DNA of 64,000 bases from Rhizophagus irregularis. Its lineage: Eukaryota. Shown here piece after piece: positions 1 to 64,000 of the stretch. Location of the stretch: NCBI RefSeq assembly GCF_026210795.1, contig NC_089431.1:4526001-4590000 (forward strand), given 5' to 3'. Position numbers and translations under genes: made by a program. Below the pieces are notes generated by a model, which worked only from the letters and a program-made list of their open reading frames with translations, searched no databases and was not told the origin of the DNA. Positions within the stretch are counted from its first letter, which is position 1. Each line of letters begins with the position of its first letter.

Positions 1-1333
1 AATTATGAAATAAAGCTTTATTTTCCTCTTTCACACGACTTAAAATATAATCATCAATATCATTATTTTTAAAAGAGAATATAAAACTATCTTTAGTATT
101 CCCATAACTATCATCAGATTTCCATTCAATCGGATTAAATCCTCCAAGAATTTCTTCACTACCTTCCACTTTAATAACAGTTATAGTACAAGATCTACTA
201 TCACAATTTTCATGAAATTTTTCAGGTGTAAATCCATCACGAGATCCACGAAGGATTAATTTGAACTCATATGAATTTTTCAATTCATTTGTAATATCTA
301 GCCTATCAATCCATTTTGAGATTAATTCAGCATGTTGAATTGTAATAATATTTGAATCAATATTTTTTAAATCAATATCTCTAGTTTCATTCTGTTCTGA
401 ATTTCTATTTGGTATATAATCACGATTCAAAAAGTATTTGATTAAATATTCATTAGTTTCATCAGGAATAATCTTTTTATACGGATCATATACCTTATTC
501 AGAAATTCTTTAGAAGTAAATTCAGTAAATTTAATTAAAGGAATAAATTGTTGTAAAGTATTTTTTAAAGCGTTAAAATCATCATTTGAATAACTTGAAG
601 GATCTGAAGAAAGTTCAGAATTTTGAGCAATACCCCATTTAAGCACATACTCCCAAACTTGAACTTCACTCATTCGAAGATTATCATGTTGAATAAGAGA
701 GATTAAAGCTTTTTCTGAAATCGAAGTAAAATCAGGTAAATTAAAAATCTTTTCAGGATGGTTAGATATTAACTCTGTACAAAAATTTTGAAGTTTTGAT
801 AAAGAATTATTTTCAAAACTCGTTTGGTAAATCGAGCAAAAATTTTGTTCCAACCAGCTCGTTTTGTTTACAATTAAGAATGATTGTAAATGAGGAATTA
901 ATTCATAAAGATTTAATTCACTAGCAGCAATCAAAATTTTAATGACATCCGAAGTATCGTGTTCTGCCAAAGAAAGTCTTCCGCCATAAATATACCTAAT
1001 TTAAAAATCGATGATAAGAAAATTAAAAATAATTTTATAAAACGATAATTTGTTTATAAAAAAATGAGTTTAATACCTTAACATTACTTGAAAAGTTTCA
1101 GGTAAAATATTTGGTAATTTAATATGAGTTAAAGTTCCATCATTTCTCCTTTCATTAGTCGACAAAATTCTTTTCAAATAAGGAGAACGATAATTTAAAA
1201 TAACCATGTGAGCACGAAAAATTTTTACGTGAGGGTCAATACCAACTTCAATTGTAATATCATAATATTCTTCGTCATTTAAAATTTCGAGTAAATTTTG
1301 AGACAAATTTGGTAAAAATTTATTATCAGCCAT
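1..1333 (-). CDS. BTB/POZ-BACK-TLDc protein, copy 1 (3' end outside window); exon 1 1333-1077, intron 1076-996, exon 2 995-<1
   Basis: BTB N-terminus (YDITIEVG..KIFRAHMVILNYRSPY); GT-AG intron at the LR|YIYGG junction shared by all paralogs; TLDc motifs (LRGSRDGF, ILGGFNP) in exon 2. Confidence 0.85.
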
Positions 1334-1889
1334 TATAGAAAGAAATGAAAAAGAATAAAGGAGATTGTTGCAGATCGTTTGTACTCCGCCGCCTTTTTAC
1401 GCCTTTTTATAAAAATCATGATGATGGTGCGACGGTTGTGTTACTCTGGTGATCCAGATATAATTTTTCTTGACGGTACACAAAAATCTATGTGACGTAA
1501 TTTTAGTAAAAATACGGTTTACTATATAGTAATGTTTTTTTTTACGTATTCCATAAAAAAAAAAATAATGAATTTTTTTTATTAAATTTATTTATTTACA
1601 TTTCATTTTATTATACTTTATAATTAATTTATCTTTGAATTTAATAAATATAATGTAATCTATATATTTTATATACAACCAAAATTAATTTAATATGAAA
1701 ATATCAAAAAAAAAAAGAAAAGAAAATCCAAGAAATAAATGAAAGTTTGTGTTCCTCATAAAAATTAGGCAAAAATAATTTACTTTATCAATAATGAAAT
1801 GCATTATTGAATTTTATAATTTAAATAATAATAATTTTTTTATTTAATTACAAGTTTAAAAAATTCATGTTGAATCAGCACAATAAATA

Positions 1890-2570
1890 GTTTATATGCA
1901 AGAGCTGATAAAAAGAAACAATTATATGGAATATAGAGGATGTAAAGAACTTGATGCGGGAAGTTATTAGTATCAAATATTAACCTTGTAATACTAAAAT
2001 ACTTAGGGGTAAATTTTCAGAAATGTTTCTTGAGAAATGTATTTAATCTTGGATATTGAATATCAAAAATAGAAAGGAATTATTATGATAAAATTGTCGC
2101 ACTAAAAACTTTTGATAATTCTTGTATAAATACGGTTTTTAAAATTAGGTAATTAGAATAAAAAATCAATCTATTTACTTAATTATTATTTATAAAACTT
2201 TTACTTTTAACATTTTTATTAGATTGTGACTCGTCTTCAATTATCTCTGTAATGTCATTCAATCATGGATAACTTGAGATCCAAATACCGAAGATTATAG
2301 AAGATAGAAATTTGAAATTTGAGAAATTACTATTTGAATAATAAATCAAGTTATTATTCAAAAACTGAAGGATTAAAACGAGATATTATGATACTGGAAA
2401 AAGTCATAAAGATTTTCTTCATTCAGATGTAATATTGAACCTTATGGTATTATTATGGTTTGGGTATGAAGATATGTAAAGGATTTAGACCAAATATTTT
2501 GAATATATGAAAAAAAAAAATCCAATAATACCCAAATACATCCACGAGCAATCTATTTTAGTAGACTTCA
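1890..2570 (+). pseudogene. Degenerate protein-kinase relic (boundaries approximate)
   Basis: Interrupted fragments resembling Glomeromycota kinases (KIVALKT.DNS, ICKGFRP); related sequence at 12660-13140 and inverted at about 6280-6660. Confidence 0.35.
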
Positions 2571-3943
2571 AGTTTAAAAATATTCAATAAAAACCATAAT
2601 TGATAGCGAAAAAATATTTCATTTTACTAATTATTTTATAATTTGATTGTCAATTGGAATTAATTTATAGATCATGATGAAAATTATTTCATAAAAATAA
2701 AATAAACGTTATCAAATTAGCTTCTTACAGTTATTATTTATAATTTTTTATGTATAATTTCTTGGTTTGAGAATAAATTTTAAATCGGTAATAATATAAA
2801 CATCAATTACATCATGATTGAGAAAAATCCGGTAAAATCAAATATTCGAGTACAATAATTAATTATTCACTTCGTACCGATACCATTATTAATTAACTAT
2901 TTGACATATTATTCATTCCACTTTACTTGTCAGTCTTCAAATTATTAGAATATATCTAAATTTTTTATTAGTGTTGGATCGTATAAAACCGTATTTAAAG
3001 GTTTAATTAAAACGAATAAAATAAACCAAACTTTATTTACCATAAAAATATAATCTTATTTTTTTATTCATTTTCAGTTTAAGTAAAAGAGCGAAAAAAC
3101 GGAGTTAACAATTTTGAGTCTAATAGAATGATTCGACCATTTATAAGGGTTTTCATTACGAGAAATTCCAAATCCTTACTTTTTTTTTTTGATTACTATA
3201 TAATCTGACATCAAACATCTCCTTTTATATACTAAAAATATTTGTTATTTTTTCATTAGTGCTGGAAGCGACTTAATCAGGAGAATCAATGATAAATAAA
3301 TATTATTTCTAAGATTTGCAAAATGTTTTATGTGATAAGATTTTAGCCAATTGGTTTTTTATCTATAGTTTCTAACTTAACGTGATTGATGTTCCAATAA
3401 AAGAGCTGAATCACGTTCCCATGTTTTCCCATATTTAAAACGGTCACCATATTGTAATACACTAATTATCCGCCTACATAAAATCTAAATTATAATTGAT
3501 CCTTTATTGTCGCAAAAATAATCATAATTAAAACTAAAAGTTAAAACGTTAAAATAATAAATATAAATTTTTTTCTAATTACATTACATATTTATTAATT
3601 AATGTTTATTTTATTAACGTCATTATATTTTTCTTCTATTAATTATAAATAAATAAAAATAAATAACCGTAAAGAATAATATCCACTTGAAAGGTCTTTT
3701 ATCAACTTTAACATATAACAAAGTAATATAATTTTAAAAACATAAAATGGGAGCAATGTAACACCAAAACTACATTTTTAAAGTTGATGTATCATTAGAT
3801 TCATTATTCTATGATTTCTGAAAAAATCACATGATATTTTATTAAATTTCAAATGATCTTACATAAATTCTTTCCCACTTTATTTGAACTATACAATCTT
3901 ACAAACTTGCACAACTTCCTGACAAACTGATTTATTTAATCTA

Positions 3944-5464
3944 TTATTTATTATGAATCTGAAAAACTTCATATTCTTCTACGGCAAATGTATGTGGTGT
4001 CACTTTGATCTGTTTTTCATAAGAATTCTTTTTACAATAGCTACTAATATTTTCGTTAAAAGAAGATTCAATTTGATTCCCTCCATATATTATAAGGTCT
4101 CCACTACCAAATGATGGTCCGTAATATTGCCAATAAACTATAGCATGTTCCTCATCTTCTACTCGACTAATAAGACAATTTTCAATATTATCTTTATTCA
4201 CAAAAGAGAAAATGAAACTATCCTTAGTAGTAACATATCTACCTTCATAATTATCATTTTTCCATTCAACCGGATTATATCCTCCAAGAATTTCATTGCT
4301 TTCTTTCACTTTAACAATCGTTACAGTACGAGATTTATTATCACAAATTTCATGGAACTTTTTAGGCGTAAATCCATCACGAGATCCACGAAAAATTAAT
4401 TTAAATTCATATGAATTTTTTAAATTATCCATAATTCCTACTCTATCAATCCATTTCGAGATTATTTTAGCATGTTGAATTGTGATAATTTTTGAATCTA
4501 AACTTTTGAGACCAATTTCTTTGACTGTTTGTCGCTCTGATTTCTCACTAGTAGTTATATAATCATTATTCAAAAAATATTTGATAGAATTTTCATATAA
4601 CTCTTCAGGTATTATTTCTTTATATGGATATACTTTATTCAAAAATTCTTTAGGAGTAAATCCAGCAAATTTAACGAAAGTAACACATTGATGTAAAGTA
4701 TTTTTTAGAGCGTTAAAATCATCATTTGAATAGAATGAAGGATCCGATGATAACCCAGGATTCTGAGCAATACCCCATTTAAGTACATGTTCCCAAATTT
4801 GAACTTCACTTATTTTAACTTTATCATGTTGAATAAGAGAGATTAAAGCTTTTTCTGGAATTGAAGTAAAATCAGATGAATTAAAAATTTTTTCTGGTTG
4901 TTTAGATATTAATTCCGTACAAAACTTTTGAAGATCCAAGAAAGAATTATTTTCGAAACTTGTTTGATATATCAAGTTAAAATTTTGTTCCATCCAACTT
5001 GTTTTATTTTTAATTAAAAATGATTGTAAATGAGGAATTAATTCCTGAATACTTAATTCGTTAGCAGCAAGCAAGATTTTAATAATATCTAAGATATCAT
5101 ATTTTGCTAAAGAAATTCTTCCACCATAAATATATCTAAAATAAAATAATACGTCAAATAAAAAAAAAATATTTTATTGATTTATTAATAACAATTAATT
5201 AAATTACCTTAAAATTATTTGAAAAATTTCAGGTAAAATATTTGGTAATTTAATATGTGCTATAGTTCCATCATATTTCTTTTCATTAGCCGACAAAATT
5301 CTTCTCAAATAAGGAGAACGATAATTTAAAATATTCATATGAGCACGAAAAATTTTTACGTGAGGGTCATTACCAACTTCAATCGTAATATCATAATATT
5401 CTTCATCGTCTAAAATTTCAAGTAAATTTTGTGATAACTTTGGTAAAAATTTATCATCAGCCAT
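3944..5464 (-). CDS. BTB/POZ-BACK-TLDc protein, copy 2; exons 5464-5208 and 5135-3944
   Basis: ORFs 5204..5539 (BTB) and 3944..5074 (BACK + TLDc, ending EEYEVFQI) joined by a GT-AG intron. Confidence 0.9.
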
Positions 5465-5573
5465 TATGGTTGTGGTAAAAACTAGAAAGAATAAAGTTAT
5501 TGCAGATCGTATCTGTAGCCTGCTGGTGCTGGAGCACACCTTTTATTATGTGACAGTTGTGCGACTAGGCGAT

Positions 5574-6018
5574 GCACGTCTGAAATGTGTGTCAGGTTGA
5601 CGGCGCAGTGTGGCGCAGTAATTCAAAAAAAATCTAAGTTAAAGATTTTCTTTTTAATGTAATGCTTTCAAATTTACATATTAGATGTATTTTCATCTGT
5701 TTTACAAAATTCACTTATAAACGGAAGGAGGTTTTGGACGTAGATTTTGACTTTAGTATATAACAACTGATTTTATCGACTTTGCCGATCATTTCCAAAA
5801 TTGGATTTGTCAAAAAAACGGTTTTTGTTAAATAACTCGAAAATGGCCTTCTAAACCGCCCGTATATACTCTAAGTAAATTTGTAGAGCGGACGAAAATA
5901 CATCTAGTACAGTAATTTAAAGGTTTTATTTTAAATAAAAAAAATTGCAATTTAATTTTTTTTGGAAAAATCGCTGCGCCACACTGCGCCGTCAACCTGA
6001 CACACATTTCAGATGTGC
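5574..6018. mobile_element. Mutator-like MITE, 445 bp
   Basis: About 45-bp TIRs (GCACRTCTGAAATGTGTGTCAGGTTGACGGCGCAGTGTGGCGCAG); 9-bp TSD CTAGGCGAT at 5565-5573 and 6019-6027; empty site in the paralogous promoter near 12431. Confidence 0.9.
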
Positions 6019-8064
6019 CTAGGCGATCCAGAGTGACGTATACAAAAATCATGAAGTGACGTAATTTTAAAATTCTTTAGTTAACGTGATAAAAAGAAAA
6101 AAAGAATATTCAAAAATTTATGATTATGTTCCTCTAAAAATTAGGCAATATACAATAATGTATACATTATTGAATTTTATAATTTAAATAGTGATTTTTT
6201 TTTTTAATTGTTTTTCTAAAAATTCATGCTATTATTTTAACTACCGAATCAGCTACTTAGGTGAAGGTTAGAAAGAAAAAAATGTTTTAATAAATACATA
6301 ATTAATAATAATTAAGCAAATAAGCTTATTTTTAACTTTAATTACCCTATTTTCAAACCGAATTTATACATGAAGAATTATCTAAGCTTTTTAATACAAT
6401 AATTTTATCATAATTACCATATCTATTTCCATTTTAATTCAATATCAAAGATTAAATATATCCTTCAGGCCAATCAGCGGAATAAACTTTACCAAAATCG
6501 TATCTAAATTTTTCATTATTCAAGGCATTATGCATTAAACAAATCATTAAGCTGTGATTATTGTATAACCTCCCTCCATTTCAATAGTCAAATTTTTTAA
6601 AGTTACCTTAAAAATATTTTAGACTATAGAGCTGACATTAACTTTTCATGCCAGGTACATTACATTCTCCAAATATGCAAATATAATTGTTTTCTTTACA
6701 TCATCTTTGGACTTATCTTTTTGACGTCATTTAATGTCATGTGAATCATGGAATAACTTAAGAACCAAATATCACGATATTACGAAGGCAAAAATTTGAG
6801 AATCACACTAAAATTATTTGCAAAGCCTTCTTAATATTTGATTAAGTAATTATTCATTTTAGTAGTTTTTATACAGAAACCATCCTTTTTGATTAAAATT
6901 AGTAAACTATTTGACATATTATCATTTCATTTTACTTTGTTAGTCTTCAAGTTATTAAATTACAAACTTTATAATTTTTATTAGGAATATCGATTAATAA
7001 AATGTGTATCATATCATTTATTTTATTTGTTTTATTGACAGTTATGCAATTTATGGAAAAAATCTTGATAATAATTGGCGTCAAGTTTTTTAAAATCACA
7101 AATCTTATTTATTACAAAACTCAAATATGGACATATGGTTACAACTTACAAGAGTTACAAAAGTCAAATATCTTTTTCCTTGTATCGATATGCATCAATT
7201 CAAATTAAGTAATAAAACAAAGAACAGATTCAACTGATCGAATTACCCTACATTTCTTTTTTTGATTATCTTTTGAATACTAAAATCACTTAGGAGAAAC
7301 TTAATCGGGATCAATGATGAATAAACTGTTTATGTGATAAAAACTAATTGGCTAAAAATCAAATTTTATTTACAATTTTCACTTTCCTAACTTACCGCGT
7401 TCCTATAAAAAATTTTAATTTTTTTCATAAAATAGCTCACTCAAACAAAATAATTCGGCTAAGTGCCAATAAAATTTTAAAAAGGGCATCATATTGTGAT
7501 ACACCAATACGCCACCTCCTTTCATAAACCTATTTATCTCGAATTATAAACTGAATGTTGAAAATAATATAAATTTTTTTTCTTAATTAATTACATTAAA
7601 ATATTTCCCTATTTATTAATTAATGTTTATTATATTATCGTCATTATATTTTCTTCAATTAATTGTAAATAGAAAAAAATAAAAAACAGAATACTTGACT
7701 TAAAAGGTTTTTATCAACTTTAATAAAATCATAACTAACAACTGAAAGTAATCATGTTTTAATACCACAATAGCAAATAAGGTTGACGTATTATTAAGCT
7801 ATGTTTTCAGAAAAAGATTCCGTGATTAAGTGATTAGTATTTTCAGACCCATTGCGAATTAAAATTGTTCGTAGAAAGTTTTCAAATTTATCAAGAAAAA
7901 CAACAATAACAAAAAAAACACCTTTACTAGAAATAATTTTATAAACCTTAATTGCTGCCTTATCTTAATTATAAAAAACATCATAAATTTCTTTTACATA
8001 AAAAAATTAAAAATATAACTTACCCCAAACAATAAAACAATTATGGTTATTTTTAAAGATTTTT

Positions 8065-9099
8065 TCAATTTATCAAATGCGAGATTTCCATTTTGGGATC
8101 TCTATTATTATATTGAGGGAAATAAGATATATCGTGGGAATAAGATATATCGTGATTAATTCCGGAAGGACCTTGACTTGTATTTCTTCCTTTTTTTCTT
8201 TGTTGAGCGTGCCAAAAATTCTTTACTTTGTTTTCGGAGCGTAATTTGCCGAACTTTTCTTTCATCACTGGAATAATTTCTTTCAAAGAAATTGATCTAG
8301 AAGATGGATTCCGAATTTTATACTCTTCAACCCATTCGTTGATGAATGATTTTTCGTTATCATTAAAACTATCGTGACAAACTAGAAAAAAAAATTTCAA
8401 ATTAATTCAAATTCAAATCAAGAAAATTTTAAAAGGTAAAATGTACTTACGATTTGGATTGAGGTTGTTTGTCCAACTAAATTACAAAGAATAACAATTA
8501 ATTTTTTTCATTAAAAAAAAAAATTAGAATTAAATATAATAAAATATATTTACCGTTGATAAATTCTTTTTGGATTAATTTTGTTACCCATTTTTTCACT
8601 AATTAGAGCGTAGCAATTGGGAAGATGTCCAAATTCTTTCATATATTTTTTAATATCATCATCATCCTACAATTTTTTTTTTAAAAAAAGAAATAATAAT
8701 TTAATAAATTTTTTGGAGATTTCTAATTTTAACCGGAGAGGAAATACGAATAAGAGGTGATAAATAGGATTTTTAATTCCAGATTAATTAACAAAAATAA
8801 AGACCGTGGGAGTGTGATACGTTGTGATAAATAAATCTAACCTCTAACCTAACCCTAAGCCTAACCCCTAACTCTAATAAATATTGGGAGGAGGGAATTT
8901 CCCCTCCGGTTAATATATATATATATATACGTAGTTATTTTCAATTTTTTTCAATTTTTTTTTTAAAAAAAAATTAGGACATACTTCTTGTCTAAAACGT
9001 AACCTGACGGATTTGATTCCCTATAATCAACGTGTTAGTTTTTGATATTTTTGTTACACAAAGCATTTCATAAGGCGTAGTAAGATTGAGGACGAACAT
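8065..9099 (-). CDS. Multi-exon Myb/SANT-repeat transcription factor-like gene (start exon uncertain)
   Basis: Spliced exons read RLRFRQE|DDDDIKKYMKEFGHLP..KRIYQR|..WTNNLNP..|..FNDNEKSFINEW..KFGKLRSENKVKNFWH, matching two Myb repeats. Confidence 0.65.
8733..8909. mobile_element. 177-bp TIR element with TTAA TSD (piggyBac-like MITE) in a Myb intron, containing telomere-like repeats
   Basis: TTAA-CCGGAGAGGAAAT ... ATTTCCCCTCCGG-TTAA; internal degenerate CCCTAA run at about 8837-8876. Confidence 0.7.
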
Positions 9100-9863
9100 T
9101 AAAAAATTTTTTACTTGGTTTTGCTATACAATAATTTGATAAATACTTCTTTTAAGCCAAAAATATAATAAATAAGATTCTGATAATATTGATAATATCC
9201 GTTATGGGATCTCACTTTGCGCAATAATTTCTGGAATTTTTTTTTATTGTAAAATTGAAAGTATATACTGTATGTTTTACAATTAGTTTGAATGTAAGGT
9301 TCCTATAATGTATACAATAAAATAAATGTGAATTAGTTATATGACTTGAAAAATATAAAAATAGACAATTTTATAAAAATTATTATAAAAAAAATTTTTT
9401 TAAACAATATTCATTAAGTTTTAAAATACTTTTAAAATAATCATAGCTATTTTGACTATATAAATTTTCTATTTTACATTTTGTTTTATTAAAACATACT
9501 AACTTACTAATAATACATACTAAAATTACTATGCATGTGAGAAATGGTTTTTTGTTAGTGAAATGGATTTTTTTTGCGTCTACTTTATGTTGAATAATTT
9601 AAGTTTCGCAAATGTAGATTTTTTACTCAACTTATTATTTATAGTTTATCAGGTGATTTTTGGTATTACAAACACAATTTTGGGCCACGGAAATTATGAA
9701 AATCTTTCGGATTTAGCATTTAACGCAAAGTAACCAAATCCACCGATATGTATCAGTAAATCAATTCACTTCTTTAATGAATAAAAATAATTCTTGAACT
9801 ACATAATGGTACAAAAAATTAATAATTTGTACACAATTTCCTGACAAATTATTTTAATCAACT

Positions 9864-10118
9864 ATCATTTATGAATCTGAAAAACTTCATAAACTTCTAT
9901 AGAAATTTCATTTCCTATCCCTCTGATCTGATTTTCATAAGAAAATTTTTTACAACTACTAGTTTCGTTATTAAAAGAAATTTCGCAAAATAACCTTCAT
10001 ACATTATAACCAAATGATGGTCCGTAATAGTTCCAATAATTTATAGCAAATTTTTCATCCTCTACTCGACTAATAAGACAATTTTCAATATTATCTTTAT
10101 TCACAAAAGAAAAAATAA
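9864..10118 (-). pseudogene. 3' fragment of a TLDc-domain gene
   Basis: FIFSFVNKDNIENCLISRVEDEKFAINYWNYYGPSFG ... EVYEVFQIHK, with no upstream part. Confidence 0.75.
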
Positions 10119-10810
10119 AGATGGTTCCTTCTTTTCTAACTTGAACTGTTCGGTGTTCCTATGAAAAAGTTGATCATGTTTTATATTCCCATGTTATTCC
10201 ATAAAATATCTTATTCAAACTTCTAATCATAGAAATAATTCGATCAAGATTTTTTTTAATACTAATAAAAATAATTTCATATTGTGATACACCTAATACG
10301 CTACCACTTTCAGTAAATCTAAATTATAATTGATCCTTTATTGTCGCAACAGATTTGGAAGTATCAATCATAATTATATATTTAACATAAACTGAACGTT
10401 ACAAATAATAAATGTAAATAGAGAAAATAAACAGCGGTAATAAAAACTTAGGTTTTACGAATAACTGAAAGTGATATTGTTTCATAATTTCATTAATCAT
10501 AAAATGAGAATGTTGCAATTCTACAACTGGTAATAAATTAACTCTTAAGGTTAGTTAGTGTCCATATAATATTATAGTAATTCTATTGTTACCGACTAGT
10601 AACTTCAATTTTATTTCAAAGAAAAAAAATTCCATGATTATTAATATTTTATTTTTATAAAATTTTTCGCTTACATGTTCAGTAAACTGATCTTACACGA
10701 ATTCTTTTCCACTTTAATAAATAAATGAATAATTTATAAAACCATATAGATATAGTGGCACTAAATCTTCAATAATTTGTACACAATTTTCTGACAAATT
10801 ATTTAATCTA

Positions 10811-12339
10811 TTATTCATTATGAATCTGAAAAACTTCATATTCTTCTATGGAAAATTTATCTGATGTCACTCTGATCTGTTTTTCATAAGATTTCTTTTG
10901 ACAAAAGCTATTAGTATTTTTATTAAAATAAGCTCCACTATCAAACCCTCCACATATTGTAAGGTCTCTACCACCAAATGTTGGTCCGTGATATTGCCAA
11001 TAAACTACAGCATGTTTCTCATCCTTTACTCGACTAATAAGACAATTTTCAATATTATCTTTGTTCGCAAAAGAGAAAATAAAGCTATCCTTGGTAGTAC
11101 CATAATTATACAATAAACTTGTATTATTCTTCCATTCAATCGGATTATATCCTCCAAGAATTTCATTACTTTCTTTCACTTTGATAATCGCTACAGTACA
11201 AGATTTATTATCACAGATTTCATGAAACTTTTGAGCTGTAAATCCATCACGGGATCCACGAAGAATTAACTTGAATTTATATGAATTCTTTAATTCATCT
11301 GTAATCTCTAATTTATCAATCCATTTTGAGATTAATTCAGCATGTTGAATTGTAATAATATTTGAATCTATACCCTTAGTATTTAATAATTTAGTAATCT
11401 GTGATTCTGATTTTTTCCTTGGTACATAATCATGATCCAAAAAATATTTGAATAAATTATCTTGTAGATCTTCGGGAATAACCTTTTTATACGGATACAC
11501 CTTATTCAGGAATTCTCTAGAAGTAAATTCAGTAAATTTAATTAAAGGAATAAATTGTTGTAAAGTATTTTTTAAAGCATTAAAATCATCATTTGAATAA
11601 CTTGAAGGATCTGACGAAAATCCAGTATTTTTTGCAATACCCCATTCAAGTACGTGTTCCCAAATTTGAACTTCACTCATTTTAACTTTATCATGCTGAA
11701 TAAGAGAGATTAAAGCTTTTTCTGGAATCGAAGTAAAATCAGATGAATTGAAAATTTTTTCTGGTTGATTAGAAATTAACTCAGTGCAAAACTTTTGAAG
11801 ATCCAAGAAAGAGTTGTTTTCGAAGCTCGTTTGATATATCAAGTTAAAATTTTGTTCCATCCAGTTCGCTTTGTTTTTAATTAAAAATGATTGTAAATGA
11901 GGAATTAATTCCTGAATACTTAATTCGTTAGCAGCAAGCAAGATTTTAATAATATCTAAGATATCATATTCTGCTAAAGAAATTCTTCCACCATAAAAAT
12001 ATCTAAAATAAAATAATACATTAATAAAAAAAAAAATTTTTTATTAATTTATTTAATAACAATTAGTTTAATTATTTCTTACCTTAAAATTATTTGAAAA
12101 ATTTCAGGTAAAATATTTGGTAATTTAATATGTGCTATGGTTCCATCATTTTTCTTTTCATTAGTTGATAAAATTCTTCTCAAATAAGGAGAACGATAAT
12201 TTAATATAACCATATGAGCACGAAAAATTTTTACGTAAGGATCTTTACCAACTTCAATTGTAATATCATAATATTCTTCGTCGTCTAAAATTTCAAGTAA
12301 ATTTTGTGATAATTTTGGTAAAAATTTATCATCAGCCAT
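10811..12339 (-). CDS. BTB/POZ-BACK-TLDc protein, copy 3; exons 12339-12083 and 12002-10811
   Basis: Same two-exon structure and motifs as paralogs. Confidence 0.9.
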
Positions 12340-12659
12340 TATTATGGTTGTGGTAAAAACTAGAAAGAATAAAGTTGTTGCAGATCATATCTGTAGCCTG
12401 ACCTTTTATTAAAGGCATGAGGTGTGACATTAGGCGATCCAGTGACATACACAGCACAAGTGACGTAAGTGACGTAATATTAAAATTCTTTAGTCACGTG
12501 ATTAAATTAATTAAACTTGAAAAGGAAATTAAGCATAAATACGATAATAATATATAATTTAGATAGTAATAATTTTTTATCAATTGTTATTTTAAAGATT
12601 CATGTTACAATTTTAACTACCGAGTACCGAATCAGCTTAAGTAATCTATATGGAAGTTA

Positions 12660-13140
12660 GAAGTGAAGAATATAATGTACCCAGCATGAGAAGTCAATGT
12701 CAATCCCTATAATATTAAGGATAACTATAAAAATTAACTATTGAAATAGAGGTTATACAATAATCACAGCTTAATGGTTTGTTTAATGCACAATGTCTTG
12801 AATAATAATGAAAAATTTAGATACGATTTTGATAAAATTTATTCCGCTGATTGGCCTGAAAGATATATTTAATCTTGGATATTGAAAATCAAAATGGAAA
12901 GAGACACTATAATTATGATAAAATTGTTGTATTAAAATAAAAGCTTGGATAATTCTTCAATGTATAAATACCGTTTGAAAATGGTAATTAAAAATTAAAA
13001 ATAAGCTTATTTGTTTAACTTTAATTATTATTAGTTATGTATTTATTAAAACGTTTTTCCTTTTACATAATCTTTGGACTTATCTTTGTGACATCATTCA
13101 ATGTCATGGAATCATGAAATAACTCAAGATCCAAATATCA
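12660..13140 (+). pseudogene. Degenerate kinase relic, part of the repeated unit (boundaries approximate)
   Basis: Similar to 1890-2300 and to the reverse complement of about 6280-6660; kinase-like remnants (YSADWPE...WKRD...KIVVLK). Confidence 0.35.
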
Positions 13141-14272
13141 AAAAAATTATATTTTTTTTTTCATAATATTGCGAAGAAAGAAATGTTGAGAAATTATACC
13201 AAAATTACTTGCAAATCTAATTAGTTCTTCATTATTAATATTTTACACAAATTATCATATTTCCCATATGTTTAATTATTTGCATTTTTCTCTTTCCTAT
13301 AATTAAATCCTACTTTCTTTATTCTCTAATAAATTAAATATCGATTTTTACCTTCTTTTCCCTTATCATTCTATTTACTTATACTTAAATTACAATCTCC
13401 ACACAATTCTAAACTAGGTGAATTTCATCATTATCTTCTGCTATAGATATCAAATGTAACACAAATACACAATATTATGATAATTATTTACTTTGCTATT
13501 TCTTCTTACATTCTATAAATTACGTTACTATTATTATTCCAAGTTATCAATTCATTTTTATCAACTTTAACTTTCTTATCATACATAATATTCATTGATT
13601 ATATTATATATATCTTTTTTATGGTTTTCTTTTTTATATTATCTTTTAATTCCCTTGTATTATTACTTATTTTTAATTTTCTAAATGTAGAATTTTTTTA
13701 GTATGTTATATATTTATTAAAAGTTTATAACAAAAAAAAAGAAAAGGTTGAAAACTATACTGTGTATTTACTAATAACTTAAAATTTATCAGATAACAAA
13801 TTATAAGCTAGGAAATTTTATGTATGAAATCTCATTTTACGCGAGTCAAGACTTCACGATTTGTAAACCAAAAATTTACGTAACCCAATTTAAATGTAAG
13901 AATTATACCATCCATATATGCAAGTGTTGAAATATTATTTGTGAAAAATTCGATCAAAATATTAGGATTATTGTGATTTTCATAAAAAAAAATGTTTCGC
14001 TAATTATTTTGTTATGTGTGTGTGTGTTATATGAATTGTTTTGCATACCATCAATAACTGAAGGTAATATCTAACCTATTTATTATAAATAAAAATAAAT
14101 ATTTAACATAGACTGTGTGAACAATATTTATGTCACTTCTTGTAATACTTTCTTTCAACTTGTTTTAATAACGAATGGAATAATCTATCGTAATTTTACA
14201 ATGTTTATTACATAAAATTACGTTACTAATATACTTGAATAAAGATACGGTAGTAAGTACTATTTTTATTTA

Positions 14273-14539
14273 GGCAATTTCTATTTGTACACGGGGTGTT
14301 TAAACACGGGTCATATTAGTAGATTAAAAACGGCATTCAAAACCTCCTTTAATGCCTTAAGTAAACTTGCAGAGCAGGTGAAAATACGTATATTTATCTG
14401 TAATATAATAAGAATAAAAAGTAAAAGAGTATAATGTTGGTAGCATTCAATTTCAAATTAAAAAACAAAAAATTGGTCTATTAAAAATTATATTTATATG
14501 ACCCGTGTACAAACACCCCGTGTAAACTTAGAAATTTTC
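14273..14539. mobile_element. Mutator-like MITE, 267 bp
   Basis: Imperfect about 44-bp TIRs (..TACACGGGGTGTTT..ACACGGGTCATAT); 9-bp TSD TTTTATTTA (14264-14272, 14540-14548). Confidence 0.7.
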
Positions 14540-14794
14540 TTTTATTTATTATTTATGCATTTAATGTTTTAAATAAATTTATTGAAATTATTTAAATTAC
14601 AAACTAAGAATTTTGTAAAACATTTATTATTCTAATCTTAGTGTTTAAATAATCCAAGATAAATAAATAAATGATAATAATAAAAAAAAAATATTGTTGA
14701 TTTAAATAATTTAAAATCCATCTAAAGATTAAAAAATAACAAATTATAAATTAATTATTTGCTTTATAAAGAAATTTATTTTCTAATTTATTTC

Positions 14795-16073
14795 TCACCA
14801 TCAGGAATTTCCAGTTCATCTTGCTCTTTTGAATGAAGATTTGGATTATTATATACTTCGTCATCATCTATAAAGAGAAAAAAAGAATGAATAGAGTTAA
14901 AATAGTATAAATTGTTTATTATTACGTAAAATTTTCACCTACCATCGACATTAATATTTTGTCCTTTTAGTTGAGTTATTTCATTTTCATCATCTAAATT
15001 TAAATAAAAGTGAAGTTTAATAATAAATAAATAAAATTGATATAATAATGAATTTATTTGTTAGTAATTTATTATTATTCATACCATTTGAATTTATTTG
15101 CAACTTTTTAAATAATTTAGATACTTTTTTATTACTATCTAAAATTTAAGATATTGATTTAATATAAAAATCAATCTTGATTTGACAATAATAAAATACA
15201 TTACCTCTAAAAATAGTAACTATTTTTGATGATTTGTTACTATTCTGCTTATTTGATTTATTAAAATCGTTAACTGAAATAAATATCAATTATTAAACAT
15301 CATTATATGAAAATTCAACGCTGTAATGTTAATAAATACTTACTATTATTAGGAATATTAAAATCATACAATTTACTATGAAACGCTATTAGTAAAAATA
15401 AAGTAAATTATTATAGTAACCAAAAAAAAATAGTAGAAATTATTATTAATACGGTTGTACCTTCTTGTTCTTCTATTAATATAATAAAAGATAACATTAA
15501 TAATGTATTTTAAAATAAATACATTTGTTAATAAAATATTATACACTTATACCTTCTGTTGCAGGGTCTGGGTCATTTCACCGACAGACGTTTCACCGAC
15601 ACCTAAATGTCACATACATATCACGTGATAAATATGCGTTAAACATCACGCCCAAGTACTGTCATGCACGTACACGTGACCATCACAGGGGTGAAAAAAT
15701 GTGTCGGTGAAACGTCTGTCGGTGAAATGAACGGGTCCCCTGTTGCATTTCTTGGTTTAGGTAGATTTTCAAATTTGTGAATTTTACTTGTAAATAATCT
15801 GCTACTCGTATAATTTTCTTCTACTTTATTCATTTCTGATTTGAATAATTCATCTGTCATATTTTGACAATCTAAATTAATTCTATTCATTTTAATATCA
15901 AGTGCACCAGCGCCAGGTCTTTTTAATGGATCAGCATCCCAACATTCTTTCATTAAATTTTTATATTCTAATGGAGTTCCTGGCCAAATTTTTGGCCTTA
16001 TACCGTTAATAACATTTATTACAATATCATTTTCATGTTCATAATTTATAAATGGTGCTTGGAATTTTCTCAA
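14795..16073 (-). pseudogene. C-terminal remnant of a Glomeromycota tyrosine-kinase-like gene with several micro-exons; 5'-truncated and MITE-disrupted
   Basis: NGIRPKI.PGTPLEYKNLMKECWDADPLKRP (subdomain XI), SRLFTSKIHKFENLPKPRNAT, and downstream exons AFHSKLYDFNIP and DDEVYNNPNLHSKEQDELEIPD; no catalytic core upstream. Confidence 0.75.
15564..15739. mobile_element. 176-bp MITE with 8-bp TSD
   Basis: About 39-bp TIRs (GGG..TCATTTCACCGACAGACGTTTCACCGACAC); TSD CTGTTGCA at 15556-15563 and 15740-15747, splitting the kinase exon. Confidence 0.85.
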
Positions 16074-17775
16074 AGCAATCTTAGCTACTAAAAAAAAGAC
16101 AACGTAGGAAAGGAGTATGTTATGTTATGTTTTTTTTTTTTTAGATTCACAGAGATTTTTCACTTGAGCAACTTTAGTTTCTTCGCATTCTTGATTTTCT
16201 TTCAATGAAATAGGAATTGGTCGTTAATTTTCCTACTGCCATAATTGTTCTTTTGATTACTCTCGGTCTTATTATAGCTAAAGTGATAACTAGATCGGAA
16301 AGTGAATTGTATTCAATAACTTCGTATAGCATAACGTATATTATCCAATCAATTACAATTGTATTGGTTTTATTTTGTGAAAAAGGTTTAATAAAGAGCT
16401 TTTAATTTGCATATTTTATGTATTATTGTCATGCAATATTTCTTTCTGGTATAAGAATGGGAATAATGTCATTAATATTTTTTTTAGATTCTGGGTTTGA
16501 TTAGACTCCCTAAGTAATTGTGAATTGAAACATTTAAACAGAAAAAAATTTTTTTTTTCTTACCGAAATGCCGCTAACTGCTCTTTATACAACCACTCAC
16601 AATACTTTAAATTATTAACATCACTATTAGTAATTGAACGCGTTATTATGAAAATTCTTTACTAAAATTCAGTGTTTAATTAGCCGCCAAATTCTCATTG
16701 ATTATGTAACTGCATGTTATATTAAAAAAAATAATCACAGTTTTAAAATATTACTTTCTCTTCATAACTAATTGGTTTCAAAATCTTATCACATTATAAT
16801 ATTTATCCTAAAAATGGCGAATATAATCGAAAAAAATTAGTTTGAAGTATTTTTTGATGCATTAGAAGACAATTAACGATGTATTGACCAATTTCTTAAG
16901 ATTGATTTAAGAATTTTTTAATTTTTAGCTATTAAATTAATTAATAAAGTGATTTTTAATTAATTTATTTTTGAGAAAATAAAAGTATTATGAATCAAAA
17001 CAAATTATAAAAATATTAAGAAATGAATAAATTAAACGTATTAGCTAATACTAGTAAATGTATTATTATGAAAAGTACTTTTATCAATTTCATTTAACAT
17101 TTTCTTTTTAACGTGCGAGAAAGAAAAAAAAACAATGAATGGTAATAAAAAAAATATATATATATATATTTATATAATTAAAAAATTTCTTTGATGTTTA
17201 GATTACTCTTCTGTAAGTGTTAACGCGAATCGATTTTTTTTTTCGGTCAATTTTTTGTTTCCCCTGGTCTGCCTTTAAGACCGAACATTTTTTTTTTTAA
17301 TTTTCTTCCCCTTTTTTTATTATTAATTTTTTTTTCCGGTCTTTTCATTTTCGATCATCTAGTATATAATTAAAAAAATTCTTTTGATGTTTAGAATTTT
17401 CACTTTCAAATTCTTTCCTTTTTTTCAGTTTTTTTCCGATTTTTTTTTCTTTTTTTTTCAAATTTTCCTTTTTCGGATTTTTTTTTTTTTTTTTTAATAA
17501 GACATAAATCAGACAAAATGGTGCTTTTTTAGACGTTTTTACACATGAACACAAAAATTAAATGAATTTAACACATTTCATTTTTATAGGGATATAAGGA
17601 TTGATTTTAGGAGTAAATATTAGACTTTTATCTTTATTATTGGTAAATAACATATGAAAGGGAGATTTTTTGACGATCTAATGTATAATATATTTACATA
17701 TCAAAAAAACGTATATATAGTCTGAAAATTCCTAAGCAAATTTCATAAAATAATCAACTAATCACTTTTCTCAAC

Positions 17776-18129
17776 ATGAAACTTTCCATTCCCTTAACCA
17801 TTGTTGCCATAATTTGTATTATAGCACTTGAACAAATCGAAGCATTTAATACTACTCTCGGTATATTTGTGTTTTTTTCGCAATGTAAAGTTTGGGCTAC
17901 AGATAATTTTGGTAATACCGTAATGGATACCGGATGGTTGAATTGCGAAGATGGAGATCCAAATCCAACATATCATATTCGAGAAATAACAGCTAATCCA
18001 TACTGGCTTCACGCAAAGGTTATGGGCAGCAAGAGAAAAACAAAACATAGAGGACCATTTAACTCAAATACCTGTTTTAATTTTGGAGGAAATGTTTTTA
18101 AGTGGCATTTTGATCAATACAACTGCTAG
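17776..18129 (+). CDS. Small secreted cysteine-containing protein (effector candidate), 117 aa
   Basis: Hydrophobic signal peptide ending IEA; four Cys in the mature part including a terminal Cys; intronless; TATATATA about 60 bp upstream. Confidence 0.8.
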   Translation: MKLSIPLTIVAIICIIALEQIEAFNTTLGIFVFFSQCKVWATDNFGNTVMDTGWLNCEDGDPNPTYHIREITANPYWLHAKVMGSKRKTKHRGPFNSNTCFNFGGNVFKWHFDQYNC

Positions 18130-20513
18130 AACTCTATTTAAAACTATTTGTATTCAGTTAGCTTTATTTGCTTTATATTTTTTAAGAAGACCTTTTTTTA
18201 TAAAATTATTATCCTAATCAAGACAAATAGCAAATTAATTGAATATTTACGTTTATCTTTGATTATTTCAACTAATGAATAGTTTATTAAAAATTTTGTT
18301 TGTATGTTATAGTTTTATTAATTTTATATTTAATTTCTAATACAATATTTATATTTATCATTAATATATTCTTAATTATGATTAATAAATTGTTTTAATT
18401 ATTTTCATAATAAATTATTAATAACAAATCTATACAATTTTGAATATGAAGCACCGTCCTGGTCAAAAGTCTGAAAATTAATCCCTGAATTTTCTGAGGA
18501 TTAATCCAAGATAAAATCACACTTTTTAGAATTTTAGAACACTATGGAATTAATTCAATTTTTTTGAAATTCAAAAAAATTTTCAATACTTAATTCTTTT
18601 TGCAAAAATTTGAAACTACGAAAATATAATAACATGAATAAAACTAATTTATAATTTATTTTTTTATACTATGAATAGATTTAAGTTTCACAAATTAAAT
18701 AAATTAATTTTTTTTTTTGAATATTGTTAATGTTTCTTTAAAACGTAATTATCAATAGCTTGGTCTCAGAGTATTTCCTTTTTATGAACCAGCCTCCTGA
18801 ATTCCATTAAAAATCATATTTCCGGTTTTCCGCCATTTTGAAAAAAAAAATAGGCAACGCAGATCAACACGTGTAATTTTAGCACTGTGTTATGCATTGT
18901 GCATATCAAAATTAATTTTAACACTCTAATTATGTTCCACGATGTTCCTATACATATGGTATCGAATTATCGAATGAATTATTTCGAAAAAACTATTGCC
19001 ATCAAGAAAAAAATTATCTTGTCAACTAAATTTTTTTAATTCTATCACCCTATAAAAAATTTTTATCCGCTATTTCTGTAAAAACTCCGTAAAAATAAAC
19101 CTTTCACGGATCCTTAATTTCGGAAATATGAGCCTTTTACAGAAAAAAAAAGATAGAATGTAAATAACGAATCGTACAAATCATATTTGAGCTAATGTCA
19201 TAATTATTATATATAGTCAATATCCGTAATCAAAAATCATAAGATTATCATATCATATTATCAAACAAATTTTTAATTTAACAAGAATTATTAAATAGAA
19301 TTAATATTTGCTTCACAAATAAGTTTCAAAGACAAATATATTAATAATTAGCCTAGTTTTTATTTTAAAGCATATTGATAGATTAACTTTTTCGATCGCT
19401 GATCAAAATTCGTTAAATAATTAAAATGACAGTAATGTGAAATTTTTAATTACAAAAAAATACACAAACATATGTTGGTAGGGAGAGGTCTTGACATAAT
19501 TGTGAAAATTATCTTAACTATGGAGAGGTCTTGGCGAAATTGTGAAAATTATCTTATTTACTTAATTTATTTTCATAGTGATATATATACATTTAACATG
19601 GGATCACGATCTTTATTTATCCTTTTTCGAACGAAAAAAATGGAAATCTTGATGATCGGAATCCCGTTATGATAACACGCCTCGACGCCCACAATCTAAT
19701 AAATCATAATCCCGAATATCAAAATCTAGACACCTCTTTATTAGTGCATCCGGGGTATACAAAAAATCTGGATTGGATTTACAACTGATATCATAACGCT
19801 GGCCAGAATTACGAATTTGGCCAAAATTATCTAGTAAGACCGCGAAATTTTCATAATTCCAATTTATTCAATACTTTTTTTTAAAAAAAAACAATTTCAT
19901 ATTATTTCAGCATTGTCTCTTACTATTTCCTTAAATTTTGATATTTTTATATAAAGAATTACTATAGATAGATGTGTTGAGTTAGTAAGGCAATTTTAAA
20001 TGTTAAAAAGAGATTTGTTTCTTCTTTCAAAAATCAAAGAATCATTTGAATCAAATTATATAACACTAAGATTTTAATTTTTTAAAAAAGTTTTTATAAT
20101 TATATAAATTTTGTAATATCTCAATTTTTGTAATTTAATCTGAATAATTTTTCGTTTAAAAATAATAATTATTATTTTATTTGAATGCGAAATGATTTTT
20201 TCTTTAATAAATTATTACGTTTTAAACTTCAGTTGATCAAGTTTCGGTTGTTTTCACTTTTCAGTATTTAAAATGTTTGTCTATGGTCGCACATTAATGA
20301 AAAAATATATATACTTATTTCTATAAAATCTTAATTATATAAAGTTACGTTGTTATGCAAAAAAAAATAAATAAAGATTCATCCGGATGAAACCCACAAA
20401 ATCCGGATATACTGACACTTTTTTATCCCGACACTTAATATCCTCATGAATAAAAATGATTATTAAATTCTAATCAGCAGGTTATTTAAAAAAATTATAT
20501 CTTTATACAGTAT

Positions 20514-22794
20514 GGGGTCTGGTACAAAATCCCGAATGTCAAAATTCCGAAAATTCTGAACCAGTCATCATTATGCTTAATCCTGGTCAATTTTTTAGGG
20601 GTTTGACATTTAGGATTTTGTAAGGATCCCTTTTATCTTTTATTTTTATGGGTCTAATATAAAATCCCGAATGCTTTATATGTAGTACATTACATTTTCC
20701 CCTTCCTTGTTTCTTAAATTAAAAATAAAAAAATAGGTCCTCCTTCCCATTTCTTACCTTTTAGTTTGGTTCATTCTAGCCAGCAATTCCTACAAAATGA
20801 CCAAAGCTGAAAAGAGATCAGCAATGCTGAAAGAGCCCAATAGAAAATATCCGACTAAAGAAATTATCATTCGGCATACAAACCATAATTGACTAATCTG
20901 ATCAGCCGGCCGAAGTTGATCATTATTTTTGTAATATGTAAATCATTTAAGCCACATCATCGGAATTTTCTTTTTTATATTGATAATGCATACCTTAATG
21001 GAAATTGGAACGGACCAAAAAATAAGATTTTTTTACATAGATATAATCCTTTGATTTGCAAATATATTGAGTAATGAGTAACACGTAAATTTTTTTTTTT
21101 TATGAAATAAATTTTATATCGCAAAATATATTGATTAACACAAAAAATTTTTTTTTATTTGATAAATTGATAAATTTTATATTGTGTAATATATTGAGTA
21201 ACACGTAAAAATTTTTTAAAATAATTTGTAATATGTTAAGTTACATATAAAATTTTTTTTTTATGACGAAAAAAATATATATACTGTATAAAGGCCATCG
21301 ATTCATAAGGAGGAAGGGTCTAAGATATTAAATTCGCAGGCAAAGTTTTCGTGTATATCACAACCAAAAAAGAGTATACTTTGCAAGTGTTTTGATGCTC
21401 GTTTAACCGGGAGTCCATGGGCCACTTTATTTTAAAAATATAAATAAAATTGTAACACTATATTTTAGAGAGTACAACAGATTACCGATTAGGAAAAAGT
21501 ATTTGTCTGTTTTTTACTCTACGATAATAATCGTTACAAAGTATTATAAAATTATTACTTCTAAAAAAAAAATAATGTAAAAATTAAAAAAAAAGAAAAT
21601 AAGTGTCGGTGAAATGATTTGTCAAGGATTGTGAGCGTCGGGCTTGTGTTAAAACGGGATTCTGATCGTTGGGATTTTGTGCAGCTCCCCATTTCACTGA
21701 AAGACGTTGACCAACAAAAATTTCACCAATAACACGGTACGTGACAATTAATTACCTGGCTCACATTACAACATAACTCTGGCCATTATGTTTATACATC
21801 ACGCCGCGTGTTGTCAGTCTCGATGATCTTTGTTGTTACTTTATTAAATAACCTTGCACTCTACTATAGATGTAATAGTATCGATACTATATATAATTTA
21901 CTATTAAAAAAATAATTATTTCGCCAATAAAAATGATGTTAATATACATTCAATTATTTTACTTGATAGATCAAAATATTTTCGTACAATTTTTTCTTGA
22001 TAAATAAATCAAGAAAAAGTATGGTAAAATAATTTTAGAAAAATAAACGTACAATATTTCCGTACATACTCAAAAATTGTCTTGATTTAAATAAAAAAAT
22101 AATAATAATAATAAAATCCTATAGAAAAATTCTTAAAATAATAATTCTTGGAATTCTTTGGATTTCATATTTAAAAAAAGTTTGTATGAATCCTAAAATT
22201 TTGATTAATTTTTGTTAATTCCAAATTTCATGAGAAATTTTTATTAGAAATGATGATTTTAAATTGACATATGGTAAAGTTTAATAAAATGATGTTTGAC
22301 AAAACATTTTTATTATTACATTACAAATGATGTAAATGAGGGGAAATGACATGATAAAAACTCGTTCCTATCACTTTAGGGTTATACCATATAAAAATTA
22401 TACCTAGAATTCGTATGGATTCAAATTATAAGGATTAGTGAAGTATTATTCGATCTTAATCATATCTCGGTAATTGATATATTCGTAAATTGAATTGATA
22501 AAAAGAAAATTTTGATTATAACAAAAAAAAAAAGAAAGAAAAAGAAACATCTAGTAGCATTTTGCGCCAGAGTAATTTTTATCTTAAAGAAAATGTACCA
22601 TGAGTCCATGATTAGCTTTTCAACAAAGGTCTATCAAAAAAGTAAATCATTTACCGTGTTTATTTTGAGGATCGTACAAAATCCAGAATGTCAAAATTCT
22701 GAATGGTATGAAATCCCGAAAAATTGACCATTATTAAGCATAATGGGATTTTTGGGATTTTCAGATTTTGGCATTCAGGATTTTGTACCAGACC
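20514..22794. repeat. Cluster of degenerate TIR/MITE fragments, with inverted copies at about 20514-20631 and 22667-22794
   Basis: GGTCTGGTACAAAATCCCGAATGTCAAAAT and its reverse complement; a further inverted pair at about 19655-19697 and 21628-21668. Confidence 0.5.
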
Positions 22795-23603
22795 TTTTAA
22801 TTAACCTTTTATACTGTATAGGGATATAAGGATCAAAATAAAAACGTGATTGGGATTTTACCGAAATTCATAAAGAATTTATTTATTTATTTATTTTTAC
22901 TACCGCAAATTTCAAGGCACAATTTCTTATAGTTTAAAGCAAAATTGGATAATTGGTGACTTTTAAATTAAATTTCAAATTTTTTTTTTATGGAATCCTA
23001 TATTTTATCCACTGTAGTTTCTCCCTCTTGATGAATTATAAATGTCATCAACTTTGGTTATTCAAGGTTGGAGTAACAATAGTAATAGCAGAGACGTTTT
23101 GGTATAATTTTCGAATAACGAATATTATTTGGAGTTAGGACTGTTATTTTAAAAAAATTAGTGTATTTAAAGTAATGAATCCATTAGCATGGAATAATGA
23201 AATACTGTAGGATGTTCTTATTATTTTTTTTTTTATTCCTAGATTTTTACCTAATGATTAATAAGGATAGTTTGAAGGACTCTGAGCTATACATAGAAAG
23301 GTCCGTCATGTAGATCGTTTCCATTTGTGGATAATGCCGACCAGCATTACATAGTGCCGGCCCTGAAGAAATACGTAGAGCTAATAGTAAATGTGTGCCA
23401 CTACTACGAAAGTATTTGTAGTTTTTTGGCAATACACAGTGAAATTCGATAAACCAGATTTTCGATAAACCGGATTTAGGCCTAAACCGGACTTTTTTGT
23501 TAGAACCAAATCACGTATATTAAAATAGTTTCGATATACCGGAGTTTATTAGTAAAAGCTCGATATTCGATAAAACGGATCAATTTTCTAACCAGCTATA
23601 CAG

Positions 23604-24231
23604 TGTAACACCTGAGCCCATAGAGAAATATGTTTGCCACCTCAGGTATTAACAAAATGACTCTTTATTAATAATATAAATAAATACAATAATATGCTTG
23701 GTTTAATAACATTAAACAACAAAATAAATAATTCATAACAAAATTCGTCCAATTTCTCCCTTTTCCAAAAGTTGATCTTCACGCCCTTTTATGTTTGTTT
23801 TTGTGTAACTGAATTCATAATTTCGATTCATGGATTTAAATTATTAAAGTATTTCCATTGTTTTAAAGTATTTCCATTATCTTAAAGTATTTCCATTATC
23901 TTAATTTTGTATCCATTTGATCATCATGAACTCCTGAATTATGATTTATAATATTAACGTAGTGATCAACAAATTAATCACTTGACACCTCAGATCACTT
24001 GATTTCATCCAATTTAGTATCTTTCGGATCTTCATTTATCCTTAAATCTCGTGACTAATAGTTTAAGGTCATCACGGACCAATTATCCTCGATTCTCATG
24101 ACTAATAGTTTAACGACTTTTCGGTCCAATTAAAATAAAAATAAAAATAAGTTAAAATTTTATACACTAAGACTAAATGTAATACTGCGCCCCACAATTA
24201 ATAAATTTACTAGGTATACTACGGCATTACA
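23604..24231 (-). repeat. 3' LTR of copy 1
   Basis: TGTAAC...TTACA direct repeat of 43457-44084; adjacent to the PPT. Confidence 0.95.
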
Positions 24232-24243
24232 ACTATCCCCCGC
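24232..24243 (-). other. Polypurine tract
   Basis: GCGGGGGATAGT on the minus strand immediately before the 3' LTR; same in copy 2 at 54630-54641. Confidence 0.7.
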
Positions 24244-24270
24244 ATAAAAATTTAATGCCCACATTAAATT

Positions 24271-24336
24271 TATTCTAAGAATCGAACTCGTGTCTCGAAG
24301 TGGTAGGTGCGAATTATACCACTAAATCAAACATGC
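24271..24336 (-). ncRNA. Degenerate tRNA-Gly-like sequence in the retrotransposon 3' UTR
   Basis: GCATGTT TG ATTT AGTGGTA TAAT T CGCAC CTACCAC TTCG AGAC ACGAG TTCGATT CTTAG AATA is colinear with eukaryotic tRNA-Gly(GCC); A-box and B-box recognisable; stems partly broken. Confidence 0.7.
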
Positions 24337-24568
24337 ATTGTCACTTGACTCAGTTGCGTTTTAAATATTCCTTTTTGCTGCGTCTACATCTGCGGTTTAT
24401 CATGTGTTTGTTAAGTCTACGGTTTTCCTGTACCGGATTTCACTTCGGTCTTTCTTAGGAAATTTTCATTAGTTTTTCCTATTTTCGAAAATTATTTTTA
24501 TGTCATGTGATTTTATTTCACATGATTATAAATTATCTTTATTTTTCTAAGTCCATTGATGATAGTTA

Positions 24569-25857
24569 TCATTTACTCATCGGTGTATGGTAAGTCTTTA
24601 ATAATTCTCCATTTACAGGTATCTTCTTGATGACACCTTTAATATTTTTAATTCTATAAGCTCCATTTGGTAGTATTTCATGAATGTAAAATGGTCCTAA
24701 CCATTTTGATTCTAATTTTCCAGATAGTTGTTGTGCTTTGGCTTTATCATAGAGTAGTATTTTATCTCCAATTCCAAAGGTGTGTTCTTTGCTTATTTTT
24801 CTGTCATGATACTCTTTTTGTTTTGTTTGAGATTTCAGTATTTGTTCTTTGGCTTCATGTCGGATTTTTGGTAGTTCTTCTAATAATCCAACTATTCTAT
24901 CACTTAGGTTAATTTCTTTGATATTTTCATCCATTATTGTCCGTACATTTCTTCCGTATGTTAAATAAAATGGTCGAATTTTTGTTGAACTATGCTTTTT
25001 ATTTCGGTAAGCAAATAATATGGGTGCTATCCTTTGATCCCAATCATCTTTGGTTGATAATTTCGCTAATGCTTGACCTAATGTTCGGTTGAATCTTTCA
25101 ACAAGTCCATTTGTCTCTGGATGATAACTTGTAGAAAAATTCCATTTAATTTTGAATTTTTCCATTAATTCTTTAATCATTTCATTATTGAAATGACTTC
25201 CTCTATCACTCAATATTTTCATTGGACATCCATGTCTACAAATGATGTCTTCATAAATAAATTTTGATACTTCTTTGGCAGTTGCTTCCTTTACTGCTTT
25301 GGCTTCTGGCCATTTTGTAAAATAATCCATTGCTACTATGATGTATTTATTACCATTTGTTGTCGTGTTCAATGGTCCAACAAGTCAATCCCGATTTGAT
25401 ACCATGGTTCTACTACTTTAATTGGGTGTAATTCATTTTTCCCTTGTGGTTTTCCTCTTCTTTGACATTCATCGCATGTCCTTACATATCTTTCAACATC
25501 ATTCAGCATATTTTCCCAATAATATTTATCTTTTAAATTATCATAAGTACTTTTGATTCCCATATGTGCCGATAATTCATGACTGTGAGCTAAATATAGT
25601 GCTCCCATCTTTTCAAAGTCTTCTATTATTCTGATGTTTTTACCATTTTTCTCAATATGCTTTTTACCATCAGTTACTCTGATGTTATCCTTAATCTCAA
25701 CATTTTTAACCTCTATTGGTGGTTTATCTCCATCTAATTCTATTATTTTATTATATACTCTTTCCCAATCTGTGTCATTATTTGATATTTTAATATTAGC
25801 ATATTTTTCTCCTTCGTAAATATCTTGACATTCTTTAAATGATTTCACCATCTCCAT
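24569..25857 (-). pseudogene. Integrase of copy 1 (1-bp frameshift near 25381; kinase domain mostly deleted)
   Basis: HHCC (AHSHELSAH..CDEC), DDE core and GPF motif; near-identical to 54967-56256. Confidence 0.9.
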
Positions 25858-25999
25858 ATATCCTTATATTTTTCTACTAATACTTTTAATTTACCTTTTT
25901 GTTCATTGGTTATGTCCCCTACTTTAAATTTTTCAGTAAATTTTTCATGGTCACTTTTGTGCTTCTTTATCGTCTCTTCAGTATCATTCTGACCAAGAC

Positions 26000-26539
26000 T
26001 TATACTTTAAAATTTTCATCTTCCTGACCTTCATGGTCATCTTCATATATGTTATACAATTCATCCTGGTATAATTCTTCTAATATTTCCTCTTCATCAA
26101 ATGTTTCTTCAAACCCTTTAATGGTCCTTTGTGTGTATTTTACTGGTATATCCATAGTTTCATCATTCATTCTAATTATTATTGTTTTATCTGTGTAATC
26201 TATATTCGCTTTGAACATATCTAATACTCCATTTCCTAACACAATTTCGTTTTTTCCTGAATCAATTACTTCAACCTTAATGGGTATTTCCTTATCCCCA
26301 AATTGTATGTATATTGTCGTGGTACCCCTAGATGCTAATTTATCCTCATTTATCATCACACATCTTACTGTACTTGGTTCCTCAATTTTTAGGTCCATTT
26401 CATCCATTATCTGACTAGTTATTACATTTACTGCTGCTCCTGTATCAAACATTACGTCCTTTAATTCTTGGTTTATTATTAATTTACCCCTTAATGCAGT
26501 TAAGTGTTCTGCTTCAATGTTGTTTATTGATTCTTGTAG
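26000..26539 (-). CDS. Retropepsin aspartyl protease of copy 1, in frame behind the gag TGA
   Basis: MFDTGAAVNVI catalytic motif and IVLGNG motif. Confidence 0.85.
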   Translation of the reverse strand, partial: LQESINNIEAEHLTALRGKLIINQELKDVMFDTGAAVNVITSQIMDEMDLKIEEPSTVRCVMINEDKLASRGTTTIYIQFGDKEIPIKVEVIDSGKNEIVLGNGVLDMFKANIDYTDKTIIIRMNDETMDIPVKYTQRTIKGFEETFDEEEILEELYQDELYNIYEDDHEGQEDENFKV

Positions 26540-27466
26540 TCAATCTGTTTGTGGATACCTTCTCATACCATCATAATATATTTTTCTTTGTTCTGGGCTC
26601 ATATCTATAATTTGTGAAAAAGTTGCATTTGCTCTGGTACTTTTCATATCCTCTAATACGTTATATTTTGGTATATTTCTTTGAAATGCGCTTGTCCTAT
26701 GAATACCTTCAACACGTTCATTTTTACATTGTTTTGCATAGTGACCTCTTTGTCCACAATTTCCACATGTATTATTATTTCTCCTTGCTTCTTGTGCTTT
26801 CCTCAGACTTTCATCAGTGAATCCTCTTTTTGGTAATGCTGCTGCCCTTTCCTCTTGGCTTGCATATTTATTATTCCTTCTTCGTGTTTGTTCTTGGTCA
26901 ATTTCCATATCTACATCTCGATTACTTGACCTATTTTTTATGTTACTTCTCGTTTGTCTTTCACCAATATAAAAATCTTGATCAACATGGTTAAATGTTA
27001 CATCATTATCTTGATAATACGGGTCGTCATAACTATATCCTTGGTCATAATTATCCTGATAATCCTGACTATCATAATCATATTGGTCATATTGGTCATT
27101 ATAATTATCATATTCCACTACATTGAATCCTCGATTATTGGTTTGGTGGTTTGGTGGTCTGTTATAGTTGTTTGGTCTTCCATTATAGTTATTTGATCTT
27201 CTATTATAATTTTGATTATTTGGTCTTCCATAGTTTCTTTGACCATTATTTACCCTACATTCATTTGCATAATGTCCTGGTTGTTTACAATTATAACATG
27301 CTCGAGGTGGTGGTCCTTGTCTATTATTATTGTTTGGTGGTCTCTTTTGCCCTCCAAGTTGATTTACTAGTTTTACCTCTAATTTTTTAAACATGTCGGC
27401 AAGGTCATCCTCATAATTTTTCTCCAATGGTTTTTCAAATATATTCTTTGGTTTGTCATCTTGTAT
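26540..27466 (-). pseudogene. gag 3' part of copy 1 (two CCHC zinc knuckles), cut by the Polinton
   Basis: CYNCKQPGHYANEC and CGNCGQRGHYAKQC; matches 58799-59725. Confidence 0.9.
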
Positions 27467-27904
27467 AGTAGTATGAAAACCCCAATTCTGGCTCACTCCC
27501 ACCATATAATCTAAAATACTACCACTTTATATAATCTAATTACCACCATCATATAACTTAATTACCATCATATAATCCACCTACCACTTTTACTATAATT
27601 TAACTACCACTTTATATAATCTAGTTACCACCATCATATAATTTTAATTACCACCATATAATCCACCTACCACTTTTCATATAATCTAGTTACCATCATA
27701 TAGTTTTATTACCACCATACAACTCTATTACCACCATACAATCTGAAAAAATTAACCGAACAAGAAATAGGATTTCAAAGCCAACGGAGCCAAAAAAGGT
27801 AAGGAATATTAACCCATCCAGGAAACCAGCCATGGAGTCAATAGAGCGGAATAGCAAGGCAAGCAATTACCCTTATACCGAGAAAAAATGTAATTGAATA
27901 AAAG
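27467..27904 (+). repeat. Left TIR of the Polinton, with an internal TACCA(C)-TATAA repeat array
   Basis: Reverse complement of 39333-39770, no mismatch seen. Confidence 0.95.
27882..27904 (+). promoter_or_regulatory. Shared upstream motif GAAAAAATGTAATTGAATAAAAG (before ORF 27929)
   Basis: Identical copies at 38661-38683 (-) and 39333-39355 (-); 20/23 match at 29466-29488 (+); each is 23-40 nt before an ATG. Confidence 0.75.
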
Positions 27905-27928
27905 ATTCACATATAAAAGACTTACAAG

Positions 27929-28600
27929 ATGTCACAATACAGACCATTACTAAGACGTATATTAGGCCAGTTTGAACTCAACATAGAAGAATGGGTAAAG
28001 GAAATAATGTGGTATTTAGATATAGCATATTTAAAAGCTTTAGATTCCGAATTTAGCAAAGAAAGTATGTTAGTATCTGGATTAGAAGAGCTAGTAGAAA
28101 TATTTGATGAGATGTTAGAAGGTGATGATATATGGATACATCCATCACTTTTATCACGAATAAGATATTCTATTCTACCAGATGAGATGGCAATATATGA
28201 AAGATTTTCAGATATCATTAAGAACTTCTCAGAGGATAAAGAATTAGCATATGCATTATTAGACTTAGTAGAAATATTATCAAAAAAGAAACCTACAACA
28301 TTCAACATTATAGATTACAATATACAAAGAATATTCACGAATCCTAATGATGAATATAGAAATGAATTCAGCATCTACCATATTAAAGGAGATGAAGATA
28401 TGGACGAAGACACAGATGAAGACATAGATGAAGTAGAGCAGAATGAATTCAATGAATACTATCAGAATCTTGCACCGACCACCGAGAGTCAGCTGGATAG
28501 ACTAAAAAATGAGTTGGCTATAACTCTATGTGACGAATGTCTTATGCCAACAAGAAGTCAGGAATGCGATTGCTGGATTTTACAAATAGAGGGTTTTTAG
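27929..28600 (+). CDS. Polinton hypothetical protein, acidic, with a C-terminal Cys cluster (223 aa)
   Basis: ATG ORF behind the shared motif; D/E-rich tract; CDEC-x8-CDC. Confidence 0.75.
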   Translation: MSQYRPLLRRILGQFELNIEEWVKEIMWYLDIAYLKALDSEFSKESMLVSGLEELVEIFDEMLEGDDIWIHPSLLSRIRYSILPDEMAIYERFSDIIKNFSEDKELAYALLDLVEILSKKKPTTFNIIDYNIQRIFTNPNDEYRNEFSIYHIKGDEDMDEDTDEDIDEVEQNEFNEYYQNLAPTTESQLDRLKNELAITLCDECLMPTRSQECDCWILQIEGF

Positions 28601-28621
28601 TTCTCAGTGAAACCATTTTTT

Positions 28622-29413
28622 TTACCTCTCACAATCTGGAATAGGTGCATCACAAATAAAATCCCCAAAATCATTCGGATTAGAAAACAACTTCTGTAAG
28701 AACTTATAAACCATATCAGCATCCAATTCAGTCTTAGTGCCAAATATATTAACCTTACCAGATTTAGGCCAGATATGTACCCGAATCTTTGAAGTAAAGA
28801 TTATAGCAATTTTAGAATGAATATCACCTGCATCATTCTTAATATACTTTATCGGAAAGGGAAGAATCTCACGAATACCATCTATAGATTCTAAAGCATA
28901 TGCTAAGGTAGAAAGATTAATAAACTTATCACCCCCAATATTAATCACAAATTTATAATTGCGCAGGAGAGCCTTATTTCCACCCACAAGTTCTACAGAA
29001 GAAAATTCAGGTAGGGAACATTCAGAAAGGTAACGTAAGAAGATAGCAACAGGATCAAAAGACCCGAAAACTTGTATACTACCAGATTTAGGAAAATAAC
29101 GAATAGTATGTACAGTATCAGCTAAGATGATAACAAACTCAATGCATGCATTAAAAGTGCTACCATCCCCTGTACGTCGCCGTCTATTTAATGGATTGTC
29201 AGGTGTACTTCGTCTGCATCGCCTCTCACCTTTTGGTTTAGACAAGTACTGTTCATAACCCTCAAAAGCTTTATGAATAAAGTTGCTATTAATGGCAATA
29301 ACATCCTTAGTAGGTTCAAGCTTATGACCAAGCACGGTGTAATCAAGCCCTTCAACATTGATCTTAAATTCAGTAACAGTAAGAGATGGAGTAAGTTCAC
29401 TAAAAGTAAGCAT
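28622..29413 (-). CDS. TATA-binding-protein-fold protein, resembling the asfarvirus B263R-type TBP-like factor (263 aa)
   Basis: Two internal repeats IRYFPKSGSIQVFG and VHIWPKSGKVNIFG match the TBP IF.SGK.V.TG signature; basic insert followed by GDGSTFN; recognised by eye. Confidence 0.75.
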   Translation of the reverse strand: MLTFSELTPSLTVTEFKINVEGLDYTVLGHKLEPTKDVIAINSNFIHKAFEGYEQYLSKPKGERRCRRSTPDNPLNRRRRTGDGSTFNACIEFVIILADTVHTIRYFPKSGSIQVFGSFDPVAIFLRYLSECSLPEFSSVELVGGNKALLRNYKFVINIGGDKFINLSTLAYALESIDGIREILPFPIKYIKNDAGDIHSKIAIIFTSKIRVHIWPKSGKVNIFGTKTELDADMVYKFLQKLFSNPNDFGDFICDAPIPDCER

Positions 29414-29465
29414 GTCTGGTTTTTTCTATTGATAGAAAAGAAATGTTCAAATTATTTTATCCTAA

Positions 29466-29488
29466 GAAAAAATCTAATTAAATAAAAC
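29466..29488 (+). promoter_or_regulatory. Variant of the shared motif (GAAAAAATCTAATTAAATAAAAC) before the F-box ORF
   Basis: 20/23 identity to the TIR-end motif, 30 nt before ATG 29518. Confidence 0.65.
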
Positions 29489-29517
29489 TTCTTCATCAAT
29501 ATCTCATATGAGATACC

Positions 29518-30030
29518 ATGACAAACAATAGCTTACCTTTCGAACTTTTAGAAAAGATATTCAAAACTTCATATGAAGGTACTTACTCCCGTTGGCATTA
29601 TCTTTGCAATTATGCATTAGTGTGTCGAAAATGGGCTGTAGTAGCAAACTCTCTCCTATGGGGTGAAACAGACCTTTATAACCTCTATAATATTAAGGAG
29701 TTCCAAATGTACAAACATCTCACAAAACCAGGAACAGTATGTGGAAAATATATCAGAAAGCTTAATATGGATGGAGTAAAATTATGGCCCATTTGTATTG
29801 TAAAAATGCTACAAGCTTGTCCCAATATCCAGGAACTTAGCATAATAGATTATCAATACTATGGTGGAAAAGGTGACGTTAGAGATTTGCTAAGTGAAAT
29901 CCTGCATATATTACCAAACCTTCAAAAGCTAGATATCAGATATAGTCGATATTTTAAAAATAGAAATGCCATTGAAAAACTCATAGAAACCCGTAAAGAC
30001 CTAGAAATCAGAGTAACATGGCAAATGTAA
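29518..30030 (+). CDS. F-box / leucine-rich-repeat protein (170 aa)
   Basis: LPFELLEKIF...YALVCRKWAVVANSLLW F-box; CPNIQELSI and LPNLQKLDI LRR-like units. Confidence 0.85.
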   Translation: MTNNSLPFELLEKIFKTSYEGTYSRWHYLCNYALVCRKWAVVANSLLWGETDLYNLYNIKEFQMYKHLTKPGTVCGKYIRKLNMDGVKLWPICIVKMLQACPNIQELSIIDYQYYGGKGDVRDLLSEILHILPNLQKLDIRYSRYFKNRNAIEKLIETRKDLEIRVTWQM

Positions 30031-30047
30031 TATTTGTAAAGGCTAAT

Positions 30048-30148
30048 CACTACCGAAAAAATTTGGGCACTGCCCTGTTACTGCCCGTCACTGCCGAAAA
30101 AATTTGGGCACTGCCCTGTCACTGCCCGCCACTGCCCATCATTGCCGC
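30048..30148. repeat. GC-rich tandem repeat (about 42-bp unit x2 plus CACTGCCC subrepeats)
   Basis: CACTRCCGAAAAA(A)TTTGGGCACTGCCCTGTYACTGCCCGY repeated in the gap between convergent genes. Confidence 0.8.
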
Positions 30149-30237
30149 AGAAGTTTGGGAAACACATGGATTTTTCCTAGCAAGATGACGCTTTAACTTA
30201 GAGGGAAAGTCAAAACTTGCTCCACATAGATGACAGG

Positions 30238-33200
30238 TTAATCTTCCTCGAGAGTGTGAATTTTTTTTAAGTCGATAGTATCCATCTGCAAGGAAGTCAC
30301 GTTAGTTTTCCGTTTATGTAGAGAAATTGGAATGGTAATTTTTTTACGTGATGATAGAGGGATGGTCAGTTGCCGATTTTGGAAATCTAGAATGACATTA
30401 GCACGATCAATCCAAGGTACACCTAGCAATAAAAAGTCCTTATCACTCTTAACAACCATGAAGTCATCTTCAATTTTTTTAGAGTTCTCCCCATCATATA
30501 CAAGAATACCAAGACCATATACTGTCCCAATAGTATCAGATTTTGTTGCAACACCACTAAGATCAGGAGCATTACTTCTATCAACGTCAAGATTTAGGCG
30601 CTTTACAATATTGTTAGATATCAGAGAACTATCAGAACCAGTATCAAAAATTGTCGTAGGAATAACTAAAGATTTTTCACTCTCAGGTGCGACTACTTTG
30701 GTCTTAATAGTGACTACATCACTAGCAGACTTGCGGTTAACAATTCCAATACCCGCTATAGAAGACCATAAGTCATTATTACATATAACATCATCATTTT
30801 TACGGATTAAATTTGCAGCCATACTATTAGTTACAACCGAAATCATAGGATGAAGGATAGATGTGAAAAGGTCCTTAACATTATCCCAAACTTTTTCACG
30901 TGTTTTTATCGAGGGTTCTCCTTTAAGCTGACTGAGTACTGGTTCTTTATAATTAATGAATTCAGCATTCAGAGCATTGTAAGCAGATATAACAGTCTCT
31001 TTTGGTACAGCATTAACGAAGGATTGAACCAGAAGCTTTAAGAGTTGTATAAAAACCTCAAAGATAATACGCTGCCTTTCAAGTAGTGATTTTTTCTTAT
31101 CAGTAGGCTTTTTATCTACACGTTTCCTTTCTGTAGGCTTTTTTTTTAATCCATAGCAGGCATGTCCAGAGTCTGAATCACTATCAGAGGAGTCAGAGGA
31201 GTCAGAGGCGTCAGAAGAGTTAGAGGAATCAGAGGAGTCATGTGTAAGGTTGCTTGCCGAAACCTAGGGGTTTAGGCAAGATGGCGTTTCGCCGAAAAGC
31301 GAAATTCTGCCGAAACTATATTAAAGTTATATTAAAAAACTGGCGAAACTTTGGAGAAAGACGAAACTGCTGAAACTTATTATAAATGCCGAAACTGCCG
31401 AAACTCTGCCGAAACTATAATAAATCTATAGTAAAATTTTGATGAAACTAATCGTAGGATTTTGAAGAGGTTTAGACAAGCAACCTTAGTCATGTGCATA
31501 ATTTGTTTTCCTCTTTCCCTTCTTAGATTTTGGACAGGAACTCTTAGTATGACCAGATTTTCCACAACTTGAGCATTTCTTTGATTTCTTTGGTTTGCGT
31601 GTACCTGAACTTATACCAAATACCTGATTACCACGGTAAATATGGTCAGATGGTAAATTTTTATTAAGTTCTGTATCAATAAATATTTCAAGATCACTAA
31701 GGGTTACTTTACTTATATCGATATCTCTTGGAAGACCTAATTTATATGCTAAAGCAAGTAATCTCTGAAATGATGTATCATTTTGAGGACTTGAAAATGG
31801 ACTAGAAGATGGTACTGGTACTGCAGATGATTTAGCCGTAGTCATAGGAATTTTAGAATTTATAAGATTCTCAATATCCGCTAAAGTTGGACCCTGGTAT
31901 GTAACTATAGGAGTAGGTGGCATATCTGTCCTGTATTTCTCAACTTCTTCCAATTTATTCAGAATAGATGCAACTGAATTTTCTAAACCAATACGTCGTG
32001 CATCCAACTTATTTTCACTGGAAAGACCATTTAAGAACTGTTGCCGTACTAATTCATTCTGATTTACCTCTGGAAGAGTTGGATATGCAAGTCTAACCAT
32101 TCTTCGTAATTTAGAATAGAATCGGCTTACAGTATCACTACCCTGAACAATAGCATTAAATGCAAGCTTAGACTTTTCAGATGTTATAGTAGGGAAGTAA
32201 TGCTTAAAACGATATATTAATTGTCCAATACGTATTCCAGGAGCCACAATTGTACCTCCATTATTAGCATTAGGATTATTAACAGCTATATCAGTAGGAC
32301 GACCCTCGACTATTGACCAATCTTCATCCCATACAGTATGATCAGGTATAAAATTAGCACCAGTAATAGTATTATCTGCAGCTGCTTGTCCATGTAATAC
32401 ACCAGCCCCTCCACGAAATTGATTCGCCGCTACAGCCTGTATAGCGGCATTATTCAAAGCATTAAAAGCAGCAAGAGTGGCCACACCAGTATTATCCAGA
32501 AGATTTACACATTCCCAATTTTTTCCTTTGATATGTGTTTCATACCAATCTCTAGCATCATCTTCAAGTAAAGTTTCAAAGATCCCATGAATCCTAACAC
32601 GAGTCCTAGCATTAGCAGCAGGATCAAGTCCAGCAGACTCACACCATTGCCTGAATTCTTGAAGCCAAAGTTCTGGATCTTCACCAGATGCTCCTCTAAA
32701 TTTTTTAGGTGCATATCCTGCCATTATAGGTTGTTGTATTACCGGAGGGTTATTTTGTAATGCTAGAATCTGTTGATTCAAATTATTGACCTGATTTTGC
32801 AAATTTTGACCATGATTGCGACAGTTTAAAAATTGCCCTCTCCATGCTCGAGCTTGCTGAATGATACCATTAGCCCGCCTTCTACTTCGCTCTGTTTCAG
32901 TATTATAGCGCTGTAATAATCTATGAGCATTTCTTCTACTCTCATCACGTTCTCTCTGGACATTAGCTAGTTGGATTTGACTGTTAGCAAATTGAGCCTG
33001 GATGTTAGCCAATTGGATCTGAGTATTTTGTGCAAGGCCTTCCCAATGTTGGCGATGACGCACTTCATTTGCATATGCATCCTCATAGGTACGTCTTGTT
33101 CTTAGTATAGTAGCACGTGTATTATTAAGTTCTCGTCTAAGATATTCTTCACGGTTATGTGCATCATCTAACAAACCTTCAAGTCTATCCTCCATATTAT

Positions 33201-33699
33201 CTTGATCTTCTATAATATTTCGCAACTCATTAGCATATCGGATAATGGCATCAAGACTATCATTTGCAGTGTTAAATAAATGATTTATATGAGGGTGTGC
33301 TGCTATAGTTGTACGATCAAGGTGAATACGAATACCAGCTACACTATTTGCTATAGTTGTCCGATTATTTAAGATTTCTGTAATAGGGTCAGGAGGAATT
33401 GCTGCCATGTTTTTCCGTTGTCTATTAGCAAGTTCTTTTATTCGATCTTTGAGTTGAATATTTAGAGTATCAACTTCAATCAGCTGACGTTCTAATGCTT
33501 GAAGCCCTTCCTCCTTTAGTGATGCCGTTTCTAATGCTTTCTTAAGCTTTGCACGCAACTCAGCATTTTTTTGCCTAAGTTCTTCTATCTCAGATTCATG
33601 ACCCTCGATTACACCATACAGGTATTTTATATATTGCTCTTGTGATTGCAATGTATGTGCAAGCTTTGTAATCTGTGTCTTTAACGATGTATCTTCCAT
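30238..33699 (-). CDS. Polinton-encoded Gag-aspartyl protease polyprotein (about 1069 aa restored), interrupted by the MITE at 31245-31488
   Basis: Coiled-coil N-terminus; Ty3-type capsid motifs (PKKFRGASGEDPELWLQEF..LEDDARDWY; IVQGSDTVSRFYSKL..QFLNGL); CCHC knuckle CSSCGKSGHTKSSC; protease IFDTGSDSSLIS / LLLGVPW; the linker translates without stops after MITE removal. Confidence 0.88.
31245..31488. mobile_element. hAT-like MITE, 244 bp
   Basis: 21-bp TIRs TAAGGTTGCTTG(C/T)C(G/T)AAACCT; 8-bp TSD GTCATGTG (31237-31244, 31489-31496); internal GCCGAAACT repeats. Confidence 0.9.
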
Positions 33700-34745
33700 T
33701 GCCAGTTCCACAGATTTTTATAGACCCTACATTTAATAAACAAATCGAACAAAATTATATCCTTCAACAAATCTATTACCATCCATGTGGATATTATCGT
33801 ACTCCTGAAAAACTTTGGGCTAAAGTGCAAGCTGAAGGCCATGATTTTAATATATCTGATATTACAGAGTGGTTGCATAAACAGGCTATATGGCAAATAC
33901 ACTCACCTATACCCAAGTATGTTCCACAGGTTTCTTTTAATAAGATTACTCGACCAAATATGTATCATCAAGCAGATATCTTATATATGCCCTATGATAC
34001 TGTAGATAGAAAGCTGTATAAATACTGTCTGAATATTGTAGATGTTGCTAGCCGATATAAAGCTTCAGTACCTCTAGAAGATCGCAGCTCTGCACGTGTT
34101 GCTAAGGCATTTAAAAAGATTTATGGTAAAGCAGACTGCCCGCTTATTTGGCCAAGAGTTTTACAAGTAGATGGGGGATCAGAATTTAAGGATGAAGTTA
34201 TCCGATTAATGGATGAAAAAGGTGTGCGTATTCGGGTGGGTACTACTCATAAGAGTCAGGCTATTGTTGAACGGTATAATCGAACTTTAGCAGAGAGACT
34301 TTTCAAAATACAGGATGCAAAGGAACTCCTTACAGAAGGTGTGAATACTGCCTGGGTTAAGAACCTTTCTGATATTGTGAATGAGCTAAATAATTCTAAT
34401 ACTCGTCTACTAGGTATGTCTCCAGTTGAGGCAATCCAGAAAGATCAAGTGTATGCACTACCTTCAAAAATTCGGAAGGATAGACCTGTAGGTGCAGAAG
34501 AAATACGTTTACCAGCTGGTTCTCTTGTGAGATACTTACTTGATAACTCAGATTACCAAGGTAGGAGACGTGCAACTGATCCAATATGGTCTACTAAAGT
34601 TTATACAATTGAATCTTCCACAGTTGTTGATGGGCAGCCGGTTATATATAGGTTATCTGATGGACCTAAAAAAATATTTACTCGAGAAGAATTATTAGTT
34701 GTGCCATCTGATACTATGCTGCCTCCTACTCATATATTATATTAA
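33687..34745 (+). CDS. Polinton-type retroviral-like (rve) integrase
   Basis: HQADIL / IVDVASRY / LQVDGGSEF / AIVERYNRTL DDE core; IYYHP N-terminus and WSTKVYTI C-terminus typical of Maverick integrases. Confidence 0.92.
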   Translation: MYLPLPVPQIFIDPTFNKQIEQNYILQQIYYHPCGYYRTPEKLWAKVQAEGHDFNISDITEWLHKQAIWQIHSPIPKYVPQVSFNKITRPNMYHQADILYMPYDTVDRKLYKYCLNIVDVASRYKASVPLEDRSSARVAKAFKKIYGKADCPLIWPRVLQVDGGSEFKDEVIRLMDEKGVRIRVGTTHKSQAIVERYNRTLAERLFKIQDAKELLTEGVNTAWVKNLSDIVNELNNSNTRLLGMSPVEAIQKDQVYALPSKIRKDRPVGAEEIRLPAGSLVRYLLDNSDYQGRRRATDPIWSTKVYTIESSTVVDGQPVIYRLSDGPKKIFTREELLVVPSDTMLPPTHILY

Positions 34746-37700
34746 TTTTCAAGTTGTGGTATCCTATAATCTCCATGTGCATACATTGTGATATTATCTT
34801 GTGCAATCCATTTTTTATCATCCATAGGGGATAATCCTACCTTCGACATTTCTATAACATTTATGGCATGTCTATCAGATCGGATTGCTCTAAAGGTGAC
34901 TGTATCATTATGTTTAGGATCAAAGAGTGCCTTATTATACCGCTCATGGTGGAACTCTTTTTTAACTACCTTTGAGGGGACACCTTTAGCCTTACGGATA
35001 CCATGTTTTGGATTGGTGGTCTCATCCCCTACCTTGAGAATGGAATACATTTTGGGACGGAGGCCAATAAATTCTGCTATAACTGCTCCATTACATTCAT
35101 CCTTAAATTTCCCTGGGATTTTCATATTTATGTCAGTCTTATCACCTAATGCTTTTCGTACAGGATGATCTTTAGGATAATCACTGAAGTCAAATTGGTC
35201 TGCCATATCTATGAGGTCTGCATTAATATCCTCAGTTTGGATTTGTACAAGAAGTGAGTCTGTGTCTGTATAACATAACTGGATTTTTTCACCATATCGT
35301 ACTTTAAGAGTATCATAGTAGAATTGATACATACAGAGCTTCGAGAGGTCAAGCACACTCATACCCACATATGTTGGACGGTTAAGCATTACCTCCACTT
35401 TTCGTCGGTGGATTGCAACAAAATTTTCTGAGAATATTTTACGACCCTTGAATGCAGGATCTGAGGTAAGCTTTTTATATTTCTTGGGATGGGTTTGGGG
35501 TTGTACTACTGAGACACGTACACGTTTCCTGAGATTTTCCATAGTTTTACCAAATACACTATTATTCATGAGTTTATAGAAGTCCTTCTCAAAATCATTC
35601 TTAGCCTTAGCACGTTCGGCGGTGTTAAATTCTATATATGGTTTCATCCATGGAGCCTGCTCGAATTTTATAGCTTCATAGACCTTCTTGATTACTAAGC
35701 CCTGGCTAACATAATACTGGAGATTTCTATAATGAACTACATATTCATCCTTATCAAATAGGTTAGGGATGAGCTTATCTGTGGGTGTGTATCGTTGTCC
35801 TGAGCGTGCTATTATTTCCTGCTGCTTTTTACTAAGCCATTCCTTCTTAACCTTCATTCGTTCTGGTGCAAGGGGGTAATCTGTGTGTTGTGAATGGAGG
35901 GCTTGAGGGTACTCCAGTTTAACTTTAAGGATATATCCTTCAGAAGAATCGTCTGGTATTTCATTACTTTCTATTTGCCTTTGAATGTTAGATAACTCGT
36001 TTTCCTCCTTTATCCAGTGGAAGTTACCTGTAGGTAAGTATTGCAACATGGCCCATCCATATAGGTTATTTGCGTCTAAGTATAGAATAGATGACTTGGG
36101 CTTATCTGCGGTCCATTTACCTTCTCCCATACCTGGATTATTTGCACGAGCATATCGTTTACTTACCATAGAGATTCCACCACGTAATCCTTGTTCTACC
36201 ATCATGTACATGTCCTGGTCAGTTATAAGATCCAATCTTTGCCCTGTCATTAAGAATAGTGCATCCCATGCGAAGCCTGGTGTTGAATAATACCAGAGAG
36301 GATCTAACCCATATTTTTTCAAGGCCATTTCTCGGAAATTCTGAAATATATCGGCTAGTAGGAGGACGTCAGTTTTGAGATAAATGTCATGATAATCTTG
36401 CATTGTTTTACATCCTGCTTTTTCCCATACATACTGTGCATATTCATATTCTTTATCACTAATGTGGGTTTCATTAAGTTTGCTATAAAATGCTCCTTTA
36501 GGTGGTAAACTAGTTTTCTCAAACTTTTTCCAGTCATCCATGTATTCATACGGGTAGACACCTTTTTTAAGATAAATCTCGAGTAATTCAGGTGGTATTT
36601 GACTTCGTGTTATCTTAAAGTTTTCGGGATGTGCAAAGCATCTACCTGCATCAATTCGCCATAAGTGTTGTGGATTACTACATTCTTGTGCTCTACATTT
36701 TTCTGCACCTAGATTGGATGCTAATTTGTCGAGACTTGATTTCATGAATTGTAAGCTGTCTATAAATCGGAGGGAACCTAACTTGAATGCCATATACTTT
36801 TCCATGTTATAAGGGATAGGATCAATATCATCCTCACATTCCATTGCACCAATTCCTTGCATAATTATGTGTCCATCATATCCTGATAAATTGTGAAAGA
36901 TTACTGGGATATGCATTTCACGAGGTTTTATGGATAAGTCAAGATTACATCCTCTATGTGCTGCACCTCGATACCTTCCTGTAATATGGCAGTGGTCTCT
37001 TACTTTATTTCCATTTAAGGGGTTACGACATATCCAGCAGTTTATTGCATTATCATAACTTGCTTGCTCTTGGGTTGTTAACGGCATCATTTCCATTGGG
37101 TTTCTGAATTCATTACGGATTGCTTCAGCCTCATTTAGCATTTCGATTACAAATTTTTGTGCTGCATTTTCTCCTGTAAATATCTTCTGTGATTCACTTA
37201 CACCATCATATCTTACCTTAATATACGAGTATGAGCAGGGGATTTGCTCTTGTACTTTCTTGGTTTTCTTATCTTTGTCTTCATCTGTGGGTGGTATGTC
37301 CATTACTAGGGCTTCAAAGTCTGCAACAAAGTAATATGGGACTTGCATGCGGCGTTTCCAGTTCTTGAATTCATATATATCATTTCCTTTCTTTACTGAT
37401 GGCATTCGGTCTGCTTGTGGGGTTTTCTTTAATCCTCGACATATTGCTACATGTTTGTCATGGATTTCTTGTTGATGTGTGAAGTGGGAGATACACCATC
37501 GGCAGACAAATGTTGCATGTCCATCTTTTGTACGTTTATTTACTAAACGGCTCATATTCTTAATCCAGCAATAGTGCTGCTTTTCCCCGTTACTGATAAG
37601 TACTAAATCTATTATTTTACGGCCCTCTGCATCATCCCTATCGGTAACATATATTGGGCATAGGCGGTGGTCACGCCATTCACAAATGCAGAGGGCAATA

Positions 37701-38638
37701 GTTGGGTTCTGTCGCTCAAATCTTCTTAGAATTACCTCATCAGCTTGTACTGGAAATTCGATACCTTCAAAGTTTAACTCATTTACATACTCCTTATACT
37801 TGGAAATTCTTTCTGCGTTCTTTTCTACTGGATGTAATGCTGCTAGGATTGCCCACTGGAAGCATTTGTCATCATCATTAGCTGGATTTACTACTCCCTT
37901 TTTCGTGGCAAGATCTTTTGGGAGTGGTATATGTCCTGCTCCTGTGGGTGGTTGAAATTGCGAGATTTCTATAAATATTTTTTCTACACGATAAAATTCC
38001 CAACCTGATCCGTAATTTACATAGTCTTCTACTTTCTGCATGATTCTTGCTAATGCAAAGTTAAATGTACCATTAATATCTGTTGATGGTAGGATTGGCA
38101 TATTGCGAGTTTTAAATGGTATGTTATATCTGTAGATATACTCTACTCCATCATCTTCACTAAAGTTACCATCTCCGAATAATCCCTCAAGGTAAGAATC
38201 TAAACGTCTTATTGTGGCAAATATTCCAATTCTTACTTTTATTGATCCCAATCGATTTCTTTCATCCTGAAGAATATTCTGGATTGTTTGACTGTGTGCT
38301 GTAAGAAATGAAGCATAGTCATGCTCTCCAGGTGTTCCTATAGCAATATCAGCCGTAAAGTTTGAGTCTGTTAACTCCTTTCCTATACGTACCTGATCAC
38401 GATGTTCAAAGACTACCTCATAATGTGGGTCTGGATCAATTTGCATCATGCGGGTTATCTCTTCATTGGTTACCGCCGCTTGTGCTTCACAGATTTGGCG
38501 GATCTCATCCTCATATTCCTGCAATTTTGCATTTGAGCGGGGATATGGGATGGACTTGACAGGTACCTGCTTGAGTTCAGCTAGAACTGATCGGGTGACT
38601 TGTCTGTGTTGGGCACTTCTTGCTTGATGTGTTGACAT
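34742..38638 (-). CDS. Protein-primed family B DNA polymerase (1298 aa)
   Basis: Exo I ADFEA, Exo II FHNLSGYD, Exo III YLKTDV; Pol motifs YLDANNLYG, KLMNNSVFGK, YTDTDS, RPKMY; endonuclease VII-like insert CWIC..VRDHCHITG..H.GCN. Confidence 0.97.
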   Translation of the reverse strand: MSTHQARSAQHRQVTRSVLAELKQVPVKSIPYPRSNAKLQEYEDEIRQICEAQAAVTNEEITRMMQIDPDPHYEVVFEHRDQVRIGKELTDSNFTADIAIGTPGEHDYASFLTAHSQTIQNILQDERNRLGSIKVRIGIFATIRRLDSYLEGLFGDGNFSEDDGVEYIYRYNIPFKTRNMPILPSTDINGTFNFALARIMQKVEDYVNYGSGWEFYRVEKIFIEISQFQPPTGAGHIPLPKDLATKKGVVNPANDDDKCFQWAILAALHPVEKNAERISKYKEYVNELNFEGIEFPVQADEVILRRFERQNPTIALCICEWRDHRLCPIYVTDRDDAEGRKIIDLVLISNGEKQHYCWIKNMSRLVNKRTKDGHATFVCRWCISHFTHQQEIHDKHVAICRGLKKTPQADRMPSVKKGNDIYEFKNWKRRMQVPYYFVADFEALVMDIPPTDEDKDKKTKKVQEQIPCSYSYIKVRYDGVSESQKIFTGENAAQKFVIEMLNEAEAIRNEFRNPMEMMPLTTQEQASYDNAINCWICRNPLNGNKVRDHCHITGRYRGAAHRGCNLDLSIKPREMHIPVIFHNLSGYDGHIIMQGIGAMECEDDIDPIPYNMEKYMAFKLGSLRFIDSLQFMKSSLDKLASNLGAEKCRAQECSNPQHLWRIDAGRCFAHPENFKITRSQIPPELLEIYLKKGVYPYEYMDDWKKFEKTSLPPKGAFYSKLNETHISDKEYEYAQYVWEKAGCKTMQDYHDIYLKTDVLLLADIFQNFREMALKKYGLDPLWYYSTPGFAWDALFLMTGQRLDLITDQDMYMMVEQGLRGGISMVSKRYARANNPGMGEGKWTADKPKSSILYLDANNLYGWAMLQYLPTGNFHWIKEENELSNIQRQIESNEIPDDSSEGYILKVKLEYPQALHSQHTDYPLAPERMKVKKEWLSKKQQEIIARSGQRYTPTDKLIPNLFDKDEYVVHYRNLQYYVSQGLVIKKVYEAIKFEQAPWMKPYIEFNTAERAKAKNDFEKDFYKLMNNSVFGKTMENLRKRVRVSVVQPQTHPKKYKKLTSDPAFKGRKIFSENFVAIHRRKVEVMLNRPTYVGMSVLDLSKLCMYQFYYDTLKVRYGEKIQLCYTDTDSLLVQIQTEDINADLIDMADQFDFSDYPKDHPVRKALGDKTDINMKIPGKFKDECNGAVIAEFIGLRPKMYSILKVGDETTNPKHGIRKAKGVPSKVVKKEFHHERYNKALFDPKHNDTVTFRAIRSDRHAINVIEMSKVGLSPMDDKKWIAQDNITMYAHGDYRIPQLEN

Positions 38639-38660
38639 CTTGTAAACTTTTTATACTCCT

Positions 38661-38683
38661 CTTTTATTCAATTACATTTTTTC
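38661..38683 (-). promoter_or_regulatory. Shared motif upstream of polB
   Basis: Exact 23-bp copy outside the TIRs, 23 nt before the polB ATG. Confidence 0.75.
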
Positions 38684-38846
38684 TGAAAATAAAATTAATT
38701 GTTCGCCTACCCTATGAGGGTAAAAAAAGAGGGAGACAGATTAGTACTGTCTTCCTAAACTATTCCTCACCATCTGAGTCATCGGGATTGTCATCCGAGT
38801 CACTGAGCACATCCTCGTCCTGATGTATACTCTATCCTTAAGTAAC

Positions 38847-39293
38847 TTATAGTTGTAAGCTACAACGGCGAATAGCTTCTTTTACCATAATATGCTCTAC
38901 TGCAGCATTTGTTCTCTCTTTACAAGCCTTTTGATATGCCTTCCATTCAAGTTCACGGAGGTCACGATTTCTATTACCCTCCTCCTCTGATCGACCAAGA
39001 GCATCATTTGCTTTTTCCTTCTTTTCTACTGCTTTGTCGTATGCCTCCTCGGCTTCTTTATGCCGCTTCCAGAGTATTCGTTCAGCTTCGGCTCTCCAGA
39101 TTGGGCTGACTTCTAGAAGATGTGTCCCGAAATTTCTACTTGGAATGTATTCCAGGATATGGCCCACAAGTTCGGGGATTACTGATACTGCGTACGGGGT
39201 TTGGTGGCTTTTTAGAATCTCTCTATTGATAGCCATAAGATCAGAGACTGTGCAGCCAAAGATTGTTGCTAACTTTTCTGCGGTATATACCAT
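38847..39293 (-). CDS. F-box-like protein with helical tail (148 aa, possibly truncated)
   Basis: SVIPELVGHILEYI...LLEVSPIWRAEAERILW; an in-frame acidic tail (QDEDVLSDSDDNPDDSDGEE) lies beyond stops at about 38760-38830. Confidence 0.65.
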   Translation of the reverse strand: MVYTAEKLATIFGCTVSDLMAINREILKSHQTPYAVSVIPELVGHILEYIPSRNFGTHLLEVSPIWRAEAERILWKRHKEAEEAYDKAVEKKEKANDALGRSEEEGNRNRDLRELEWKAYQKACKERTNAAVEHIMVKEAIRRCSLQL

Positions 39294-39332
39294 GTTATGT
39301 ACTATTTATCTGTATAGTTACTTGGTACCTAC

Positions 39333-39770
39333 CTTTTATTCAATTACATTTTTTCTCGGTATAAGGGTAATTGCTTGCCTTGCTATTCCGCTCTATTGAC
39401 TCCATGGCTGGTTTCCTGGATGGGTTAATATTCCTTACCTTTTTTGGCTCCGTTGGCTTTGAAATCCTATTTCTTGTTCGGTTAATTTTTTCAGATTGTA
39501 TGGTGGTAATAGAGTTGTATGGTGGTAATAAAACTATATGATGGTAACTAGATTATATGAAAAGTGGTAGGTGGATTATATGGTGGTAATTAAAATTATA
39601 TGATGGTGGTAACTAGATTATATAAAGTGGTAGTTAAATTATAGTAAAAGTGGTAGGTGGATTATATGATGGTAATTAAGTTATATGATGGTGGTAATTA
39701 GATTATATAAAGTGGTAGTATTTTAGATTATATGGTGGGAGTGAGCCAGAATTGGGGTTTTCATACTACT
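39333..39770 (-). repeat. Right TIR of the Polinton
   Basis: Reverse complement of 27467-27904. Confidence 0.95.
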
Positions 39771-42432
39771 TTGTATATCGATTCCTTTTCTTTGGGTACT
39801 AACTGATATACCACGTGTCTTTCTTATTAATTCATTAGTAGCTTCCTCCTCTCTTCTTGCTGTATTCACTGCATCATTTAAATTTGCTGGGTTTTGTCTT
39901 CTGACTTGATATCCCAATGTTGGTGTTAATCCTTCGATATAATTATCCACTTGTAATTCATCATCTAATGCATGGCCTCTGGTAGCTATCCTTAATATTT
40001 GTCTAAACCTTATCGTATATGCCTCAACATTTTCATTTACTCCTTGTGTTATTTTCCTTAATTCTAACATTTTCCTTTTTCTAACATCTTCCCTGGTAAA
40101 TCTTTGTTTAATCCTATGTTTTAAATCATTATCATTATCGTTATCTTGCCAATTTACCAAATGACCATTGTTTGCTTCCTTCTTTTCATTATACCATTGT
40201 GCTGCTGCACCTTTCAAACAGGTAGCTGCCATTGCTGCTTGTCTAGCTCCATTTACTCCTGCTGCTTTTCCTATAGCAGTAAATGCTGTTTCAAATTGTC
40301 TTACCCAATCGTTTATGTCTTCTTCTTCCCTTCCATAAAATTGTGGCATACTAATTATTCCTCCAGCTACATTTCCTGCATCCTCAATTGCATTTGCTAA
40401 TGGGTTGGCTGCGACTAATCCAGCCCAATTACCTCCTATATCATGTCCTGTTGCTGCTAGTAAAGCCGCTCTAAAATCTTCCCTTACTTCAGCTCTTGTT
40501 GCTCCCATAATTATTGGTACTATTGGTAGAATTGGTGGTATCGGTGGTGTTAAAGGTGTTTCAAATAAATTTTCTATATTATAATCAGATATTTCACTTT
40601 TATCCTCAGAGTTTGATTCTGAACTTTCACTTGAGTCAAAACCAGGTCTATTTATAATGTTTTCTTCATAAGGTTCTTCAAAATTTTCATTGTTATCGGT
40701 ATCATTTGGATTTAAAATTTCTCCGTCTTTTCCAGATCCATCTGATTCTTTTTCAGATCCATCAGATTTTTCATTATCAGATTCATTTCCACTACTTTCA
40801 CTATCCTCAATTCCAGCTTGCTGTTTTAGAAATTTATCTAATATTCGCCTTAAATTTTTCTCCATTTCATTTTTATTTCCTTGGAATATTTCAATAAATT
40901 CTTGATCCAATATTTCTCCATCAGTATATCCCATACTGATTAACCTCAATAACTCTCCATTAGTTATTCCTATTTTATTATCATCACATATTTGTTTTAA
41001 TCTTTTAACCCTGATATCAATTTCATTTTCGTCATTTTCACAATCCCTACACTTGGTTTTCCTTCGTCAAATTTATTGTTTATCCATCTTATTCCACATT
41101 CATCACAAAATGTGGTATTTTCATTTATCCATTCATATAATTTTATCCTTAATTCTTTGTCATTCGTATCAATTTCCTGGAGATATTTTTCCATAAATTC
41201 CGTTGTTAATATTATACTATTGCTTATCCTGAATTCTCTTATTCTCCCTATTTCTGACACATTTAATTCGTACCCTAGTTTTTCTAAGTCGTCCTTTAAT
41301 TCTAATAATACTTCTTGTTCACAATTTTTACATTGTCCAATGTCTGCTATCATATCAGGTAACTTTCTATTCCTACAATTTCCACATATTAATGTTTCTT
41401 TTGCTAACCATTCATTTATTTCATCTTTTAATTTTTCATCACTTAGTCCCATTAATTCGAAAAATGTACCTAAAAAGTCCTCTGTTAATATCAATTCTAT
41501 CCTTATCCTTAGGTCCCACATTCTTTGTATATCTTTGTCGGTGAACCTTCCACCCATTTCTTCAATTTTCTTTTTAATGATTCCACTGTCCATTCGACAT
41601 CATCCTCTATTTTTATTTCATAATGTATACTACCATCACTGTCCTCTAATTCATAACTTTCAGGACTATCACTTTCTGGGTCCTCAGGTTCCCTTGTAAA
41701 TTGTTTGGTGTCAATAAATCTTTGTAACACTTTCTGTATCAATCTTTCCCAATCTTGTTGTTTTGGTTCTTCCTTTCCTAATGAGTTTCTGTAAACAATT
41801 GTATTCGTTAAATCAATTACTTTTCCTATATTTTCAGTTATGGTTTCTTCCATGTATAATAATTTCCTGAATATTACTATTGTTTCTGGTGTCGCATGGA
41901 TTACTTCCACCCCAAATTCTAATATTGAACCGTACCATTCCCAAAATTTTTGAAATCTATTTTCAACATCCCAATCTTCCAAAATATATCCATGTTCCAT
42001 TATTTCTGGACATCCAATTAACCGGTCAAATACTTCATTTTCTAAATTTCCTTCAATACAATCCCTTACAATTACTACAATTATTATCCTTAAACCTTTT
42101 TCTTTCATTTTTGGTTGTTGTCTGTACCTTATTGATTCAATTATTCTATCTACTATATTCCTACATTTTCCTTTATGTATTGTATCCTCCCTTTCTCTAT
42201 TGTCCATACTTAATAAATTCAATAATTCTTTATGTGTTACATTATTGTACATTAGTATTGTATCCTCGAATTTAAATAAAACATCCCAAAATTTCTTGAA
42301 TGCTGCTGATACTTCTCTTTCTATTGGGTTACATATTTCACATGCTAAACATTCCTCTGGTTCTATCACTCCTAGGTCATGTTCTTGTTTATGGTTTATA
42401 TATTCAGCGTTCCAAACATGGTACCATTCCAT
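39771..42432 (-). pseudogene. gag 5' part of copy 1 with a long N-terminal extension; two 1-bp homopolymer frameshifts (about 41060 and 41570)
   Basis: ORF pieces 41509..42432, 40997..41593 and 39723..40949 align to the continuous ORF of copy 2; capsid motif MPQFYGREEEDINDWVRQFE. Confidence 0.88.
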
Positions 42433-42711
42433 TTTTAATAAAATTCTCTAAAAATTTTCACGTCTTTTACTTTTTATCCTTCTTTTATATTTTATTTGAC
42501 CTATACTGGGCTTGCCTTTACCTCATTTGTTCATTACTGAGTATGGTAGTTTACAGGTTTGTACAAATAAATTTATATTCCATACAATTTTTCATCCTAA
42601 GATTTGGATGTGTTTCCATATTTGATTTATCTCTTTCCTGTAATCTTCTCATATTTGTCCAGCAAATATTATTTTTAATAAAAATTTTTAATCATGATTT
42701 TTCTTGGGTAC

Positions 42712-42860
42712 CCTCACAGAATTGTTTTTGAAAGTTCACACAGAACTATTCTCAATTGATCACACAGAATACCTCAATTGAGTTCACACAGAAAAAGCTC
42801 ACACAGAACTATTCTCAATTGATCACACAGAAAACCTCAATTGAGTTCACACAGAATTAC
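42712..42860. repeat. 5'-UTR tandem repeats (TCACACAGAA / CTCAATTGA units), copy 1
   Basis: Direct repeats, fewer units than in copy 2. Confidence 0.8.
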
Positions 42861-43436
42861 CCTACCATCGTATTTATAGTGTCGGTTTTTGGGTACACTT
42901 TTTATCCTTAACTTAACTTCAATTATTTATAAAAATTATTTTTAATCCTTAATTCATGGAACTTATTTACAATATTCTATTAAAACCCCTTCTAACTTGA
43001 TTAGCCTCGCATTTCCCTTGATAATCAATTACTACCATACATATTTGGTTCATATGTATGAAAATTATTATAATAATAATTTTTCATTGACTTATCAGCC
43101 GGTGGTCAAGTTAGATCAAAAATTTAATTTTTAACATTATCTCTTTATACATTTATGGTCATACTCACCCAAATTAATACCTTTTACCTTGGTAACCATT
43201 ATTTTCACGTATCCTTTAAAATATTTAACTTTATTTTATTAAAATTTAACGTTAATACACCTTAAATTCTTTTTTTTTTTTTAACCAAGACTTAGAACTT
43301 TTAATTTTATAATTCCTTAACTTCGTCGATCCTTTATTTGTAACTTCTAATGATCACGTGGGGGTGATCATTTTCTTTTCTCAGAGATCCTGTACTTATA
43401 ACCTGTAGTGATCATGTGAGGATGATCACTTTTCCT

Positions 43437-43454
43437 TTCTCGGAGCATGCACTA
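43437..43454 (-). other. Primer-binding site, tRNA-Gly type
   Basis: TAGTGCATGCTCCGAGAA, 2 nt from the 5' LTR; complementary to a tRNA 3' end TTCTCGGAGCATGCA-C(C/T)A; TAG instead of the usual TGG. Confidence 0.75.
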
Positions 43455-43456
43455 CT

Positions 43457-44084
43457 TGTAACACCTGAGCCCATAGAGAAATATGTTTGCCACCTCAGGT
43501 ATTAACAAAATGACTCTTTATTAATAATATAAATAAATACAATAATATGCTTGGTTTAATAACATTAAACAACAAAATAAATAATTCATAACAAAATTCG
43601 TCCAATTTCTCCCTTTTCCAAAAGTTGATCTTCACGCCCTTTTATGTTTGTTTTTGTGTAACTGAATTCATAATTTCGATTCATGGATTTAAATTATTAA
43701 AGTATTTCCATTGTTTTAAAGTATTTCCATTATCTTAAAGTATTTCCATTATCTTAATTTTGTATCCATTTGATCATCATGAACTCCTGAATTATGATTT
43801 ATAATATTAACGTAGTGATCAACAAATTAATCACTTGACACCTCAGATCACTTGATTTCATCCAATTTAGTATCTTTCGGATCTTCATTTATCCTTAAAT
43901 CTCGTGACTAATAGTTTAAGGTCATCACGGACCAATTATCCTCGATTCTCATGACTAATAGTTTAACGACTTTTCGGTCCAATTAAAATAAAAATAAAAA
44001 TAAGTTAAAATTTTATACACTAAGACTAAATGTAATACTGCGCCCCACAATTAATAAATTTACTAGGTATACTACGGCATTACA
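43457..44084 (-). repeat. 5' LTR of copy 1
   Basis: Direct repeat of 23604-24231. Confidence 0.95.
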
Positions 44085-44847
44085 ACAGTAGTAAAAATGA
44101 TTCGATAAACTGGATCATGTGATCATTAACCAATAAAATTAAAGTAACGTGATGTGGTAAATCTTAATTTTGGCCAGAATTATAAAAATCTTAATTCCGG
44201 CCGAAGTTATATATCACTTATATATTCAATTAAAAATATTTTATATTCATTTTCATGACCTCTATGACTTAAAACTAAGATAAAAAATTAAAATATAGTG
44301 TATATTGATTTTATTAGCATGAATTTTTTTAAAAAAATTCAGTATAATAGATTTTCAATATATCAAAATTTTTTCGCTATACCGGATATCCTGATAAACT
44401 GGATATTTTTAGTGGAACCAGTAGATCCGGTTTATCGAATTTCACTGTGACTACGTTGATTGTATGAATCGTAATAATTAGATATGGGTCAGCCGAACCT
44501 AATAGGGCATTTTAAAAAGGCGACATTTATGTCAAACCTATAGAAAGGGAGATAGGATAGCGTTTTACATCTAAAATGTGAATAACATAACAAAATGAAC
44601 TTAATAACATTTGGAAAATTGTCTTCTCTTTTTAACAATCATAAAAATCATGTAATTCCGGAATGTTAAATTTTATTTGAAGATCTTAAAAAATCAAAAG
44701 GAATATTTTATTTTCACACCTGGTCGTATTCATAATCACAACAACCACCTCTTGTTAATAAATAAAATAATAATTTTTTGAACTATAAAATTGTACAAAC
44801 CCTAATAACTTACACACAACTTCCTGGCAAATTATTTAATCTATTAT

Positions 44848-46368
44848 TTATTCATGTATCTGAAAAACTTCATATTCTTCTATAGAAAATTTATCTCCTG
44901 TTTCTCTGATCTGTTTTTCATAAGATTCCTTTTGACAATAACTAAGAGCATTTTCATTAAAAGAAATATCACCTTGACACCCTCCATATATTATAAGGTC
45001 ATTAATACCAAATGATGGTCCGTAATAGTGCCAATAATTTATAGCATGTTTTACATTTCCTACTCGACTAATAAGACAGTTTTCAATATTATTTTTATCC
45101 ACAAAAGAGAAAATAAAACTATCCTTTGTAGTACCATAACTACCCCTCAAACTATAATTATTTTTCCATTCAATCGGATTATACCCTCCAAGAATTTCAT
45201 TGCTGTCTACTACTTTAATAATCGTTACAGTACGAGATTGATTATCACAAATTTCATGAAACCTTTGAGTTGTAAATCCATCACGAGAACCACGAAGAAT
45301 TAATTTAAATTTATATGAATTTTTTAATTCATCTGTAATCTTTAATTTATCAATCCATTTCGAGATTAATTCAGCATGTTGAATTGTAATAATATTTGAA
45401 TCAATACCCTTAGTATTTAATTCTTTAATAATCTGTGGTTCTGATTTTTTCCTTGGTACATAATCATGATCCAAAAAATATTTGACTAAATTTTCACACA
45501 TCTCATCAGGAATAATCTTTTTATACGGATATACCTCATTTAGGAATTCTCTAGAAGTAAATTCAGTAAATTTAATTAAAGGAATAAAATGTTGTAAAGC
45601 ATTTTTTAAAACATTAAAATCATCATTTGAATAACTTGAAGGATCTGACGAAAGTCCAGGATTTTTTGCAATACCCCATTTAAGTACATACTCCCAAACT
45701 TGAACTTCCCTCATTTTAACTTTATCATGCTGAATAAGAGAGATTAAAGCTTTTTCTGGAATCGAAGTAAAATTAGATGAATTGAAAATTTTTTCTGGTT
45801 GTTTAGAAATTAACTCTGTGCAAAACTTTTGAAGATCCAAAAAAGAATTATTTTCGAAGCTCGTTTGATATATCAAGTTAAAATTTTGTTCCATCCAACT
45901 TGTTTTGTTTTTAATTAAAAATGATTGTAAATGAGGGATTAGTTCTCGAATACTTAGTTCATTAGCAGCAACCAAGATTTTAATAATATCTAAGATATCA
46001 TATTCTATTAAATAAATTCTTCCACCATAAATATACCTAAATAAAATAATACGTTAATAAAAAAAATTTTTTATTGATTTATTAATAACAATTAGTTTAA
46101 TTCTTTTTTACCTTAAAATTATTTGGAAAATTTCAGGTAAGATATTCGGCAATTTAATATGTGCTACAGTTCCATCATTTTTCCTTTTATTAGTTGATAA
46201 AATTCTTCTCAAATAAGGAGAACGATAATTTAATATAACCATATGAGCACGAAAAATTTTTACGTGAGGGTCTTTACCAACTTCAATTGTAATATCATAA
46301 TATTCTTCGTCGTCTAAAATTTCAAGGAAATTTTGAGATAATTTTGGTAAAAATTCATTATCTGCCAT
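44848..46368 (-). CDS. BTB/POZ-BACK-TLDc protein, copy 4; exons 46368-46112 and 46036-44848
   Basis: Same structure as paralogs. Confidence 0.9.
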
Positions 46369-49034
46369 TATATTTGTCAAAAATGAAGAGGAAAATAAAG
46401 AGAGCACAAGAATATTGCCAATCCTAATTTGTGAAATGGGTTCAACCTTTATATTGCAGATCTGGAAGTTGTAACACAATATTAATTGATTGGATCGGTT
46501 AATTTGCAATTTTGCATGTTTAAAACCCGGTTAATAACTACTGACGTCAAAGTTAATTTCACCGATCATGATAAATGTCATATTTTTGTTATAGTACTTT
46601 CCATACTTGTTATTAAAGAAATAATATTTGGTCAACAATAATTGGTGGAGCGATTGAAAAAATTTGTTGTTATGAAATTTTCAGTTTAATAAATTAAAAT
46701 AAACTTAAAATTACAGTGGGTAAATTAATAAATTTATATAAATGTATTGTTATTAAAAGAAAAAAAAATATCAAGAAAAAAATAAATAAATAATAATTCA
46801 CAAACTCATTCATAAAACATATAATTTGTAGTTAAAATAAATGTTTTGAATGATTAAAGGGATAAAAGCTATAATTTTTATTTCATTTTAAACATTAAAG
46901 ATTTTTTGATTATTACCCGAAGGCCGAAGCAAAGCGGAGGAATATCTATAATTTTAGTTTGTCTCCTAAAAACGTCTTCCTCAAATCACTATTGTTTCCT
47001 TTTTTGAATAATTTCTTCATCGTGTTATTTCCTTTTTGAAACCTTGAAAAAATCAACGAATGATAATAATTTTTTTTAAAAAAAAATTTTAAACAGTTTC
47101 CATTTCAATTAGTCTTTTTTCTTCTGCTATTCGTTCTTTTATTCTTTACAGTTTTTTATATCAATTTGTTTTTTACAATTAATACAATAAAGGCAAATTG
47201 TTGATTGAACGTAGTCATGTGCATACTGCGACCTTCAATTTGATAATGGACTTTCCATATTTTAATTATATTTTACAGGAATTGAAACTTTATTGGCATG
47301 TTATCAATAATATTAATAAGTTATAAATCATATATAGCACATTTACTATGGTTATGACGTGATTTTACGCTTTTTACGTGTCTTTAAATATTAAACAATA
47401 TGTATAATTAACATTATTTTATAACTACATTTTTATAGATGAAAAAACATTGTTATGCTTGGCGTATAAGTTTTTTTAAATGATTTAAAAATAAACTTTA
47501 TTTTAAAATTAAATATATATCTTATACATTGCCCTGATCCTGATTTACATTTGAAAAAAAAGAGTTTTTTCTTTGTTGTTATAACTAAGTAAATTAATAA
47601 TAAATCAATCGACTATAAAATAATAAAATACAATTAGTTAATTATACTTTTAATCTTCTAAATATTTAATGAATAGAAATTTTGTCAAATTTACTATATT
47701 ATTTTACATACATGTTGAAAATCGCTTTTAATTAATCAAATTATTGACATTCTCAATATCAATTTTTGTGAAAATAGATGGGTTCCTGGGTATTTGGTTC
47801 TCTTAAACAACACTTACACCATCTACAGATACAACCACCATCACACCAACACTGACAAGCACATCTATAACCCATGTAATAACATCCACAACCATTAACG
47901 ACAAGAGCATTTGATTTGACATATATTTCGACACCTTTATTGTAAGATGATGTGCAAAAAGAGCTTTGAATGGGTGATTCTTGAAATGCAATTGAGGACA
48001 AAAAATACGAAGATGATTACAGAAAGATACTGTGAAGATACATTTTGGCTTTGATTTCGAAAAGATTGTTAAATCTTACGTGACAGAATTGCATCTTCTT
48101 AGAGGAATATTTATTTATACTCGTATTATTGGTCAAACCCTGTATTATTAATTTTTCATCACCTATTAACTTTTATTATGTGTTGTTTTATGATCTTCAG
48201 TTGAAAGTAAAAAAGTAAGATTTTTCTTTTGAACACGTCCTTATCCTTGATTTTTTTCTTTGTTCTATAGCTTTGTTTAATCTAGCTTACAGTATTTACT
48301 GTAAGAATCTCGCTACATGATCGGCAATTTAAGCGTGTGGGTTTGACTAAACCAAAAAAATATAAGATTGAACCTCATTGTCGACCTAATTGGGAATTTA
48401 TTAGATCAAATTGACGCGAAGTTGAGTTTTGATAATTCACACACACCATCAGGTTATGGGAATTTCATCCAAACTAGAATAAACAAATAATTATTAATAC
48501 AAACGCATTAGACTTTTAAAGATAATTTACGCCAATTACAATATTTTCGAGATTTTCCCATAAAACGAATAATTTTGATTTTGGATTGCAGGATTCAAGT
48601 ATAGTTACAAAATTACAAAAGTTCCCTTCATATCTACATGTATGTATCCATTTCTAACTAAGGAAAATAAAAAAGGGGGAGTCAACAGATTAATTTACGA
48701 TTTTACGATTTTATTTCTCCATGTTTTTATTACTTCATAAAATAAATCGACTATTTAAAATGGATTTCATTGTGGGAAATTCCAAAATCCTAATATTATT
48801 TTTTATTATTACATAATTCTGGCAAAAAATCTTGGCGTTGAACGCTCTTTGAATACTAAAAATAATTGTTATTGTTCCAGTTCAGATGAAACTTAATCAA
48901 GATCGATGATAAGTCACTTGAATAAATCCTAATAAAGCCACTCCAACCCAAATTTTATCGTTTAGCATAACATTCTTCACAAACTAAGAATTTTTATATT
49001 CTTTTTTATTCTATATCTCTTGATAATAATAATA

Positions 49035-50554
49035 ATGGCTGAGTATAAATTTTTACCAAAATTATCTCAAAATTTGCTCGAAATTTTGGATGATGATGAA
49101 TATTATGATATTATAATTGAAGTTGGTAATGACCCTGACGTAAAAATATTTCGCGCTCACATGGTTATTTTAAATTATCGTTCTCCATATTTGAGAAGAA
49201 TTTTATCAACTAATAAAAAGAAAAATGATGGAACTTTATCACATATCAAATTACCAAATATTTTACCTGAAATTTTTCAAATAATTATAAGGTAAGAAAT
49301 GACAAACTAATTGTTATAAAAAAAGATTATTATTTTGTAAAAAAAAAAAAAAGTTTTTTTAATTAACGTATTATTTATTATTACATTCTAAGATATATTT
49401 ATGGAGGAAAAATTTCTTTAGTAGAATATGATATTTTAGATATCATCAAGATCTTGGTTGCTGCTAATGAACTAGGTCTTCAGGAATTAATTTCCCATTT
49501 ACAATCATTTTTAATGGAAAACAAAAACAACTGGATAGAACAAAATTTTAATCTATTTTACAAGATAAGCTTTGAAAATGAGGATCTCTAAAAGTTTTGC
49601 ACAGAGTTAATATTTAAACATTCAGAAAAAATTTTCAATTTATCTGATTTTACTTCGATTCCAGAAAAAGCTTTAATCTCTCTTATTCAACATGATAATT
49701 ATCAAATGAGGGAAGTTCAAATTTGGGAACATGTACTTAAATGGGGTATTTCTCAAAATCCTGGACTTTCATCGGATACTTCACATTATTCTAATGAAGA
49801 TTTTAATGCTTTAAAAAGTACTTTGCAACAATTTATCCCTTTTATAAAATTCTTTAATTTAACCTCAAAAGAATTTTTGAAAAATGTGTTTCCTTATAGA
49901 GAAATTCTACCCAATGAGTTATATATTGATTTATTAAAACTATTTTTGAATAATAATCATAAACCATCAAATAAAAAAGTTATTGATTCTAAAATAATTA
50001 CAACTCAACATGCTGAATTAATCTCAAAATGGATTGATAAATTAGAGATCACAGATGAGTTGAAAAATTCATATAAATTCAAATTAATTCTTCGTGGATC
50101 TCAGGATGGATTTACGGCTAAACGATTTCATGAAGTATGTGATAATCGATCTCGTACTGTAGCAATAATTAAAGTGAAAGACAGCAATGAAATTCTTGGA
50201 GGATATAATCCGATTGAATGGAAAAGTGAGAATAAAAATACTAAGAATAATATTAGTAATTATCATGGTACTACTGGAGATAGTTTTATTTTCTCTTTTA
50301 TGAATAAAGAAAATATCAAAAATCATATAATTAGTCGAGTAAAGAATGAAAAATTCGCTATAAATTATTGAGATAAATACGGTCCATCATTTGGTAATGG
50401 AGACCTTATGATATTTGAAGGGAATATAGATAAAAGTTCTTTTAATAATAAGACAAGTTATTGTTGTAAAAATTCTTATGAAAATCATATAAGAAAGGCG
50501 AAAGAAGATTTTTCTGTAGGAGAATATGAGATATTTCAGATCATAAATGAATAA
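49035..50554 (+). pseudogene. BTB-BACK-TLDc pseudogene, copy 5
   Basis: Intact exon 1; small deletion and TAA near 49580-49592; TGG>TGA at 50369-50371; homology continues to EYEIFQIINE*. Confidence 0.85.
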
Positions 50555-51999
50555 TTAGTTTGTCAAGAAGTTGTGTATAAAATATTAAATTTTAGTACCA
50601 CTATAAACTTCAAAGAAACTATTCTATATTGGGACATAAATATTTATATCACCTTATTATAAATAAAGATTTAAACATATCGATATAGTAATAAAACTTG
50701 TGAAACAGTAATCACGGGATCTTAAATAGTAAACGATTTATGGATAATGAAGTTGTCAGATACTTAGTTATGATAATATATACACAAATTTAAAAAGCAT
50801 AAACAAATAAAAATTTCCAAAGAAAAGACAACTTTGTAGTGTTGTAATTTTCTTAATTTATACGATGAAAATAATTTGCATTTTTTTAACTTTTTTTATA
50901 TTAACCTGCTATCTGAAAACAGGTTTAACATTATATATATATATTGTTCTTAAAGCATGAACCATTAAAACATCATCTACCAAAGTAAAAGATCGGATTT
51001 TATTTTTGAATTAATAAATAAAAATGGATCGGCATGACGCAAAATGTTGCAAAATAACTTTAAATGAAATTTCTATCTAATATTTCATCTGTAGTTATTG
51101 CAAAAAATATTTTTATTATAATCATAACGCTTGTTTTTAACTTGTTTTATAAATTATAATAACATGTCACTATTTATGAATGAAATTATCCTTCATATAA
51201 AGGTGACCTGAATCATTTTCTCATATTTGAGTGTGTCGACTGTGTCGTCAACAATGAATTTTATAATCTTGTGACCGTATTGATGATAATTTTTAATTTC
51301 GTTAATTTTGTTGGTTTAATTATCACTAAATATATTTATTAATATTTATTATTTAGATATTAATAGAAAATACGTTGTGAACGATGAACGAATGATGGAA
51401 ATTATAGCCTGTTATCAATTCATATATTAATAGTTATCAATGATTTTCACGGCGCAACCTTGAAATAACTATTACTATTATGATCATAAAACTATTAATA
51501 TACCTTTTTAACTAACAATAGACTTTTATTCCAATAATAATAGACTTTTTATAATAATAATAATTTTTTTTTATCCATCCTCGTGAGAATTTCAAGAAAA
51601 AAAAATTTTTAAATTATTATATTGTCATCTAACCGATATTATTATAATAAAATAATAAAAAACCTATTTTTTTTAAGTTATTTCTGTAAGATTATTTTAT
51701 GGCCGTGCCGTTGAATTATCCAGTAAAAACAAAATCTATTTTAAGAGAGAATATTTTTTATAAATTTATCATCTGATATAATCTTCAACTGAGGATAGTG
51801 AAGTATTTATAAATATAGTTCGTGATTAATAAATTTGATTTAAAAAAATTATTAAAATCAAACTGCGCCCAATAATTGATAACCGATTCCGATTAATTAT
51901 CCGTTATGTGCTACAAAAGATCTGCAATATAAGAAAACTGAACCCATTTCACGAATTAAGGATTGGCAAAATTCTTTCTTTATTTTAACATTGACAATA

Positions 52000-53637
52000 A
52001 TGGCAACGAATAAATTTTTAACAAAATTATCACAAAATTTACTCGATATTTTGGATGATGATGAATATTATGACATTACAATTGAAGTTGGTAATGACCC
52101 TGACGTAAAAATTTTTCGTGCTCATATGGTTATTTTAAATTATCGTTCTCCTTATTTGAGAAGAATTTTATCAACTAATAAAAAGAAAAATGATGGAACT
52201 TTAACGCATATTAAATTACCGAATATTTTACCTGAAATTTTTCAAATAATTTTAAGGTAAGAAATAACAAACTAAATTATTATATAAAAGTCATTATTTT
52301 TGTAAAAAAAAAAAATTTTTTTAGTTAACGTATTATTATTACATTCTAGATATATTTATGGCGGAAGAATTTCTCTAGTAATATATAATATTTTAGATAT
52401 TGTTAAAATCTTGGTTGCCGCTAATGAACTAAGTCTTCAAGAATTAATTCCTCATATTCAATCGTTTTTGATTGAAAACAAAGAAAATTGGATAGAACAA
52501 AATTTTAACCTAATATACCAGACGAGCTTTGAAAATAATAATTTCTTGGATCTCCAAAAGTTTTGCACAGAGTTAATATCTAAACATCCAGAAAAAATTT
52601 TCAATTCGTCTGATTTTGCTTCGACTCCAGAAAAAGCTTTAATTTCTCTTATTCAACATGATAATCATCAAATGACTGAAGTTCAAGTTTGGGAGCATGT
52701 ACTTAAATGGGGTTTTGCTCAAAATCCTGGGCTTTCTTCGGATCCTTCATATTATTCAAATGACGATTTTAATGCTTTAAAAAATACTTTGCAACAATGT
52801 ATTCCTTTTATGAAATTCTTTGATTTAACCCCAAGAGAATTCTTGAAAAATGTGTTTCCTTATAGGAAAATCCTACCCAATGAGTTATATGTAGAATTAT
52901 TAAAACTATTTTTGGATAACGATTATAGGCCATCAACGAAAAAAATAGTCGATTCCAAAAATCAACATCCAACTAAAAAAATAGTCGATTCCAAAATAAT
53001 TAAAAATCAATATCCATACAAAAAGATTAAATACTTTGACAATCCAAATAATAAGTCAGAACCGCAATTAGCTAAAAGTTCTAAAAACATAGATTCAATA
53101 ATTATTACAATTCAACATGCTGAATTAATCTCAAAATGGATTGATAGATTAGAGAACACAGATGAGTTGAAAAATTCATATAAATTCAAGTTAATTCTTC
53201 GTGGATCTCGGGATGGATTCACAGCTGAACGATTTCATGAAATATGTGATGATCAATCTAATACTGTAACGATTATTAAAGTGAAAGACACTAATGAAAT
53301 TCTTGGAGGATATAATCCGATTAAATGGAAATCTGATAATGGATATGGAATTACTGATGATAGTTTTATATTCTCTTTTGATAAAACAAGAGTAGAAAGT
53401 TACATTTTGAGTCGAGTAAAGAATGAAAATTATGCTATAAATTATTGGCACCATTACGGACCATCATTTGGTGGTGGAGATCTTATAATTTATGAAGGTC
53501 GTGAAGGTGAAGTTTCTTTTAGCAATAAAACTAGTTACTGTTACTATGAAGATTCTTATGAAAAACAAATCAGAAAGACAAAAGAATATTTTTCTGTAGA
53601 AGAATATGAAGTATTTCAAATTATAAATAATAATTGA
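52000..53637 (+). CDS. BTB/POZ-BACK-TLDc protein, copy 6; exons 52000-52256 and 52350-53637
   Basis: Same structure; linker expanded by a TKKIVDSK duplication. Confidence 0.9.
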
Positions 53638-54013
53638 TAAAATGGATTGAAAAAAAAAATAAATAATACTATAGTGTGACATAAATATAATAAATTATTA
53701 TTTGGCGTATTAATTCTCATTTGAAGATAAATACTTGTAAGTATTAGTTATTCCAAATTTGTTAAATTAATTGTTTACGTAATTTGAAAATAAACAAACG
53801 TATATAGAAAATTATAAAGGTCAAGTTGTAGCGATTAAATTGAGTAGAGCATTAATAAAATATTGATAATAATGTAATATAAATTCATAATTTTCATGTA
53901 ATATTTTTGGTATAATTTCTATCAATAAAATGGAATACTAGGTGAAATATAATGTCAGTAAAATGTCCTATCAGACAAAAAATCAGCAACCGTTAACCGA
54001 ATTACAATACCGG

Positions 54014-54629
54014 TGTAACACCTGAGCCCATAGAGAATTATGTTTGCCACCTCAGGTATTAACAAAATTACTCTTTATTAATAATATAAATAAATACAAT
54101 AATATGCTTGGTTTAATAACATTAAATAACAAAATAAATAATTCATAACAAAATTCGTCTAATTTTCTCTCTCTGTCCTTTCCAAAAGGTGATCTTCACG
54201 CCCTTTTATGTTTGTTTTTGTGTAACTAAATTCATAATTTCGATTCATGGATTTAAATTATTAAAGCATTTCCATTGTTTTAAAGTATTTCCATTATCTT
54301 AATTTTGTATCCATTTGATCATCATAAACACCTGAATTATGATTTATAATATTAACGTAGTGATCAACAAATTAATCACTTGACACCTCAGATCACTTGA
54401 TTTCATTCAATTTAGTATCTTTCGGATCCTCATTTATCCTTAAATCTCGTGACTAATAGTTTAAGGTCATCACGGACCAATTATCCTTGATTCTCATGAC
54501 TAATAGTTTAACGACTTTTCGGTCCAATTAAAATAAAAATAAAAATAAGTTAAAATTTTATACACTAAGACTAAATGTAATACTGCGCCTCACAATTAAT
54601 AAATTTACTAGATATACTACGGCATTACA
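54014..54629 (-). repeat. 3' LTR of copy 2 (616 bp)
   Basis: Homologous to the copy 1 LTRs with one 19-bp repeat unit missing, a short insertion and substitutions. Confidence 0.93.
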
Positions 54630-54668
54630 ACTATCCCCCGCATAAAAATTTAATGCCCACATTAAATT

Positions 54669-54734
54669 TATTCTAAGAATCGAACTCGTGTCTCGAAGTG
54701 GTAGGTGCGAATTATACCACTAAATCAAACATGC
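54669..54734 (-). ncRNA. Degenerate tRNA-Gly-like sequence, copy 2
   Basis: Identical to 24271-24336. Confidence 0.7.
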
Positions 54735-54966
54735 ATTGTCACTTGACTCAGCTGCGTTTTAAATATTCCTTTTTGCTGCGTCTACATCTGCGGTTTATCA
54801 TGTGTTTGTTAAGTCTACGGTTTTCCTGTACCGGATTTCACTTCGGTCTTTCTTAGGAAATTTTCATTAGTTTTTCCTATTTTCGAAAATTATTTTTATG
54901 TCATGTGATTTTATTTCACATGATTATAAATTATCTTTATTTTTCTAAGTCCATTGATGATAGTTA

Positions 54967-56748
54967 TCATTTACTCATCGGTGTATGGTAAGTCTTTAAT
55001 AATTCTCCATTTACAGGTATCTTCTTGATGACACCTTTAATATTTTTAATTCTATAAGCTCCATTCGGTAGTATTTCATGAATGTAAAATGGTCCCAACC
55101 ATTTTGATTCCAATTTTCCAGATAATTGTTGTGCTTTGGCTTTATCATAAAGTAGTATTTTATCTCCAATTCCAAAGGTATGTTCTTTAATTATTTTTCT
55201 GTCATGATACTCTTTTTGTTTTATTTGAGATTTTAATATTTGTTCTTTGGCTCCATATCGGATTTTTGGTAATTCTTCTAATAATCCAACTATTCTGTCA
55301 CTTAGGTTGATTCCTTTGATATCTTCATCCATTATTGTCCGTACGTTTCTTCCATATGTTAGATAAAATGGTCGAATTTTTGTTGAACTGTGCTTTCTAT
55401 TTCTGTAGGCGAATAATATGGGTGCTATCTTTTGATCCCAATCATCCTTAGTTGATAATTTTGCTAATGCTTGACCTAATGTTCGATTGAATCTTTCAAC
55501 CAATCCATTTGTCTCCGGATGATAACTTGTAGAAAAATTCCATTTAATTTTGAATTTTTCCATTAATTCTTTAATCATTTCATTATTAAAATGACTTCCT
55601 CTATCACTCAATATTTTCATTGGGCATCCATGTCTACAAATGATGTCTTCATAAATAAATTTTGATACCTCTTTAGCAGTTGCTTCTTTTACCGCTTTGG
55701 CTTCTGGCCATTTTGTAAAATAATCCATTGCTACTATGATGTATTTATTACCATTTGCTGTCATGTTCAATGGTCCAACAAAGTCAATCCCGATTTGATA
55801 CCATGGTTCTACTACTTTAATTGGGTGTAATTCATTTTTCCCTTGTGGTTTTCCTCTTCTTTGACATTCATCACATGTCCTTACATATCTTTCAACATCA
55901 TTCAGCATATTTTCCCAATAATATTTATCTTTTAAATTATCATAAGTACTTTTGATTCCCATATGTGCCGATAATTCATGACTGTGAGCTAAATATAGTG
56001 CTCCCATCTTTTCAAAGTCTTCTATTATTCTGATGTTTTTACCATTTTTCACAATATGCTTTTTACCATCAGTTACTCTGATGTTATCCTTAATCTCAAC
56101 ATTTTTAACCTCTATTGGTGGTTTATCTCCATCTAATTCTATTATTTTATTATATACTCTTTCCCAATCTGTGTCATTATTTGATATTTTAATATTAGCA
56201 TATTTTTCTCCTTCGTAAATATCTTGACATTCTTTAAATGATTTCACCATCTCCATATATCTTTCTTCATTTAACAATGGGTATGATGTTTTATGTCTTT
56301 GATCCTTTTTCGAATATTCTCTACCTTTGTAATTTTCCCAACATTTTTCATTTTCTAAAAATATCACTATTGATTCATCAATTATCCTTTTATTTCTAAA
56401 TATTTCCTTTTCCAGTAAGTGGTTCTCATATCTTGATATGTATCCTCTATCAAATGATGGTGTCTGTTGATAAAAGTACTCACTATAAGGACTTTTATCC
56501 AATATTAACCAATCCTCATTATCATGTTCTTCCATTCTCCTGTTGATTTGTTCAACAACTTCCTTCCTGAATTCCCATTCTATACCTTTCTTTGGTATTT
56601 TATACTTATCATTGTCCTCTCTTCTCCTTTTAAAGGTGTTAAACCTCACACTTTGTCCTACTTTTTCAAATTCTTTTATAAGTTTATTTACGATGAATGT
56701 TTTTCCAGTACCATCAACTCCACATATGATTATTATTTTAGGTCCCAT
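54967..56748 (-). CDS. Thymidylate/dNMP-kinase-like P-loop domain fused to Ty3 integrase (593 aa)
   Basis: IIIICGVDGTGKT P-loop, LILDKSPYSEYFYQ (DR-motif equivalent) and IVIFL; then HHCC, GIDFVGP / LSDRGSHF / GLVERFN and GPF. Confidence 0.88.
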   Translation of the reverse strand: MGPKIIIICGVDGTGKTFIVNKLIKEFEKVGQSVRFNTFKRRREDNDKYKIPKKGIEWEFRKEVVEQINRRMEEHDNEDWLILDKSPYSEYFYQQTPSFDRGYISRYENHLLEKEIFRNKRIIDESIVIFLENEKCWENYKGREYSKKDQRHKTSYPLLNEERYMEMVKSFKECQDIYEGEKYANIKISNNDTDWERVYNKIIELDGDKPPIEVKNVEIKDNIRVTDGKKHIVKNGKNIRIIEDFEKMGALYLAHSHELSAHMGIKSTYDNLKDKYYWENMLNDVERYVRTCDECQRRGKPQGKNELHPIKVVEPWYQIGIDFVGPLNMTANGNKYIIVAMDYFTKWPEAKAVKEATAKEVSKFIYEDIICRHGCPMKILSDRGSHFNNEMIKELMEKFKIKWNFSTSYHPETNGLVERFNRTLGQALAKLSTKDDWDQKIAPILFAYRNRKHSSTKIRPFYLTYGRNVRTIMDEDIKGINLSDRIVGLLEELPKIRYGAKEQILKSQIKQKEYHDRKIIKEHTFGIGDKILLYDKAKAQQLSGKLESKWLGPFYIHEILPNGAYRIKNIKGVIKKIPVNGELLKTYHTPMSK

Positions 56749-56783
56749 TTTATTTTTGAAAAGTAACTCTTTTACCCATCTAT

Positions 56784-58265
56784 TTATATTATTCTTGATA
56801 AGGCATCTGCATTTTTATTTTCTTTTCCTGGTCTATGGGTTATTTCAAAATCATACTGTTCCAATTCCATGACCCATCTTGATCTCTTTCCTTTTGGTAC
56901 TTTTGCAGTCATTAATCCCTTCAAAGCTGCATGGTCTGTTACTACCTCAAATTTTCTATTGATCAAGTATTTATGGAAATGTTGTATTCCCCATACAATT
57001 GCATAACATTCTTGTTCGGTTATTGGCCATCTTTGTTCTGTCCTGTTTAAACTTTTACTGGCATATTCTATTACATATTCTTGACCTTTATCATCTTTTT
57101 GAGCTAACACTGCCCCTAATCCTATTCCTGAAGCATCTGTAATTAATATAAATTTCCTTAACCAATCTGGTTGTCTTAACACCGGTTCTTCGGTTAATTT
57201 CCTTTTTAATATTTCTAATGCTTCATGTTGTTTGATGCCCCATTCAAACTTTTCATCTTTTCTCAATAAAGATGTTATTGGTTTTACTATTTTTGAAAAA
57301 TCTTTAATAAATTTTCTATAATACGTACATAACCCTAATATTGACCTTACACCTTTTATATTTATAGGTGCTGTTAATTTTTGTATCTTTTCAACCTTTC
57401 CTGGACTTGGTTTTAATCCATTTTTACCAACTACATGTCCTAAAAATTCTATTTCTGTTTTTCCAAATATACATTTCTTTAATTTTAGTATTAAACTGGC
57501 TTCCTTTAATTTTTCTAACACTAACTTTATGTGTTTTAGGTGGTCTTCAAAATTTTCCGAATATATCATTATATCATCAATGTATACTATCACAAATTCA
57601 TTTAGGTACTCCTTTAATACTTTATCCATTAACCTTTGAAAACTTGCAGGCGCATTTGTTAACCCAAATGGCATGACATTATATTCATATAATCCTGCTG
57701 AGCATATGAATGCTGTTTTCTCAATATCTTCCTCAGCCATTTCTATCTGATTAAACCCTGATGCTAAATCTAGACTGGTAAACCATTTTCCTGAACTTAT
57801 CCTTTCTAATTGTTCATCAATCCTCGGTAATGGATATGCATCTGTTATTGTAACTTTATTTAATTTTCTATAGTCGATGCAAAATCTATAATTTCCTGAC
57901 TTTTTCCCTGCTAGAGTCACTGGTGAAGACCATGGACTTCTAGATTCTCTAATTTTTCCCATTTTTAACATCTCGTCAACCTCTTTTCTGATGAATTTAC
58001 CTTTTTCATCATTTTCTTTGTACCTCTTTTGGGCTATTGGTTCAGTACCCACTTTTAATCTGATTTCATGTTTTACTAGGTTTGTCCTATTATATTTTTC
58101 ACCATCGTACTCAAATATATCCTTATATTTTTCTACTAATACCTTTAATTTACCTTTTTGTTCATTGGTTATGTCCCCTACTTTAAATTTTTCAGTAAAT
58201 TTTTCATGGTCACTTTTGTGCTTCTTTATCGTCTCTTCAGTATCATTCTGACCAAGACTTATACT
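56784..58265 (-). CDS. Reverse transcriptase - RNase H (frame open from about 58265; no ATG at the frame start)
   Basis: SPWSSP, FCIDYRKLN, LDLASGF, MPFGL, VYIDDI; RNase H TDASG, EQECYA, VTDHAAL, NADALSR. Confidence 0.93.
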   Translation of the reverse strand, partial: SISLGQNDTEETIKKHKSDHEKFTEKFKVGDITNEQKGKLKVLVEKYKDIFEYDGEKYNRTNLVKHEIRLKVGTEPIAQKRYKENDEKGKFIRKEVDEMLKMGKIRESRSPWSSPVTLAGKKSGNYRFCIDYRKLNKVTITDAYPLPRIDEQLERISSGKWFTSLDLASGFNQIEMAEEDIEKTAFICSAGLYEYNVMPFGLTNAPASFQRLMDKVLKEYLNEFVIVYIDDIMIYSENFEDHLKHIKLVLEKLKEASLILKLKKCIFGKTEIEFLGHVVGKNGLKPSPGKVEKIQKLTAPINIKGVRSILGLCTYYRKFIKDFSKIVKPITSLLRKDEKFEWGIKQHEALEILKRKLTEEPVLRQPDWLRKFILITDASGIGLGAVLAQKDDKGQEYVIEYASKSLNRTEQRWPITEQECYAIVWGIQHFHKYLINRKFEVVTDHAALKGLMTAKVPKGKRSRWVMELEQYDFEITHRPGKENKNADALSRII

Positions 58266-58798
58266 TTAAAATTTTCATCTTCCTGACCTTCATGGTCATC
58301 TTCATATATGTTATACAATTCATCCTGGTATAATTCTTCTAATATTTCCTCTTCATCAAATGTTTCTTCAAACCCTTTAATGGTCCTTTGTGTGTATTTT
58401 ACTGGTATATCCATAGTTTCATCATTCATTCTAATTATTATTGTTTTATCTGTGTAATCTATATTTGCTTTGAACATATCTAATACTCCATTTCCTAACA
58501 CAATTTCGTTTTTTCCTGAATCAATTACTTCAACCTTAATGGGTATTTCCTTATCCCCAAATTGTATGTATATTGTCGTGGTACCCCTAGATGCTAATTT
58601 ATCCTCATTTATCATCACACATCTTACTGTACTTGGTTCCTCAATTTTTAGGTCCATTTCATCCATTATCTGACTAGTTATTACATTTACTGCTGCTCCT
58701 GTATCAAACATTACGTCCTTTAATTCTTGGTTTATTATTAATTTACCCCTTAATGCAGTTAAGTGTTCTGCCTCAATGTTGTTCATTGATTCTTGTAG
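58259..58798 (-). CDS. Retropepsin aspartyl protease of copy 2
   Basis: FDTGA motif; in frame with gag across TGA. Confidence 0.88.
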   Translation of the reverse strand, partial: LQESMNNIEAEHLTALRGKLIINQELKDVMFDTGAAVNVITSQIMDEMDLKIEEPSTVRCVMINEDKLASRGTTTIYIQFGDKEIPIKVEVIDSGKNEIVLGNGVLDMFKANIDYTDKTIIIRMNDETMDIPVKYTQRTIKGFEETFDEEEILEELYQDELYNIYEDDHEGQEDENFKV

Positions 58799-61700
58799 TC
58801 AATCCGTTTGTGGATACCTTCTCATACCATCATAATATATTTTTCTTTGTTCTGGGCTCATATCTATAATTTGTGAAAAAGTTGCATTTGCTCTGGTACT
58901 TTTCATATCCTCTAATACGTTATATTTTGGTATATTTCTTTGAAATGCGCTTGTCCTATGAATACCTTCAACACGTTCATTTTTACATTGTTTTGCATAG
59001 TGACCTCTTCGTCCACAATTTCCACATGTATTATTATTTCTCCTTGCTTCTTGTGCTTTCCTCAGACTTTCATCAGTGAATCCTCTTTTTGGTAATGCTG
59101 CTGCCTTTTCCTCTTGGCTTGCATATTTATCATTCCTTCTTCGTGTTTGTTCTTGGTCAATCTCCATATCTATATCTCGATTACTTGACCTATTTTTTAT
59201 GTTACTTCTCGTTTGTCTTTCACCAGTATAAAAATCTTGATCAACATGGTTAAATGTTACATCATTATCTTGGTAATACGGGTCATCATAACTATATCCT
59301 TGGTCATAATTATCCTGATAATCCTGACTATCATAATCATATTGGTCATATTGGTCATTATAATTATCATATTCCACTACATTGAATCCTCGATTATTGT
59401 TTTGGTGGTTTGGTGGTCTGTTATAGTTATTTGGTCTTCCATTATAGTTATTTGATCTTCTATTATAATTTTGATTATTTGGTCTTCCATAGTTTCTTTG
59501 ACCATTATTTACCCTACATTCATTTGCATAATGTCCTGGTTGTTTACAATTATAACATGCTCGAGGTGGTGGTCCTTGTCTATTATTATTGTTTGGTGGT
59601 CTCTTTTGCCCTCCAAGTTGATTTACTAGTTTTACCTCTAATTTTTTAAACATGTCGGCAAGGTCATCCTCATAATTTTTCTCCAATGGTTTTTCAAATA
59701 TATTCTTTGGCTTGTCATCTTGTATATCGATTCCTTTTCTTTGGGTACTAACTGATATACCATGTGTCTTTCTTATTAATTCATTAGTAGCTTCCTCTTC
59801 TCTTCTTGCTGTATTCACTGCATCATTTAAATTTGCTGGGTTTTGTCTTCTGACTTGATATCCCAATGTTGGTGTTAATCCTTCGATATAATTATCCACT
59901 TGTAATTCATCATCTAATGCATGACCTCTGGTAGCTATCCTTAATATTTGTCTAAACCTTATCGTATATGCCTCAACATTTTCATTTACTCCTTGTGTTA
60001 TTTTCCTTAATTCTAACATTTTCCTTTTTCTAACATCTTCCCTGGTAAATCTTTGTTTAATCCTATGTTTTAAATCATTATCATTATCGTTATCTTGCCA
60101 ATTTACCAAATGACCATTGTTTGCTTCCTTCTTTTCATTATACCATTGTGCTGCTGCACCTTTCAAACAGGTAGCTGCCATTGCTGCTTGTCTAGCTCCA
60201 TTTACTCCTGCTGCTTTTCCTATAGCAGTAAATGCTGTTTCAAATTGTCTTACCCAATCGTTTATGTCTTCTTCTTCCCTTCCATAAAATTGTGGCATAC
60301 TAATTATTCCTCCAGCTACATTTCCTGCATCCTCAATTGCATTTGCTAATGGGTTGGCTGCGACTAATCCAGCCCAATTACCTCCTATATCATGTCCCGT
60401 TGCTGCTAGTAAAGCCGCTCTAAAATCTTCCCTTACTTCAGCTCTTGTTGCTCCCATAATTATTGGTACTATTGGTAGAATTGGTGGTATCGGTGGTGTT
60501 AAAGGTGTTTCAAATAAATTTTCTATATTATAATCAGATATTTCACTTTTATCCTCAGAGTTTGATTCTGAACTTTCACTTGAGTCAAAACCAGGTCTAT
60601 TTATAATGTTTTCTTCATAAGGTTCTTCAAAATTTTCATTGTTATCGGTATCATTTGGATTTAAAATTTCTCCGTCTTTTCCAGATCCATCTGATTCTTT
60701 TTCAGATCCATCAGATTTTTCATTATCAGATTCATTTCCACTGCTTTCACTATCCTCAATTCCAGCTTGTTGTTTTAGAAATTTATCCAATATCCGTTTT
60801 AAATTTTTCTCCAAATCATTTTTATTTCCTTGGAATATTTCAATAAATTCTTGATCCAATATTTCTCCATCAGTATATCCCATACTGATTAATCTTAATA
60901 ACTCTCCATCAGTTATTTCTATTTTATTATCATCACATATTTGTTTTAATCTTTTGACCCTGATATCAATTTCATTTTCATCATTCTCACAATCCCTACA
61001 CTTGGTTTTTCCTTCGTTAAATTTATTGTTCATCCATCTTATTCCACATTCATCACAAAATGTGGTATTTTCATTTATCCATTCATATAATTTTATCCTT
61101 AATTCTTTGTCATTCGTATCAATTTCCTGGAAATATTTTTCCATAAATTCCATTGTTAATATTATACTATTGCTTATCCTGAATTTTCTCATTCTTTCTA
61201 TTTCTGACACATTTAATTCGTATCCTAATTTTTCTAAGTCATCCTTTAATTCTAATAATTCTTTTTGTTCACAATTTTTACATTGTCCAATGTCTGCTAT
61301 CATATCAGGTAACTTTCTATTCCTACAATTTCCACATATTAATGTTTCTTTTGTTAACCATTCATTTATTTCATCTTTTAATTTTTCATCACTTAGTCTC
61401 ATTAATTCGAAAAATGTACCTAAAAAGTCCTCTGTTAATATCAATTCTATCCTTATCCTTAGGTCCCACATTCTTTGTATATCTTTATCAGTAAACCTTC
61501 CACCCATTTCTTCAATTTTTCTTTTTAATAATTTCACTGTCCATTCGACATCATCCTCTATTTTTGCTTCATAATGTATACTACCATCACTGTCCTCTAA
61601 TTCATAACTTTCAGGGCTATCACTTTCTGGGTCCTCGGGTTCCCTTGTAAATTGTTTGGTGTCAATAAATCTTTGTATTGTCTTTTGTTTATATTTACCC

Positions 61701-62387
61701 AACCTCTGGACATATTCCTCAATTGATAACTCAGGTTCTTCGTGTTCAATGCTTTGTATTAGGGCAAACATCTCATATCCTCCTAATTCAGTTATTCTTT
61801 CTTCCATGTATAACAATTTTCTAAATTCTACCATTGCACCTGGTCCTACATGCTTTACTTTCGTATCATTTTCCAATATTGTGTTATACCATTCCCAAAA
61901 TTTTTGAAATCTATTTTCAACGTCCCAATCTTCTAAAATATATCCATGTTCCATTATTTCTGGGCATCCAATTAATCGATCAAATACTTCATTTTCTAAG
62001 TTTCCTTCAATACAATCCCTTACAATTACTACAATTATTATTCTCAATCCTTTTTCCTTCATTTTCGGTTGTTGTCTGTACCTTATTGATTCAATTATTC
62101 TATCTACTATATTCCTACATTTTCCTTTATGTATTGTGTCCTCCCTTTCTCTATTGTCCATACTTAATAAATTCAATAATTCTTTATGTGTTACATTATT
62201 GTACATTAGTATTGTATCCTCAAATTTAAATAAAGCATCCCAAAATTTCTTGAATGCTGCTGATACTTCTCTTTCTATTGGATTACATATTTCACATGCT
62301 AAACATTCCTCTGGTTCTATCACTCCTAGGTCATGTTCTTGTTTTATGGTTTATATATCCAGCGTTCCAAACATGGTACCATTCCAT
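58799..62387 (-). CDS. Gag with about 640-aa N-terminal extension (likely ATG 62387; 1-bp frameshift near 62342)
   Basis: 1174-aa ORF with capsid motifs, two CCHC knuckles and CxxC pairs in the extension; start inferred from copy 1 (MEWYHVW). Confidence 0.88.
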
Positions 62388-62553
62388 TTTTAATAAAATT
62401 CTCTAAAAATTTTCGCGTCTTTTACTTTTTATCCTTCTTTTATATTTTATTTGACCTATACTGGGCTTGCCTTTACCTCATTTGTTCATTACTGAGTATG
62501 GTAGTTTACAGGTTTGTACAAATAAATTTATATTTTTCCTTAAAATTCCCAAC

Positions 62554-63237
62554 CTAAGGTTGGAGTGTGAATCCATATTTGATTTGTCCGATTATTTGTT
62601 GTATTTCCGGATTTGTCAATTTTATAATAGTCGTTACAAATGTTTCCTTTACTCTATATATCTTATCTTGACCAATTTCAGTAAAAAGTTTATATATTTT
62701 TATAGCTCCTTGCATCCTTTTCCTTAATGCTTCCTTTTTCTTTTGTTTTTCATCAGTACTTTCATTAACTATAAATTCCATCATTTCATCATATAATTCT
62801 TCTCTAGCTGTCTGGTCCGGCTTTGTTTGATTTATTCTTGCTTTAATTTCTCGTTCAAAAATTTGTCCAATATTGTACCATATTAAGATGTTTTTACCAT
62901 TTGTATTTCCAAGACTGATGTATCTTTCTACTAATTTTTCAACATCATGAATTTCTACATTTTGTATTTCTGGTATCAATAGGTCTTCCACATTTATCGG
63001 TGTCAACAATTCATTTATAAATCTTTCCACTTTATTCTCACTTTTGGTCCTTTTCACATGTTCTCTATTATCACAAGTCAAACATCTCTTTTTTTTCTTC
63101 TTGGGTGGTCTAACATCATAGATAGTCTTTAGACTGATGGCCTTATTATCTTCATTATAAATTTTTAATTTAATTCCTTTTCCTTTACACAAATATTTTT
63201 CTGAATCCTCTTTTGTTAAATTGATTTTGTATTCCAT
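62554..63237 (-). CDS. Accessory ORF upstream of gag (227 aa), basic, NLS-like
   Basis: ATG ORF inside the element; PPKKKKKR followed by CLTC; C-terminus (AIKIYKLF..IG.DKI) resembles an expanded Glomeromycota hypothetical family. Confidence 0.75.
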   Translation of the reverse strand: MEYKINLTKEDSEKYLCKGKGIKLKIYNEDNKAISLKTIYDVRPPKKKKKRCLTCDNREHVKRTKSENKVERFINELLTPINVEDLLIPEIQNVEIHDVEKLVERYISLGNTNGKNILIWYNIGQIFEREIKARINQTKPDQTAREELYDEMMEFIVNESTDEKQKKKEALRKRMQGAIKIYKLFTEIGQDKIYRVKETFVTTIIKLTNPEIQQIIGQIKYGFTLQP

Positions 63238-63351
63238 TTTATGGGTGAGAGATCGAATTCCTCACCTTCTTATAACTTTCCTTGAATACATTTGTCCAGC
63301 AAATATTATTTTAATTTTTGTTAACGTTAATCATGATTCTTCTTGGGTACC

Positions 63352-63549
63352 CTCACACAGAATTGTTTTTGGAAGTTCACACAGAACTATTCTCAATTGA
63401 TCACACAGAATACCTCAATTGAGTTCACACAGAAAAAGCTCACACAGAACTATTCTCAATTGATCACACAGAAAACCTCAATTGAGTTCACACAGAATTA
63501 TTCTCAATTGATCACACAGAAAACCTCAATTGAGTTCACACAGAATTAC
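63352..63549. repeat. 5'-UTR tandem repeats, copy 2
   Basis: Repeated TCACACAGAA..CTCAATTGA units. Confidence 0.8.
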
Positions 63550-64000
63550 CCTACCATCGTATTTATAGTGTCGGTTTTTTGGGTACACTTTTTATCCTTA
63601 ACTTAACCTCAATTATTTATAAAAATTATTTTTAATCCTTAATTCATGGAACTTATTTACAATTTTCTATTAAAACCCCTTCTAACTTGATTAGCCTCGC
63701 ATTTCCCTTGATAATCAATTACTACCATACATATTTGGTTCATATGTATGAAAATTATTATAATAATAATTTTTCATTGACTTATCAGCCGGTGGTCAAG
63801 TTAGATCAAAAATTTAATTCTTAACATTATCTCTTTATACATTTATGGTCATACTTACCCAAATTAATACCTTTTACCTTGGTAACCATTATTTTCACGT
63901 ATCCTTTAAAATATTTAACTTTATTTTATTAAAATTTAACGTTAATACACCTTAAATTCTTTTTTTTTTTTTTTTTAACCAAGACTTAGAACTTTTAATT

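Follow-up and report, generated by a model that had tools for sequence, protein, structure and literature searches.

A Polinton in the genome of Rhizophagus irregularis encodes a TBP-like protein of the B263R family, known from African swine fever virus (ASFV), and shares an early-promoter-like motif with Asfuvirales-type viruses. The Polinton likely runs its own genes on the transcription machinery of a helper virus by means of this TBP and its giant-virus-like promoters. We put at roughly 55% the probability that the protein serves the element as a transcription initiation factor of its own when an asfarvirus-like helper co-infects. The element was studied within a stretch of 64,000 nucleotides, here called the window, and its features are collected in Table 1.

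As the earlier note on this DNA had proposed, the TBP-like gene lies inside a Polinton, whose two ends and target site duplication we could define precisely. The presence of a pPolB and an rve integrase, together with long TIRs, AG...CT ends, and a 6-bp TSD, identifies the element as a Polinton/Maverick. Its GC content is 36.8%, compared to 25% in the host flanks. The Polinton interrupts the gag gene of a Ty3/gypsy element; as the two LTRs of that element show no difference over 630 bp, the Polinton insertion is recent. Searches with Pfam and PHROGs found no double jelly-roll MCP, penton, packaging ATPase, or cysteine protease, with six of the eight element ORFs otherwise assigned and the other two, orf223 and orf148, being short, and found no family for orf223.

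Table 1 Features of the Polinton and its TBP-like gene (window coordinates).
Feature	Position	Strand	Basis
Whole Polinton, 12,304 bp, ends AGTAGTA...TACTACT, 6-bp TSD TTGTAT	27467..39770		sequence comparison
Left TIR, 438 bp	27467..27904	+	TIR alignment
Motif AATTGAAT at left TIR inner end, before orf223	27892-27899	+	motif scan
orf223, acidic, C-terminal CxxC...CxC; adjoins TBP-like gene in sister loci	27929..28600	+	ORF; no family found
B263R-family viral TBP-like protein, 263 aa	28622..29413	-	ORF, family profiles, predicted structure
Early-promoter-like motif ATTTGAAC, 39 nt upstream of TBP-like start codon	29445..29452	-	motif scan
F-box protein, divergent from TBP-like gene	29518..30030	+	F-box-like, E 1.5e-6
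Retropepsin-type aspartic protease region; ATG ORF 30238-30846	30238..31100	-	frame open upstream to Gag junction
MITE-like insertion, 252 bp, 8-bp TSD	31237..31488		ends Gag-like ORF early in window copy
Gag-like protein, 737 aa: coiled coil, Ty3/gypsy-like capsid region, CCHC knuckle	31486..33699	-	weak Pfam E 0.02 + hhalign
rve integrase, 352 aa, D-D-E motifs present	33687..34745	+	domain search
Polinton-type family B DNA polymerase, 1298 aa; exonuclease and polymerase motifs intact	34742..38638	-	domain search
Motif AATTGAAT, 35 nt upstream of polymerase start, same context as TIR copies	38666..38673	-	motif scan
orf148, product without assignment	38847..39293	-	ORF
Motif at right TIR inner end, before orf148	39338-39345	-	motif scan
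Right TIR, 438 bp, 438/438 identical to left	39333..39770	-	TIR alignment

The Polinton family has a retroelement-like Gag and retropepsin in the place of the jelly-roll module (window 31100-33699, minus strand), and the Gag-like region recurs in sister loci (L006:950-4062, L008:2249-5360, and L019:1-1353). The Gag-like protein matches the Gag of the window's LTR element at 76.6% in hhalign, versus <1% for 20 shuffles. The Gag-protease junction falls in an A9-A10 tract after GLKK and is in frame in the window and shifted in L006, L008, and L019, which may reflect programmed slippage or homopolymer noise. The MITE at the end of the Gag-like gene is a high-copy sequence with TIRs of ~12 bp and an hAT-like TSD, and its read depth is ~20 times that of the Polinton in run X5. 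The start codons of integrase and Gag are divergent, and the 10 bases between them, TAGTACTACT, contain the terminal motif TACTACT (L006:930-955, L008:2235-2255), possibly a trace of Gag module capture. Each TIR has about ten imperfect repeats of TACCACCATCATATAAT (window 27467-27760, mirrored in the right TIR), which are candidate binding sites for a terminal protein, the integrase, or the TBP-like protein. An endonuclease VII-like zinc module is inserted in the polymerase at residues ~531-566.

The TBP-like gene is a frame of 263 codons with no internal stop. The two repeat motifs from which a bipartite TBP fold had been proposed, YFPKSGSIQVFG (residues 106-117) and IWPKSGKVNIFG (residues 214-225), are present, as is GDGSTFN (residues 82-88), which lies C-terminal to a basic stretch (residues 59-81; 10 of 23 are Lys or Arg). 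This stretch had been taken for an N-terminal insert; it is instead an insert within repeat 1, the predicted fold beginning at around residue 3. By itself, the internal repeat is weak in profile alignment (hhalign probability 29%, E 6e-4, 32 columns), and a Pfam search returned no TBP match for the protein or for ASFV-type B263R. The predicted structure comprises two alpha/beta repeats that form a saddle with a continuous sheet and, in agreement with the family profiles, supports the proposed TBP fold. The canonical TBP set consists of four intercalating Phe and two central Asn. Among the positions that we take to face the DNA, F87, F/Y107, W215, and N152 are invariant across the 23 aligned element proteins; F87 was matched to the first Phe by eye, and the first Asn is not seen. 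The column that we take for the fourth intercalating Phe holds His in 78% of element rows, and His is also found there in mimivirus-type TBPs. The presumed TFIIB-contact column, a Glu in cellular TBPs, is acidic (D197, 91%). An identical protein is on record from R. irregularis, the species of all 11 homologues, out of 66, that carry an organism name.

A family profile built from 48 element-type proteins matched 544 representatives (E up to 0.001), one of them belonging to the cluster that holds the B263R homolog of abalone asfa-like virus (E 1.2e-24). At the viral locus L036, a 263-aa ORF lies among MCP, A32 ATPase, and PolB genes, and the ORF lengths match those of ASFV genes, whose names presumably apply. 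The Polinton protein has this same ASFV-type length and aligns with the viral ORF end to end (30% identity over 256 positions, E 3e-29). The gene order of L036 recurs in five more viral contigs and partly in one further contig. ASFV B263R and the Asfuvirales factors also have in common with the Polinton protein the repeat-1 insert and a C-terminal P-x-P-D tail. Within the insert, the motif N-x-N-F/Y-x-H occurs in 20/23 element, 49/82 viral, and 0/26 mimivirus-type and cellular-type rows, and G-D-G in 23/23, 62/82, and 0/26, respectively, the 82 viral rows having been picked by likeness to the element profile. The best viral structure match is again the abalone homolog (TM 0.76), a partly circular result as this homolog sat in the folding alignment. 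B263R itself has been reported as a TBP (PMC5825884). Compared against 12 archaeal, six eukaryote-type (one of them a plant TBP), and eight mimivirus-type TBPs, a set without the R. irregularis TBP, the protein gave a best E value of 4.5; the high conservation expected of a eukaryotic or archaeal TBP is not seen among the 18 cellular-type rows, and structural alignments with cellular TBPs give 15-19% identity. Profile and insert-motif evidence thus bear out the earlier description of the protein as B263R-like and unlike cellular TBP. It differs from the majority of viral B263R proteins in having W215, H199, and F116, and its gene, unlike that of ASFV, sits in a 12-kb transposon with no polymerase other than the DNA polymerase and no TFIIB or capping genes.

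Trees were built from 137 rows and from 55 of those 137. In both, the element proteins form their own clade (support 97-98) outside the named asfarviruses, with four or three unplaced proteins as sisters (support 99). The B263R-like group has ML support of 93 in the larger tree (111 rows) and 99 in the smaller (42 rows) and stands apart from mimivirus-type and cellular TBPs in both, its base being without resolution. The element gene is placed deep in this group, with no donor identified. AU tests, whose power is too low to exclude other placements, reject none of three alternatives: the element proteins with cellular TBPs (p 0.20), as sister to all viral rows (p 0.62), or with ASFV-type proteins (p 0.12). 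The phylogeny that the earlier note had named as a check therefore groups the protein with B263R-like proteins but does not reject a grouping with cellular TBPs. Similarity and shared inserts make membership of the B263R family clear at the sequence level. As nucleocytoviruses generally have TBP-like genes, the more economical reading is that the gene passed from a virus to the element, as the earlier note had suggested. A search of IMG/VR did not turn up genes of the element type.

Sister elements carry the gene as well: in 27 of 32 metagenome loci, another gene of the Polinton lies beside it. The protease is present in 12 of these 32, Gag and integrase are reached in two, and the polymerase as well in one (L008). 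Across sister loci, the identity of the TBP-like protein goes down to 43%, and dN/dS is 0.10-0.47 in 19 of 20 pairs, which are not independent and include one without synonymous change. Judged from these comparisons, the TBP-like gene is a conserved core gene of the Rhizophagus Polinton family. The gene might instead have been picked up from an endogenous giant virus and have no role for the Polinton, as truncations or deletions affect several R. irregularis copies (166-237 aa) and RNA reads over the gene are very sparse. However, it is kept in place across these divergent lineages with a conserved promoter motif, and purifying selection largely refutes this explanation, to which we assign next to no probability. 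In a more AT-rich sister lineage (L013-L021, L027), ankyrin and several F-box-like genes are found downstream of the TBP-like gene, replacing orf223.

The upstream regions of element genes have in common the octamer WWTTGAAY, situated 30-52 nt ahead of the start codon. Four genes in the window have it upstream (orf223, the TBP-like gene, the polymerase, and orf148), and the F-box gene has a one-letter variant; it is absent upstream of Gag, protease, and integrase, and the remaining three copies in the Polinton fall within ORFs. The octamer was defined by eye from element sequences, and the element counts are not blind. It is found in 20 of 48 non-redundant upstream regions, versus 1.4 in shuffles and six on the reverse strand (whole 70 nt); this set excludes the host-like flank ORFs of L026 and includes some wrong ORF starts or shadow frames. 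Five of 13 ORFs without a window homologue have it (0.22 expected), though most of the 13 were viewed during motif definition. It precedes none of 18 host and LTR ORFs and occurs in 2.9% of random host 70-mers. The one blind test comes from viral contigs, which were examined after the motif had been fixed and with early and late gene classes taken from ASFV. In Asfuvirales-type contigs, the motif precedes 4/7 TBP, 3/5 PolB, 0/5 MCP, and 0/5 VETF-large genes (p 0.005), so that several Asfuvirales-type homologues have the same upstream motif as the element gene; in the ASFV-type L036, it is absent before the virus's own B263R and PolB. For pacmanvirus, AAAATTGA is reported to be the early promoter of 44% of the genes, and two genes of the pacmanvirus transpoviron are reported to have it too (PMC11788076). 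The Polinton has helper-type early promoters like those of a transpoviron, as judged by sequence motif, with the window copies two letters off the exact AAAATTGA. In ASFV, a virion-borne early factor is believed to bind the early motif, while B263R, itself expressed early, has been proposed to act at late promoters (PMC7458399, PMC7163114). The regions upstream of Gag and integrase yielded no clear late promoter.

In three raw-read runs, the TBP-like gene is covered at an RNA depth of 0-1.4 per mate direction, which is not above the host flank background, and depth over the Polinton is mostly <2.5 outside the MITE. This near-silence fits both helper dependence and ordinary transposon silencing. 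Three GT..AG splice junctions, with three polyA reads each, map to the plus strand near the integrase and show that some nuclear host transcription of the Polinton takes place. Such transcripts would be expected if the virus-derived TBP worked with host TFIIB and Pol II as a private initiation factor that needs no helper, with the upstream motif being its own binding site or a relic. A Polinton resides in chromosomes and needs the nucleus to integrate, the basic insert could serve as a nuclear signal, and the acidic residue is kept at what we take to be the TFIIB-stirrup column. We nonetheless consider host-driven initiation unlikely, given that, in Asfuvirales-type contigs, the motif stands before early genes but not late ones and that host and LTR ORFs do not have it, and given the low identity to cellular TBPs and an RNA depth no higher than that of the host flank. 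Mavericks are reported to have expanded in Glomerales (PMC11952901), and 15-33 PolB-only viral regions, which may be Polintons, are described per R. irregularis genome (PMC10640383); both would suit an element that works in the nucleus.

From predicted fold, family, conservation, and motif, we infer how the protein may act with a helper. The Polinton inserts into the fungal genome by way of integrase ends of its own, and ordinary polyA RNA contains hardly any of its transcripts. Upon infection, the virion-borne polymerase and early factor of the helper would switch on the genes that bear the Asfuvirales-type early motif (the TBP-like gene, the polymerase, and the two TIR-adjoining genes), and the Polinton polymerase would then copy the element. 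The Polinton TBP, early like ASFV B263R, would bind AT-rich post-replicative promoters, recruit helper TFIIB and polymerase to the motif-less genes (Gag-protease and integrase), and compete with the helper's own TBP. Given the missing jelly-roll capsid, newly made linear copies would move either inside the helper's particles, in the manner of transpovirons, or with the Polinton's Gag-like protein, and would reintegrate after transfer. Several observations run counter to this scheme: the helper already owns a TBP, so the benefit of a second is not obvious, the fourth intercalating Phe is a His, the motif copies are inexact, and spliced polyA reads are present.

The same early expression could serve to harm the helper, with the protein binding helper TFIIB or late promoters unproductively, cutting helper yield, and protecting the mycelium. 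One intercalating Phe is lost, as is the Pro-Gly that follows the first SG turn in viral B263R proteins (position 116 is P in 85% of viral rows and F in 70% of element rows), and the helix linker is shortened in element rows, all of which, with the early-type promoter, would suit such a role. Yet three aromatic DNA-face positions and N152 are invariant, the His at the fourth position is shared with mimivirus-type TBPs, and two Polinton genes without the early motif seem to need another activator, making interference distinctly unlikely. We regard it as highly improbable that the helper is a cytoplasmic linear plasmid, like the yeast killer plasmids, that supplies an NCLDV-like polymerase and recognizes a related motif. 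Killer-plasmid promoters are reported to resemble the ASFV early motif, and the plasmids to encode a minimal NCLDV-related polymerase (PMC7458399); in two strains of R. irregularis, short viral regions are also described as having capping-enzyme genes (PMC10640383). However, no such plasmid was seen in this analysis, the TBP belongs to the B263R type, and R. irregularis is documented to host an asfarvirus-related genome: strain 4401 is described as having a 1.55-Mb endogenous region with a GC content of 36.6% and no MCP gene (PMC10640383). The asfarvirus-related endogenous regions that the earlier note mentions for Rhizophagus are thus confirmed in print. The exact terminal 14-mer of the Polinton was not found in the published endogenous virus sequence, a weak test, and no infectious giant virus of Glomeromycota is known in the literature covered.

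The virophage-like lifestyle suggested for the element gains independent support from the shared early-promoter motif, but with no recognizable jelly-roll capsid gene the Polinton resembles a transpoviron more than a virophage. The pacmanvirus lostcity transpoviron (pltv) is likewise described as linear, TIR-bounded, and capsid-less, with its helper's early motif and an Asfuvirales link, but is a 7-kb episome with a helicase (PMC11788076). The Polinton, in contrast, is 12.3 kb long, has pPolB and integrase, integrates in a cell genome, and encodes a general transcription factor. Zamilon is reported to encode no transcription factor and to raise its helper's TFIIB instead (PMC11464507). Together with Gezel-14T and the entomopoxvirus PLVs, it represents the virophages and helper-dependent Polinton-like viruses, which resemble the Polinton as small TIR-bounded DNAs that share promoters with a giant virus but differ in having jelly-roll capsids. 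Yeast cytoplasmic killer plasmids (pGKL type) differ in carrying a polymerase of their own and in not integrating, and they are not known to have a TBP. Like the Polinton, they are linear and occur in fungi, have a pPolB, and show promoters and transcription proteins related to those of NCLDVs (PMC7458399). Cymbomonas CHeCME elements are mobile and carry TBP genes sporadically, whereas the gene is core in the Polinton; they are described as Mirusvirus-related, with an HK97 capsid and no DNA polymerase (PMC10675990). The Polinton also fits the description of Polinton-1_GI (Maverick P_Gi1.1) from the same host, Glomus intraradices (R. irregularis), which is reported to be 11,954 bp long, compared to 12,304 bp here including the 252-bp insertion, and to lack MCP, penton, ATPase, and cysteine protease; the available text of its description does not mention TBP, Gag, or retropepsin (PMC4028283).

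The Polinton family has been known since 2006-2007, according to citing papers. In the open-access literature, we found no report of a TBP in any Polinton and no description of a Polinton, virophage, or transpoviron as a satellite that supplies a general transcription factor itself; material outside that literature, namely Repbase notes and bioRxiv supplements, may bear on this. Capsid-less Polintons have hitherto been regarded as ordinary transposons. The viral TBP in the core gene set, together with Asfuvirales-type early promoters, suggests instead that this family depends on a giant virus and that satellites can come with a general transcription factor of their own. More tentatively, and with considerable doubt, these Polintons may be distinct integrated giant-virus parasites that have a Gag-protease in place of the jelly-roll module, are woken by asfarvirus-like early machinery, and hijack its polymerase via their own TBP. 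If so, their abundance and perfect TIRs would be the footprint of ongoing giant-virus infection of Glomeromycota, and they might constitute an inherited defence. The promoter, the TBP clade, and the induction of element RNA offer a sequence handle for seeking live dsDNA viruses of arbuscular mycorrhizal fungi. The protein also provides structural and biochemical studies with a small B263R homologue that does not come from a pathogen; what is known of this factor still comes mainly from prediction.

The window contains two near-identical Ty3/gypsy copies (23604-44084 and 54013-64000). The first, which hosts the Polinton, has identical LTRs and a 4-bp TSD (ACAG) and is without the RT-RNase H segment. 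In the second, the integrase ORF (54967-56748, minus strand) begins with a P-loop domain resembling thymidylate or AAA_28 kinases, which is unusual for a Ty3/gypsy pol. Host BTB/BACK-TLDc genes are dispersed in at least six copies over 1-12400 and 44800-53700.
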